A DNA stretch of 59,803 nt, the filler included, from Basidiobolus ranarum (taxonomy: Eukaryota): NCBI GenBank assembly GCA_040143965.1. It is 3 parts of 3 records of this genome, joined end to end, with 100 filler letters (N's around TTAATTAATTAA, not from the genome) between each part and the next. Parts side by side here need not be neighbours in the genome. Positions count along the whole stretch, not along the records: positions 39,961 to 59,803 come from JASJQH010000241.1; 2 more parts are not named here. One strand, written 5' to 3'. A model generated the notes under the pieces. That model saw only the letters and a program-made list of their open reading frames with translations. It had not been told where the DNA came from and did not search any database. The translations under genes and the position numbers were made by a program. Positions 1-59,803 of the stretch are shown here, in pieces; the first letter of the stretch is position 1, and each line of letters begins with the position of its first letter.

Positions 1-3000
1 ATAGTATGCTCATTAATGTCGGGGAAGAGGCGCTTTTTGGTGACCCTCACGGTGTGATAAACAAAATAGCAGCCGAGATTTATGTAGTTGTTACGGCGCA
101 TAGCGCCCCATTCATTTCCAAAATATACAGTGATTTCCTTGGGGTTTCTACGTACAATCTCTAAAATACTGACTCCATAGTTGTCTTGTAAGTATTGATC
201 AGCGGTGTCCCATATATTCTTGGCGACTGGAGAGCTTGCGTAGAGGTCCATTCCCATACCTACCTCTTGGGATCCCTGACCTGTAAACACGTATGCTGTT
301 AAAGGTTGCTCGACTAATGCTTCTCCCTCTAAGACAACTTCTTGAGTCCGGAGGCTGAATGTTTGCACCTTAATTACCATGAGACCGTCCTTCATTCCAA
401 TGTGGGTAAGCTTGGTTTCAAGAGCATCTCCCGGTAGAACCATTCCAACAAATTGAACCTCATATCCTCTAATGCGACTGTGAACGTTATTTGCGGCGAA
501 TGTCTCCACAAAACGACGAGTAGCAGCACTAGTCCACATTCCATGGGTAATTGGACCTGGTAGTTCAGCGAGATCGGCAAAATAGACATTGGTGTGAATC
601 GGATTAACGTCTTCACTAGCCTGAGAGTACCCTTCGTTAGTTGGTGGAGCGTGTTGAAGAAGTTTTGTACCGGCAGGAACAATGTTGTAACCACCAGACT
701 CGAACAAAACTGTTGAACCCTCTACTTGAATGTTTGAAGCGCGGCTCAAGTATTGAAGCACCGAATTTCCTTCTATTGAAACTCCCGAGGCCTCGAATGA
801 GATTTCACCAATTGCTATCTCTTTTTTGTTGACCTCAAACAATTCTCCAATCGTTGTGACCTTAGCGAACGAATGGCGATCAGAAAAGTACTCCTCTGTA
901 CGAAGTCTGAAAACGTAGGTCCTTTTCGCTTGAATGGTACAGCCTTCGTAGCACTTTAACCAACTACGAGACGCCAAGGCTACGGCATCGTTTTCCGACT
1001 CCATAGTGATACGAGTGACTGGTTCATCTCTCTTGCGGAAAGTCATGTGATAATCATCAAATTTACCACGACAAAGGAACTGGCTCTTCACGCGCATAAT
1101 CTCCTTTCCTTCACGGTAAACGTGTCCGCTCACTTCAATCATTTTTCCGCTTTCGAGGTTTACGACGGCAGAGATCGTGGACTCTGTATAAATTGTATCA
1201 CCAACCTTCATTGGATTCTTAGCATCAAGAATCTCAAATCCATTACGCATGTGCACAAGTCTTGTAATATCAGTGTCGAACTCTTGAGCAAAGATGGTTT
1301 TGAACACGGATTCCCATGATGTAACGATAGCAAAGTCGGTGAAAGCAATTCCCATCTTTGTATTCCTTGACGAGTATCTCACGACGTTGGCAAAGAACTC
1401 TAGATGCTCCTGATTGATAACTCTAGTACTCTTATAGACGCTATTCAAAGTGTTATCGACCAGCTCATTATTTCCGAACCAGAGAGTGTAAAAGAAATTC
1501 TTGATGGACTCATTTCTGGTCTCCAAAATCTCTTGAATGGGTGCGCAGCCACGTTCAGGTTTATACTGGAACTTCAATAAAAGCTCTTCAATTCCATAGT
1601 TTCCACCCTCGCGAAGGAGAATACTTATCACCTTGCTCTTAGTGTCGAAACTTACCTCCAAACTTGGTTTGTCATTGCAACGTGCCCAGCCATAGATATC
1701 AACTGAATCAATATTCTTCTTTTCGTCGTATCTCACAACAAAACGCTGGTCTGTACGTGGTCTGAAAACACGTGGGAAAGTGTTACTGTCTATCTGGTTT
1801 CCACGTACAATACTTGGTGATGTCAACAGGGCGCGAAACCAACTATAGCTCTTTCCAGCTAAGAACTCAATCCACTCGCCTGCATTTGGAAGAGATTCGT
1901 TGTGACTTCCAAGCTCGTAAGTGACGGTGCGACCAGCGTTTGACACAGTAGTCTTGACACCGTTTGGGATAGGGATGTGCTTTATTGGAGCTCCACCCAT
2001 GTACTCTTGATAAGGAATCTCAGTGTTGCTGTAGTAGCGTTCTTGAATACTCTTAACATGAGCAACGGCGATTTCATCAAGAATCTCTTTAACAGGTTGG
2101 TTTGCGATCTTAGAATAACGAACAGCAACTGGTCCTTGGAGAACTACAACACGATCTGGGTCCTCTCCGGGAACAGCATCGATATCTTCAGCTTGCCAGA
2201 GGCTATCTCGTTTGAACCAGACATGAAGCTCTTTATCAAGAACGGCAACGAATGGTGGAGGTTTCTTATCCTTTCTACGGCAGAGACCAATAAAGTACTG
2301 GATATCTTCGCTGGTGATAAGTTGTGATTTGGAATCTGGATATTTCTCCAAAAATTCCGCGATCAACATGAAAGGATTTTCCACATTAAGATCATCGTAA
2401 CTTTTGAGGAAAGTTTCTTGAGGCTGAGTGCTTTTGGTGAAACGCTCCTCAATACGAGTGATTAAATCACCAACAGTATTTCTATGAGACGCGTCAAGCC
2501 ATTGTTTTCTCTTGGCAACGAAAACCAACTCCACAAAGCGGTAAAGAATTTCGCTATAAGTCATTTCTTCCAAATCGACATTATTGCGACCGTCTTGCTT
2601 CTTTCCAAACCATACTTTTTGGGAATCCTCATTGAGACGACGAATGATATACTCACGTTTTGCACGGATAACTTCAAGGCGTTTGTCAAGATTGGTAATG
2701 GAAAAGATGGTCTCATCCAGCTCCTTCCAGAAGAGAATACCACGAGTAGCTATATTGTGAATTGGTTCACCATATTCTGACTCAACAGTCACAATACCCC
2801 CAACTGGACCTTGGTAAGTCTTTTCCCAGTCCTCATCATGTTCAATTCCTATATGTAGAGTATTAGAGAATGTTTAATAAAATAAAATTTTCCTGTCTTA
2901 CCTGGTGTCTGAACAATCAGATCCTTGATCTTATTGCTTGTCTTTGCCTCTTTAGCAACACACATTCTAGTCCCAAAAAGAATACCATCAAAGGGCATTG

Positions 3001-5677
3001 GAGCGTAGCCGAACTTCATACTCCAGTCACCAGTGATGTAAGGAAGGGTACCTTCAGCATCTCCAAAACCAGATCCAATAACAAGAACAACATTGGGCTG
3101 ACTTCTAATGTAACTATAGGTCTCGATGATAGGAGCATGAACATCCTCATAAGAGTGGTGACCACCTGAACGACCGCCAGTCCATTGTAAGATAATTGGC
3201 ATGGTTGGATTTTGTGCAGCAATATGACAGACCTAAAGGGCTTTGTTAGTGCCACACATTTGTACAAATATAGTTCATTATTTACCTGACGAATGCTCTG
3301 CTCACTATCTGGTTTGAAGGAGACATGTTCGATCCCGCTCTCTTGTAATTCCGCGCACATTTTGTTGGCGTATTCGGTGGTGGGAACTCCAGCGGCAACA
3401 CAGACACCAGAAATTCTGATTCCTTGCCTCTTTCTCATGTTCAAAATCCCGGGGAATTGGAACGACCAAAGGAATTGGTTGATAAATACCATGTTACAAA
3501 CAATCCCTTCTCCTGCAGAGATGGATCCTTGGATGGAAGTGATGCAATCTTGAAGAACCTGAAATGGGATTAGCAATTATAAAAATGAGAATAATGGTAA
3601 ATTTATTTACCTCCGGACTGTATAATGCTCCACATCCAACTTCTATGTTATAACCAGCATTGGTGACTGCGCTAACAAATTGCGCGTTGGCAGTTGTTGG
3701 TGTCATACCACCCACCAGGAGCGGTGGCTTTCCTGTGAGACGGGAGTACTTGGTATCGAGTTTTATATCACCATTACTGGTACGGACAAGTTTCGGACCG
3801 AATTCTTTGGCCCAGTCAACACCAAATCGCACGTGATCAATTGAGGTATTGAAGACTGCTGCTTTGCACTTCAAGTCAGGGTTGGTACTGACAAGCATAC
3901 CGGCAAGTAAAACCTACACATAATGTTAGAAGAATGATTTTCAGAATAAATAAAACTAAACTAACCAAGACACCACGTCCTTCCTTGTTTTTGTGGGTCA
4001 ACATTCCTGCACCGCTGACACCACCAGGGCCAAAATCAATGATATGGGTAATATCATTCACGTTTATTGCTTTTTGCCAGTGAACGCGGTTGACGCAAAC
4101 TTGATCAATCAGGTACTTGGTAATTTCATCAGATTGCTGCATATTAGCACCAGTATCAATGGAGAACACCGGGATTGTTATATCTTCTCTTTTAAAGGAA
4201 ATTTCCGATAATTCAGCATCCTTGGCGATAGTGATAGTTGCGGGACGAAGTAGCTCATTGTGAGCTGGGATAGTGACTGGCATAAATCTAATAAAAAAGA
4301 AATCAGTAACATCTCTTTTTCATTTAAAACAAGTTAACGTACCTTGTATTGAAATTTTTAAGACGTTTGGAGAATGGAATTTTGGTCTCAATATTTTCTG
4401 GATTGGCTTTAATCTTACTCAATGAAACATTCAAATTCCAAAGACTTTCTGGGGCACCTGTGCAAGCAATGAGTTTGACTCCATTAACTAAAGAAATAGT
4501 AATCCGTTTTTCTTGATCCATTTCATTCAAGCAAGAATTGAAAGCGCTGACGTGCTTCTCCACTTTCGCCAGAGTTAATCCATTGATACTGAGCATGCAT
4601 GTGGGAACATCAAGGTTCTCCGAAGCACATTCTTGAAGGATGTTCGCTGGAATTGGAGTAACAGGGTAGGTCTGTTGCGACCTGGCACCAATCCAGAAAA
4701 GGAGTGAGATTGCTTTTCTCGAGTTGTTGATAAAATCATCTTCAGTTTCCGATGATGCGATAGCTATAGCTGCAACAATACCCTGAGAATGTCCGGTGAC
4801 GCCTACTAAACTATTAATAAAGGATTCTTGTTTAATATGAATTTTTTAACATACCTGATTTGAATTGCTCTCTCAGCCAGCCGGGTGTTTTTCTGAATGC
4901 TCTAAAGAGGATGTAATAGTGCGCCAATTGTACAAGTCCAATCATCGGGAAGGATACTGGGGCAGTTTCGAGGAACGCACTATCAGGCTTATAAGTTTCT
5001 GGGCGTTCGAGCCATGAAATGATGTTGAATCCATGAGGATAGAATCTGTTAACTGAAATATTCTTGGATAATTCGTTCAATGATTCCGAGATTTCGAAGA
5101 TGAAAGAGAAGACCAAATCCCTATAACATTCCCAAATCTCTTGAAGTTCTTTAAAAGATCCAGTATTTCCCTGACCTCCAAAGATTGCAAATGGAATGGT
5201 TGGATCGGATTTTTCTTGGTTAAATATGGCTGGGCATTCTGGTAATGGTGTAGTAGGATCCAAGCAACTATTCACCTCCAAATAGTTGAAAAGTTCGAAG
5301 AAAGTTTTCAGAATGGATTTTCTGATTTCACGACCGAATGTACGAGTAACGAAGTGAATTTCGTTTTGTTGGAGGAAACGGGTACAGAAATCTACAAAAA
5401 GTTTGGCGGCAAAGATACGCGAGTCTGGCTCAGCGGCATAAAGAACATATTTGATAAATGTAAGGTATATCCAGATTGTTTTCTGAACTGAGTCTGGAGA
5501 TTCGAAGGACTTTGTATCCAATGGAACGGATTCAAAATTGTGGACTAAACGCTCAGCGGTCGCGTAGAAAGAGTCGGAGACGTTGATGGAGACGGTAAAT
5601 GTGTCCGCAGACTCAGGAATAACTCGCTGCAAGACGATCAAGCGGGAAGTGTTCTCGGAGATTTTAGCAACAACCAT
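1..5677 (-). CDS. FAS1: Fungal type I fatty acid synthase, beta-subunit-type (SAT-ER-DH-MPT); multi-exon, 3' end runs off the window
   Basis: Motifs are FAIFGGQG and VTGHSQG (acetyltransferase), [12 protein letters not shown] and [12 protein letters not shown] (enoyl reductase), and [13 protein letters not shown] (MPT start, ~250-300). About six GT-AG introns (~2848-2901, 3232-3284, 3559-3610, 3915-3964, 4288-4341, 4803-4854). A long exon runs from ~2847 to the window edge. Confidence 0.95.
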
Positions 5678-8624
5678 GATGAATAGCTATCAAGAAGTAG
5701 AGAAGTAGGACAATATAGATTGAATCTAGAGAAATAAAGAGATGGAAATGATCAACCACAACAAGGTTAATAATGCGATGCCAAATGCTGGTTGTTTATT
5801 GAAAAGAAGTACTGGTGAAGGAATATATAGAGAATTCGCTCAAGTCATTTCGGACATAATCGACACTGTGTGATTGTGAATTAATTCTCTAACTAAAAAT
5901 GGAAGGTATTTGGCAGCGATTTGGTAGCCAGTGAAAACCCGCCAAATTTTCATGTGATCCAAAACGTGAGTTCTAGAGTTCACCACAGCGAATCATTATA
6001 AGAGCAGTTTTTGGAGGGCCAAACAGCGGAAGATCGCAAAAGTCTAATTTCGCCATCCTATACCCAATAAATACGGTAAACACCACAAGTAGAAAGGTAC
6101 AGATGGATAATGCTGATTGGCATACCACCGATGCCCAGATTCAAAGTTAGGCGTGTTGCATAGTCATTCGTTTTGACGAGCTCGGTGCCTGCTTGAACTT
6201 TAAGATAATCCTAGGCCCAGAAGCAATGACACTCCGAGTGTCCTACATTGAACAAGTAAATACACCAAGTCTTCAAGGAATACGCTAATCGTAGTATCTC
6301 AACCATGACCATTCCCATATTCTTCTCCCTTACTTGGCATTAGGAGCAGTTTCACTCTAGTACATCCTTTTGTAATTAAGAGGTCTGGAGCTCCGGAATG
6401 GAAACAGTGGGTGCGCCACAACTCTCTTCATCAACAAAAACGCAATACTTATTCTCACATATTGTGCAAACATCAGTGTTCATGTCTCTTGGAGTGACTC
6501 AAATGAAAGTTATGAACCTGAATTGCTTTCTCTGTATTGCGTAATTCAATGATCTTTCCTGTTTACTCAGATAATAAACAGTCCCTCATTTACTCTCGTC
6601 AGTTATCCTACTATTTTTATGGCCACCAAGGAATAATAAGGGAAATATATATATATGTCTATATGTATTCATTCTAGCACATAAATTCAATACAATCATT
6701 GAATCATATTGTTATTTTACCCGCGGAGTTATCTGACTTTATGGAGCTATCCTAACCCTAACCCCAATCATGACATCGAGATAGGATGGAATAGCCAATC
6801 ACTTAAATCACCTTATCATTTGTTATAGATAATAATATTGATTAACATTAGGGATTCTACCACTACCACTGTCACTGTCACACGCGACCTGAAGTAATTC
6901 TTCTACTTTACTATACAGTGAAACTGATACCAACTAGCGCTAGGTTATCCTTGGATGTTTATTTTCTATTTGAAGAACCATTAGCCGAGGAGATCAATTG
7001 AGTATGTGTGTGCAGGTATTTGTGTGTATACGCCTATCTCCGTGCATACGTCTGTACGATCTAGGATTAAGTAAGAGTATCGGTATTACTAAGTGAATTT
7101 ATCTGATAAATTTTTCGTCATTGAACCCAAGTGAAGGCCCAGCCTTTCATATCAAGATATAATACCTTCTTCTAGTCCCTTACCAATGATAAAGGCCACG
7201 TTTCGGTAAGGAAATAGAACGATTCGATAAGATCTTCAATAGATTATGAAAGCATGTCATGATTAAGCGTACTTTGGATAAACATTTATCCCTATGATAA
7301 ATCTTTATACAACTTGACCATTTCATGATGAGTGGCAGTGGTAGTGGTAGTAGAAAATATTATCGAGATTTAGATAGTAAATCATATAGCAAGGGAGCCA
7401 TTCTACCACTTACTAATGATGAAAACGATCTTTGAAGATTTGTCAACCGGAATCAGGATTATAAATTGCATAAAAAATATCTCACAAGCGGTAAGAGCAT
7501 CCGTAAAGGATAAAGATATCCGCACATCAGATTATGTATGCTGAGAGTTAGAACCGACGTGCGCTTCATCCGCAATGACTGGTTAAAAAGGAATTTTTGG
7601 TTGTAGTAAGTGCAAGGGAACCAAGTACAGTGACTACTAAATGATTCGGAACGTCACGAGAGTGATACAGTGTTGACCCAGAGTTTGTATGTTGAAATGC
7701 AGTGTAACAATGGGGGTGACATTTACCATGATTAAAATTCATATACTAGCAAATCTAAGTGATATTAGAGTGCGAAAGTTACTGTAAGCAGTGAAGTAGC
7801 AACTGAGGTGAACATTTTCTCAAATAAATGTTGCCAATTGCCAAGCCTGATCGTTAATCCAACCTCCTTCACACGCTAAGTATTCAATCACATTAAAATA
7901 TCATTGTTATTCTCCATCCATTTTAACGGATATTCAATGTATAACAATTTAATTGCTTTACTAAGAATTAGTTAGTATGATTTTTTTTAAGCTATCGGTC
8001 GAACTTATATCATGGTAAATATTACATATTCACTCACATTTTCATTTCAAGTTAGTATGTTAGTGAATTCATTACCTGCTATTTGTTACTAACTTAGTAG
8101 AAAATCTGAATATAAATCAGGTTATTGTAGTCCATGATTGCTAAATTCAGTGCTTCACTTGCCTGTGTAAATAACATACTTCCTTCGTCTACATAGCTAA
8201 GGATTGTTATGAACATTCACTGTCAAGATTGTGGATCAAATATGTTGCTCCAGCAGCTTGGAATCAAAGTGTAGACCATTATTGTAAAATGAGATTTTCC
8301 CTTGTTGTTCTGTTGAAATGTAAATAACTGATTATACTTTTGTTAAGAAATATGTAATACAAATGTATTCCTGGAGTACTAAGGAAGTTGGGGAAATTAT
8401 TTGAGTAGTATTGGCGGAGTTTAAAGTCTTGTCTTTACTGCTCATATCTATGTTCTATTCCAAATAGTTGTTAAGCTCTTGACTTGCTTTAATATGAAGT
8501 AAACAAGCATTTTAGATCCTAAGCATGTTACAGTAGTATTTAAGTGCTTAACTCTGATACTTCAGCTATGTTCTCCATAGCAATGGAATAATTACCACAC
8601 TGGTGTTACATTCTCCATTACTTT

Positions 8625-8962
8625 TGTTGAAATTAGCATACCTAAGCATCTATATAGTCATATATAGCTTAGTACTTAGTGATCTTATATTTCACTAAGA
8701 TATTACCCAGTATTCTCATGTGGAATTTACTTAGAATATTTTTATCCACTTGAAAGTTCTCAGATATATAGATTTTTCAAAGAAGCCCCAAACTTTGCAC
8801 ACATGTTCCTGTGACCTTCCTTAACACACTTTACACATTGGTTTGTTTACATCTTGGCAAAACTATAAATGTCAACTTTCTACTCAATAAGTCAACAAGT
8901 GAAAACCACTAATTTCTCTAATTCTCCAAACTACTTGCAACAAGCTCCCAAATACTTTAACA
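8625..8962. mobile_element. Solo LTR (Ty1/copia-like), 338 bp
   Basis: Starts TGTTGA and ends TTAACA. Flanked by the 5-bp direct repeat ACTTT (8620-8624 and 8963-8967). Homologous to copies at 9433, 18389 and 40262. Confidence 0.85.
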
Positions 8963-8989
8963 ACTTTCTCTATATCAGCATTTGAACTT

Positions 8990-9100
8990 TTCATCTTATA
9001 TGAGCATACCTTTATTTTGTATACCCAAGGAAGAGGCAAATTCATAATACTGTAAACCATAATTAAAGACAGGATATTTCTTTCTTGACAGGTTTCTAGA
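8990..9100 (-). mobile_element. Degenerate copia internal fragment (post-integrase SH3-like motif)
   Basis: Minus-strand translation CLFLGYT(K/N)KG resembles the copia CIFLGYS...KGY motif. Stops and frameshifts present. Confidence 0.4.
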
Positions 9101-9432
9101 TCATCTGAGGATTCAAGACATTTTTAGTTCCCATGTTAACACAATTAGCTATGCAGCTGAGTTTTTGATAGTCAATCTTAGAAGATTGCAGTAGTGATAT
9201 AAATGAAGACTAGAGCTTTCGGAATACCTAAACAAAAGAATTTTCTACCTTTCAGGCTGAACTATTGAATTTTTCTAGAATAAAGAGATTCATTCCCTAT
9301 CAAGGAATGATTACTCGTAAGTACAACTCACCAAAATTAAACTCCTTGACGGAGGAAGACGAACCAGTCGTAATTTTAATTGCAGTCAAGTCTATGTTTT
9401 TGTTGCAAACCAAGAGGAATTACAGTATCATA

Positions 9433-9751
9433 TATTGAGATTAGCATAGCTTAAAAACCATATAGTCATATATAGCTTAGTATATAATAATTCCATATCT
9501 CTTTAAGATATCACTCACTATTCCCAAGAGGAATTTACCTAGAAGTTCGAAGATCTATAGATTTTTTCAAACGTGTCCTAGAAGCCCCAAACTTTGGACA
9601 CATGTTTCTGGGACCTTCCTTAACACATTCTACACGTTTGTTTGCTTTCCTTTTGACAAAACTATAAATATCAACTTCCTACTCAATAAGTGAAAACTAT
9701 CTATTCTAGTTCTCCAAACCACTTCCAACAAATTCCCAAGATACTTCAACA
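9433..9751. mobile_element. Solo LTR (same family), 319 bp
   Basis: Starts TATTGA (mutated TGTTGA) and ends TCAACA. Flanked by the 5-bp direct repeat TCATA (9428-9432 and 9752-9756). Confidence 0.85.
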
Positions 9752-11046
9752 TCATACTGAGTAGTTGAGATAATTGGTTAGTACAAAGTATTTTGATGCT
9801 AGGGCTATATATATTCTGAATATCTGGGAAGTTGATATTTGAGTAATATTTATTCGTTGTCAAGAAACGAACCTTGAAGCTATTATAGGTACAGCTGATA
9901 ATGCATCTGTACTTATTAACTATACCAATGGAAGTAAAATGAGCATAGCTTGATATGGATTTGGACCGCGTTAATATTCAACTTGATGGATTTAGATTTC
10001 CCACAAATATATGTGAATTCATATTTTGATATATCCCTTTGTGCAAATTGGTTAGAAGTGGTATAAATCCCGCTTTAAAATTTAGTGTTAGAATATTCTT
10101 TTGTGGGGTGACTAGATGCGGTGTATAGACGCTGACTAGATATATAGCATAATCATAAGTAGGATATCAGGTAGTGTGAGAAAGGAAGTAGTAGTTGGAA
10201 ACTTTGTTGATTTTATTGGACCAACCCCTTACAGTATGCAGTTTGCGGTTGATATACACTATATACCTGAACCTTAAATGGATTGCCAAGATGTTACACA
10301 GCATTCTGCCATCTAGATTTCTAGTTGTGATTCCATCTTCGTTAAATTCAATTATTTTTTTATTAGTTATTCTATTTTTATTATATGTATTATAGAACTT
10401 CTTCGATTAACTTTATAGTTTGTTTTTGGAAATTCTCTTCTCCGCGTGAAACTTCACTCATTGGAATATTGTGTTAGTGCTTACTGAGTTGTATATTGAT
10501 GTCAAGTAAGTAATGTATATTGATGATGAGTGAGTAATGTAAATAACTGGTCAACTAGAAATGTTGATAACGGTTCATGCGGAGCGGAGAATGAAAAGTT
10601 GTTGATGCCGAACAATATCAAGATAACAATTGAAAATAAATATATACATATTGGTAACATATGGCTGGTTTGGGAGTTTTCCAATGATTTCGGATTTAGT
10701 ATTTACCATGTTATGATTTCTCATAGGGTGTATGGATTGCTGTGTGAATGTTGTTTCAAAACAATATTGTATCTTGGTAGAACTTCAGAAATAGTGTAAC
10801 TCAATGGCACTTCACTTACATTTGAATGTTCAGCTTTATACACTATCAGGACCATGCGGGAACATGGCGTAGTTAGCTAGGCCAATTCTATACACTAGCA
10901 AGCTCAGACCTTGATAGATGTTTTTATTAGTGTACCAAAAGTGGGGATAAAAAGTGAATATTTCGATATTTTATTTCGCAAAAGTGGGATAAAAAGTGGA
11001 GATAGTTACAGATATTATGGTTAGATTACATATCAAAATCGCTTAT

Positions 11047-11070
11047 TATATATATATATATATATATATA
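11047..11070. repeat. (TA)n microsatellite
   Basis: Run of about 12 TA units just downstream of the stomatin stop codon. Confidence 0.9.
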
Positions 11071-11093
11071 AACTCAGATCAATTTAGCCTGAA

Positions 11094-12032
11094 TTAGTAC
11101 TCAGAAAGAGTATTTTGCATGACTGCCTTTTGAATAGCATCACCAGAAGAGGCATTACCTTGTTCCAACGGCATGAAAATAATCTTGGTACCACTGTTCT
11201 TACTCATGCTGCTCAACGTCTCCAAATAACGAATTTGCATAGCGGCGGGTGTGTTCAAGATTTCTGCTGCTTCACGCATCAATTTGGCTGAGTCCACTTC
11301 GGCTTGAGCTGAAATCACCTTGGATTCTCCGATTCTCTTTTGAGTTGCTGCGCTAGATAGCGACTTTTGTAGTTCGGGAGAGAACTCCAGATCCTTGATA
11401 AGGATAGACTCAATGGTGATACCCCATTCTCTGGCTGGAACGTCAATGATTTCACGAATGTCATCAGCGATGGTATCTCGATTCTCAATACAGTCTTGGA
11501 GCACACGAGTTCCTAACACTCCTCTAAGTGTGGTTTGAGTACGCTCAATGAGGGCACGACGAACATCACTGACACCGAAAAGAGATTGATAGGGATCAAC
11601 TACATGGTAGTATAGTACAGAATCTATCTTAATGTTAACATTATCTTTAGTCATGATCCGAATATCCTCGATCGAAGCAATCTGTATCTTCACGTCTACT
11701 CTATGAAGAGACTCGGTTAAAGGATTGATAGTAACCAGACCAGGATCTACGCATCTGTAGACACGGCCGAATCTTGAAACCAGACCGACACTACCCTGGT
11801 CTATCTCTTTATTTGGATTGGGGAAGCAGAAGCAACCAGGGATTGATCCGAGAGCACCTAAACATTCACCTATTGCTTGCATAGAAACACCATAGAACCC
11901 AGAAACTGGCTCCACGGGCAAATCTTTAGCAAAGGATTTCTTCATCACGTTCAAGGGTGGTTCTTCGGATACTGTGGGCTGATTAAAGTTTTGGCTCATA
12001 GCAGGAGTCTGTGGTTTGTTAGAGGAGCTCAT
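11094..12032 (-). CDS. Stomatin / SPFH (band 7) family protein
   Basis: Contains IMTKDNVNIKIDSVLYY, QTTLRGVLG, AEILNTPAAMQIRYLETL. Single coding exon; ATG at 12032, with a probable 5' UTR intron upstream. Confidence 0.92.
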   Translation of the reverse strand: MSSSNKPQTPAMSQNFNQPTVSEEPPLNVMKKSFAKDLPVEPVSGFYGVSMQAIGECLGALGSIPGCFCFPNPNKEIDQGSVGLVSRFGRVYRCVDPGLVTINPLTESLHRVDVKIQIASIEDIRIMTKDNVNIKIDSVLYYHVVDPYQSLFGVSDVRRALIERTQTTLRGVLGTRVLQDCIENRDTIADDIREIIDVPAREWGITIESILIKDLEFSPELQKSLSSAATQKRIGESKVISAQAEVDSAKLMREAAEILNTPAAMQIRYLETLSSMSKNSGTKIIFMPLEQGNASSGDAIQKAVMQNTLSEY

Positions 12033-12532
12033 GATCACTGGTTATATGGTTTGGTTTAGTTGAATTTACTGACCTGCATCGTCGTCCCATCGAATCATTA
12101 TATACTTGTTGAAGTATCTTTTGATTGGTTATGAATAAAACGGGTAGCCATAGTGTTACCATTGGCAGTGTCAAAACTAAGGCAAAATTTAGGGTTGGTG
12201 GTGTACATGTGCAAGTTTAGTCGTCCAGAAGAGAAACATCAAATATGGAATTCTGTTTCCACGTCTGGAGTATTTGATTATCCTAAATTCCATACCCAGA
12301 GTGAGCCTCGTGAATCGAAACATTAGTATATATGTATATTTACGAATAAACTGACCATGCAATCCCAAATCTAGCCATAAGCAATAAGCGCGTAGAATCA
12401 AGGTAATAATAACTCGATATTTATTGGATATTCGAATGGGAAAGTGGTATAGAGGGGTATCTATGTTCGATAAAATAACAATAACTAGTATATTTCCATT
12501 AAATATAATATATACGACAAGTGATCAATGGT

Positions 12533-13171
12533 CTATGGGCAAATAGCTACTCTACGATAGTCGATGGTAGCATGAAGGCGAGCAAATCCCTGAGTCCAAT
12601 AATGCCCACGAGGGTCGTAACCGCCACCCATATGAGTAAAGGCTGACTTTAGAATGTTGGCACGGTGCACTAAATAGAAGTTAGTATTTCGTTGAAGGTC
12701 ATATTTGGATAGAGATTGATAGTACCTGGCGAATGCATCCATGAGTACATCACCGCCTCTTCACTTTGTTGTCCACGAGCTACGTTTTCTCCAAATCTAT
12801 CCCAACGTAGACCTTGCTCAGTGAGAGCGCGATTCATTTGGGAGTGACCAATACGGTCATGGGTCATACGATGGAAATTGGCTTGCATCACAGAATGTTC
12901 CTGACATATTTGATTGATTTGACTAGGAAGTATTTAGCTTAGAATCAATATACCTAGAATATACGCTAGAACAGACGCTTGCGCCTATCCCTAAATCGTC
13001 CATTAAAGAAGCCACATACCTGTTCAAAATCAAAGGTCGCATACCCCGTGATACTCGCTCTCTATTTACTAGACATATTAATCGTCGCATGGAGACAGCC
13101 TCTGTTTGTTGCCACATTGTGAATACAAATAGGTAGAAGAAGAAAGTGATGGAAGTGTAGGAGAGTCTCAT
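12533..13171 (-). CDS. Secreted CAP (SCP/PR-1 superfamily) protein, bacterial-type; 3 exons
   Basis: Signal peptide, then LVNRERVSRG, GENVARGQ, WMHSPVHRANIL and YWTQGF across two GT-AG introns. Confidence 0.85.
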
Positions 13172-13658
13172 ATTGTTGGAAGATATCTAGTTGCTTACTT
13201 ACCGACGAAGTATATATAGTGAAGGAAGGAAGAAGTGAGCAGTAAATTCCCGAATATAAGAATGCACGTATGCTTTAAAGCTTTACTTCATGCATTGATC
13301 TGAACGAATTCCGAGAAAGCAGTCAGTAAGATACGATACTATTGTATTTACAGCATTAACGCTAGCATTTACTCAGAATTAATGTTGGAAATTTATGATG
13401 CAGAAGTAACCAAGGTGAGAATTCATATGTACATAGTTATTAACCAGTCTCATTTGACTTTTCCATGTGGAGTCATATACCTGTGCCATTCCATTTTCGA
13501 TTATTTGGAAGAATATTTAATCGCGATGATGATGTCATTGGTATAAAAGTAAGTTTATTTTTATAAAATAGGTACATGATGTATGTTTGTATAAAATAAT
13601 AATTAGCCAGTTCAACAAGTGCATGATTTAAATAAGCTTGATTTGAAGAACATATAGA

Positions 13659-14281
13659 TTAAGGGCAAAGTGGGACAGAATCAAAGTTGTTCATTCCACG
13701 AAGTCTAGCAAATCCTTGAGTCCAATAATGTCCTCTAGGATCATAACCGCCGCCCATGTGAGTGAAAGAGGGCTTGAGGATATTAGCCCGATGAACTAGC
13801 AAATCAATAGCACTTTTAGTTTCCATTGATATGAAATATATATGTGTACTGCTATTATATGATTACCTGCTGAATGCATCCATACATACATAACCTGTTC
13901 TTCGCTTGTTTGTCCACGAGCAACATTCTCGCCATATTGCTCCCAACGCATCCCTTTATCTGACATTGTTCTAGGCATGGAGGAGTGGTCAATACGATCG
14001 TGGGTCATTCTGTGATATCTAGCCTGCATGACAGAATGCTGTTGGCACACATCATCTAAATCACTAAGATACAATAGGCGCGTGGCCCAAGGTTAGTAAA
14101 GTCTCACATCGGTTGAATTGCATCGAGTTGTACGTTACCGGCTTAAAACTAAAGGATGTAAGCCGCGGCCAACTCGCTCACGATTAACTAGACAAATCAA
14201 TCTTCTAGTAGAGATAGCGTTTACAAAAGCCAGAGAAGTCACCAGTAGGATGGTAAAGAGCATGATTTTTGTTGAGTACAT
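13659..14281 (-). CDS. Secreted CAP protein, tandem paralog of 12533-13171; 3 exons
   Basis: Signal peptide MYSTKIMLFTILLVTSLAFVNA, then LVNRERVGRG, GENVARGQ, WMHSAVHRANIL and YWTQGF. Intron positions match the neighbour. Confidence 0.85.
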
Positions 14282-14806
14282 GATTGGATGTTGTAAAGGT
14301 AAAGGTAAAGAGAAGTGTTGATGAATGGATGTTGGTCTAACCTGGTCAGTCCACTAATTATATACAACAACCGTGCCGAACTGTATGAGAATGAGTCGGT
14401 TACAAATCTCTTACTACAAAAGAAAGATGCATTGGGTGCATTACCGACTAGCATGAATAAATCCCGTGTTGTTATGTGACATTTACTAGTCGCGGCTGAC
14501 TGTTGCTAGGATTGTTTCGAAGCCTCACCATACGGCACATTGAGCTACTGCCGTAATATGGACGGAGGTTAATGTAATAGATCGGTTGATCAAGATCAAT
14601 AAATAATCCAATCTTGATCGGACATTTACCACTTAATCTACTTAACATGTTTATTGGATGTCAGAAGCTTTAACAAGCAAGTTCATTTACAGATATTTTC
14701 AATGTAAGCTGTGTGGTTTTAAAGCTCGTTTTCTTTTCAATTGAGAAATCAATGAGAAATGAAATGAATCGAGTGGTCAAGAAAATGGCTAGGGTTAGGG
14801 TTAAGG

Positions 14807-16021
14807 TTAAGCTGAAATTTCCATGACATCTTCTTTCACATCTACTAGACTGTAGATGTCCGTTTTCAAAACAGCTAAGTTGAAGGTAAAGATAAGTACA
14901 TTGATCAATTATCTTCTGAAAGTAAATAGATCAAATGGGAAATACCTGTAGTTCCAGGACTGAATGTGTAATTTAATTCCTTGACACCACGCTCGTTAGG
15001 TCTGGCGTAGTTACGCAGCATCTCGCATGTACCTTTTTCGATCACACATACATCGACGTTGGAACCAGATCCTAAATCATTGAAAATACCTGCCTCAATG
15101 GCATCTTTGACAAGCTCAATAGCATCTTGGCGCTAACACATATAATTGAATAAAACTCTGTTACTATCCACTAGCACAAATCGATCGTATACCATCATCT
15201 TCTACTTACTTCCATATCCTTTTTCCAACGACTTTCAAATACTGACATAGCAGCTAATGAACCTGAGCCCATAGTGACATAGGGCAACTTATCGGTACTA
15301 CCATGTGGGTAGATAGTAAAGAGTTGTGGTCCGTTAATATCGAAACCTCCAAGAACAAGGGCAGCACCAATATGACCTTGGTATCTAAGTTTGGTACGAA
15401 ATTGGATTGCTTTGTTAGTACGGTTTCATATTTCATCATTAAATGGAATATATGTACTTGAATAGCATCTGCTTCAACATGGTCATAGCAGTTACAACTC
15501 TAGCTTCACGACCAGTTGAAAGGCGGTGTAGTTCGAGTTGACTACTGATGAGAGCGGTAGTAAACTCGGTATCAGCAGCAGTACCTGCACCACAGCACCA
15601 CATATTAGGGGCTAGATAATGAATCTTTTCGCAATTTTTATCTGCGACAATGGGTCCTTCTGTAGCACGAGTATCGGCACCAAGTACAACACCATCCTAA
15701 TAGATCGCGGTATCATGTTAGAAATTTCTATCGGCTCAGTCAAACTCTTTACCACCAAAATATACTTTACCTTGAAAATTACGCCAACAATAGTTGTACC
15801 AGTCTTGGTAGCTTTAGGTAAAGGTAAACCCTTAGACTCAAGAACGGCATTTCTAAGATAAGGAATGAAATGAACGGAGAATATTCCTCTTATTAGTTAA
15901 AACATTCCCACTAGAAAAAGATGGCCTCAATTTAAGAGATAAAAGAGTCCATAGATTCACTTTACCTCTTGGCATTTTCGAAGCTAAAACCTCCTCTGGG
16001 TGATTCGTTTTGACGTTCCAT
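14807..16021 (-). CDS. PUP1: 20S proteasome subunit beta-2 (Pup1/PSMB7); multi-exon
   Basis: Propeptide, then [48 protein letters not shown] and [11 protein letters not shown]. Confidence 0.95.
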
Positions 16022-16316
16022 TATGATAAAATGAAAAGGAAATAAACTATAAAAAAAACTATATATATCACTTGATAATGGTACTCTAGATACTAATAAT
16101 ACGTATGCTAGTTTTACTAGTTTTCCATTCCTTCTACATCATCTAACGTTGTTCTGATTACGTAGTCTTGAATTCTTTTTTGTGATTATAGAATATTGGA
16201 TCTGATCTATTATCAACTGTACCGATATATTTGATCTTGGAAATCAGGCATGTAGATCGAGAACTATCATTTCACATATTTTATTTATTGCATTCTGATA
16301 TAATTTCTATTAGGAT

Positions 16317-16388
16317 GATTTGGCACCAATAATAATGATGATATTGGGAGGATTTGGCACCAATAATAATGATGGTATTGGGATGATT
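16317..16388. repeat. ~33-bp tandem duplication
   Basis: GATTTGGCACCAATAATAATGATG(A/G)TATTGGGA occurs twice. Confidence 0.8.
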
Positions 16389-16458
16389 TATTATAAATGG
16401 TAATTGATGATGCGTGGTAAACGTATGTACAGAGAACAAAGTCTGTTGAGTGGCATTT

Positions 16459-17448
16459 TTAGACTTCAAGGGACAGAGTTTCGTTAGAATAAAGATAGAT
16501 GTATTCTGTGTCAGTATACAGGTCGACTTGCCCTCCAATGATATAAACTTGATTTTGATGACTTAATACACTTGGTGAGACTCGAGGGCTACCGGGGAAT
16601 TTTGGGTAAGTGTTGTTCCATTGATTGTGAGTTAAATCGTATACTTCTGGTTGAGTACTCTCGGAAGTTATTATAAAGACTTTATCTTGGATCAAAGTTG
16701 CGGAGAAAACCTTAATCGAATCTGGTATTGGTTTTCCCTTGGACCAGGTATTTTCGACAGTGTCATAGATCTGAATTTCATTATAGTAGAGATACTGACC
16801 GGTTGTCAAGTACCTTCCACCAAATAGATACACATCTGTTCCAACAGTCACACATGCTGCCCCACCCACTGGTTGTGGTAAAGGCTTTCCTTCACTCCAG
16901 GTGTTGGATTTTATCGAGTAAATAAGGGTGGTGTTGTATGGAAGAGGGATATCACTGTTAGTAGGGAATCCTCCAAATAAGTAAATAGTTTCGTTCACAC
17001 TACAGGCAGCCGCGTCATAATAGGTATTGGGGAGAGGAGACAGCTCTTTCCAGGCATCCGATATAGGGGTGTAAGACCAAGTGTTTGAATAGCTGATTAG
17101 CTCTTCACCAGCCTGAGCTCCACCGATCAAGTACAGGGTATCATTGACTACCACTGAGGCAGCGCGCTCTCTAAGCTCAGGCGCATCCTTTCCAGCAGTC
17201 CAAGTATTGGCAGTGGTGGAGAAGATTCGGGTGGCTTTAGTGTCAAAAACATCACCACGGCGTGATCCTTCCTGGCCTCCAATAAGATATAGATTATCAC
17301 CGACGACTCCACCAGTCATCCAACCTACACCGCGGCCTGTTAAGTTGGAAGGTGTGGATGTAGGTAAATCAGCTAGTTTACTCCATTCACTAGCATTAAC
17401 TAGGAGGGAGCAATATACCCCGATGGAGAATGAGATTGGAAGCTTCAT
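16459..17448 (-). CDS. Secreted Kelch-repeat beta-propeller protein, intronless
   Basis: N-terminal hydrophobic signal and about six repeats of LY(L/I)(I/F)GG...Y...W. Confidence 0.88.
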   Translation of the reverse strand: MKLPISFSIGVYCSLLVNASEWSKLADLPTSTPSNLTGRGVGWMTGGVVGDNLYLIGGQEGSRRGDVFDTKATRIFSTTANTWTAGKDAPELRERAASVVVNDTLYLIGGAQAGEELISYSNTWSYTPISDAWKELSPLPNTYYDAAACSVNETIYLFGGFPTNSDIPLPYNTTLIYSIKSNTWSEGKPLPQPVGGAACVTVGTDVYLFGGRYLTTGQYLYYNEIQIYDTVENTWSKGKPIPDSIKVFSATLIQDKVFIITSESTQPEVYDLTHNQWNNTYPKFPGSPRVSPSVLSHQNQVYIIGGQVDLYTDTEYIYLYSNETLSLEV

Positions 17449-18388
17449 AATGAAATGTATATTTGGCCCGATTACGAGTCACCTGAGATTTGTCTCTGAC
17501 TTTTATACCTTCAGAACTTCATTTATTTTCTTACCACTTCCATTGGCGTACAACCTGACTCAGCTATACGTCATGTGAGTCTCGGTATAGGATGAGTGAA
17601 GTGACCTATCCGTTTGGATTTCGAGTAGAGATGGCCAATTAAAGTGAACCGCCTCCATCGAGACTGGGATTTATACCATTCAGCCCATCTAAATCCAACC
17701 AAGTAGTAATCCAATTATCTGCGACAACAATACCACAACAATACCACCTGAATCGGAATTGGAATATGGTAATCACCGTCATTTCCCAATGGAAATAATT
17801 CCCCTGTGATTTATCTAAAATAGTGAATGATGTAATGATTACTGTGTTCTGTTGAAAAACTTCGGATCGGGGGTTGGTTCAATTTCATCGTTGATTTTGA
17901 AAACTTGGAAACTCAAATCCAATTCTAATGGGTATTAAGTGAAAACGTTTCGTTGGATATTATTACTAGGGATTACGGAGACTTGAAATGAGTCTCAACA
18001 CCGTGCACACATTCTGATGGATAGAATATCACTAAGAATATCAGTTAATAACTAAAATGAAAGTACAATTTCAAGTAATATCTGATTGGCAAATTATTTC
18101 AACGGGTTTTTGCGATTGTAGAAATAAACTAACATAAGAATGTCTGATGAAAAATATGCTATTTTGCAGTATTCATCAGATTTCGCTTGTATCTAAATAT
18201 GGGATATTCTGTAGTATATTCACCCTGTAGCATTGATTTTGTTCCTACTAGTCTACTTGTATTGTTCAACTCAGCTTCTTACACATCATGTAACTTACTT
18301 GCTTGATTTGGCATACTTGCTACAAATATCAACAAGTCATTTTTATTACTAATTCTGTACCTAATTTAGTACAGTAAAAAGCAAGCTT

Positions 18389-18525
18389 ACATTCTGCGCG
18401 TTTGTTTGTTTACATCTTGACAAAACTATAAATGTCAACTTTCTACTCAATAAATCAATAAGTGAAAACCACCAATTCCTCTAATTCTCCAAACCACTTC
18501 CAACAGGCTCCCAAATACTTTAACA
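18389..18525. mobile_element. Truncated LTR (3' part, same family as 8625 and 9433)
   Basis: Shares CTTGACAAAACTATAAATGTCAACTTTCTACTCAATAA...CCAAATACTTTAACA with the full copies. Confidence 0.8.
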
Positions 18526-18559
18526 AATAACAAGTCATGCCCATTATAAAAATACAGAG

Positions 18560-18900
18560 ATATTTGCAATGATAGTGCTTATGTTAAAATTAACTTCAAT
18601 AGTAGAGAGAAATTGCAAAAATTTCATTTGGTCCTGATTAGCTAACAGAATCTCATCACAAAATGGGACAAAACTGATTTCCAACCATGAAAAACTGGTT
18701 TGCAACTCACCCAATCTATTACTACGCCATATTGTCAATTATTCATTGTTTGCAAATCATGTAAAATCTTGTGACTAACTTCATGGTGTTTATCACCAGG
18801 CATAGTGAAATATTTAGGTTTTATTCTTTATATTCCAACCAAATCAAGCTGCTCTTCCACTATGAAAAATACACCTCTAAAAAAACCTTTCTTTTATTGC
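18560..18900 (-). mobile_element. Degenerate copia RT C-terminus / RNase H relic
   Basis: Minus-strand KYFTMPGDKHHEVSHKILHDLQT resembles the copia RYMSNPG..HW.A.KRILRYLKGT motif. LSTIEV downstream resembles LSTTEAE. Confidence 0.4.
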
Positions 18901-19029
18901 CTATATTCTTACTAAGCTTAGCTGCTTCTATATAGAACATTGAGCCTGCAAGTGTAGAGGAATATATACCTTGGTACATTACATAAGTTACTCTAAAGAA
19001 TCCACTGCAGAATCACCATACACCTGCTT

Positions 19030-19700
19030 ATGTTTCTAATTGAACATAGAGGGAATCCAGCATTACCTCACCATTGCTGGTCTAAGTTCTCTAGAAATTC
19101 CTTTTCCTGAATTTTACTTGGTGCATGTTTTACAGTTTCAGCAAAAAGGCAAACAGCCTGGTTCTGCTTGTTTACCTACTTTGGTTTTAAAATACTAATC
19201 AACAGCCTCTAAATACCTATTGTTGCTTTAATGGTTGCTTTTGGCTTATCAGTGTTATTTACATGAGAAATGTAGAGAAAAGTTTGGTGATTTGGTGAAC
19301 CAAAGAAACAGTTAAGTGCATTGGCTTTAGATAGGTCTTCACTAAACAAATATAGTGTCAGAAAGGCATGCTGGCCAATCATCCCAACTAACTCAAATCT
19401 TCCCTCTTTGGAATAGTATAAGAATGATAATATTATAGATCACATATAGATACAAATTATCTATTCTCATTGATAGCTTCTTGGAGCAATTGTTTGGTGA
19501 ATATAAATCCTAACAAAGCTAAAATTAATTTAATCTAGATTTGATCCACTCTTCAGGGGCACAAAACCATCAGATGACTGTCACAATATTAATGTCTTGT
19601 ATTGTTCTAGAGATTTTCCTAGTATGACAGTAGCTTCTTAATGGTATTGTGATGGTAATCACACATGGTGAAACATTAATCCTCCATATTTGGCAAGCAT
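19030..19700 (+). mobile_element. Degenerate copia integrase / reverse transcriptase relic
   Basis: Fragments GIQHYLT, KVW*, KCIGFR*VFTK (cf. IGCRWVFTKK), HQMTV (cf. HQMDV) and a frameshifted FLNG occur in copia order. Many stops; CpG-poor. Confidence 0.55.
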
Positions 19701-19886
19701 AATTTAATTTCCCACAATTTTTGGAAAAAACCTATTTTTGAATGGCAAATTTCTGGGTTTACTGCAATAGGAATTCAGATTATGTTGGAGGATCTTGACA
19801 TAATGGGGGGTAGACTTTGAGTATTAGAAGCAACTTATGATGGTGTGTTTTTTAGTTAGTTTATTCTTAAGAGTATATGGTGACTT

Positions 19887-19986
19887 NNNNNNNNNNNNNN
19901 NNNNNNNNNNNNNNNNNNNNNNNNNNNNNNTTAATTAATTAANNNNNNNNNNNNNNNNNNNNNNNNNNNNNNNNNNNNNNNNNNNN
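19887..19986. other. Assembly spacer (N44-TTAATTAATTAA-N44)
   Basis: Six-frame-stop linker inside Ns; an artificial contig join. Confidence 0.97.
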
Positions 19987-20029
19987 TATCCCCGAATAGT
20001 AAAATACGCGGAGCACAATATTCAAGCAT

Positions 20030-20939
20030 CTAGCCAAGTGATGGAAATGCTGATTTGTCATGAACGTTGACACCAGAGTTGCGACCCCCGCGACCACTAC
20101 GACCTTCGTAGCCATGCTTACTGCGAGTATCGGTAAAACGTTGCTCAATACCAACGTAAACCTTGTCCTTCTTCTCCTTCTTTGCTTTGGATTTTTTGTT
20201 ACTGGCAGTGGAGAAGTACTCGGCATCTTCTTTTTCAAGTGGTACACCACTTTTCCATTGGGTGTCGTCAACTCCTTCATTAGGTTTGCGCGCTTCTGGA
20301 AGGGCTATACCCTTTGCAGTGAGTTTATTGGTCTTTTCAGCATAATATTCATCAAGAGTCTTGGAAGGATCCTCGGGTTCAGCAATAGTCAATTTTTCTA
20401 TTTGATTTTCAAATCTTCCTTCTCCTTTATTCTCGAGAGCAGCCTTTTCGCCCTCTTGAATATCGGTATTGGCATCTCCCCATGACTGATGAATCTTCTT
20501 CTCAGAGTCAACCTTGCCTGTGGCTGATTTACGGTCATATTCACGACCACGACCACCGAAGCCACCGCGACCACCCTGACGAGTACCCTCAGAGCGACCA
20601 CCTCTTCCTTGTTTAGAGGCGGAGAAATCTCTGTCGGTATAATCACGACGAGCTATACAAGAGATAGTTTTAATACCGAGAGGAATATCATAGACGAGAT
20701 ATTAATAAGTCAAAAAGCTTTTAAAGTAAAAATAAATATTTACCTTCAGTACGAGGGACGGGGACTACTCGTTTCCCACCACGCTGAGGATAGTCAGAGC
20801 GAGGTTTAGGTTCCACTTTCTTTTCAGTTTTCTTGGCAGTGGTTGAAGTTTTCTTGTCAGTCTTTTGAGGGACTATGCGTGAACCTTCTTCACCATCTTC
20901 ATTCAACAAGTCATAGGGGTTTCTGGAGACAACAGACAT
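20030..20939 (-). CDS. STM1: Stm1/SERBP1-like ribosome-associated RNA-binding protein (Stm1_N + HABP4/PAI-RBP1); 2 coding exons
   Basis: Starts MSVVSRNPYDLL, has an RGG-rich region with REYDRKSATG, KTLDEY, and ends DKSAFPSLG. Intron ~20653-20743. Confidence 0.8.
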
Positions 20940-21748
20940 TTTTACGGGGTAGATAAAGTAATAAGTAACGATAGATAAAGGGGTGTAAGTCTTTTATCCC
21001 AAGTACTAAAGACTATTAGAAACCAAGCAAATACAACCTTCAATAGGTAGGTGAGAGGGAGAAAGGGATTGAAATGGAATAGCAGCGATACTCAATGCTC
21101 CAGGATTTCTGACGTTGCTCACTCTGGCCATCGTCTGCTCACCCCTTTTGACCATTCTGTACGGTTCTAATTGGATGGTGATGAGCAACCCGGTCACCAG
21201 GAATGGAATATGAGCATTTGAATAAAGACTTGATATTACAAACAACTACCCCAATCTACTAACTTACTTCCCAGGACTAAAAGCCACTTATTTCATCTGC
21301 TGAGTAGAACCCATAAACCCATAATTATGTTAGGATCATTCTTATTCTATACGCATATGCCCAGATACCTGATTGTATGATAAAAATCGATTCTCTATTA
21401 TGCTAATGATAATTAAGGTTGTACATTTTAGGAAATGATAGACTTATTGGTGGATTGTTGTATTCTGTGATTGAGCAATGAGATGGCAATACATACGTAT
21501 ATTATCTTGTGGCATCGCTGCTACTATATAATGTATTGTCATATGAATGCTCCTCCTTCAGAAACACGCTGGTATCAAGTGGCTTCAACAGAACATACTT
21601 GAAACTCAATAGGATTGGGTAAAAAATCCCAGAAGTCAATCTTGAAACATTATTATGTCGGCAATTTGTTTTACTTGATATAAATATGTAAGACCATGAC
21701 CGGACTCAGGGAACAGTTTCTGTTTTAAATTAGCCACCTTCTTTGATA

Positions 21749-22537
21749 ATGGGTTGTTTGAGTACTCGCGTCTATCCCAGAAAACTACTACTCCTTGGAG
21801 ATGGAGCATGTGGTAAAACCTCTGCATTGAACGTATTTACTAGAGATTATTTCCCAGAGGTAATGTTGTCAAGACTAAATTTGGATTCTAGTGGATACTA
21901 ACCAATTTTACGAATTTTACAATAGGATTACGAGCCTACGGTATTTGAGAACTACGTTCACGATGTCAACGTAGACGGAAAAGTTGTAGAGTTATCGCTA
22001 TGGGATACTGCAGGTATGTGTATGCTTTTGTTCTATCCCGTATCATCACACACAGAACTTATTAATTTCGCTTAGGCCAAGAAGAATTTGATCGTCTCCG
22101 CTCTTTAAGCTATGCACATACACACGTCGTAATGATTTGTTTCTCAGTGGATAATCGTGACTCTTTGGATAACGTAGAAACAAAATGGCTCTATGAGATT
22201 CTTGAATATTCTCCTGGAGTCAAAGTAATCCTTGCCGCACTCAAGTGTGACCTTAGAGAGGACGAGGAGACGATACGATACATGGGTAAAATGAGAGAGC
22301 ACCCAGTAACTTATGAAGAGGTAACAGTGGCATTTACTTTACCCAATTAGGCATATATATTAACTAAAATACTTCTGAAACCAGGGATTGCAGATGGCTA
22401 GGCGCATACAAGCAGTCAAGTACGTTGAATGCTCAGCCAAGTACAAGGTTGGAGTTAAAGAGTCATTTGAAGAAGCAGCCAGGGTTGCCGTTGGTGTTCG
22501 TGTTAGTGACAGAGAGAAAAAATGCTTAGTAATGTAA
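21749..22537 (+). CDS. RHO3: Rho3-type small GTPase; 4 coding exons
   Basis: MGC N-terminus, [47 protein letters not shown], and C-terminal CAAX (CLVM). Confidence 0.88.
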
Positions 22538-23077
22538 ATTCCGTTCACCTTGTACATTCTGATGACAAGAACACAATAGAAAAACTAGAATATTCCCTTG
22601 ACTTTATCTTTTGACATCCAACTCTAGAGTACCTTCAATCTATCCTAGCCACCTCAAATTGTCTAACCAGTAGTAGAACCTATTTCCTCAATTGGAATGT
22701 GCTGACTTGAGCTTGTAGACAGTCACTATGCATACTTGGTGACTTGTATTACCTATAGATTCGTTTCATCTTCTGCACTTGGCATTTGAGCTATTTTGAT
22801 TTTATAGCCTCAACCCTAACCCTAGCCCATACCTCATTTCCATCATCAGCTTTACATTGCTTCATATTTAATCAGCAATAGAGATAGCGAGTTAGATTGT
22901 CTGTCTTTCGACTACTGCACTAATCTCATCAGCACACTAACAATAAAACAAGGTATCTAGAGAGAAGCAAATATATACGGCCCACTTTTTGTTCTCATAA
23001 TCACCAACAGACTCCTATTCGTATTTAGAGATATTTAGGAAAAGGTATCGTGCTTAAAAATCAACTCAATTTCAGGG

Positions 23078-23154
23078 CACGTGATTAAGATCTAACTCCT
23101 CAGAAAAAAATTACTCAAAACTGTTGCGGTGTGTTTGGGTAGTTCTTTCTCTTC
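23078..23154 (+). promoter_or_regulatory. RPS16 core promoter module: CACGTG E-box plus GTAGTTCTTTCTCTTC pyrimidine initiator
   Basis: The same two motifs with near-identical spacing occur upstream of RPL32 (31472-31551). Confidence 0.55.
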
Positions 23155-23266
23155 TGAACTCAGTTCACTTCATCTGTAGACAAGGTACCTTATCAAATCC
23201 ATCCGTTCATTTATGCTAGTTGGGAATGAGCTAATCGATATTTCCAATGGTTTTTAGTCTAGATAA

Positions 23267-23783
23267 ATGCAGGCTGTTCAAACTTTCGGTCGTAAGGTTT
23301 GTGTCTTAGAATTCTAATGATTCAGTCTGGTTCGAAGCCAACCATGAAGATACATTTTTATTGACGATTGAATATATTTTCGCACATTAGAAAACTGCCA
23401 CCGCTGTTGCTTTTTGCAAGAGTGGAAAGGGTATGATCCGTATCAATGGGTCTCCCATTGAACTTGTTGAACCCGAAATCCTCAAATTCAAGGTCTACGA
23501 ACCCATTCTTATTCTTGGTGAAGACAAATTCGCCAACGTTGACATCCGCGTTCGCGTTCGTGGTGGTGGTCACACTTCCCAAATCTACGCCATTCGTCAA
23601 GCTATTGCTAAGGCTATCGTTGCTTTCTATCAAAAGTTTGTTGATGAAGCCTCCAAGAAGGAACTCAAGGAGAAGCTTATCGCTTATGACAGAACTTTAC
23701 TTGTCGCCGATCCTAGACGTTGTGAACCTAAGAAGTTTGGTGGTCCCGGTGCCCGTGCCAGATACCAAAAATCTTACCGTTAA
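23267..23783 (+). CDS. RPS16: 40S ribosomal protein S16 (uS9); 2 coding exons
   Basis: [10 protein letters not shown], intron 23297-23390, then KTATAVA...[24 protein letters not shown]. Confidence 0.97.
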
Positions 23784-24455
23784 TTTATCTTATTACATGT
23801 TTGTGGACGAACCTGGTTTTGTCGTCATTTTTCAGTCTCATTTTTATTGCTGCGAGATCGTACGGGAACCTAATAAACTTGTTTATATGCCAAATACACA
23901 CAGATTCGGTTCATTATGGTTGTGGAAGTAAAGATAGCTAATTGAAAAGTAGCCGGCAGAATGGTAACTTGTAATACATTTAGCTCTTGAGTTCTTTACG
24001 TATCCTTTTTTGCCCAAATTACATCCATCCATTATACTAAACGAATAGCGGCAATCATTAACTGGGTGCAACTAGAGCTGGTTTCATCAATCGAAGTTCC
24101 ATTTCTACTAGTGAAAGTATTTTTTATAACTGATAGCATAACAAAATTGGTAGAGATAACATGACCAGTAAATAAATACGTATTGACAGAATCGGTATTC
24201 TTAGTGTGTACAAGAAAGGGTCATAAATAGTTATGAGAAAAGGTGGTAGTTTCGTTAATTAAGGTTACATTAGATGAAAGTAGTTCAAAGTAATTTCAGA
24301 GCATTAAAATCTGAGAACGATTCGGCAATATCGGATTCGGTCATTGCAATATGGACTGTTGAATCAGGCTCTAGTGAGCTCTCTTGCCAGCTATTTGAGG
24401 TTTGTTGTGTATATGGCTGCTCATCCCTACTAAAGAGCCCAGATATCGACCATCG

Positions 24456-25403
24456 TCAAACAGAATTGGTTTGGCCTCGATTGCATTTTAGTCGATCTTT
24501 GGCATATTCCAAAAAATCTACAAGCGCAGCTGTTACCACAGGATCGAAGACAAAGACTAAGGCGGTCAACACACCAGTTGAGGAGGCTAGTAATTCGGCA
24601 ATGATCCAAACTATGGCATCCAATGTCGAGATATATTTCTTGTATACTGGGCTTGCTACAGAGTATCCTATGGTTTGGATGGTGAAAGAAAGTATCGACG
24701 GGAGAAATGTAAGGATCGGCACTACGACATACATGGTAATTCTAAAACTGACTCGACGGAGTTTTTGGCTTATTGTCCGTCCGTATTTTTCCATTGTCAT
24801 GTGCATATCAGTTTCGTGTCGCCCTAGTAGGCGTATCACTCGGATAACCACATACAAAGAATACACTAATCCAAGCAACATCCATAAATAGCTCGATAGC
24901 CATTGAATCCACCCAGCGCTTGGATTCAAGGCAAAATCTGCAAGCCAGCATACCCCAGTCGCAATACTGTATATGCTACAGATCAAGGTAATCACCAAGG
25001 CAATAGAGAGAGCGAAGGGAACATACCACAACTGGGCCCTTTTGACTTCATTTCGTTGACGTATCAAAATCATATCCAGATTGTATGCAATAGTTGCTGT
25101 CGTGAAGACAGCCATTAGTTTGGAGAAATTGGCAACGGAGCGAATCACTCGGCAAGAGATAGTAGGAGCCATAGAGTATACTAAGACATGAGTATTGACG
25201 ATATTGGCTATGTGAAATACTAGCTCATAGAAAGCAACAAATAGTGCCAATTTGAAAGAAACTTTGTTTGTAATCTGACGCCGAGTAGATAAGAGTGATA
25301 TCCCTGTTATAACAACAAAACCTGTAGCTACAGTAGAGCAAATGCTCGTCACTTGTACAATGTCTATTGTGGTTGAAAGCAAACGGTTGAGAAGTGTATC
25401 CAT
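24456..25403 (-). CDS. Seven-transmembrane GPCR-like protein (cAMP receptor / Git3-like class)
   Basis: About seven hydrophobic segments, a Cys at the start of TM3, CW in ECL2, YVVVPILTFLP in TM6 and STGVLTALVFVFDP in TM7. Intronless; the frame stays open for 56 codons after the stop. Confidence 0.75.
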   Translation of the reverse strand: MDTLLNRLLSTTIDIVQVTSICSTVATGFVVITGISLLSTRRQITNKVSFKLALFVAFYELVFHIANIVNTHVLVYSMAPTISCRVIRSVANFSKLMAVFTTATIAYNLDMILIRQRNEVKRAQLWYVPFALSIALVITLICSIYSIATGVCWLADFALNPSAGWIQWLSSYLWMLLGLVYSLYVVIRVIRLLGRHETDMHMTMEKYGRTISQKLRRVSFRITMYVVVPILTFLPSILSFTIQTIGYSVASPVYKKYISTLDAIVWIIAELLASSTGVLTALVFVFDPVVTAALVDFLEYAKDRLKCNRGQTNSV

Positions 25404-26799
25404 TCTTTTCTAGCTTTGGTTCGGATTAGTGTTGAAGAGATATTGAGTCTGAGAATGTAGAGACACATATACGAACAATATATAGCTTCTGGATGTAGCT
25501 TTGGACTTCACAAACGCCCAACTCTCCATCCAACTCAGACCATCTTGAAAAGTCAGACAACTGGTTCCGCATCCACTCCAGTTTTTGTACGGTCAATTCC
25601 ATCTGGCTAAATTTGGTGTTATCTATTTTCCACCCCTAACACATCTCACTTCACAAGATTCCGATTTAGCCTGTAGATGTAGCTTTTCCATTAGGTCTGT
25701 TGGTCACTTGTCCGACCGTTGGTGATCGATTTCACAATCGATCTGAGACTCGATTGTGTAGTTGGAACAGGTCGCACTATACCAAGTAAGATTATGAGCC
25801 TTTTCCGGCTGTGCGCTTAATATGTTAAAACCTCGTTGTTGACAATCATTCAGGAAATTCGACTTCTAAATGTCCGCTTCCCCTAAGCCATGGATGAATG
25901 ATATATGAGCCCAGGAATGAAACTACAGAAGTGAACGAACCATTCAACCATCCAACCATCTTTCGCTCATCTCTCACTAAAAAGGAATCAAGCAGAGTCA
26001 ATCTTCTTTTTCATTTGCCTTCTGAGAAGCAAGGCATTTCGTATGCTCTTTCTCTGGATACCGCTTATATATCACTCAATCATTAAATATCAGTATCTGA
26101 TTGAGTGGCATTCATTAATGAGCATACATAATGGGATGCGTAGATTGTACTTTTTAGTGCGATGTTGAAGAGATATCTTGATTATCTAATCGGTATTAAG
26201 GATGAGCTGGATGCTTAATGCTTACATGCTCTTTGATCTACAAGTCATCTCCAGCAAATAGTACCAACAGCTGCTTCAGTTGTTTGTCTAGTTTTTTATT
26301 AGCAACCTTTCCGCTAGCAACTTCCGCTTTACTATATATAGTTACGCAAGTAGAATTTCATTTTGGTGTCATGTTGAGAAGTGAGTCTAGGCTTTATCGT
26401 TTAAGGAACAAAACAGTCATATTGAAGTCGATTGCATACCAAAAATCATTTCTTATTGTGCGAATTTAGGCCCTTATTCAGTCATGTATAACCTTGCACT
26501 TCTTATTCCCCAACATGAGCCCATGAAATGGACCAATTATTTGAAAATGAAAATGTCCAGCCACTACTATCTTTAATTTACATCGCTCGAAATTCACTGA
26601 TCCGGTAATTCTGCATTAACTAAAGCTTTTTTTTTGGTCCTTATTCATACGACTTATCAAGCACAGTTTATGCACCTTGACCTCGGTTTATCTGATATAT
26701 TTTTATAACGACTTTTGGCTTTGATAAAGTAGAATATTGAGGTTTAGTTTTATGCGACAATCCTTAGAAGTTGCATATTGAGAAACTCCTTAACGTATT

Positions 26800-29700
26800 A
26801 TGGCCACTGCTCACCTTGACTTGAGAGATGCCTTCCATGATAGTCCTCAGTATCGTGCAAATTTGGTGAATGCACACAAAGAAGCCGAGGCATTTGAAAG
26901 TATTCTGAATATATGGGCAGAAAAAACAAAAATATTTGTACAGGCTGTGGCAGGTATTGAAAATTCTTTGCACTGTGTGTACATTTCTTATCTTTAGTCC
27001 GATCATTAATGCGCGTATTCATTCCTCTTGGCACAGGTTTGAATGAAGCCACTGACACAATTTTACGACTAGTCACATCTCCTCATAATGCCCCTTCGTT
27101 CCTCGACTCTCACAATTTTGGTATGCTTCCTGTAGCTATTTTTTTCTATCTTCTCGGTTTCTCTGAGACGCTTTTTACAAACAGAACATACAAGAGCTGA
27201 GCTACAAGAGAAATTCTTTTCTATGGAGAATAGCTTCGTCTCAACTCTGGAAAGTGACATAATTGGTTAGTTACTTTATTTAGTAGTACTTTTTAGAATC
27301 GAAATTGTTGATAACACTATGTTTAATTCTCTACAATAGAACCTCTCTTGCAGTTTCAGGGATCTGTTTCTCAAATGCTCTCGGTATTAGTATGAGTATA
27401 TGTTCAAATCGAGATAGACAACTAAATTTCTACAACTTTTAGGAAGCTCGACGTGAATTTTTGAACTCTGCTGAAGATTATGAATCAATTGTATATAAAT
27501 ATTCAAGTTTACCACACTTAAAGAATCAGAAAAATGATGAAGTACTTGCTTTAGTTGGATATTCGTTATTTTTAAGGCAGTTACTAATCTACTATCTAGT
27601 TTACCAACTACTTATACAATATGAAATTGGAATCATGCAAAAATTCTCTGAAATATGCTAACATGCTCAACGAACTACCACTCATTCGGGAGTCTTTAGT
27701 GCTAAAGAAGGTATGGCTAACCTGAACCTCTCTGACCCATCGATTTTGAAATACTCACGACGGTCTTTATCTTCTATATACTAGATGAATTCGTTTCTTG
27801 ATATAATGTCAACCTGGTTTGATGGTCATCAACTATCCATTGATAAGGCCAAGCCTGTCATTAACGAAGTTCTCGAAAGTATTGAAAAGGTACCTAAAGA
27901 AATAGAACGAGGTGTTGTAAAGCCATGCTGATTTCATTTCATTCAGGAGGGTGTTGCCCAGGATATCCAGAGTTTACAAGTAGATGAGCACACTCTTTTA
28001 GAACCTATAGAGGTATTCATAATGTCTGTTAACCTGTGACTTGAACAATATATTTTAACGCAAGCTTTGTTGTCACAGTGCCACTTAACAAAGTACAAGC
28101 AAGCTCTGGGACTGTTGGCTTATGATGAAGTCTCCATTGCTACTCAAATTTCCGACTTATCAGTTGATTCAGAGCTAATGATGAATCAAGGCAAATCGGG
28201 GTATTTGTTGCTTCGAAAAGCGAATTCTAGAGGTGGATGGACTAGGTTGGTTCAATAAAAACGATTTTTGAGTGATTGTCTTGAGATTAACTATTGATAC
28301 GGACAGACATTGGTTCCATATTCAAATGCCTGAGGGTCTCTTTATCCAGTGTACGAATTCCGTGGTAAATATAATCTGCCAATTTTCTGCTTTAGCAATC
28401 CGTCTAACATTTTACTCCTCTAGGACCAGTCTATTGTGGTGGATTTACATGCTTCTCTGGTTCGCGAGGCTGACTGCGATGGAAGGTCATATGCCTTTGA
28501 AATCAGCACCCCTCCTATACTGTAAGTTGTCACACTTAGAATTCCACAGTATTTTTCTGACACTTTCTTTACAGGAAATACTACTTTCAAGCAGAAACGG
28601 ATGCTGACATGATGGAATGGGTAACCGCTTTGCGCGTTCCACATATCCGTAGTATAAATTATCACAGGAACGATCTCGATGTACCCAGTGTAAAGTTTGT
28701 TCAGGCTAATCTAAACCTTTCAAACATAATACTCATATATTCCACCTTCAGGCTGGCTCAGTACTTGTCAAGTCCGGATCAGTTTATATTCGAGGTAAAT
28801 AGAACGTATGCATACTCCATCTACGCCGGCACATTCTCAAATATATCTTTAGAATTGAAAAGCTCCAAGAATCCACATAGCACTAAAGATCCACTATCGG
28901 TCGCTGCTAATTGGCGGAGAATTGTACTTATCATCCGAACCAACGGCACTCTTTATCAGTTTGATGAGCATGTAAATTGTCGCTTCCTATGGAATATTTC
29001 TTATCAAACATTGCTTACCTTTACTTGCATTTTAGGACAAAACTGTGATTGAAACCATCAAAATCAAGGACCTTCAACGAAACCAAATCAATCTAATAGA
29101 TGAATCAGCCCTCAAGAAGAAAAATTGCTTCATACTCAAATCGAAGCAACGAATACATTTCTTCATGACTGAAGGCCTAAGCGAACGAAATGAATGGGTT
29201 TCAATACTTAAAACGTTTGCTCAGCCAGAGGTATTGGGATATTCTGAGCCTCCTCACTTCTGCTACCGCTTGGATCGCACATATTGGATAAGCGTCATCG
29301 AAGGCCGTGGATTTGGTCAAGCCGATCCGTATTGCTATATCGAATTGGATGGAGAACGTAAAGGCAAAACAAGTACGAAGTCGAAGGCTTTAAATCCCAT
29401 TTGGGTCGAGGATTTTCTATTTACGTAAGTGCTTTTTACATTCCAGTTATGTTTAAATTAGGGCTCTTGGATTAAATAGTTACTTTAGCGATCTTCCTGC
29501 TCTCCGAAGCGGCATCGATGTCGTCGTAATGAATAAGAATCGCCTTCATAAAGACTCCAATATAGGTAAAATTGAATTTATAATTAAATCTTACGGCACT
29601 CCGCCCAGTCTTACCCATAATGTTTAGGTAAAGTACGCCTACCTATCACCTACATACAACGGGATGAGATGTTTGAGGGATGGTATCCAATGATGTACGA

Positions 29701-31178
29701 GTCCAAAATATCCGGATATCCTGCAGAAATGGTTGGAGAGCTTCGATTACGCTTCAAATACGAAGAGGTCGTTGTACTTCCTTCATCGAGCTACGATAAT
29801 CTACTTAAGGTAGATCTCATTTTTCACTTTCCATGGTGAATCACTAATATAATACTGTTTATAGCTTCTGTTGGATGTTGATTCTCGATTGATTTTTGAC
29901 TTGGTAAATGTCTCGAAAAATCTGGAGTGGTTTGCCGAAAATATGATGCGGATTTATGCGGCCAATGGTATGGCGATGGAGTGGCTTCTATTTCTAGCTC
30001 GCAATGAAGTGGAGTTGACCGGTGTGTAGTGTTGCCCATATATTACTTGTGAGTTTCAATTCATCTCTCCTAACCCCGTTCTTTTTAGATGATTCCAATA
30101 TTCTATTTAGAGGAAACTCAATTCTTACCAAAGCCATCGATGGCTATATGAAGTTGATTGGACTTCAATACGTTGACGAGGCCATTGGAGATATTGTCAG
30201 ATCCATTTGTGAAAACAAAATATACGTCGAGGTACTGTATCATTTTCAACCCTTTCTCTCTCTTGTTGACTGTTGTTGTTATTAATATTCACGTCTTGGT
30301 TAGGTCGATGAGCTAAAGTTAGATCGATGTGAGGATATTCGTGCACACTGGAGGGTTTTAGTCAGTTACACAAAATTGCTATGGAAAAGTATCGAAAAGA
30401 CTCAAGCCAAATGCCCTAGGTAGAAGTGATTGTACCATTATTACAAGACAATCTATTAACGTGAGAATATCTTTTTTCAAGTGAGCTACGCGTATTCTTT
30501 TCCGAACTCAGAGGAATAATTCTTGATAAATATCCAGAACAGAATCAATCAGTACGCTATACATGTGTCAGCGGATTCATCTTCTTGCGCCTTTTTTGTC
30601 CAGCTTTGCTGAATCCAAAGCAATTCCAACTTGTCAAGGAGCAACCAGACGCTCGTACCCGTCGTACTCTAACTTTACTGGCGAAAGCAACACAATCCCT
30701 AGCTAATTTAACTGATTTCAACTCTAAAGAATCATATATGGCGCAGATGAACGAATTTGTTCGCGAAAACTCGGTCAAACTAAGGGATTATATTGACTAT
30801 ATTGCCACAGTGCAAATATCTAACACAAGCCATCACAGGATCCAAAACTTACAACCACCAGAAACATTTTTTAAACCGCCTCAAGTGCCCTACCTTATTG
30901 ATGTCGACAAGGAGTTATCAAGCTTTAGCAGTTATGTCATGCGTCATCGAGAAGACTTGGAGAATTTAATTACAGAGGAGAAAACCTCTTGCTCCTCCAA
31001 ACTTTTGAAAAGACTACTCTTCAACTGTAACGTACTTGAAGAGAAAACTAGATTAGTTATGGAAGGGCGCAACGGTCACTTAGCCAGCAGCATATCCAGC
31101 TTGTCTGATAGTAGTAGCCAGCAAACCCTATCTTCTTACCCAAGCCATTCTTCATTTCATTCCGTTTCAATTGTATAA
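26800..31178 (+). CDS. RasGAP with N-terminal BAR, PH domain(s) and C2 domain; many short exons
   Basis: N-terminus LRDAFHDSPQYRA (BAR start). PH features GKSGYLLLRK...WTR and YYFQAET..DMMEWV. A second PH ends ERNEWVSIL. C2 has ADPYCYIELD and LNPIWVEDF. RasGAP has LFRGNS and FIFLRLFCPALLNP. Exon boundaries are approximate. Confidence 0.85.
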
Positions 31179-31471
31179 ATTCCAGTTGTTCTAATATTTT
31201 TTATTACTTCAGCACTTACATTATAAATCGCAGCATATCTAAAGTATTTATTCATATCCCTCGGTTTCTCTTGTCTAGTCTAGAGAAGCAATGTAGAGCT
31301 TGCATACTTGGTCATAATCTTAATTTAGACTGGCATTCTTCATTTTACGTAATAAACGACTAAGCTTGAACGCTTCCATTACAAATCTGCTTGTTATCGG
31401 CTAAATAGAAATCATTATTTGAACCAACCTCAGATTAAATTGAAAGACCAAATTTTCATCTGATTCAAGAT

Positions 31472-31551
31472 CACGTGCATGGAAGAAGTTTTCGATTTGG
31501 AAATTACCTTGATAAAAGTATTGTTGTGTGGGCCTGTAGTTCTTTCTTTTC
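31472..31551 (+). promoter_or_regulatory. RPL32 core promoter module: CACGTG E-box plus GTAGTTCTTTCTTTTC pyrimidine initiator
   Basis: Matches the RPS16 upstream module. Confidence 0.55.
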
Positions 31552-31754
31552 GGAAATCCATCTGAACGTCATCAAGGTATGATACGATCCATCCATCAAC
31601 AACGAGCATTTCAAAGTGACAAGATGTACTTGTGTGAGATATTCTCCACCAATTCTTCGTACAATACCACTTGTCCAGATGCAACAATCGTTTCAGTAAT
31701 GATGTATATATATAAATATATGGAATGTTAACCCAATGATCTTCACTCTTTAGA

Positions 31755-32153
31755 ATGGTCTCCTCTACCAACAAGGTCGCTATTATCAAGAAGCGCACTA
31801 AGCCTTTCAAGCGTCATCAATCTGATCGCTACAAGACTGTCAAGGAGGCTTGGAGAAAGCCCAAGGGTATTGATAACCGTGTTCGTCGTAGATTCAAGGG
31901 ACAAATCCCTATGCCCAGCATTGGTTATGGATCTAACAAGAAGACCCGTGACTTGATGCCCAACGGTTTCAAGAAGTTTGTCGTTGCTAGCGTTAAGGAG
32001 TTGGAAGTTTTGTTGATGCAAAACCGCACCTACGCCGCCGAGATTGCCCACAACGTCAGCTCCAAGAACCGTATCGCTATCGTTGAACGTGCTCAACAAT
32101 TGAACGTCAAGGTTACCAATGCTAACGCTCGTCTTCGTACCCAAGAGAACTAG
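31755..32153 (+). CDS. RPL32: 60S ribosomal protein L32 (eL32)
   Basis: Contains [32 protein letters not shown] and [12 protein letters not shown]. 5' UTR intron 31577-31753. Confidence 0.97.
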
Positions 32154-32696
32154 ATCTCTGAAGTCTAAAGATACGCTGTTGCATAGCCGAGACGTCGTTG
32201 TGAATTCTATATTTCGTAAGACCCCTTCAAATAAAAACAATATCTTGCATTATGGACCTGATTCATGTTGGCTATGTTCGATATCTTTTAATTTGTTGCT
32301 TTAACCTTCCTTTTACCTGAATTAATATATTTAAACAAAGGAGCCACAATATTCTAGTATAGAGTAACCAAATAGGATCCAATGAAATGGATATCTATCC
32401 ATGCTCTATATATCTTGCTTATTTCGCAATCATATATACTTTAGCCAAAAACATTTGATCTCAAATACCCAACCTTAAATGCTTAAATATGATTATGAAC
32501 ATGAGGCACAAGAAACCGTCTATATTAATGAATGCCCAAGCTCCTAAGCATTTTATATGATCATTCTACTTCGAGTATTGCCGCACAACTATAATATTAA
32601 GTTACTCCATAGGACTCTCCTATTATTCTTAAACTTCATACCTTCTCTACTTTAATTTTTTGATATAACTTAGTTACTTGTAAACCTACAACAAAT

Positions 32697-34163
32697 ATGA
32701 GTACCATCGCAGTCGCTACTGGTTTTCGTAAAAAGCGCAATTTTAAAAACCTAGAATTAACACATTCTCCTATTATTCGTGAAAACGCTGCCGTCGAAGC
32801 TCAATGCAGTGGGAATTTATCAGGTGTGGGGAGCGGTCAGTTATACGAACACCTAGCCAGTCTAGAAATCGGCTTAGAGTTCAAGTTAGACTTGCGTCAA
32901 GAAGATTTGCAAACTATTGACGAGTTAGGGTCTGGAAATGGAGGTGCCGTATCTAAAATATTGCACGTACCCACCAAGACAATTATGGCACGAAAGGTCC
33001 GAGATTTTTCTCTCTTCTTCCTCATTTAGTGGTTTTCAATGTAATACAGAGAGTTTACTGTTTTGACACTCTTTAGATTGTACATATCGAAGCGAAGGCT
33101 GCTATAAGAAAACAAATAATCCGTGAGTTACAAATCCTTCATGATTGTAACTCTCCGCATATAGTGTCCTTTTACGGTGCCTTCATGCATGAAAATGACG
33201 TGAAGATCTCAATATGTATGGAATATATGGATATGGGGTAAGTCTTTCTCTCTAGTGTCTTACTCGTTAATCAGAGGTATTAAACTTGCGAAGGTCGTTG
33301 GATCACTTATACCGAAGAATTGGACCAATTCCCGAACCAGTTATCGGGAGCATCGCCTTTTCAGTATGTATTCTATCAGACATCACTACTGCCAAAAGTA
33401 TACTGATGTGATCTCCATAGGTACTTGATGGTCTAATCTATCTCTACGATAATCACCGTATTATTCACAGAGGTAGGTATCTTCACTTACTCTCACAAGA
33501 CTCAATTCGATACTGACATTTCTGTAGATGTCAAGCCATCCAACATCCTAATAAACTCTGTTGGATTTGTCAAACTATGTGACTTTGGTGTGTCTGGGAT
33601 GCTTGTGGATTCAATTGCCAAAACTTTTGTGGGAACTAGTCAGTATATGTCGGTATGTTGAGATTTGGCTTATTGATTATCTTTTCTGGCACCACGTCTT
33701 ATCTGTTAATCTCAGCCCGAGAGAATATCTGGTGCTACATACAGTGTTAAATCTGATGTGTGGAGCCTGGGCCTCTCACTAATAGAACTGGCATTAGGAA
33801 GGTTTCCCTTTCCTCAGTTATCAGTGTTTGAACTGTTGCAATTCATAGTAGACGAGGAGTTACCCACTCTACCAACAGCAGAGTTTCCCGAAGACTTTGT
33901 TGATATGACTAACTTGTGGTTAGTCCGTTTTGACCTCATATATGTAAATACTTTAATTGTGACATGTATTTGTATTCTAGCTTGATTAAGGATCCCCAGA
34001 GCAGGCCTACACCTACTCAGATAATGGTTAGTTTTATTTTATGGTTGATTATAATTTCACCGTCTGGTTATTTACTTGTCTGTTTGGTGTCTAGAAACAT
34101 CCTTATGTCCAACGAGCTAAAACCGAGAAATTCAATATTGGAAAATGGATCAACTCGATCTAA
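32697..34163 (+). CDS. STE7: MAP kinase kinase, Ste7/Byr1/Fuz7-type; multi-exon
   Basis: N-terminal MAPK docking site [11 protein letters not shown], then [50 protein letters not shown] and [13 protein letters not shown] stop at 34161-34163. Confidence 0.88.
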
Positions 34164-34450
34164 CCCTAACCCTCCTCTCGCACCACCCATGATGTGCTCT
34201 TTGCATTTATTTCATTCCAACTACTATTACTATATCTCTACAATAATCATAATAACCCTTACTAATCTTTACTGCTTATTCACATTCGCTAGCATATCGT
34301 CAGAATAAAACTAGTGTAAATTGTATGGCCTATTTTCATAGCCCTGCTTTCCAATTTGTTATTGATGATCCATCGATTGAAGTTTGCATATAGCGTGATA
34401 TAGCATATATAAACCATATTAGTACAACTTTAATACGTTTTTCGAAGATA

Positions 34451-37396
34451 ATGCTTCATCCAACATATCCGTTTTCACAAAGTGAAAAGATACCAATTTA
34501 CTTAATAATCGAGGAGTGTGTAGTGAAAATAACCCACCAAAAAAATGACTTAACTTTATCAAAGGGTCGTATTGCTTCTATAGAGAAGCAAGATTCAGTT
34601 GACCTTGAATTTCTACCATGTTTACTGGTTCAAAGTAAGAACGATCCTTTCATTTCACTCGTTCATTTAAAGAAATAATAGGTCCATTTATTTATCTTTG
34701 CTTGCTCTAGATATAAATAGAATCATAACTGCTAAAATATTATCAGATGTTAGTTCTGGAAGGTAAATGCTTCTGTGTCTATATTATTATTCAAACATCG
34801 CTCTGTTTTTCTTTGGCTAATTATAGTGTTGACAACAAATAATCGTAGCGAATTCGTATACATATTGGGAACTCAAATGAACTCTGACGTGGAAAATCTT
34901 CTTGTTTTGCTGAAGATAAATTTGTTGGACACGGAGGTAACCTATGAAATGTATACCAAAAACATCCTCGAAGGAAATTTGGCCATCCAAGGTAGATCAT
35001 TGACTTCTATTTGTATCATAATATTACGTATATCCATTCTCACCTAAAATTTTGTAAAGAAATCGCATTGATCCATGGACCTATAGTAAGTCTATTCAGA
35101 GCCAAAGAACCGTTAAGTAATATAGATACGTTCGGAGAAATACAACAAGGAATTGATATTGAGATATGGAAAATTTCAAGACTTGAGAATACTCTTTTCC
35201 CTAATTTTTCGATCCAGTCTTCACGAATCTTTGGAATTGGGAATTTGTATGAGGGGATAGTTATTGTTCATTCCGTGAGAAATCACGCTGAAGAAAGTGA
35301 AATACGTATAGGTTATGCTGATATTAGTGGAAAGGAAGCAACTCTCAGGCGGCTAGATTTCACTGTGAATCTACCCAACTATCTTGTTAATATCATCAGC
35401 ACCATTCAAATAGAAAGCATCGATCTTGAATCCATTGAAGACAGTCTTTTATATGGCACAGAATACGAACTGGATTCTGTGTGGATCGGTACCAAGTCGG
35501 GGGAAATCATTAGCATCAAGTTTAATAAGGTTGACCAGGTCCTGCAAGTCAATAGAATACCTCGTCGAATAGAGTTTGTCTGTTTGGATTCTGAAGGACT
35601 TGATCTTATTGTAGCTTCTGATACAGACACATATTTATTAGTCCAAGGAAGATCCATATTGAACAAATTTTCTACGAAGGCGATTTTAATTGTTCACTCT
35701 GGTTTTGATAACTTGTATTATCTCACTGACACTGAAGATCAGTTTAAGCTACTCAAAAATAACGATGAGTTGAAAAATTCAACTGGTACTCTAGTACTCT
35801 TTCCTACATATCACCACACAAAATGAATCATTAATGAGATGTGCTTTTTTACCTTTCTTTGTGGTTAGATCACGAAGACGATGAGAATTTGACAGCGGTG
35901 TATCACTCTTTAACCGCGCGAATGTTAAATGGTGCGGCGTCCTTACGCGAATGTGAAAGATTGGTAGGTGGAGAAAAGAAGACTAAAATTGATCAGTTTA
36001 ATGAAACTAATGGATAGAGTACAGTTGAATCAAAAGGCAGCTTTGTTGGATAAATCGGCCAAATTGATTGAGGAATACTCCAAGAAAATTAATCTTAGAG
36101 AAATGGACGAAGCACAACCATTGATTCTTAAAAAGATCATATCAGATGGGAGCATGGTGCCTCTATTACCTACCCAACCGTTGGAACCTGTGGAGAAAGT
36201 CCATACCGATTTGAATAATATGGAGCATATTGAAAAGTTGAATAATCTGGAATATATAGATATCTTGGATTCTAATATTGTACAAAATGACTTACTAGCT
36301 CAGCTGAACGTTACTATCAGAAATATATCAAGGTAAATACTTTCTGAATATGCATATCCATTGTAGCGTGCTCTGGGTACTAACCAAGTTCTTACGACTC
36401 TTTATCGGAATTAGTGAATCAATTTATTCTCCTCATGTTGTTCCTGTGATCTCATCCTGTTCGAATATATCAATGTTAAATAGTACGATTCTTTCCTCTC
36501 CCACAGAACTAGTGGCTAATGAAACTACGACCCTGTCAGCGATCATTGAAATTCCCATGGAAATGATGGATGTTATGCGAGAGATTACTGGGATGGTTCA
36601 GTGGAGAAAACGAGATGCTCGAACACACACTAACGAGCCAAACCAAACTCAACCCATCTATAATATTCGAACAATTGATAGATTCTTTGAAGGTCAGAGT
36701 AGTTACTTACGTCCTAACTAGTCTATTGAAATTCAATTGTTTTCTGTGGTGTTTAGGTGGACTTCCTAGTATATTGGATATTCAACTGGTGTGTACGAAA
36801 ACCCAAGTAGAACACTCTTATTTCGATTCTGTCCCAATCATATTAGCGGAATATTTGGAATTGAAAGAGTATAGGAACGACGTAAGAAGTCTTGCATATA
36901 TTTCTGGTAAAATACCCATAAATAACTTTAAGATAGGATGTTGATATGCTCTTACTACCCTTGGATCAAAGAAAGTTCAAGAATCAAAAGGGTTCGCTGG
37001 TTTTTTCGTTTATTGAAGCAGCTAGTAATAGTGTACGTCGGGTACTGATTAAGGGGCTGTGCGATAGAATAGTAGTTATGGCAATCAAGAAATTGACTCG
37101 AGTACTGCCTAATGATATCCTTTATAGAAATCCACCCATATGCTCACTACATAACAAGATTACTTCAAATTACCTTAACAGCAACACATATTAGATTGAC
37201 GCTAACTCCAAGTGCACTCTCCATCCTGAGTGCAAACTCAATTGAACAATCTATTGTTGCCATGAAAAGGATGACCAAGATGCTGAATCAATCAGAAGAG
37301 ATCACCATTGAAGATTGGCTGGAAACAAGAGGTGAATTCAAGGGCATATTAAAAAATGTACTCGATCATGGAGGTGGATTCATAAATTCACAGTAG
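34451..37396 (+). CDS. Hypothetical multi-exon protein (beta-rich N-terminal half, coiled-coil middle)
   Basis: Chain of plus-strand ORFs (longest 271 aa) linked by plausible GT-AG introns. No family recognised; boundaries approximate. Confidence 0.55.
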
Positions 37397-37889
37397 ATAA
37401 CAAGAAATAACTGGAAATGTGACTTAACATAGACTGTCCGTCTGATTTAAATAAATCACTGGAGCAATAGCAAGTCCAATGGGTAACCTTCAATACTATA
37501 TTACTACCCCTGGTTACCCCTAGCTTCTATTTATGATCTAATGACCAGAAACAATGACACTGAATATATTGTTGTAAGGAATCGACCGGAGATGAATCGG
37601 TGACGTTTGTATTGCGTTTGGATTACTCTGCTATTCAGTGCATTCATTCTTAACATGTTGGCATCTATGGTCGCTTGGTAGTTCATTCGTGGTATTTAGG
37701 GTTGTTGAGTTTCAATTACATCTTGGTCAAAGTCACAACGGTGTGACTCTATATTGGGTAGAAGCCAATGAAACCCTCGTGTCCCTGGATATTGATTACG
37801 CAAAAACCTCCTGGTTATTCAGGGTTTTCTATAAATATATTCATCAATTTCAAATATTTTACACATCTTACTATTGTACCTTGACTATC

Positions 37890-39377
37890 ATGAAAGGGTG
37901 GAAACCAGTCGCTGCCTTACTATGTTCCTTGCATGTTGGGTCCTCCTATGCCTATCAACATGTACTCAAGTCTACTAAACAAATGACAGTCCAAACTGAA
38001 TTCTCACTACTGGACGAACTAGAGAGGACTTTTGGAATGTCTCCAGCTAGCAAAGAACTCCAAGAAACCCAATGGATAAGTGTGGCTACTCATGAATCTC
38101 TCGAAGGCTATGCACTACGGGTGAAGCAACCACAACTATGCGATTCTTCAGTGAAGCAGTACTCCGGTTACCTTGATATAGCTCAAGACAAGCATTTCTT
38201 CTTCTGGTTTTTCGAATCTCGTAGTAAACCGAAAAAAGACCCGATCATTCTCTGGCTAAATGGTGGTCCTGGATGTTCTTCTTTCACGGGTCTTTTAATG
38301 GAGCTTGGCCCTTGTCGAGTTAAAAAAGATGGGTCAGGAACCGAGTTCAATCCACATTCATGGAACAGCAATGCCAATGTTATATTCCTGGACCAACCAA
38401 CAAATGTTGGCTATTCTCATGGCAGCAAGACGTATGGATCTTTGGCAGCTAGTAAAGATGTCTATGCCTTTCTTCAGCTCTTCTTTAAAGAATATCCGGA
38501 ATACTCCAAGCAGGATTTCCATGTCTTCGGTGAATCATACGGTGGTCACTACGTACCAGCGATCGCCAAGACCATTCATGAAAATAACAAAAAAGGAGGG
38601 AAGAAGTTCAAACCAATCAAGCTGAAGAGTATCGGTCTCGGGAATGGGCTTACTGATCCTTTAACTCAGTACAAATACTATCCTAAGATGGCGTGTGATA
38701 ATTCTTATGGCATCAAAGCCGTGTCTCAATCATCCTGTCGCCAAATGGAGCAATCGTATCCCAAGTGTGCAAATATGATCCGGTCATGCTATGATCGCTC
38801 CAATTCAATGTCTTGTGTTCCACCTACTTACTATTGCAATCAAAACTTAATTCAACCTTTTCAGTCATCTGGACTAAATATCTACGACATTCGCACCAAA
38901 TGTGAGCCAGGAGCACAGCTGTGCTATTCTATTCTCAATGGACTGACAAAGTATTTGAATCGACCAGAAATCATGTCGGAGCTGGGTGCCGAAGTGAAAG
39001 GGTTTAAATCGTGTGACACCTCAGTGTACTTTGGCTTTCTTATGGCTGGTGATTGGATGAAACCATATCATCTTAATATCCCTGAACTCTTGGAAGATGG
39101 CATAAGAGTGCTCGTCTACGCGGGGGATGCTGACTTCATTTGCAATTGGTATGGTAATAAGGCTTGGGCCATGGAGTTGGATTGGAGTGGTAAGAAGAAA
39201 TTTAACAATGCTAAGGACACCAATTGGACAGTCCATGGAGAACCGGCTGGTGAGGTTAGAACAGCTAAAGGCCTCACCTTCTTGCGAGTATTCGAGGCAG
39301 GTCACATGGTACCCTACGATCAACCAGAGAACGCCCTGGATATGATAAACCGTTGGATACAAAAATCGAAATTTTAA
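37890..39377 (+). CDS. PRC1: Carboxypeptidase Y-like serine carboxypeptidase (S10), intronless
   Basis: Signal and propeptide from ATG 37890, WLNGGPGCSS, GESYGGHY (catalytic Ser), AGDADFICN and AGHMVPYDQP. TATAAATA at ~37831. Confidence 0.93.
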   Translation: MKGWKPVAALLCSLHVGSSYAYQHVLKSTKQMTVQTEFSLLDELERTFGMSPASKELQETQWISVATHESLEGYALRVKQPQLCDSSVKQYSGYLDIAQDKHFFFWFFESRSKPKKDPIILWLNGGPGCSSFTGLLMELGPCRVKKDGSGTEFNPHSWNSNANVIFLDQPTNVGYSHGSKTYGSLAASKDVYAFLQLFFKEYPEYSKQDFHVFGESYGGHYVPAIAKTIHENNKKGGKKFKPIKLKSIGLGNGLTDPLTQYKYYPKMACDNSYGIKAVSQSSCRQMEQSYPKCANMIRSCYDRSNSMSCVPPTYYCNQNLIQPFQSSGLNIYDIRTKCEPGAQLCYSILNGLTKYLNRPEIMSELGAEVKGFKSCDTSVYFGFLMAGDWMKPYHLNIPELLEDGIRVLVYAGDADFICNWYGNKAWAMELDWSGKKKFNNAKDTNWTVHGEPAGEVRTAKGLTFLRVFEAGHMVPYDQPENALDMINRWIQKSKF

Positions 39378-39591
39378 TATTTAGACTTCACTATTTAATG
39401 ATGTTGATTATTGTAACAAGCAGTCAGATTTATTTTGTTAAAAGTAAATAAATAAGTCAATATGATCTTTTATTTATAAACGATCATCGATTTCATCGAA
39501 TAATGCGAAAGGGCTTGCTCTTTCATAATACAACCAACATTAAAAATCAATATTCTTGTGAGATAGAAGAGTCATTGGAAAACCAATGTAA

Positions 39592-39860
39592 TTAAGCTTC
39601 AATTGGTTCTTGAGCAGGAGCAGCTGACTCCTCAGTGGCAACGGGTGCGGCTGGCTTTTGGAAATCCTCAGAAATGGGCTCAGTGATAGCTTGTTCCTCC
39701 TTAGGTTCCAAAACGGTGATCATATCAGGAAGAGGGTTCTTGGGTCCAATCTTACCTGAAGGATCCCAGTCCAACATAATTTTGACCTTGATACCAAGCA
39801 CACCTTGACGAAGAAGAACGTGACGCACGGCAGTGGTGATGTTGTCACGGACAGGTTGTC
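39592..39860 (-). CDS. RPS3: 40S ribosomal protein S3 (uS3), 3' part only (cut by contig end)
   Basis: [36 protein letters not shown]. Confidence 0.95.
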
Positions 39861-39960
39861 NNNNNNNNNNNNNNNNNNNNNNNNNNNNNNNNNNNNNNNN
39901 NNNNTTAATTAATTAANNNNNNNNNNNNNNNNNNNNNNNNNNNNNNNNNNNNNNNNNNNN
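39861..39960. other. Assembly spacer (N44-TTAATTAATTAA-N44)
   Basis: Same linker as 19887-19986. Confidence 0.97.
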
Positions 39961-40232
39961 TGAAGTACTCAGTCACTCAACTCTTACTCATTCTCTCCAC
40001 AGCCTTTGCTGTCAATGCCAGTATACTTGAGCGCTCGTAAGATCCGAGTTATAAGGGAGTAAGCCATGGCGGAGGTGGTGGAAGAACAAACAAATTTGGA
40101 GGTGGTCACGGTGATGACTATGATGATGAATACGATGGTGATGGTAATGGTGGGAAATACGGTCATGGAAGAGGTAAGAAATACGGAGGTGGAGGCGGAG
40201 GTCATGGTGACGACTGTGATGATGATGAATAG
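39961..40232 (+). pseudogene. Small secreted Gly/His/Asp-rich protein with an in-frame stop
   Basis: One frame reads [M]KYSVTQLLLILSTAFAVNASILERS*DPSYKGVSHGGGGGRTNKFGGGHGDDYDDEYDGDGNGGKYGHGRGKKYGGGGGGHGDDCDDDE*. TAA at 40038-40040; the A of the ATG falls in the gap. Confidence 0.65.
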
Positions 40233-40261
40233 GATCGAGGAGACTACAAAGACGTTTTGCT

Positions 40262-40489
40262 AATGGAATATACTTAGAGGTTTGAAGATATATATATTTT
40301 TTCAAACTTGTGCTAGAAGCCCCAAACTTTGCACACATGTTCCTGGGACCTTCATTAACACATTCTATATGTTTGTTTGCTTATATCTTGACAAAACTAT
40401 AAATGTCTACTCTCTACTCAATAAGTGAAAACCGTCCATTCTTCTAGTTCTCTAAATCACTTCCAACAAACTCTCAATATACTTCAACA
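40262..40489. mobile_element. 5'-truncated LTR (same family as 8625 and 9433)
   Basis: Shares AGAAGCCCCAAACTTTGCACACATGTTCCTGGGACCTTC...TACTTCAACA. Confidence 0.82.
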
Positions 40490-41923
40490 TAAGCATTTGG
40501 CTGATAGAACTCTGAGTATAGATAAATATTGGTTTACTGTTATAAATACCAACTCTGTTAGTATTTCTACTTTTGTTTGCAAAAGAATAGCCTGAGAAAT
40601 GTCAGCCAGGGAAGCCTATTTGCGAAACAAATTTTCAATGGATATACAACTTCTTTGCCTCCAAAGACAAAATAAAGCCTCAAATACCTTCATATTTTAA
40701 GACCAGGCCTCAATTTTTGCTGAGTTCCATAATCTTAGCTTTGCTAGGGATCCCGTAATTAAGAAAGCAGCTGTACAAATTCTGATATCTCCAGAAATAC
40801 ATGGTAAAGCTACCAAGTGAAATTACTAAGCTTACTGTTAAGCTATCTGGGGTTTATATTTCAAAACATGTTGGGAGTAAAGCAAATACACCAGCGCTGC
40901 TAACTAATTCACTATTTTTGCATGTAACTGTAAAATTACAATATCACTGCATTCACTTCATGATTCTGTTTTTGCACTAGAATTTTACATTTCAGGCTAT
41001 ATTTCCAAACACTACGTTTTATATAATCCGAATCTTTGAAAATAAAGTTTTGGCAACACACTGTTTGCTAGCACCAACCTGATCAGACAGGATTAATCAA
41101 TGATGAATGAGAATCTAGCAATTCATCCGAATTTCAGTATATTAAGTTTTTCCATATTACCAGCTATTCCATGCTTAATGGATATGAAGATGACATCTTT
41201 TAGTACATCCTATATGGCAGAGATGTATAAAAGTGAATCTGTTATGGGCGTTAGTGTACAACTAACCCCATATATTGCTGGTGTATGTGTTCTAGGCTGC
41301 ACTGGGTTATCATAAATATCAATTTACTCTACTGATGATTTACACTATTCGCCAAGAACCAGCAATCATTACGATAAATGGATTTACTCAGCCAGCTTCA
41401 GGTGAATAGCAATACCTTCCATTAGAGAGTTCTCATAGAGTCAAGAATCACCCTACCTACGAACTGTATTACATTACTTATCTCTCTGAAAACTCGACTT
41501 TGACGAGTTATTTCCGTTAGTGAGTTTCAAGTAATAGCGCCCATTAATCAATGTAAAACTTGGTTACACGAGCACATTAACACGAGCACATCAACATGTT
41601 GTAAAAAGAATAAAAGAATATATAACAACAAGAAATTACCAGCAACTAAGCATTGAATAGCCACACGAGCAGATAGATATGTGGCAATGGGAACAGAATG
41701 ATATATAGCAACAAGAAAGGATCAGCAACGTTAAATGCTATTGTAATTAAGGCTTAGCTACGAGAAGAGAACAGCATTATTACTATTAGCAGCATTTACC
41801 CGTTATTGATCAATAGATTTGAGTTAAGAATATTGTTAAAGAGAGTGGGAAAGTGAGTTCACACGGCTTTCGTAGTAATATTGGTTCTCACATGAAACTT
41901 CTATAGCAATATATAAGGATAGC

Positions 41924-42887
41924 ATGAATTCTATAGCACTGAAAATGCTATCTGCTAAAATGGCCAAGATCATTACTCTCGTCACTACGTGTCTGCTCCT
42001 ATCTTCGACATCTGCTGCAGCGGTGAAGAACTCTACTGGTGGATTTAGTGCATTGCTGGATTATGTGGATAGTCATAACACTAAACGAAGTCTTCATCAA
42101 GACACTCCGAACCTAGGCTACTCAGCTGAGATGGAAGGCTATGCCAGAAATGCTGCATCTCGATGTATCTTTGAGCATACAAGATCGGGAGAGAATATTT
42201 ATGCTTTGTTTGGCGGCAACGCACCTAGCTTTTCAGATGCCATTAATTCATGGTACGCAGAGATTAGCAAATACGATTATAACAATCCCGTTTTTGGCAT
42301 GGCTACGGGTCATTTCACACAAGTAGTGTGGAAATCCACTGCAAACGTCGGTTGTGCGAGTAATTATTGTCAAAATATGAGAATCAACAACGAGTACAGA
42401 GCCGGTTATATTATCTACTGTAATTACGATCCTCCTGGCAACTATCCAAATCAGTTCAGGAACAATGTCTTACCTCTGAAGGGAAGTAAGTGCTAGGTTT
42501 TTATTAGTATGCAACCCATCAGTTATGCTGTTAGTAGTTTTCTAATTGAGTTAATTAGATGCACCAAATCCTGGTACATGCAGAGAACGCTATGTAGTTG
42601 AATCAGGTGATTATTGCTTCGCAATCTGGTCTAAGTTTGGTCTATCGGAGTCGGAATTCTACGAGCTCAATCCCGGAATCGATTGTTCGAAATTGCAGGT
42701 AGGACAGTCAGTCTGTGTGGGTAAGACTATTGCTAACTGCAGTGGTTACTATACTGTTCGATCGGGAGACTCGTGCTATGCTATTGCTACCCAGAATGGT
42801 CTCTCTCTACAGCAGTTCTACAACTTGAATCCTGGCTTGAACTGTGATAATTTACAAATCAATCAAAGAGTTTGCATTCGTCAATAA
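41924..42887 (+). CDS. Secreted CAP (PR-1/Pry-like) protein fused to two C-terminal LysM domains; 2 exons
   Basis: CAP motifs HNTKR, GENIY, GHFTQVVW and CNYDPPGNY. Intron 42486-42558 (GTAAGT...TAG) joins in frame to YVVESGDYCFAI...LNPGIDCSKLQVGQSVC and YTVRSGDSCYAIA...LNPGLNCDNLQINQRVC. The true start may be a downstream Met. Confidence 0.88.
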
Positions 42888-42943
42888 TCCAAGTAAACAA
42901 ATAAATTTGCGCACGGTTTGAGGAGATAGTTTTAATAAATTTG

Positions 42944-42983
42944 AAGCATCTACCTCCCTGATTAAAGCATCTACCTCCCTGAT
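42944..42983. repeat. 21-bp tandem duplication
   Basis: AAGCATCTACCTCCCTGAT occurs twice. Confidence 0.85.
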
Positions 42984-43312
42984 CTAAATTAAAATTCATG
43001 ACTATGTTTTTGATCATTATATTACTCTAAATCCATGTGGAAGCGCTATCTGACACCAAGCGACATATTGATTATACTTAACCAATACTGGCGTAATTAG
43101 GGTTAGGGTTAGATGTATGTGAACCTTGATTTATTGCACCCTATTATGACCAAATCAAGGAATGATGCAGCAGTAGAATAAAGGCATATTGAAGAAGCAC
43201 AATCTTCGATGATATGATATATTGTTTATGCTTGACGGATGATAATTTGTAAATATGTAGAATGAATTTTGAATGCTTAATATTAGCATCCAATATTAAA
43301 TGATGAGTTTGA

Positions 43313-43391
43313 GAATAGTATACAAGGAGTCACACTGCGTCGGTAATTTGGAATAGTATACAAGGAGTCACACTGCGTCGGTAATTTGGAA
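43313..43391. repeat. 38-bp perfect tandem duplication just after the NRPS stop codon
   Basis: GAATAGTATACAAGGAGTCACACTGCGTCGGTAATTTG occurs twice. Confidence 0.92.
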
Positions 43392-43392
43392 A

Positions 43393-46300
43393 TCAGACTT
43401 TAGCCTCTAAGTAATTATCCTCACTATAACTCTTCAATGGAATACCAGCCCAACTAGAATTCGATGGTAAGGATTCTCCTTTCATTACTAACGATAATCG
43501 ACCTATAGAAACACTATCTTCAAGATTTGCCCCATACAAGATTACTGATGCACTTTGAACATTGCAACGGTTCCCAATCTTCAATTTGTCCAACTTCATG
43601 ATACGGTCTTCGAAGAGGTGTGTCTATTAAAACGTATGGTCAATTTTATACTATCAATACATAGAACAATGATTCTATTCACCTGGAGGATTACACCTGT
43701 GCCAATGCTCACATCATCCTCAATATCAATCAAATCGGCTTCACTAATCTGCCATGTATCCATCCATACCCGCTTCCCAATCTTACTCCCAAGTAATCTG
43801 AACCAAACACATAAAAGGGAGGTACCACGTAGATTCTGAATCAGCATTTTGTTGGCAATTCCTTCCTGGAGTGCTGTTGCAAGTTCAGTTCTGAATGATA
43901 ATACTATTAGAAAAACCTCCCTTGAAATAAATACTAGTATTAATTTTCTCTAATTAAAACTTCACCTCCACACAAATGAACTCCAAAGAGGCACTTCACG
44001 CTTAGTGTAGACCCCTATCAGTGCCCACTTCATAATAAGGACAAAGCAACAGCCGCAGATCCCTATTACCCCACTCAGAATTGGATATATGAAAATGAAG
44101 GAACTAATGAGTGCCCCTTGAGATAGTTGATCAAATAAGCCGTTCAAGCCATTCACATACACATCTGGTAGAATGTTACGTTGTGAAGATCCTTGGTAGA
44201 GTATCTCAATTACAACTGTAAGAGTTACCATCAAAGTTACGGTAACTATGTTTGGTAGGAATACGCGCCAAAACTCAATCGAATAGCGTGTTACATAGAG
44301 CCAATTCGTTGGATTATAGGTACGCTCTTTAGGCCAATTTAATACTGGTGCCTGCCGAATGGGAAGAAAAAGTGCCGGAGAGCCGAGCCATGAAGAATTG
44401 TCAACAATTGACTTTACATTATGCCCGGGTGTCGAGAGCACACCTAAAAGGCAGTCCTTGCCTGAAAGATAAATTAACACCAGGTATAAGAAGAAATCGC
44501 TTCAAATTTATAACCGGTTTTCTACTTACCCATTGCCACACCTGAAGGAAGAAGAGCACTATTTCCAATAAATGATCTATCCCCTACAACAGTGCGGTCA
44601 ATAGTAATGCATCCTCGATAAACGCACGGTGGACCTACTACAGCAGTATCTGCAACAAAACACCCATTTCCTATGGTTAGAAGATTGGGAGATATGTATG
44701 TGACAGTCGAAACCTCGGAAGCTTGACCAATATTAGCTCCAAGAGTGCGTAACCAGTGAGGCGCATAAAGTGTTCCATAAATTGAATTGATCATATCGAG
44801 TGAAATCTGCATCAATACATCCACAGACCTAATATTGTGATCGTCAAAGTTAGTTCAAAATACTGATGAAATAAGTTCTACTATGACTAACCATTTTCGT
44901 ATGTAGAAGATGCTCCGTAGTTTGTATTCGCCAGGTGATATTCTGGGTAAGACTATACACTTTAGAAGTGCAGTTACAAGGCAAAACAGTATCACCGAGA
45001 TTATAGCGACAAATGGAGAAGTCACGACCACCGTGACATATGGATTGATAGTGGAAAAGAGCACTGGAGTGTATTCCAACACGATGATACCTATTTTGAA
45101 AGTAATTAGATACTGAATCGGGCCTAAACGTCATTGCATTCACTTACTAGTAAGTGTTGGTAATAAGCCCAAAGTTCCATTAAGAAATGCTACAGTTATG
45201 AAATGCAACAGGCAACAAAACCATAATTTAATGAAGGAATCGGTGGTTTCTTTGTCCGTTTCAATTATATTTTCTACGAATTTCGCAGGCGATCCTCCCC
45301 ACCGTTCGTCTTTAAGTATTCTCTCATTTTCTTGGAGTGCTGATACGTCATCCAACATGGCTCTCTCTTCAAGCTGTGAGTTCAACCCTAGATTCGATCT
45401 ATTTCCAACGCGCGCACCTGCCCCTACGTGTATACCAGTCCCTATAATAAGCCACCCGTCTTCAACTTTGTACCCTAGTAGATAAGCATTTAAGCCAATA
45501 GATGCCTCATCCTCGATTGTCAGGAGGTCAAAACAGCTCACATGCTGAGTGCCAATATACGCAGTCATATTTACACGCGCGCCCATCAGAATGTAGAAAA
45601 TGTTCAGCAATGGAGAACCTTCGAGGTAGTTTAGTTTAAGTGCCCCCATAATACGTTGAATAACCCACCAACGCCAGTAGTAGTATCCCCAGACAGGCCA
45701 CCTCCCCGGTCGATAACGGCCAATAAGAATCCATTTGAGGGTAATAGCAATAAGTGACATCCAGAAGAAATCCAAAATAAAGACAAAGAGTATAACGACA
45801 ATTGATACATCGGTGAATTTGTACAAGATATACAGGATAGATATTGGCAGCGATGTGACGACAAACACCGTTGATATTGCTAGGATTTGGCAAATAAAAA
45901 GACCAATAGCATGGATATATCCAGGTATGGGTGGAAAGGAAGCTCTGTCTGAGTTGGCTAACTTCTCGATATCAATGTCATTCAGTTCCCCTTCATTTCT
46001 CTCTGGCGATTGGAGAGGCAATTTTGATAAAGCAGTAGTTGAGCAAACTCCCGAGTCAATGGTATGTGCAAGCTTCTCCAGTGTATCGTATTGATAGATA
46101 TGGCTCATCGAAATACCTCTTGTGCTCTCACTCTTGCGCAATTCTGAGACCAACATAGCAGCAAATAGAGAGTGACCGCCAAGAGCAAAGAAGTTATCGG
46201 ATATAGAGATTGTTTTTCCTACAAAGTAGCGTGACCAAATCTCTACAAGCATCGCCTCTGTCGGGGTTCGTGGTGCAATGATTACTTTACTGCTGTCTTG

Positions 46301-48700
46301 TTTTTCAATGAATTTTTCATCCAATATTTGTGGGAGGTTCTTTCGATCCACTTTTCCGCTTGGTAGGGTTGGAAATTCTTCTACGACCTGGAATACGGTG
46401 GGCACCATATAGGACGGCATGGTTTTCTTGAGATACTCTTTGAATACTTCTTCGTCATATTCCTTCGCTCTGTTATTGAGAATAATATATGCTACTAGCT
46501 GCTCCACATTAAAAGAATCCACATGAACATTGACAACAGCCCCTTGAATTTCTTCACAATGCAGTAAGGTAGATTCTATCTAAAATAGAGGTTAGAAGTC
46601 ACTAGGATATATAGTCATCATATTCGCAAGTATCTGTTACCTCAGCAAGCTCAATCCTATAACCACGTAATTTTACTTGAGTGTCTATCCGACCCAAATA
46701 TTCAATTTCTCCATCAGAAGTGAAGCGAGCAAGATCACCTGTCCGGTATAATCGGCCTTCTGCAGTCAGCAACTTGTTTTGTATGAACTTACTATTAGTA
46801 AGCTCAGGCTGATTTTGATAACATCGTGTGACACCACGACCTCCTATAACCAGCTCTCCTGCAGCACCGAGAGGTTGGAGCTGACCATGAACTGATAAAA
46901 TGAAAGCAGAGTACCCTGGTATTGGACGTCCGATTGTTACAATATTGTCCGACGAATGGCATTCCTTCCATGTTGCAATCACCTAATATACAAAACATTT
47001 GTAATAGCTTGGCACATGTTATTATAAGAAATCACTTACTGTAGCTTCTGTTGGACCATAACTATTCACAACCCGGCATTTGGTACTGAATCGCTCGACC
47101 AGAGTTTTAGGGCAAGCTTCACCACCAAGGATGAGCAACCTAAGACTTGGCAACTTTTCCTCTTCTGATAGCATACTCAGAAGAGTCGGTACACAACTCA
47201 GCACAGTTACACCTTTAGCCTCCAATATATCTGAAAGGCCGGGTCCTGGTCTTTGAGTAGCCGGGACTAGAGTACCACCAACCATGAATGGCAACCATAT
47301 TTCTTCTATAGAAGCATCAAACGCAAGCGAAAACTGTTGATACACGCGATCTTCTGCGTGGAGGCCGAAGATATGATACTCTGCCTGTATCAGATTTACG
47401 GCATTTTGATGCTCGACAGCAACCCCTATGGTAACACCATTAATTTATTTTTGACTGAAATAATGAAACAAAATAAATGAATATTACCTTTTGGCCGTCC
47501 TGTAGTTCCGCTAGTGTAGATCATATATGCAACATCAGATGTCCGCAGTATCTCAGCAGGTAGTTTAAAGTCCTCAGAGGAAGAAATTTCCCATTTTAGA
47601 CAATCCTCCAAGAATATAGTCTGGCATGTCAGAGTTTTTTCGAATCCTTGACTTTCAGCGATTACTCTCTCGGTAAGTAACAACTCTGCTCCAGAGTCTT
47701 TAAGAATATAGTCTACGCGCTCAATTGGACACGTTGGATCAATTGGAACATACGCAGATCCGGTCTTTAATATAGCAAGCATGGCAATATAAGCGGCTGG
47801 AACTTGCGGCATTAAGAGGCCAATAAATTTCCCAGGCCCAGTAGCGTAGTTTTCATAAAGATGATAAGCAAATTGAGTGGAAATACTTTCTATGTCTTGA
47901 TATGTAAAGATAGTGGTTTGGCTTTTGGAATCCTCATATAGTATAGCGGTACGATTAGAATGCATTCTAGCGGTATTCTCAAATATTGTATGAAGAAAGG
48001 TCTCATTGGGCGGAGAAATTTGGTGCCATGGAATTTGAGAAGCAGCAACTGGTGGGGTAGAAGACCAAGTTGAAGAGGTCAGAAATTCTACTTCTGAAGT
48101 AGGAAGAATATCGATGTGAGATATAGGGATGTTTGTTTGCTGAGTAAAGGCCTTGAAGAGGGTATTCCAATGGCCGACAATATAATCATCTTCATCAAGC
48201 CCAAATAGCAACAATTTGGTGATAGCTATGGTACAGATCAAGCCATCATCCTCTTCGATACAGCTAACTTGCAGGCTTCTCTCTGTATTCTCGGTTACTT
48301 CTGAATTGCTCTCGCAACAATTCAAACCAATGATCAGGTCAGAAATTGAACGTAAATGGGCATTTTGTATTGCCTCCATTATAGATTTTGAAGTGATTTT
48401 CTCGATCACCTTTACTACATCAAATACAGTCATTTCAGGTTGTAAAGTGACGGATACTTGCAATGAATCACCCTGAAGTCCGATAGGCGAGAAATGAAGA
48501 GCAATAGTTTCTTCATTTGTATATCTGTAAACAAGGATGCACATGTTTGCGGCAACCACCATAGATAGTATTAAGAGTTCATTTGCCAGATCTAGGAATG
48601 GCAGCTCTGAACGTAAAGCTATCAATAGAAGCTCACGTTCCGTTTTAGCGAGGGTGTGGTTCGTTTTGAACGGATCAGATGATATGGTTTCCATTTGCAT
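43393..48700 (-). CDS. Pls/PosA-family membrane-bound single-module NRPS-like enzyme (A-T plus TM / beta-helix repeats); 9 exons
   Basis: A-domain cores YTSGTTGRPKG, FDAS, NSYGPTE, GELVIGG, LYRTGDL, GRIDTQVKLRGYRIEL and LPSGKVDR. T domain FFALGGHSL. Three TM-flanked repeats follow (MGARV, LGANIG, LGSKIGKRV), ending LQTHLFEDRIMK...WAGIP. Introns ~47426-47487, 46983-47038, 46580-46640, 45088-45146, 44829-44890, 44463-44529, 43892-43965, 43627-43682. Confidence 0.93.
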
Positions 48701-49170
48701 GAACTAGTCTGTGAAGAGAAATAAAATTAGCCACCAGATCCTGTTTTCCAATATTGATTACAATCAAATACCTGTCCTTCAGTTCTCTAGTAAATGAAAG
48801 TCAAAGTGAAGGATTAGTTAAAAAATGACTAGGATAAAGATCTCGGGACATGATATTTATGAGAGAGACTAGATAGAAATGGGTCAGAACAAGGGATCAA
48901 AAACCCTTTAGTCCCCTTATTCCCCCCCCCTCTCGTTTATGATCTATACGAGCAATGATAATGAAAGACGTGCATGGATCTCACCTCCAATGATCCTTTT
49001 ATGACAGTATGTTATGCTCTAGAAATAGCTACATATATGCATTGGTAAGCGCAGGTAAGAACAATGTATGGTGCAATGATAACTGAAGAACATTTAGACA
49101 ATGTAACTTCATATATCGTGGAATGTATGTAGTGCCAGATCGTGAGCCAAGGTCCGACAGCCCCTGGTCC

Positions 49171-49224
49171 GATGGAACAAATCTAATGGTCAAAATAGAT
49201 GGAACAAATCTAATGGTCAAAATA
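49171..49224. repeat. 27-bp perfect tandem duplication
   Basis: GATGGAACAAATCTAATGGTCAAAATA occurs twice. Confidence 0.92.
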
Positions 49225-49688
49225 GGGTGTGAGCAGTCATTAATGAATGTTTGCTAAATGCTCGTCTTGCTCTGGGAGAATGATGATATGGTTTCCTGAT
49301 ATCCTGGTTTCAGGATCACTTCACTGATTTGAATAACTGAATGACGTAATCTGTGTAAGTTGGGAATAGTTAGATGGTATCCACGATTCTTGAGATACAT
49401 GCAGTATACAAATGACATCAATGAGTGACTGAAGTCGTGTTGTATACCTAAGTCCTCTCAAATGAGAACAGTTCGAATATCTCTCTTCGTATTCTCTCCT
49501 ATGTCACCCCAGGCTCTGCGCGAAAATCCCCCTGTATCGGTCTATTTTAGGATAAATACATACTTATACCGGGTTTCTGGATTCTTAATTGATACAGTTG
49601 AACTTTGATCTCGCCAAAGATGCATAAATAGACAGATCAAAGCCTCAACCTCGTATCGATATTTGATAATCCAGAGTTATACACGGTC

Positions 49689-49761
49689 TGAGGTGGATAT
49701 AGTTGAGGTGGATAGTTGAGGTGGATATAGTTGAGGTGGATAGTTGAGGTGGATATAGTTG
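49689..49761. repeat. Minisatellite with alternating 15- and 13-bp units
   Basis: TGAGGTGGATATAGT and TGAGGTGGATAGT alternate for five units. Confidence 0.92.
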
Positions 49762-50324
49762 CTTCTTGGTTAAGAATCGCAACTCCGATGCCGGTCAGAT
49801 CTGTCAAAATTTAATCTTTGCAAGATCCACGAGAGAATGCTACCTCTGCCAGAAATCGAGATGCTAGCCTAATCCCCATATCGGAGATTGTAAAAAGGAT
49901 GTAGTGAAGATGGACATCGCATGTATTTTGATCCTCGCAATTCTTCAGATTATTATTAATGACCACTTTTACAGCGGATTTGATCAGCCAAGATGGTTCC
50001 TTCTAGAAATGGCTCTTTGATGACTCACTGTCTCTTTCTGCTCCATACAACTGCTTACTAAACATCTCATAATATAGCCACCTAGCTACTAGAATTCATA
50101 TAAGCAAAGATGTGCATGGTAAAGTGTGAAACCTACATCATTTGTGACTCCATCTAACCTAGTCGGAATATCGTATAGTAGCAGTGCCAGATACCACTTT
50201 CTGACTTTTACAGCATAAATCTTTAACTAGAAGGTACTCATTTGTCTAATATATCGCACATCAACAAGCAACTAGCTAGTAACTGTTATCATTGTACAAT
50301 GCAATTAGAGGCTTAAAATAACAA

Positions 50325-50406
50325 TTTTTTTATTAAATATATACCATTACTTCTGCTACTCTAACTTTTTTTATTAAATATATACCATTGCTTCTGCTAC
50401 TCTAAC
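50325..50406. repeat. 41-bp tandem duplication
   Basis: TTTTTTTATTAAATATATACCATT(A/G)CTTCTGCTACTCTAAC occurs twice. Confidence 0.9.
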
Positions 50407-50799
50407 CTGACACTTCTTAACCTTCAACTATAGGCCAAAATACAATCCCAACCCCCTCTGTTATTTCTAGTTAGCAACCTCATATCTAGAGTTGAACAGG
50501 AAGTGATTATTTCTCATAAAACCCAAAAAATAGAGGATTTCGGTAAAAAGAGATATTTTAAACAATCGTCTGCGAAAAGATCAGGAAAGAAGTATTCATG
50601 GATCTCATTGGTATTCATTGACACACAAGCAGTCTTGAGATTGTAAATTGGAAGTCCAAGCCTCGATAGAATTTACTAGTACTTGCTGATTAATCACTGT
50701 GCACGTCATCTTATTTGCACCTTACCTCATATAGCGCCATCAGAATCAAAGGTATAAAAAAGGATGAATGTGTGGATTCTCCTCAATCCAAACTTCAAC

Positions 50800-51588
50800 A
50801 TGAATTCAAATCTTAAGGGTTTAACTGCAGTGATCTCAGGTGCTAGTGCTGGTATTGGACAAAATATTGCCGTGGCTTTGTCGAGAGAAGGGTAAGTGGT
50901 TTTCTTCCAGAAAGTACAGGACCTCTGTCTAATCTATAAATAATGTAGATGCCGTGTTGCCTTATTAGCTCGTCGCGAAAACTTACTTCAAGATATTAAG
51001 AAAGAGTGCAGCGATGCTGGTGCAGAGGAAGTAATTGCAATTCGATGTGATGTCAGCTCTGACGAGGAAGTGCACGCTGCAGTGGCACAAGTGAAGTCCA
51101 AGTTTGGCCAAGTTAACATTCTTGTGAATAATGCTGGGGTTGGCGGTGGAGGCAACATGCTGACATCCAAATGGGAAGACATAGATCGAGCTCTCATGAT
51201 TAATCTAAGAGGTTTGATGCTTGTGACCCACTCTTTCCTTCCATTGATGAAGGACACAGGTCGTGGTCATATCATTAATATAGGATCCGTAGCTGGTAAA
51301 CAGACTATGGGAGGTGCTAGTGATTACTGTGCCTCAAAGCATGGCGTTGTGGGATTCAGTAAATCTTTGTTCGAGGATGTCCGTGAATTGAACATCAAAG
51401 TTAACGTCGTCAACCCAGGATACATTCGCACACCCATGACAGAAAGTACGAAGAACGTCGATCCTGAGAAATTTATCCAACCTGACGATATAGCTGAAAC
51501 CATTTTGTTCTTATGCAAATTCCCAAAGACTGGATGTCCAGTTGAACTCGAAATTAGACCTCAATTCAGTCCCTATGTAAAATCATAA
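50800..51588 (+). CDS. Classical short-chain dehydrogenase/reductase (copy 1); 2 exons
   Basis: SGASAGIG Rossmann motif, ARR (NADP-type), NNAG and catalytic YCASK. Intron 50892-50948. Confidence 0.92.
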
Positions 51589-51895
51589 ATCTAAGTGTAA
51601 ATGTGAAATACCTCATTAAAAGAAAGATTAACTAAGTAAAGCGTGGTTAGTAACATTGTATCAAACTGTGTAAATGAGTATTTCCTCTATTGGAAACCTC
51701 CTGCCGAGTAACCTTAGGAAGGTAACTACATTTGCCTACTGTGGAATTCATTGAGGTACCGAATCTCAATTAGTCAACAGATCATCATGCACGTCATATT
51801 GGCTTCAATATATCTCATCTAACACCTTGTCATCATGATATAAATATAAGGCCGAGATGTGATAGTTCTTCTCATCACTCCACTCTATATTAAAC

Positions 51896-52684
51896 ATGAA
51901 TTCGAGTCTCAAAGGTTTGACTGCAGTGATCACTGGTGCTAGTGCTGGTATCGGGCAAAGCATTGCCGTAGCTCTATCGAGAGAAGGGTAAGTGGTTTTC
52001 TTCCAGAAAGTACAGGATTCCTGTTTAATCCGTATATGGTGCAGATGCCGTGTTGCCTTACTAGCTCGTCGCGAAGACTTACTTCAAGATATTAAGAAAG
52101 AGTGCAGCGATGCTGGTGCGGAGGAGGTACTTGCCATCCGATGCGATGTCAGCTCTGACGAGGAAGTACACGCTGCAGTGGCAGAGGTGAACACCAAGTT
52201 TGGCCAAGTTAACATCCTTGTGAATAATGCTGGGGTTGGCGGTGGAGGTAACATACTGACATCCAATTGGGAAGATATAGATAGAATCATCATGGTTAAT
52301 CTAAGAGGTTTGATGCTTGTGACCCACTCTTTCCTTCCATTGATGAAGGACACAGGTCGTGGTCATATCATTAATATTGGATCCATAGCCGGCAAATTAC
52401 CGATGGGTCTTACCACTAGTTATTGTGCCTCAAAGCATGGCGTTATTGGATTCAGCAAATCTTTGTTCGAGGATGTCCGTGAATTGAACATCAAAGTTAA
52501 CGTCGTCAATCCCGGATACGTTCGCACCTCCATGGCCGATATTGTTCCGAACACCTCACCAGAGAAATTTATTCAGACTTCAGATATCGCTGAAACCATC
52601 TTATTTTTATGTAAATTTCCAACAACCGGCTGTCCGGTTGAAATAGACATCAGGCCTCAATTCAGCCCATATGTACAGTCTTAA
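51896..52684 (+). CDS. Classical short-chain dehydrogenase/reductase (copy 2, tandem paralog); 2 exons
   Basis: TGASAGIG, NNAG and YCASK; same intron position as copy 1. Confidence 0.92.
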
Positions 52685-52831
52685 CATACCCACAATCTTG
52701 CCACTAATCCAACTGAATAAATTCTACATATTGATGCACACATGTCGTGTTGGTATATTCACCGATAATGTACAAGTTCTGATTTGTCTAATGTTTATTG
52801 CGAAACTATTATTAATCAACACACATGATCA

Positions 52832-55007
52832 CTAACGATACCACATTTTCCACTTCTCTAAGGCACTCTCATCTTTGAACTCAGGTTTGAAATGGATCTC
52901 TTTGATTTCAACGAATCCTTCATCCACCTGTGGCTCTTGTAGTCGTGAGGTAAAGGTCTTGAAAGCAAGATCGGGAAGAACAGGCCGTGGCTATATCATT
53001 CAAAGAAAAGAACTTTGTAAGGGGCGGACTTGGCTAAAAAATCACTTAGAAATAGTATTACCTCGCCAACTCCACTGAGTGCTCGGAACATATTGTTATG
53101 CATAGCCAAAGCTTCGTTTGCCAAGAAACGGAAGCAACGTATTGGCACATTGTGTTGTTTAGCGATTTTGATGTAATGAGCTCTAGTTGCTTGATCGGGA
53201 TTGGTATTATCTGTGAAGATTGGAATGTTAAAGTTGTTCTTGACTGGACACTAAAATCCTCTACATACCGATGACCACCGAGCTTTTATTAGCAACAGCC
53301 TTTTCACAAGCATTGATACACTTATCCCTGGTATGCAGGGTATCCTTAAGATTGATAGAATGTCAGATGTCTACAACTGTAGAGACGTGTTGAGCATGAA
53401 GTACCTGGTTGATGTGAACATAGCCTTCAGAGACAAAATATTGCTTAGCAAAAGTGGTTTTACCACTGGCAGGGTGTCCAACAAAAATTACGATCTCTTG
53501 TTTATCTTTATCTTGCGGTACTAATGGACTGGTTGTAGGTGTAAACAAAGGGACTAATCAAATCGTTAGCAATCAGCAGTTCAAAGTTTCCAACAAATCC
53601 TTCTAACTTACGATCATTAGGATATACTTTAGGGTCGAACTCTCCGAAAGAAAATGGAGCTGCTGCTTCTCCGAGGAAGTATTCCTCAGGTGTATAAAAT
53701 TTAAGGTTAAGGTTGGCTGCGAATTTCCTAGATTAAAGAGAGGATCTTAGTGGATGTTGAAAAAAATGGACCCATTTCAAATATGATCTTTTACCTATCT
53801 GAATCAGAAAAATCTTTTTTAACTCCCTGCTTCCAGCCAGCAGGTCTTCCAGCTGCATCTCCAACATAAAGACTGGATTCAACATCTATGCAAGACAAAG
53901 CGATTGGTAAAATTGGGATGTTTTAGAGGCAAGAAAATGGCCATACCAATTTCAATATTATCGTTAGCTTCTTTTACTAGATGTTCCCACATTCCTCCAC
54001 ATGGCTTTCGATAATGATCGTAAGCTGTAGAGACAAATATTTGGATTGGCACTTCAAGCTTAAAATAAATAAAAATTAATATATATCACTGGCTTATCAT
54101 AATAGTGTGTAGTAAAGCATATTCCTCTACGAGATAAACAAGAAGAGATACGTTACATTTCTAACTATATTTTGAACTTTAGTCATGAACATTGCTCTTT
54201 TCGGGCTAATCTTGCCGTTTCTCGGTTTCAATCCTCCTTGATTTGAAAAGAGTACAATTTTGTATCTACGACGGATAGAAAGAAGGTTAGTATGAATAAT
54301 CAAGAATTTTCCTAGCTCAAAAGTCAGGTTACAGATAGAGTGACCTTTTTCTAAAGTCAACTAAAGGAACGTATGAATTTTACCCATTCTGATATAGCTC
54401 CTCCAATTTATCTGGGATGACTTCAAACAGAAACCGCCAGTCGTCCGCATTCTTGGCGTGAACATGTTTACCTTTTACTGTTATGATAGTTCCATCCTAA
54501 GTCAATTATAAAAATGTTAACGTCAAGACCATATATAATACAAGCAGTAGAGCATATATATATAGTGAAGCGGTAGAAGAAATATTCACCAAATCAAACG
54601 CAGCAATTTTAGCTCTCCCAGATGTATGGTCGGTTTCACCGATAAGAAGAGAATTATGTTCTTTCCAAGTTACAGGTTCGGTTGATGTATTATCGGTAGC
54701 TTGCTTCTTGGAGAAGAATGGGTGTACTTTTTTTTCAGCTAAAATATTAAGCGGTCAATGAAGATACTTTTGATTTATCCATAGCTTATTTTCTTGGCAA
54801 TAAAACCCTTACGAAGATTGCCATCAGCGGTATCCACATTCTCTTCTCTGGTTTTTCTTTTAGTTGATTGCTCTATTACATAAGTATGACATAATTTCGT
54901 GCACCGTATTAGAGTTTAATGATATGAATAAAAGACTGTGCTAAGTCCCACTACTAAGTATATCTCATATACGAAGACCTACCACTTCTTTTTGGCTCCG
55001 TACTCAT
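52832..55007 (-). CDS. PNKP: Polynucleotide kinase 3'-phosphatase; multi-exon
   Basis: HAD motif [33 protein letters not shown] and kinase P-loop GHPASGKTT. The start codon is tentative. Confidence 0.9.
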
Positions 55008-55137
55008 GCTTATTCAAAGTATTTACTATTAAACTATATGATAAGCTTTATTAACGACGAGTGAGTTCGCTATCTAAAGAGATAATTGTAGTGTAGAAAA
55101 AGGGATCAAGAAAGTTCAGTTTAAACACACCAAATAA

Positions 55138-55147
55138 ATGACGTCAT
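55138..55147. promoter_or_regulatory. Palindromic CRE/ATF site upstream of PNKP
   Basis: ATGACGTCAT lies about 130 bp before the putative ATG. Confidence 0.4.
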
Positions 55148-55785
55148 AGATTTCGATTATACCCACATACAATTGGAATAGGCCAGACATGATTCTCCTT
55201 GACTTCAAGTAAATGGAAAGGATAGTAGTTATTAAGTAACGACTAGAGATATGTTTGGATTAAATACTGAATCCAATCCATTTATTAAATGCTCATTGTA
55301 GTCATCCATCAGAGTTGATAACAGAGAATGATTTACCAATGGAGACTTGATGAAGAATAATCGCCAATCACCTCGCTTCACTCATGCACTCATAAACCAT
55401 GTGACCAATCAGGCTTGTTGATAAATCCAAATTGGCAAATTCTATAATTAACCAATGTTATTGTTTACTTTTGCCTGTAGAGAGTGAATTACTGGACGTA
55501 TGGATTTATTGCAAATCTGTCGAGATGGCTTAAATCATCTCATTTGAGGTGTTTCGTTTGGCACAGTGGCAGTGGTCAAGATACAACACTACTCAACATT
55601 AAACTGTGGAATAAAAGACAGAGAGAATATAGAAAGTGACGAAAGATAGCTAATCGTAAAAATCTACATGAAGGAATAAACAAAAAGCAAGTATTTTCAA
55701 GGAGATGGAGTAAGCTATATATACAAAGTAAGACCAACATCAATCCACTGTTCGATTGATTACAGAAATATTGCATGAAACCAAG

Positions 55786-57075
55786 TCATGAGTGCTTGAT
55801 TGGCACATAATAAGTAAGTACTCCATATTGATCTTGGTTGGGGTTGTTCCCACCAACGTAGACGTACAGTACTAGTGCATGACCTTCGATAATGCCTGTA
55901 ACTCGGTTAATAACACTCCCTCACTCAAGAGAATACAATGACAACTTACAACACACTACATTACTAGGCGAGACATGGTAACTATGGAGAAACTTGATGA
56001 AATTTTTGATATCAATTCTTGCATGTGCAAAATCTTCGGGGTCTCTATTTAAGCTAGGCTGTCTCGACGCATCCACCTGAGAAAGATCTGTTAAAACATA
56101 AATTTAGTCACTTTGTAGACATATAGTTTTGCCAGTAGAAGATATACTTTACCCAATTCAGGGTTGATTAAGCTTTTGTAAAAGGTTTCCACCTGAACAG
56201 CTTCCGATTCTACTTTCAGAGTAAACTCTCCATTCATATTGGCAGACACTATAACATGATCACTAATATTTCTCATGCGCTCAACTATTGTACGAACACT
56301 AAGTAAAGGAGGCATCATAATATGAACTTGAGGCTCTGGTACTAAAGGTTCTTTGATTGTTTCCATCTGATTTGGTGTAAGTACTTTAATAGGGATATCT
56401 TGTGTTAATAAGACCTCTTTCCCTGTTCGACTCTATATTCAGTAAGGTTAACTCCGCTGTGTTTCAAAAAACTCAATTCTTTCACATAGTTACCTGGTTA
56501 GCTATAGTAAACGAGAGAGTTGGTAAACCGTCTCGTTTTGTCAATTTCATGTTCACGTCCAAGGATCCAATGCAAGATTTCAAAGCTCTTAATAAATACT
56601 CCAACTGTATCTCCAAATAAATCTCGTTTTCGTGTGCACTTTCAACCCGATAATCGACGAACATAGAAGACTAGAATGAATTCCAAAGTTTTAAATAAAA
56701 AAAGCATTCCCCAGTTTAAAAGTAAAAGAAAGGAAAACTCATACCGAGTTGATTTGTCTAAAAATAAATACAAGTCAAAAAGAATGTTTCTAGTTAGGAT
56801 TAACAGGAACTAGAAATCTCGTTGAAGATTTTCAGAAAAAATAAACCTACGACCAAACTTGAACTCCTCCTCCTTCTAGATCCGTAATTACAATGAAATG
56901 GAGCTTTTCAGGTATGAATTTCAATAAACAAACTTTGCTCAATTTTTCTACTGCTTGAGCAACCTCTGTCTCAAAGTAAAGTCTTCAGTGAGTGATTCAT
57001 TCCAAATAAGATGTGTTTGAAAGTATATTTACTCAAGAATACTGAAGGATTGACCACTCTAGTTCTCATGCGCAT
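55786..57075 (-). CDS. HUS1: 9-1-1 checkpoint clamp subunit Hus1; multi-exon
   Basis: MRMRT.., QVW, DYRVESAHENEIYLE...LLRALKS, TQDIPIKVL and VERMRNISDHVIVSANMNGEFTL. Confidence 0.88.
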
Positions 57076-58559
57076 AACTGAGTATATACTTCGTAGGTCG
57101 GAAGAATTCAATATTGTATTAAACAACTCCAATGCATGATTTTATGTCTGTGCTAAGAATTCGCGATAAATGCAATGAAATACTGCGGCCTCATTATTAT
57201 GATTAAATTATTGATGTAAATCTCACCTAACCCCAATGCAATCTTTTGCGAAAAATGACAACTTTGTCTTAAAATCTCACTTAACTTATACCAAGATTTT
57301 AAAGTGGAACGAAAGACGATCCCGAGCGATGTTTTAAAGCAGCAATATCCAATGATCCCAATCATACTCTATTCCAAGCAACTCGATGACCTTTATACAT
57401 GCATGGTCGATACAAGCTTTTATGCGTGAATCCCAAGTTCAATATTTCACTACCGCAATGCCCGAAGAAGTATTGACTCTGAGCTAAAGTAGTGATTACC
57501 CTAACCCTAAGAAGATCGTCGCATTGATGCCCCAAGAAACATAACGATCAACAATACTAGTTTATGCCTAAACACCCTTAAGAAATGCCTAAGCATAAAT
57601 TCTGAACTCTCCTTTACGTACCTGTTGCTGTATGTACGTCACCGAACTGAACCAGAACAACGTTCATTACAATAAGACAACTATATAGTACGAAAGCCTA
57701 ATTGTAAATCAGCCACCAGAGTCACCTGTTGGCGACGTTATCCAAGTGATCTCAATCAAATACAGTCGATCAAGCGATTAATCTGTTCCTTGGAACACAG
57801 GATAAACATGTATCCCTACCCACCCTTACCAATCCTAGCCTATCCTTAACCTCAATCATGTTGACAACGGAGAATGATTGAACTGGAGTGGTAGTACACA
57901 CATGTCAAAATTCCAAAACGAGAACCTACTGTCTCACCTCACATCGGTTAAACTCGTCAGTAGGAATTTAGTCCAGAATCCGAACTCCAGTGTGAAATGG
58001 CAACATGTGAGAGTTTAAAGATATTGTATAACTGTGTGATTTGATCCGTATATATACATGACTTTTGGAGTAACCGGAACAAGCGAGCTGAGAGCCACGG
58101 TAAAATTATGAGGGGCCCCAAGAAGAATACTCACACTGGCAGCGATGAGAACGAAATGTGGGAATATTGGATGGGGCTTGTCAGTCCAGATGGTGGATTT
58201 GGGGAACAGGGGAATGGGGTGAATTAAGGACTGTCAGTCAGGCTAAATTAATTCATTGAGGATCGTGAAATCTTTTAGGAGGTAGCGTGGTGACATCCAA
58301 TCAGCACCACCAATTCCATATTCTCGATCCTTACGTATCAGCATTATGAATGAGTGCAATGATCAGAACGCGAGCATTAAAGATCACCGGCCAAGATTTC
58401 TAGCTCCTTGAGAAGACATACGTCCGATCTTCGAGTAATACCTAACCCTCGCTCTCCCATTTTGTCAACGGTGTTGACCCAATGCGATCTTAACCATTCA
58501 TTGTGGTCAAGGGTTGTGGATTCAAGGTCAGTATCAGATGACAGCATATATGTCAATTT

Positions 58560-58646
58560 AAATATGCTATTCAATGTCTGTCATTTACTTGCTCAATTAA
58601 AATATGCTATTCAATATCTGTCATTTACTTGCTCAATTAAAATATG
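58560..58646. repeat. 40-bp tandem duplication in the SDH1 promoter
   Basis: AAATATGCTATTCAAT(G/A)TCTGTCATTTACTTGCTCAATTA occurs twice. Confidence 0.88.
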
Positions 58647-58851
58647 TGATCCCGGATCCGTGCCATTTATACATGACACGACAGGTATGTTTCGTTCTAC
58701 CCCGGATCTATCCGATTTTTGGTTTTTGAAGTATACTTTTAAGCCATTACTGGCCTTCTGGTTGGATGGTGATTTTCTCCTGGTTCCTACTTATTGGCAT
58801 TTACCTTGTAACTTTTCCTCTTAACATTTTACCTAAAGACGAACTTCCAAG

Positions 58852-59803
58852 ATGTTAAGATACCTTTCACAACACTCCAGGAATTTGGTAAGTTTTGCCT
58901 CGTATTTGACTTGGAAGTATTCTCAGGAAGGTACCAACTAACTCGCTTCGGCCACCCCAGGTTAAGCCTTCCATTTCCCGTTCTTTTCATACCAGCAAGC
59001 CAGCTTTCCAAGTTATTGCTACCAACCCTTTAAAGGCCAAGCAAGCTGAGGTATGAATATTTTGTTTATTGATTTTGACTCTGTACTTTTCCTTATAGCC
59101 CATTTTCCTATAGGGTCCCATTACCAGCAAGTATCAAATTATCGACCACGAATTCGATGCTGTTGTTGTTGGCGCTGGTGGTGCTGGTTTAAGCGCTGCT
59201 TTTGGTCTCGCCGAAGCTGGTTTAAACACCGCTTGTATCAGTAAACTTTTCCCTACCAGATCTCATACTGTTGCCGCTCAAGGTGGTATTAATGCTGCCT
59301 TAGGTAACATGACCGAAGATGACTGGAGATGGCATATGTATGATACCGTCAAAGGAAGTGATTGGTTAGGTGATCAAGATGCCATTCACTATATGTGCCG
59401 TGAAGCTCCCAAAACTGTAATTGAACTTGAGCATTATGGTGTTCCCTTCTCCAGAACTGAGGAAGGCAAAATCTATCAACGCGCTTTTGGTGGTCAAAGT
59501 TTGAAGTATGGTAAGGGTGGCCAGGCCTATCGTTGTGCCGCTGTAGCCGACAGAACCGGTCACTCTATTCTTCATACTCTTTATGGTCAATCTCTTCGTC
59601 ATAACACCAACTTCTTCATTGAATACTTTGCCCTTGATTTGATCATGGAGGATGGTGAATGCCGTGGTGTTATGGCTCTTAACATGGAGGATGGTACTAT
59701 CCATCGTTTCCGCTCCCCCAAGCCTGTCCTTGCTACCGGTGGTTATGGACGGGCCTACTTCTCTTGTACCTCTGCTCACACCGGTACTGGTGATTGTAAT
59801 GCT
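58852..59803 (+). CDS. SDH1: Succinate dehydrogenase flavoprotein subunit, 5' part (runs off the window)
   Basis: Mitochondrial presequence MLRYLS..., then [24 protein letters not shown] (FAD-attachment His), DWLGDQDAI and QRAFGGQS. Confidence 0.96.

What the first reader, a model, noticed from the sequence alone, without database searches (positions are those of the whole stretch)
43393..48700. Intron-containing epsilon-poly-L-lysine-synthetase-like (Pls/PosA) NRPS in an early-diverging fungus
Seen in sequence: a single A-T module with no TE or reductase, followed by about six TM segments interleaved with three acetyltransferase / left-handed-beta-helix-like repeats ending QTHLFEDRIMK. Established: this is the architecture of Streptomyces Pls, a membrane-bound isopeptide homopolymer synthetase (TIGR02353-type terminal domain); an ascomycete example is known from Epichloe. 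Inference: this fungus may make a cationic antimicrobial homo-poly(amino acid). The gene may be an old bacterial acquisition that has since gained eight spliceosomal introns. The spliced reading frame appears intact.
Basis: partly seen in the sequence, partly recalled or inferred. Interest (0 to 1): 0.88.

Follow-up and report, generated by a model that had tools for sequence, protein, structure and literature searches.

The report
Bacterial-type polylysine synthetase gene in Basidiobolus
An intact, intron-containing gene of the gut-dwelling fungus Basidiobolus ranarum encodes a membrane enzyme of bacterial origin that most likely strings lysine into an antimicrobial polymer; it is a new fungal member of a known enzyme family.

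Summary
On the minus strand, 48700-43393, nine exons and eight GT..AG introns (57-75 nt) splice to an open 1601-codon frame. The product is letter-for-letter the NCBI protein K7432_005843 of Basidiobolus ranarum.

It passes the curated Pls/PosA model TIGR02353 (537 bits, cut-off 423). It has one A-T module, six hydrophobic segments in three pairs and three homologous beta-helix modules. The substrate pocket reads DAESIGSVIK. That is the lysine type, 8 of 10 positions as in the actinobacterial Pls-type clade.

The four Basidiobolus proteins form one clade inside bacterial diversity. An AU test does not exclude grouping with actinobacterial Pls (p 0.19).

The B. meristosporus homologue 300898 is already printed as an unnamed NRPS-like HGT candidate (PMC7466969). 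Fungal homologues of the family are also known (PMC7179176, PMC10522769). I found no paper linking Basidiobolus to polylysine.

Expression and product are untested. Verdict: a new member of a known kind, of moderate interest.

The parts
43393..48700 (-). Whole gene: start codon to stop codon, 9 exons and 8 introns, 1601 aa. Equals B. ranarum K7432_005843.
47488..48700 (-). Exon 1 (aa 1-404, ends in phase 1): N-terminal extension and the A domain up to core motif A3.
48011..48700 (-). N-terminal extension, aa 1-230. Relic C-terminal lobe of a condensation domain; no HHxxxDG motif and no Pfam hit.
   Evidence: 0 Pfam families at E<=10. McyB C1A1 aligns from residue 141; the AF2 model's best PDB matches are C-A didomains over 440-460 columns, against 171-180 columns for A-only structures; hhalign to bacterial long forms, Prob 97, E 1e-10.
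47426..47487 (-). Intron 1, 62 nt, GTAATA..AG, phase 1.
47040..47425 (-). Exon 2 (aa 405-533): A-domain pocket region holding Stachelhaus positions 1-7 (D441 A442 E445 S481 I503 G505 S526).
46983..47039 (-). Intron 2, 57 nt, GTAAGT..AG, phase 0. It lies between pocket positions 7 and 8.
46641..46982 (-). Exon 3 (aa 534-647): begins with pocket positions 8-9 (V534 I535), then A-domain cores A6-A8.
46580..46640 (-). Intron 3, 61 nt, GTAACA..AG, phase 0.
45148..46579 (-). Exon 4 (aa 648-1124): A sub-domain (K723), T domain (PP-binding 769-821, Ser784 in GGHSL), TM1, TM2, soluble module C1 and TM3.
45091..45147 (-). Intron 4, 57 nt, GTAAGT..AG, phase 1.
44892..45090 (-). Exon 5 (aa 1125-1190): TM4.
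44829..44891 (-). Intron 5, 63 nt, GTTAGT..AG, phase 2.
44530..44828 (-). Exon 6 (aa 1191-1290): C2 beta-helix, with the Hexapep hit at 1270-1297.
44462..44529 (-). Intron 6, 68 nt, GTAAGT..AG, phase 1.
43966..44461 (-). Exon 7 (aa 1291-1455): end of C2, TM5 and TM6.
43891..43965 (-). Intron 7, 75 nt, GTGAAG..AG, phase 2. A 45-nt alternative was rejected.
43683..43890 (-). Exon 8 (aa 1456-1525): first part of C3, ending with the Q of QTHLFEDR.
43624..43682 (-). Intron 8, 59 nt, GTGAAT..AG, phase 0.
43393..43623 (-). Exon 9 (aa 1526-1601 plus stop): THLFEDRIMK with family-invariant His1527 (window 43618-43620), then the rest of the C3 beta-helix.
43438..45832 (-). Span encoding the TIGR02353 Pls/PosA terminal domain (aa 897-1587 = profile 27-694 of 695), introns included.

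Best explanation
The locus is a functional, spliced gene of Basidiobolus ranarum for a Pls/PosA-family membrane synthetase of cationic homopoly(amino acid)s. Inferred mechanism, by homology with Streptomyces Pls and Acinetobacter PosA: (1) the A domain adenylates L-lysine; (2) lysine is loaded as a thioester on the phosphopantetheine arm at Ser784 of the T domain; (3) the C-terminal domain transfers the lysyl unit to the side-chain amine of a free lysine or of the growing, non-covalently held chain. That domain consists of three TM hairpins, each followed by a left-handed beta-helix, probably packed as one pseudo-trimeric unit with one active site around His1527 in the third module. The expected product is an epsilon-poly-L-lysine-type isopeptide polymer released outside the cell. 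The gene came from a bacterium carrying the long-form variant, which has a relic condensation lobe ahead of A-T. Transfer predates the split of B. ranarum and B. meristosporus, after which the gene gained eight spliceosomal introns. Shown here: gene structure, family membership, domain order, pocket residues, retention of conserved residues and nesting among bacterial sequences. Inferred: substrate, linkage, the role of His1527, export and expression.
For: Gene model: open 1601-codon frame, identical to the deposited protein. Family: TIGR02353 537.4 bits against a cut-off of 423.1, one stretch, residues 897-1587 to profile 27-694. TIGR01733 scores 401.6 against 317.4. Exon by exon, the profile is covered in order (26-244, 262-321, 325-420, 425-562, 564-632, 633-694). 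Architecture. Pocket: alignment to PosA (8g95) and S. albulus Pls (7wew) gives D, A, E, S, I, G, S at positions 1-7. A 198-row alignment gives DAESIGSVIK. The same extraction returns the published PosA code DMEHNGTVSK for 8 loci, which validates the method (PMC10522769). All 19 rows of the actinobacterial Pls-type clade read DAESIGTVVK. The paper states that Lys-activating members have Ala at position 2. Integrity: 116 of 122 columns that are >=95% conserved in 191 bacterial members are kept, A 59/61, T+linker 9/10, C-terminal 48/51. GGHSL with Ser784, K723 and His1527 are invariant in an 18-row alignment. Origin: of the 120 best hits, 4 are Basidiobolus, and all 9 others that carry an organism name are bacterial. 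587 of 589 candidate stretches in bacterial genomes encode relatives. The Basidiobolus clade has 100 support on a stem of about 0.9 and is nested in bacterial rows. It is sister to 8 long-form bacterial proteins including two Pedobacter species, SH-aLRT 94. N-terminal extension homology: hhalign Prob 97, E 1e-10 to one bacterial long-form group, and Prob 79, E 1.6e-5 to the sister group. Literature: 300898 (= P0002) is an HGT candidate. Mechanism of Pls: PMC9205021 passages. Pseudo-threefold model of the terminal domain: PMC10522769, section 13.
Against: No product chemistry exists. The pocket differs from the characterised Pls type at positions 7 (S for T) and 9 (I for V). No member of the clade that holds the Basidiobolus proteins has, to my knowledge, been characterised, so lysine is an extrapolation. 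Outside the pocket, the A domain resembles ordinary NRPS A domains more than Pls or PosA: whole protein 1amu 306 bits, 7wew 245, 8g95 220; exon 3 LgrA 196 bits against 7wew 51. Six family-conserved columns are changed, three of them in the polymerising domain. TM segments rest on a Kyte-Doolittle scan, not a dedicated predictor. Donor: the sister relation has support of 94 only and appears only when long forms are included. Without them the position is a polytomy. The AU test does not reject Basidiobolus plus actinobacterial Pls (delta lnL 22.9, p 0.19). No ascomycete Epls sequence could be fetched, so its position relative to this gene rests on published identity values only.
Confidence: 0.6

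Rival explanations
1. Same enzyme class but another monomer or linkage: delta-poly-ornithine, poly-diaminobutyrate or poly-diaminopropionate, poly-beta-lysine, a D-configured polymer or an arginine-type polymer.
For: Family members with small pocket changes make different polymers, and one homologue activates arginine (PMC10522769, sections 10-11). The Basidiobolus pocket has S at position 7 and I at position 9, unlike characterised Pls. The clade holding it has no characterised member that I know of.
Against: Position 2 is Ala, as stated for Lys-activating members. Orn types have Met and the Dap type has Phe. Positions 1-6, 8 and 10 equal the actinobacterial Pls-type code. The published beta-lysine code DGESISVVNK and the arginine-type code DSECYGGVTK differ from DAESIGSVIK at 4 and 5 of 10 positions.
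Confidence: 0.2
2. The A-T module loads lysine, but the membrane beta-helix domain transfers it to another acceptor such as a lipid, a wall polymer or a small amine. It would then be an aminoacyl transferase, not a polymerase.
For: The terminal domain is built from acyltransferase-like left-handed beta-helices. No structure of it has been solved: no PDB match beyond residue 831. Notes of this scan describe stand-alone relatives without A-T in Asgard archaea with unknown substrates (unchecked AI notes).
Against: All characterised fused A-T-terminal-domain members named in the papers read here make homopolymers. 48 of 51 family-conserved terminal-domain columns are kept.
Confidence: 0.07
3. The gene is a silent or decaying relic of an old transfer with no present function.
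For: No expression data could be obtained. Six conserved columns are changed.
Against: The 4.8-kb frame is open across eight introns. 116 of 122 conserved columns are kept, as are the catalytic-type residues. Homologues are retained in a second species at up to 67% identity, and triplicated there.
Confidence: 0.06
4. Origin rival: the Basidiobolus genes descend from the actinobacterial Pls lineage, the one Epichloe Epls is close to, or from an ancient fungal gene. They would not come from a Bacteroidota-like long-form donor.
For: The AU test does not reject Basidiobolus plus actinobacterial Pls-type rows as one clade (p 0.19). Both are long branches. No ascomycete sequence was in my trees.
Against: Free ML trees separate them by supported branches: 98*, 95* and 96*, and 100* and 97*. 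Best-segment identity is 29-30% to the two Pls-type-clade Streptomyces loci, L068 and L069, against 37-39% to the top seven loci, L001 to L006 and L008. Epls is 51% identical to S. albulus Pls. The N-terminal extension is shared with bacterial long forms. 79 of 80 bacterial loci match only from query residue 189 onward. 300898 was selected for having no fungal BLASTP hit.
Confidence: 0.12

Closest known systems
[quoted passage not shown]
   Same: A-T, then six TM segments interleaved with three tandem soluble domains, with no C or TE domain. The pocket reads D-A-E-S-I-G at positions 1-6.
   Different: About 30% identity to the two Streptomyces loci of the Pls-type clade, L068 and L069. It lies in a different clade in the free trees. 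It carries an extra 230-aa N-terminal relic condensation lobe. Pocket position 7 is S, not T, and position 9 is I where the Pls-type clade has V. The gene is eukaryotic, with 8 introns.
Epichloe festucae Epls (fungal epsilon-PL synthetase, PMC7179176)
   Same: A fungal gene of the same family and architecture, with an experimentally shown epsilon-PL product.
   Different: Epls is 51% identical to S. albulus Pls, and its homologues are mainly in Clavicipitaceae. The Basidiobolus gene is far from that lineage by identity, so it is probably a separate acquisition. This was not tested in a joint tree, because no Epls sequence was available to me.
Acinetobacter baumannii PosA (delta-poly-L-ornithine synthetase; PDB 8g95-8g98)
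   Same: Same family model (TIGR02353) and architecture. Asp at pocket position 1 and Glu at position 3 are conserved.
   Different: The PosA pocket is DMEHNGTVSK, against DAESIGSVIK here, so 5 of 10 positions differ, including the chain-length-determining position 2.
Basidiobolus meristosporus CBS 931.73 proteins P0002 (K493DRAFT_300898), P0003 and P0004
   Same: Same clade at 100 support, up to 67% identity, same N-terminal extension, and the same or nearly the same pocket. 300898 is printed as an NRPS-like HGT candidate.
   Different: There are three copies in that species. All three are sister to the single B. ranarum copy seen here. They are not named as Pls-type in the main text of that paper: 0 occurrences of 'Pls' and 'transmembrane'.
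Long-form bacterial Pls/PosA-family proteins, e.g. Pedobacter cryoconitis P0085 and P. lusitanus P0101
   Same: An N-terminal extension ahead of the A domain (AMP-binding starts at 191 in P0085, the only Pedobacter protein scanned, and at 209 and 223 in two other long forms). TIGR02353 at 626.6 bits for P0085, the only bacterial long form scored. Sister group. Two members of that sister group (P0083, P0116) have the identical pocket DAESIGSVIK.
   Different: Bacterial and intronless. 37-40% identical to the long forms in the 18-row alignment. Uncharacterised.

Membership tests
Pls/PosA-family non-ribosomal peptide synthetase (NCBIfam TIGR02353) | Terminal-domain HMM score above the curated cut-off over the full profile | tested here: met
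   537.4 bits against 423.1; residues 897-1587 to profile 27-694 of 695, in one stretch. Exon-wise coverage is collinear.
Pls/PosA-family non-ribosomal peptide synthetase (NCBIfam TIGR02353) | One adenylation-thiolation module ahead of the terminal domain; no functional condensation, thioesterase or reductase domain | tested here: met
   Pfam AMP-binding, AMP-binding_C and PP-binding only. TIGR01733 scores 401.6 against 317.4. The N-terminal 230 aa give no Pfam hit and look like a relic half of a condensation domain.
Pls/PosA-family non-ribosomal peptide synthetase (NCBIfam TIGR02353) | Six transmembrane segments in three pairs alternating with three tandem soluble (beta-helix) domains | tested here: met
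   A Kyte-Doolittle scan shows three pairs of hydrophobic segments. The three modules are mutually homologous. Hexapep hit. No dedicated topology predictor was run.
Pls/PosA-family non-ribosomal peptide synthetase (NCBIfam TIGR02353) | Carrier serine and A-domain catalytic lysine present | tested here: met
   GGHSL with Ser784, and K723, are invariant columns of an 18-row alignment.
Pls/PosA-family non-ribosomal peptide synthetase (NCBIfam TIGR02353) | Pocket with Asp at position 1 and Glu at position 3 for a diamino acid | tested here: met
   D441 and E445 align with PosA Asp217 and Glu221 (residue roles from PMC10522769).
Pls/PosA-family non-ribosomal peptide synthetase (NCBIfam TIGR02353) | Makes an isopeptide-linked homopolymer | not testable with these tools
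   Needs expression and mass spectrometry.
epsilon-poly-L-lysine synthetase in the strict sense (Pls/Epls) | Lysine-type pocket (Ala at position 2) | tested here: met
   DAESIGSVIK against DAESIGTVVK in all 19 actinobacterial Pls-type rows, so 8 of 10 identical. The Ala rule comes from the PMC10522769 passage.
epsilon-poly-L-lysine synthetase in the strict sense (Pls/Epls) | Belongs to the clade of the characterised Streptomyces Pls | tested here: inconclusive
   The free trees place it elsewhere. The AU test does not reject the grouping (p 0.19). S. albulus Pls itself was not in my trees; Streptomyces loci L068 and L069 stood in for it.
epsilon-poly-L-lysine synthetase in the strict sense (Pls/Epls) | Product is alpha-carboxyl to epsilon-amino linked poly-L-lysine | not testable with these tools
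   No chemistry is available.

The most novel reading that the evidence does not exclude
Basidiobolus, a fungus of amphibian and reptile guts, acquired a long-form polylysine-type synthetase from a Bacteroidota-like bacterium, independently of the Clavicipitaceae. It secretes a cationic isopeptide polymer as a weapon against gut microbes. This would be the first such polymer from an early-diverging fungus. The three copies in B. meristosporus would diversify chain length or monomer. The conserved relic condensation lobe would be a working part, for example an adenylation-activating or acceptor-holding domain, rather than debris.
Probability: 0.3. Interest if true: 0.6.

Novelty: new member of a known kind. 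Interest (0 to 1): 0.45.

Why it matters
Cationic homopoly(amino acid)s such as epsilon-polylysine are used as preservatives and are studied as antimicrobials and delivery agents. Known fungal producers are ascomycetes of the Clavicipitaceae. A lysine-type synthetase in Basidiobolus would extend the chemistry to early-diverging fungi. It would give a named function to one of the many bacterial-derived NRPS-like genes of this genus. It would also suggest a concrete molecule for fungus-bacterium competition in the herptile gut.

The gene is a clean case of a bacterial gene that became fully eukaryotic. It has eight introns, where PMC7466969 reports a median of zero introns for HGT candidates. 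The long-form subfamily with a relic condensation lobe is uncharacterised in bacteria too.

Tried and rejected
- Whole genome: none is held, so further copies in B. ranarum could not be sought.
- Pfam on the N-terminal 235 aa at E<=10: nothing.
- Protein atlas search of the C-terminal half: only bacterial Hexapep clusters, with no help on eukaryotic distribution.
- Earlier findings of this scan: none for this genome or sequence. A word search gave only Asgard split-module notes.
- The listing of cluster members on 10 long-form relatives: no organism names, so their taxonomy stays unknown apart from the two Pedobacter proteins.
- Co-transferred cluster: tblastn of the same-contig neighbours (two SDRs, CAP, LysM, FAD-binding) against 80 bacterial loci with up to 3-kb flanks hit an SDR in 1 of 80. 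I rejected a conserved cluster.
- A 45-nt version of intron 7: rejected.
- AU test meant to exclude an actinobacterial-Pls affinity: not significant.
- Ascomycete Epls sequences could not be obtained with the tools, so there is no joint tree.
- Supplementary tables were closed: Table S4 and the files of PMC7466969, and Supplementary Table 2 of PMC10522769. They may already list these Basidiobolus proteins.

Full report
**1. What is in the sequence**

- The finding lies on the minus strand. Stop-to-stop ORFs there give nine pieces whose translations read in order as an NRPS A domain, a carrier domain and a long hydrophobic/beta-helix region.
- I listed all GT..AG pairs that keep the frame between neighbouring pieces. 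At each junction I chose the pair that restores a continuous conserved motif.
- The introns are 62, 57, 61, 57, 63, 68, 75 and 59 nt long. Their donors are GTAATA, GTAAGT, GTAACA, GTAAGT, GTTAGT, GTAAGT, GTGAAG and GTGAAT.
- The spliced CDS is 4806 nt, giving 1601 codons plus TGA with no internal stop.
- A database search with exon 4 returned a 1601-aa protein, P0001, named by NCBI 'hypothetical protein K7432_005843 [Basidiobolus ranarum]'. It is identical to my model over its whole length. The gene model is therefore independently annotated.
- The organism is Basidiobolus ranarum, phylum Basidiobolomycota in the NCBI taxonomy.
- For intron 7 a 45-nt alternative also keeps the frame. The 75-nt version is the one in the deposited protein, and it keeps the HMM register.
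- The window is not one piece of DNA. Runs of 44 N flank the linker TTAATTAATTAA at 19887-19986 and 39861-39960. These are joins between contigs.
- The contig carrying the gene is 39961-59803. Its 19,843 bases equal the 'longest contig' recorded for P0001. Only genes on that stretch are true neighbours.

**2. What the protein is**

- Full length, it scores 537.4 bits on NCBIfam TIGR02353 (Pls/PosA family, terminal domain; curated cut-off 423.1). One stretch covers residues 897-1587 against profile positions 27-694 of 695. It scores 401.6 on TIGR01733 (amino-acid adenylation domain; cut-off 317.4).
- Taken exon by exon, exons 4 to 9 cover the TIGR02353 profile in order without overlap. This also supports the splice sites.
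- Pfam gives AMP-binding 240-588, AMP-binding_C 647-723, PP-binding 769-821 and a Hexapep hit at 1270-1297. There is no condensation, thioesterase or reductase domain.
- A hydropathy scan shows six strongly hydrophobic segments in three pairs: about 867-900 and 891-934, 1095-1129 and 1139-1177, 1356-1381 and 1405-1443.
- The three 'hairpin plus soluble domain' modules are homologous to each other, with BLAST E 3e-10, 3e-17 and 7e-8.
- This is the architecture described for Streptomyces Pls (PMC9205021, passages). It is also the one modelled for PosA as one pseudo-threefold domain of three left-handed beta-helices on a six-helix membrane bundle (PMC10522769, section 13).
- No solved structure matches beyond residue 831.

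**3. Substrate pocket**

- Exon 2 aligns best with the solved A domains of PosA (8g95/8g97, 93.7 bits) and S. albulus Pls (7wew, 84.6 bits).
- In the PosA chain the printed numbering is two higher than in the paper: the paper's Asp217 is chain residue 219. With that offset, PosA Asp217, Met218, Glu221, His260, Asn280, Gly282 and Thr304 align with D441, A442, E445, S481, I503, G505 and S526.
- Positions 8 and 9 are the first two residues of exon 3 (V534, I535), at the fixed spacing after the YGPTE motif. Position 10 is K723.
- In a 198-row alignment the code is DAESIGSVIK. The rows were all stored proteins and locus translations of at least 1000 aa; 2 of 200 were left out as too short.
- The same columns give DMEHNGTVSK for eight loci. 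That is exactly the code printed for PosA (PMC10522769), so the extraction works.
- All 19 rows of the actinobacterial clade that contains two Streptomyces loci read DAESIGTVVK. S. albulus Pls itself shows D-A-E-S-I-G-T at positions 1-7.
- The paper states that lysine-activating members carry Ala at position 2, where PosA has Met and the diaminopropionate enzyme has Phe.
- The pocket here is therefore of the lysine type, with two conservative differences (T to S, V to I).
- Exactly the same code occurs in two B. meristosporus paralogues and in four bacterial or metagenomic long forms. The third paralogue has DAESIGSVVK.

**4. Is it likely to work?**

- I took columns that are at least 95% conserved in 191 bacterial family members. 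That set is the 198 rows minus the four Basidiobolus rows and three aberrant long-branch rows, L038, L039 and L077.
- P0001 keeps 116 of the 122 such columns: A domain 59 of 61, T and linker 9 of 10, terminal domain 48 of 51.
- The carrier serine (GGHSL, Ser784), the A10 lysine and the QTHLFEDR histidine (His1527) are invariant in an 18-row alignment.
- In the alignment of the three modules, only module 3 has this histidine. Module 1 has Tyr and module 2 has Pro at the aligned place.
- That fits one active site per pseudo-trimer. The idea came from unchecked notes of this scan on archaeal split modules. It remains an inference.

**5.

- The A3 core motif sits at residue 395, against a median of about 180 in 200 relatives. 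About 230 residues therefore precede the A domain.
- They give no Pfam hit even at E 10.
- PDB sequence matches to C-A constructs start inside this region. McyB C1A1 aligns from query residue 141 to chain residue 393.
- I built an AlphaFold2 model of exon 1 from a 15-row alignment, with mean pLDDT 75.6. Its best PDB matches are condensation-adenylation didomain structures: McyB-C1A1 at E 1e-19, then Txo1/2, SrfA-C and TycB. These align over 440-460 columns.
- A-only structures (TycA, PheA) align over only 171-180 columns.
- I read the extension as the C-terminal lobe of a condensation domain that has lost the catalytic N-lobe. The alignment ranges were not printed, so this is well supported but indirect.
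- Profile-profile comparison shows the extension is homologous to the extensions of bacterial long forms. Against P0027, P0038, P0095, P0069 and P0012: Prob 97, E 1.1e-10, 151 columns. Against the eight-member sister group: Prob 79, E 1.6e-5.
- It therefore came with the transferred gene.

**6. Origin**

- Of 1478 proteins with E<=1e-10 among 7998 scored candidates, the best 120 are listed. Four are Basidiobolus: one from B. ranarum and three from B. meristosporus, at 57-58% identity over exon 4. The nine others that carry an organism name are all bacterial, at 31-43% identity. The rest are unnamed metagenome proteins.
- In one genome per bacterial species, 587 of 589 pattern matches encode relatives. 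The best 80 are 29-39% identical. They span Planctomycetota, Bacteroidota, Cyanobacteriota, Bacillota, Chloroflexota, Pseudomonadota, Actinomycetota and others.
- Three trees agree that the four Basidiobolus proteins form one clade (support 100) on a long stem (about 0.9). The clade sits inside a bacterial group with DAESIG-type pockets, apart from the actinobacterial Pls-type clade.
  - FastTree, 136 rows. Rows under 1150 aa were left out (L044, L051, P0050, P0052), and P0061-P0120 were not included.
  - IQ-TREE quick, 57 rows.
  - IQ-TREE quick, 53 rows with 18 long forms added.
- In the last tree their sister is a 99-supported group of eight long forms that includes Pedobacter cryoconitis and P. 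lusitanus (SH-aLRT 94). Without the long forms the position is a polytomy.
- Against my reading: an AU test does not reject a tree that unites Basidiobolus with the actinobacterial rows (delta lnL 22.9, p-AU 0.19). Both are long branches, and the model was LG+G4 without mixtures.
- No ascomycete Epls was available to me. That Epls belongs to the actinobacterial lineage rests on the printed 51% identity to S. albulus Pls (PMC7179176, section 6). For comparison, best-segment identity here is 29-30% to the two Pls-type-clade Streptomyces loci, L068 and L069.
- The three B. meristosporus copies group together, as sister to the B. ranarum copy. The acquisition therefore predates the split of the two species, and the copies multiplied later, or were lost in B. 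ranarum.
- The gene's G+C (0.36-0.42 per kb) is like the rest of the contig.
- Same-contig neighbours are a CAP-domain ORF and a two-LysM ORF just beyond its 3' end, two tandem short-chain dehydrogenases (85% identical) and an FAD-binding oxidoreductase. They show no conserved linkage with the bacterial relatives: 1 of 80 loci has an SDR nearby.

**7. What is already known**

- Tabima et al. 2020 (PMC7466969; passages and section 17 read) list B. meristosporus gene 300898 as an 'NRPS-like' HGT candidate with best hit 'firmicutes'. This is my P0002. Candidates were chosen for having no BLASTP hit to fungal proteins, normal coverage and fungal neighbours.
- Their main text never names the Pls family: 0 occurrences of 'Pls' and of 'transmembrane'. 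They report a median of zero introns in HGT candidates, so eight introns is unusual.
- Patel and Gulick 2023 (PMC10522769; abstract and sections 8, 10, 11, 13 read) report family homologues in 'several fungal genera'. Their fungal clusters are under 1500 residues, and 'Basidiobolus' does not occur in the main text.
- Purev et al. 2020 (PMC7179176; section 6 and passages) showed epsilon-PL production by Epichloe Epls.
- Searches for Basidiobolus with poly-L-lysine found 0 papers.
- Broader searches listed none linking the two. The 15 papers shown of 2,179, and the 15 shown of 109, have no joint occurrence.
- The family assignment and lysine prediction for Basidiobolus therefore seem not to be in print in the searchable library. 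The HGT status of the homologue and the existence of fungal family members are in print.

**8. Verdict**

- This is a new fungal member of a known enzyme family, most likely an epsilon-polylysine-type synthetase acquired from a bacterium with the long-form variant.
- Product, expression and donor remain open.
- Interest is moderate.

Noticed in passing
window 19887-19986 and 39861-39960: Two joins of the form N(44)-TTAATTAATTAA-N(44). The window is three contigs laid end to end, so genes left of 39861 are not neighbours of the finding.
   Followed up: yes
window 3-5686 (-): Fungal-type fatty acid synthase beta subunit (FAS_N, SAT, Fas1 helical, meander, DH, MaoC, start of acyl transferase). 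It runs off the window start and is on another contig.
   Followed up: partly
window 50944-51585 and 51992-52681 (+): Two tandem short-chain dehydrogenase ORFs, 85% identical to each other. Both start at Pfam profile position 25, so a short first exon is probably missing from each ORF.
   Followed up: partly
window 41879-42493 and 42555-42887 (+): A CAP (cysteine-rich secretory protein) ORF followed by an ORF with two LysM domains, convergent with the synthetase gene and ending about 500 bases from its stop. Possibly one secreted CAP-LysM protein.
   Followed up: no
window 43308-43391: A 38-nt unit repeated 2.2 times (97% matches), directly after the stop codon of the synthetase gene, in its presumed 3' UTR.
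   Followed up: no
P0087, P0103, P0107: Some bacterial family members (1537-1648 aa; Geothrix, Acidobacteria) carry a Pfam PF01648 domain. From memory this is the 4'-phosphopantetheinyl transferase family, which would mean the carrier-activating enzyme is fused to the synthetase.
   Followed up: no
window 46641-47423 (exons 2 and 3): Uneven similarity within the A domain. Exon 2 (pocket) is closest to PosA and Pls (94 and 85 bits, against 55 for LgrA). Exon 3 is far closer to LgrA (196 bits over two matching stretches, the better 109) than to PosA (57) or Pls (51).
   Followed up: partly
L053: A contig labelled as a Klebsiella pneumoniae metagenome bin encodes a protein nearly identical to P0013. 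It groups tightly with P0029, which NCBI names Limisphaerales. The contig is probably mis-binned.
   Followed up: no
window 37596-39374 (+), 30465-31175 (+), 16462-17478 (-), 11097-12041 (-): Ordinary eukaryotic genes on the other two contigs: serine carboxypeptidase S10, RasGAP, a Kelch-repeat protein and an SPFH/Band 7 protein.
   Followed up: partly
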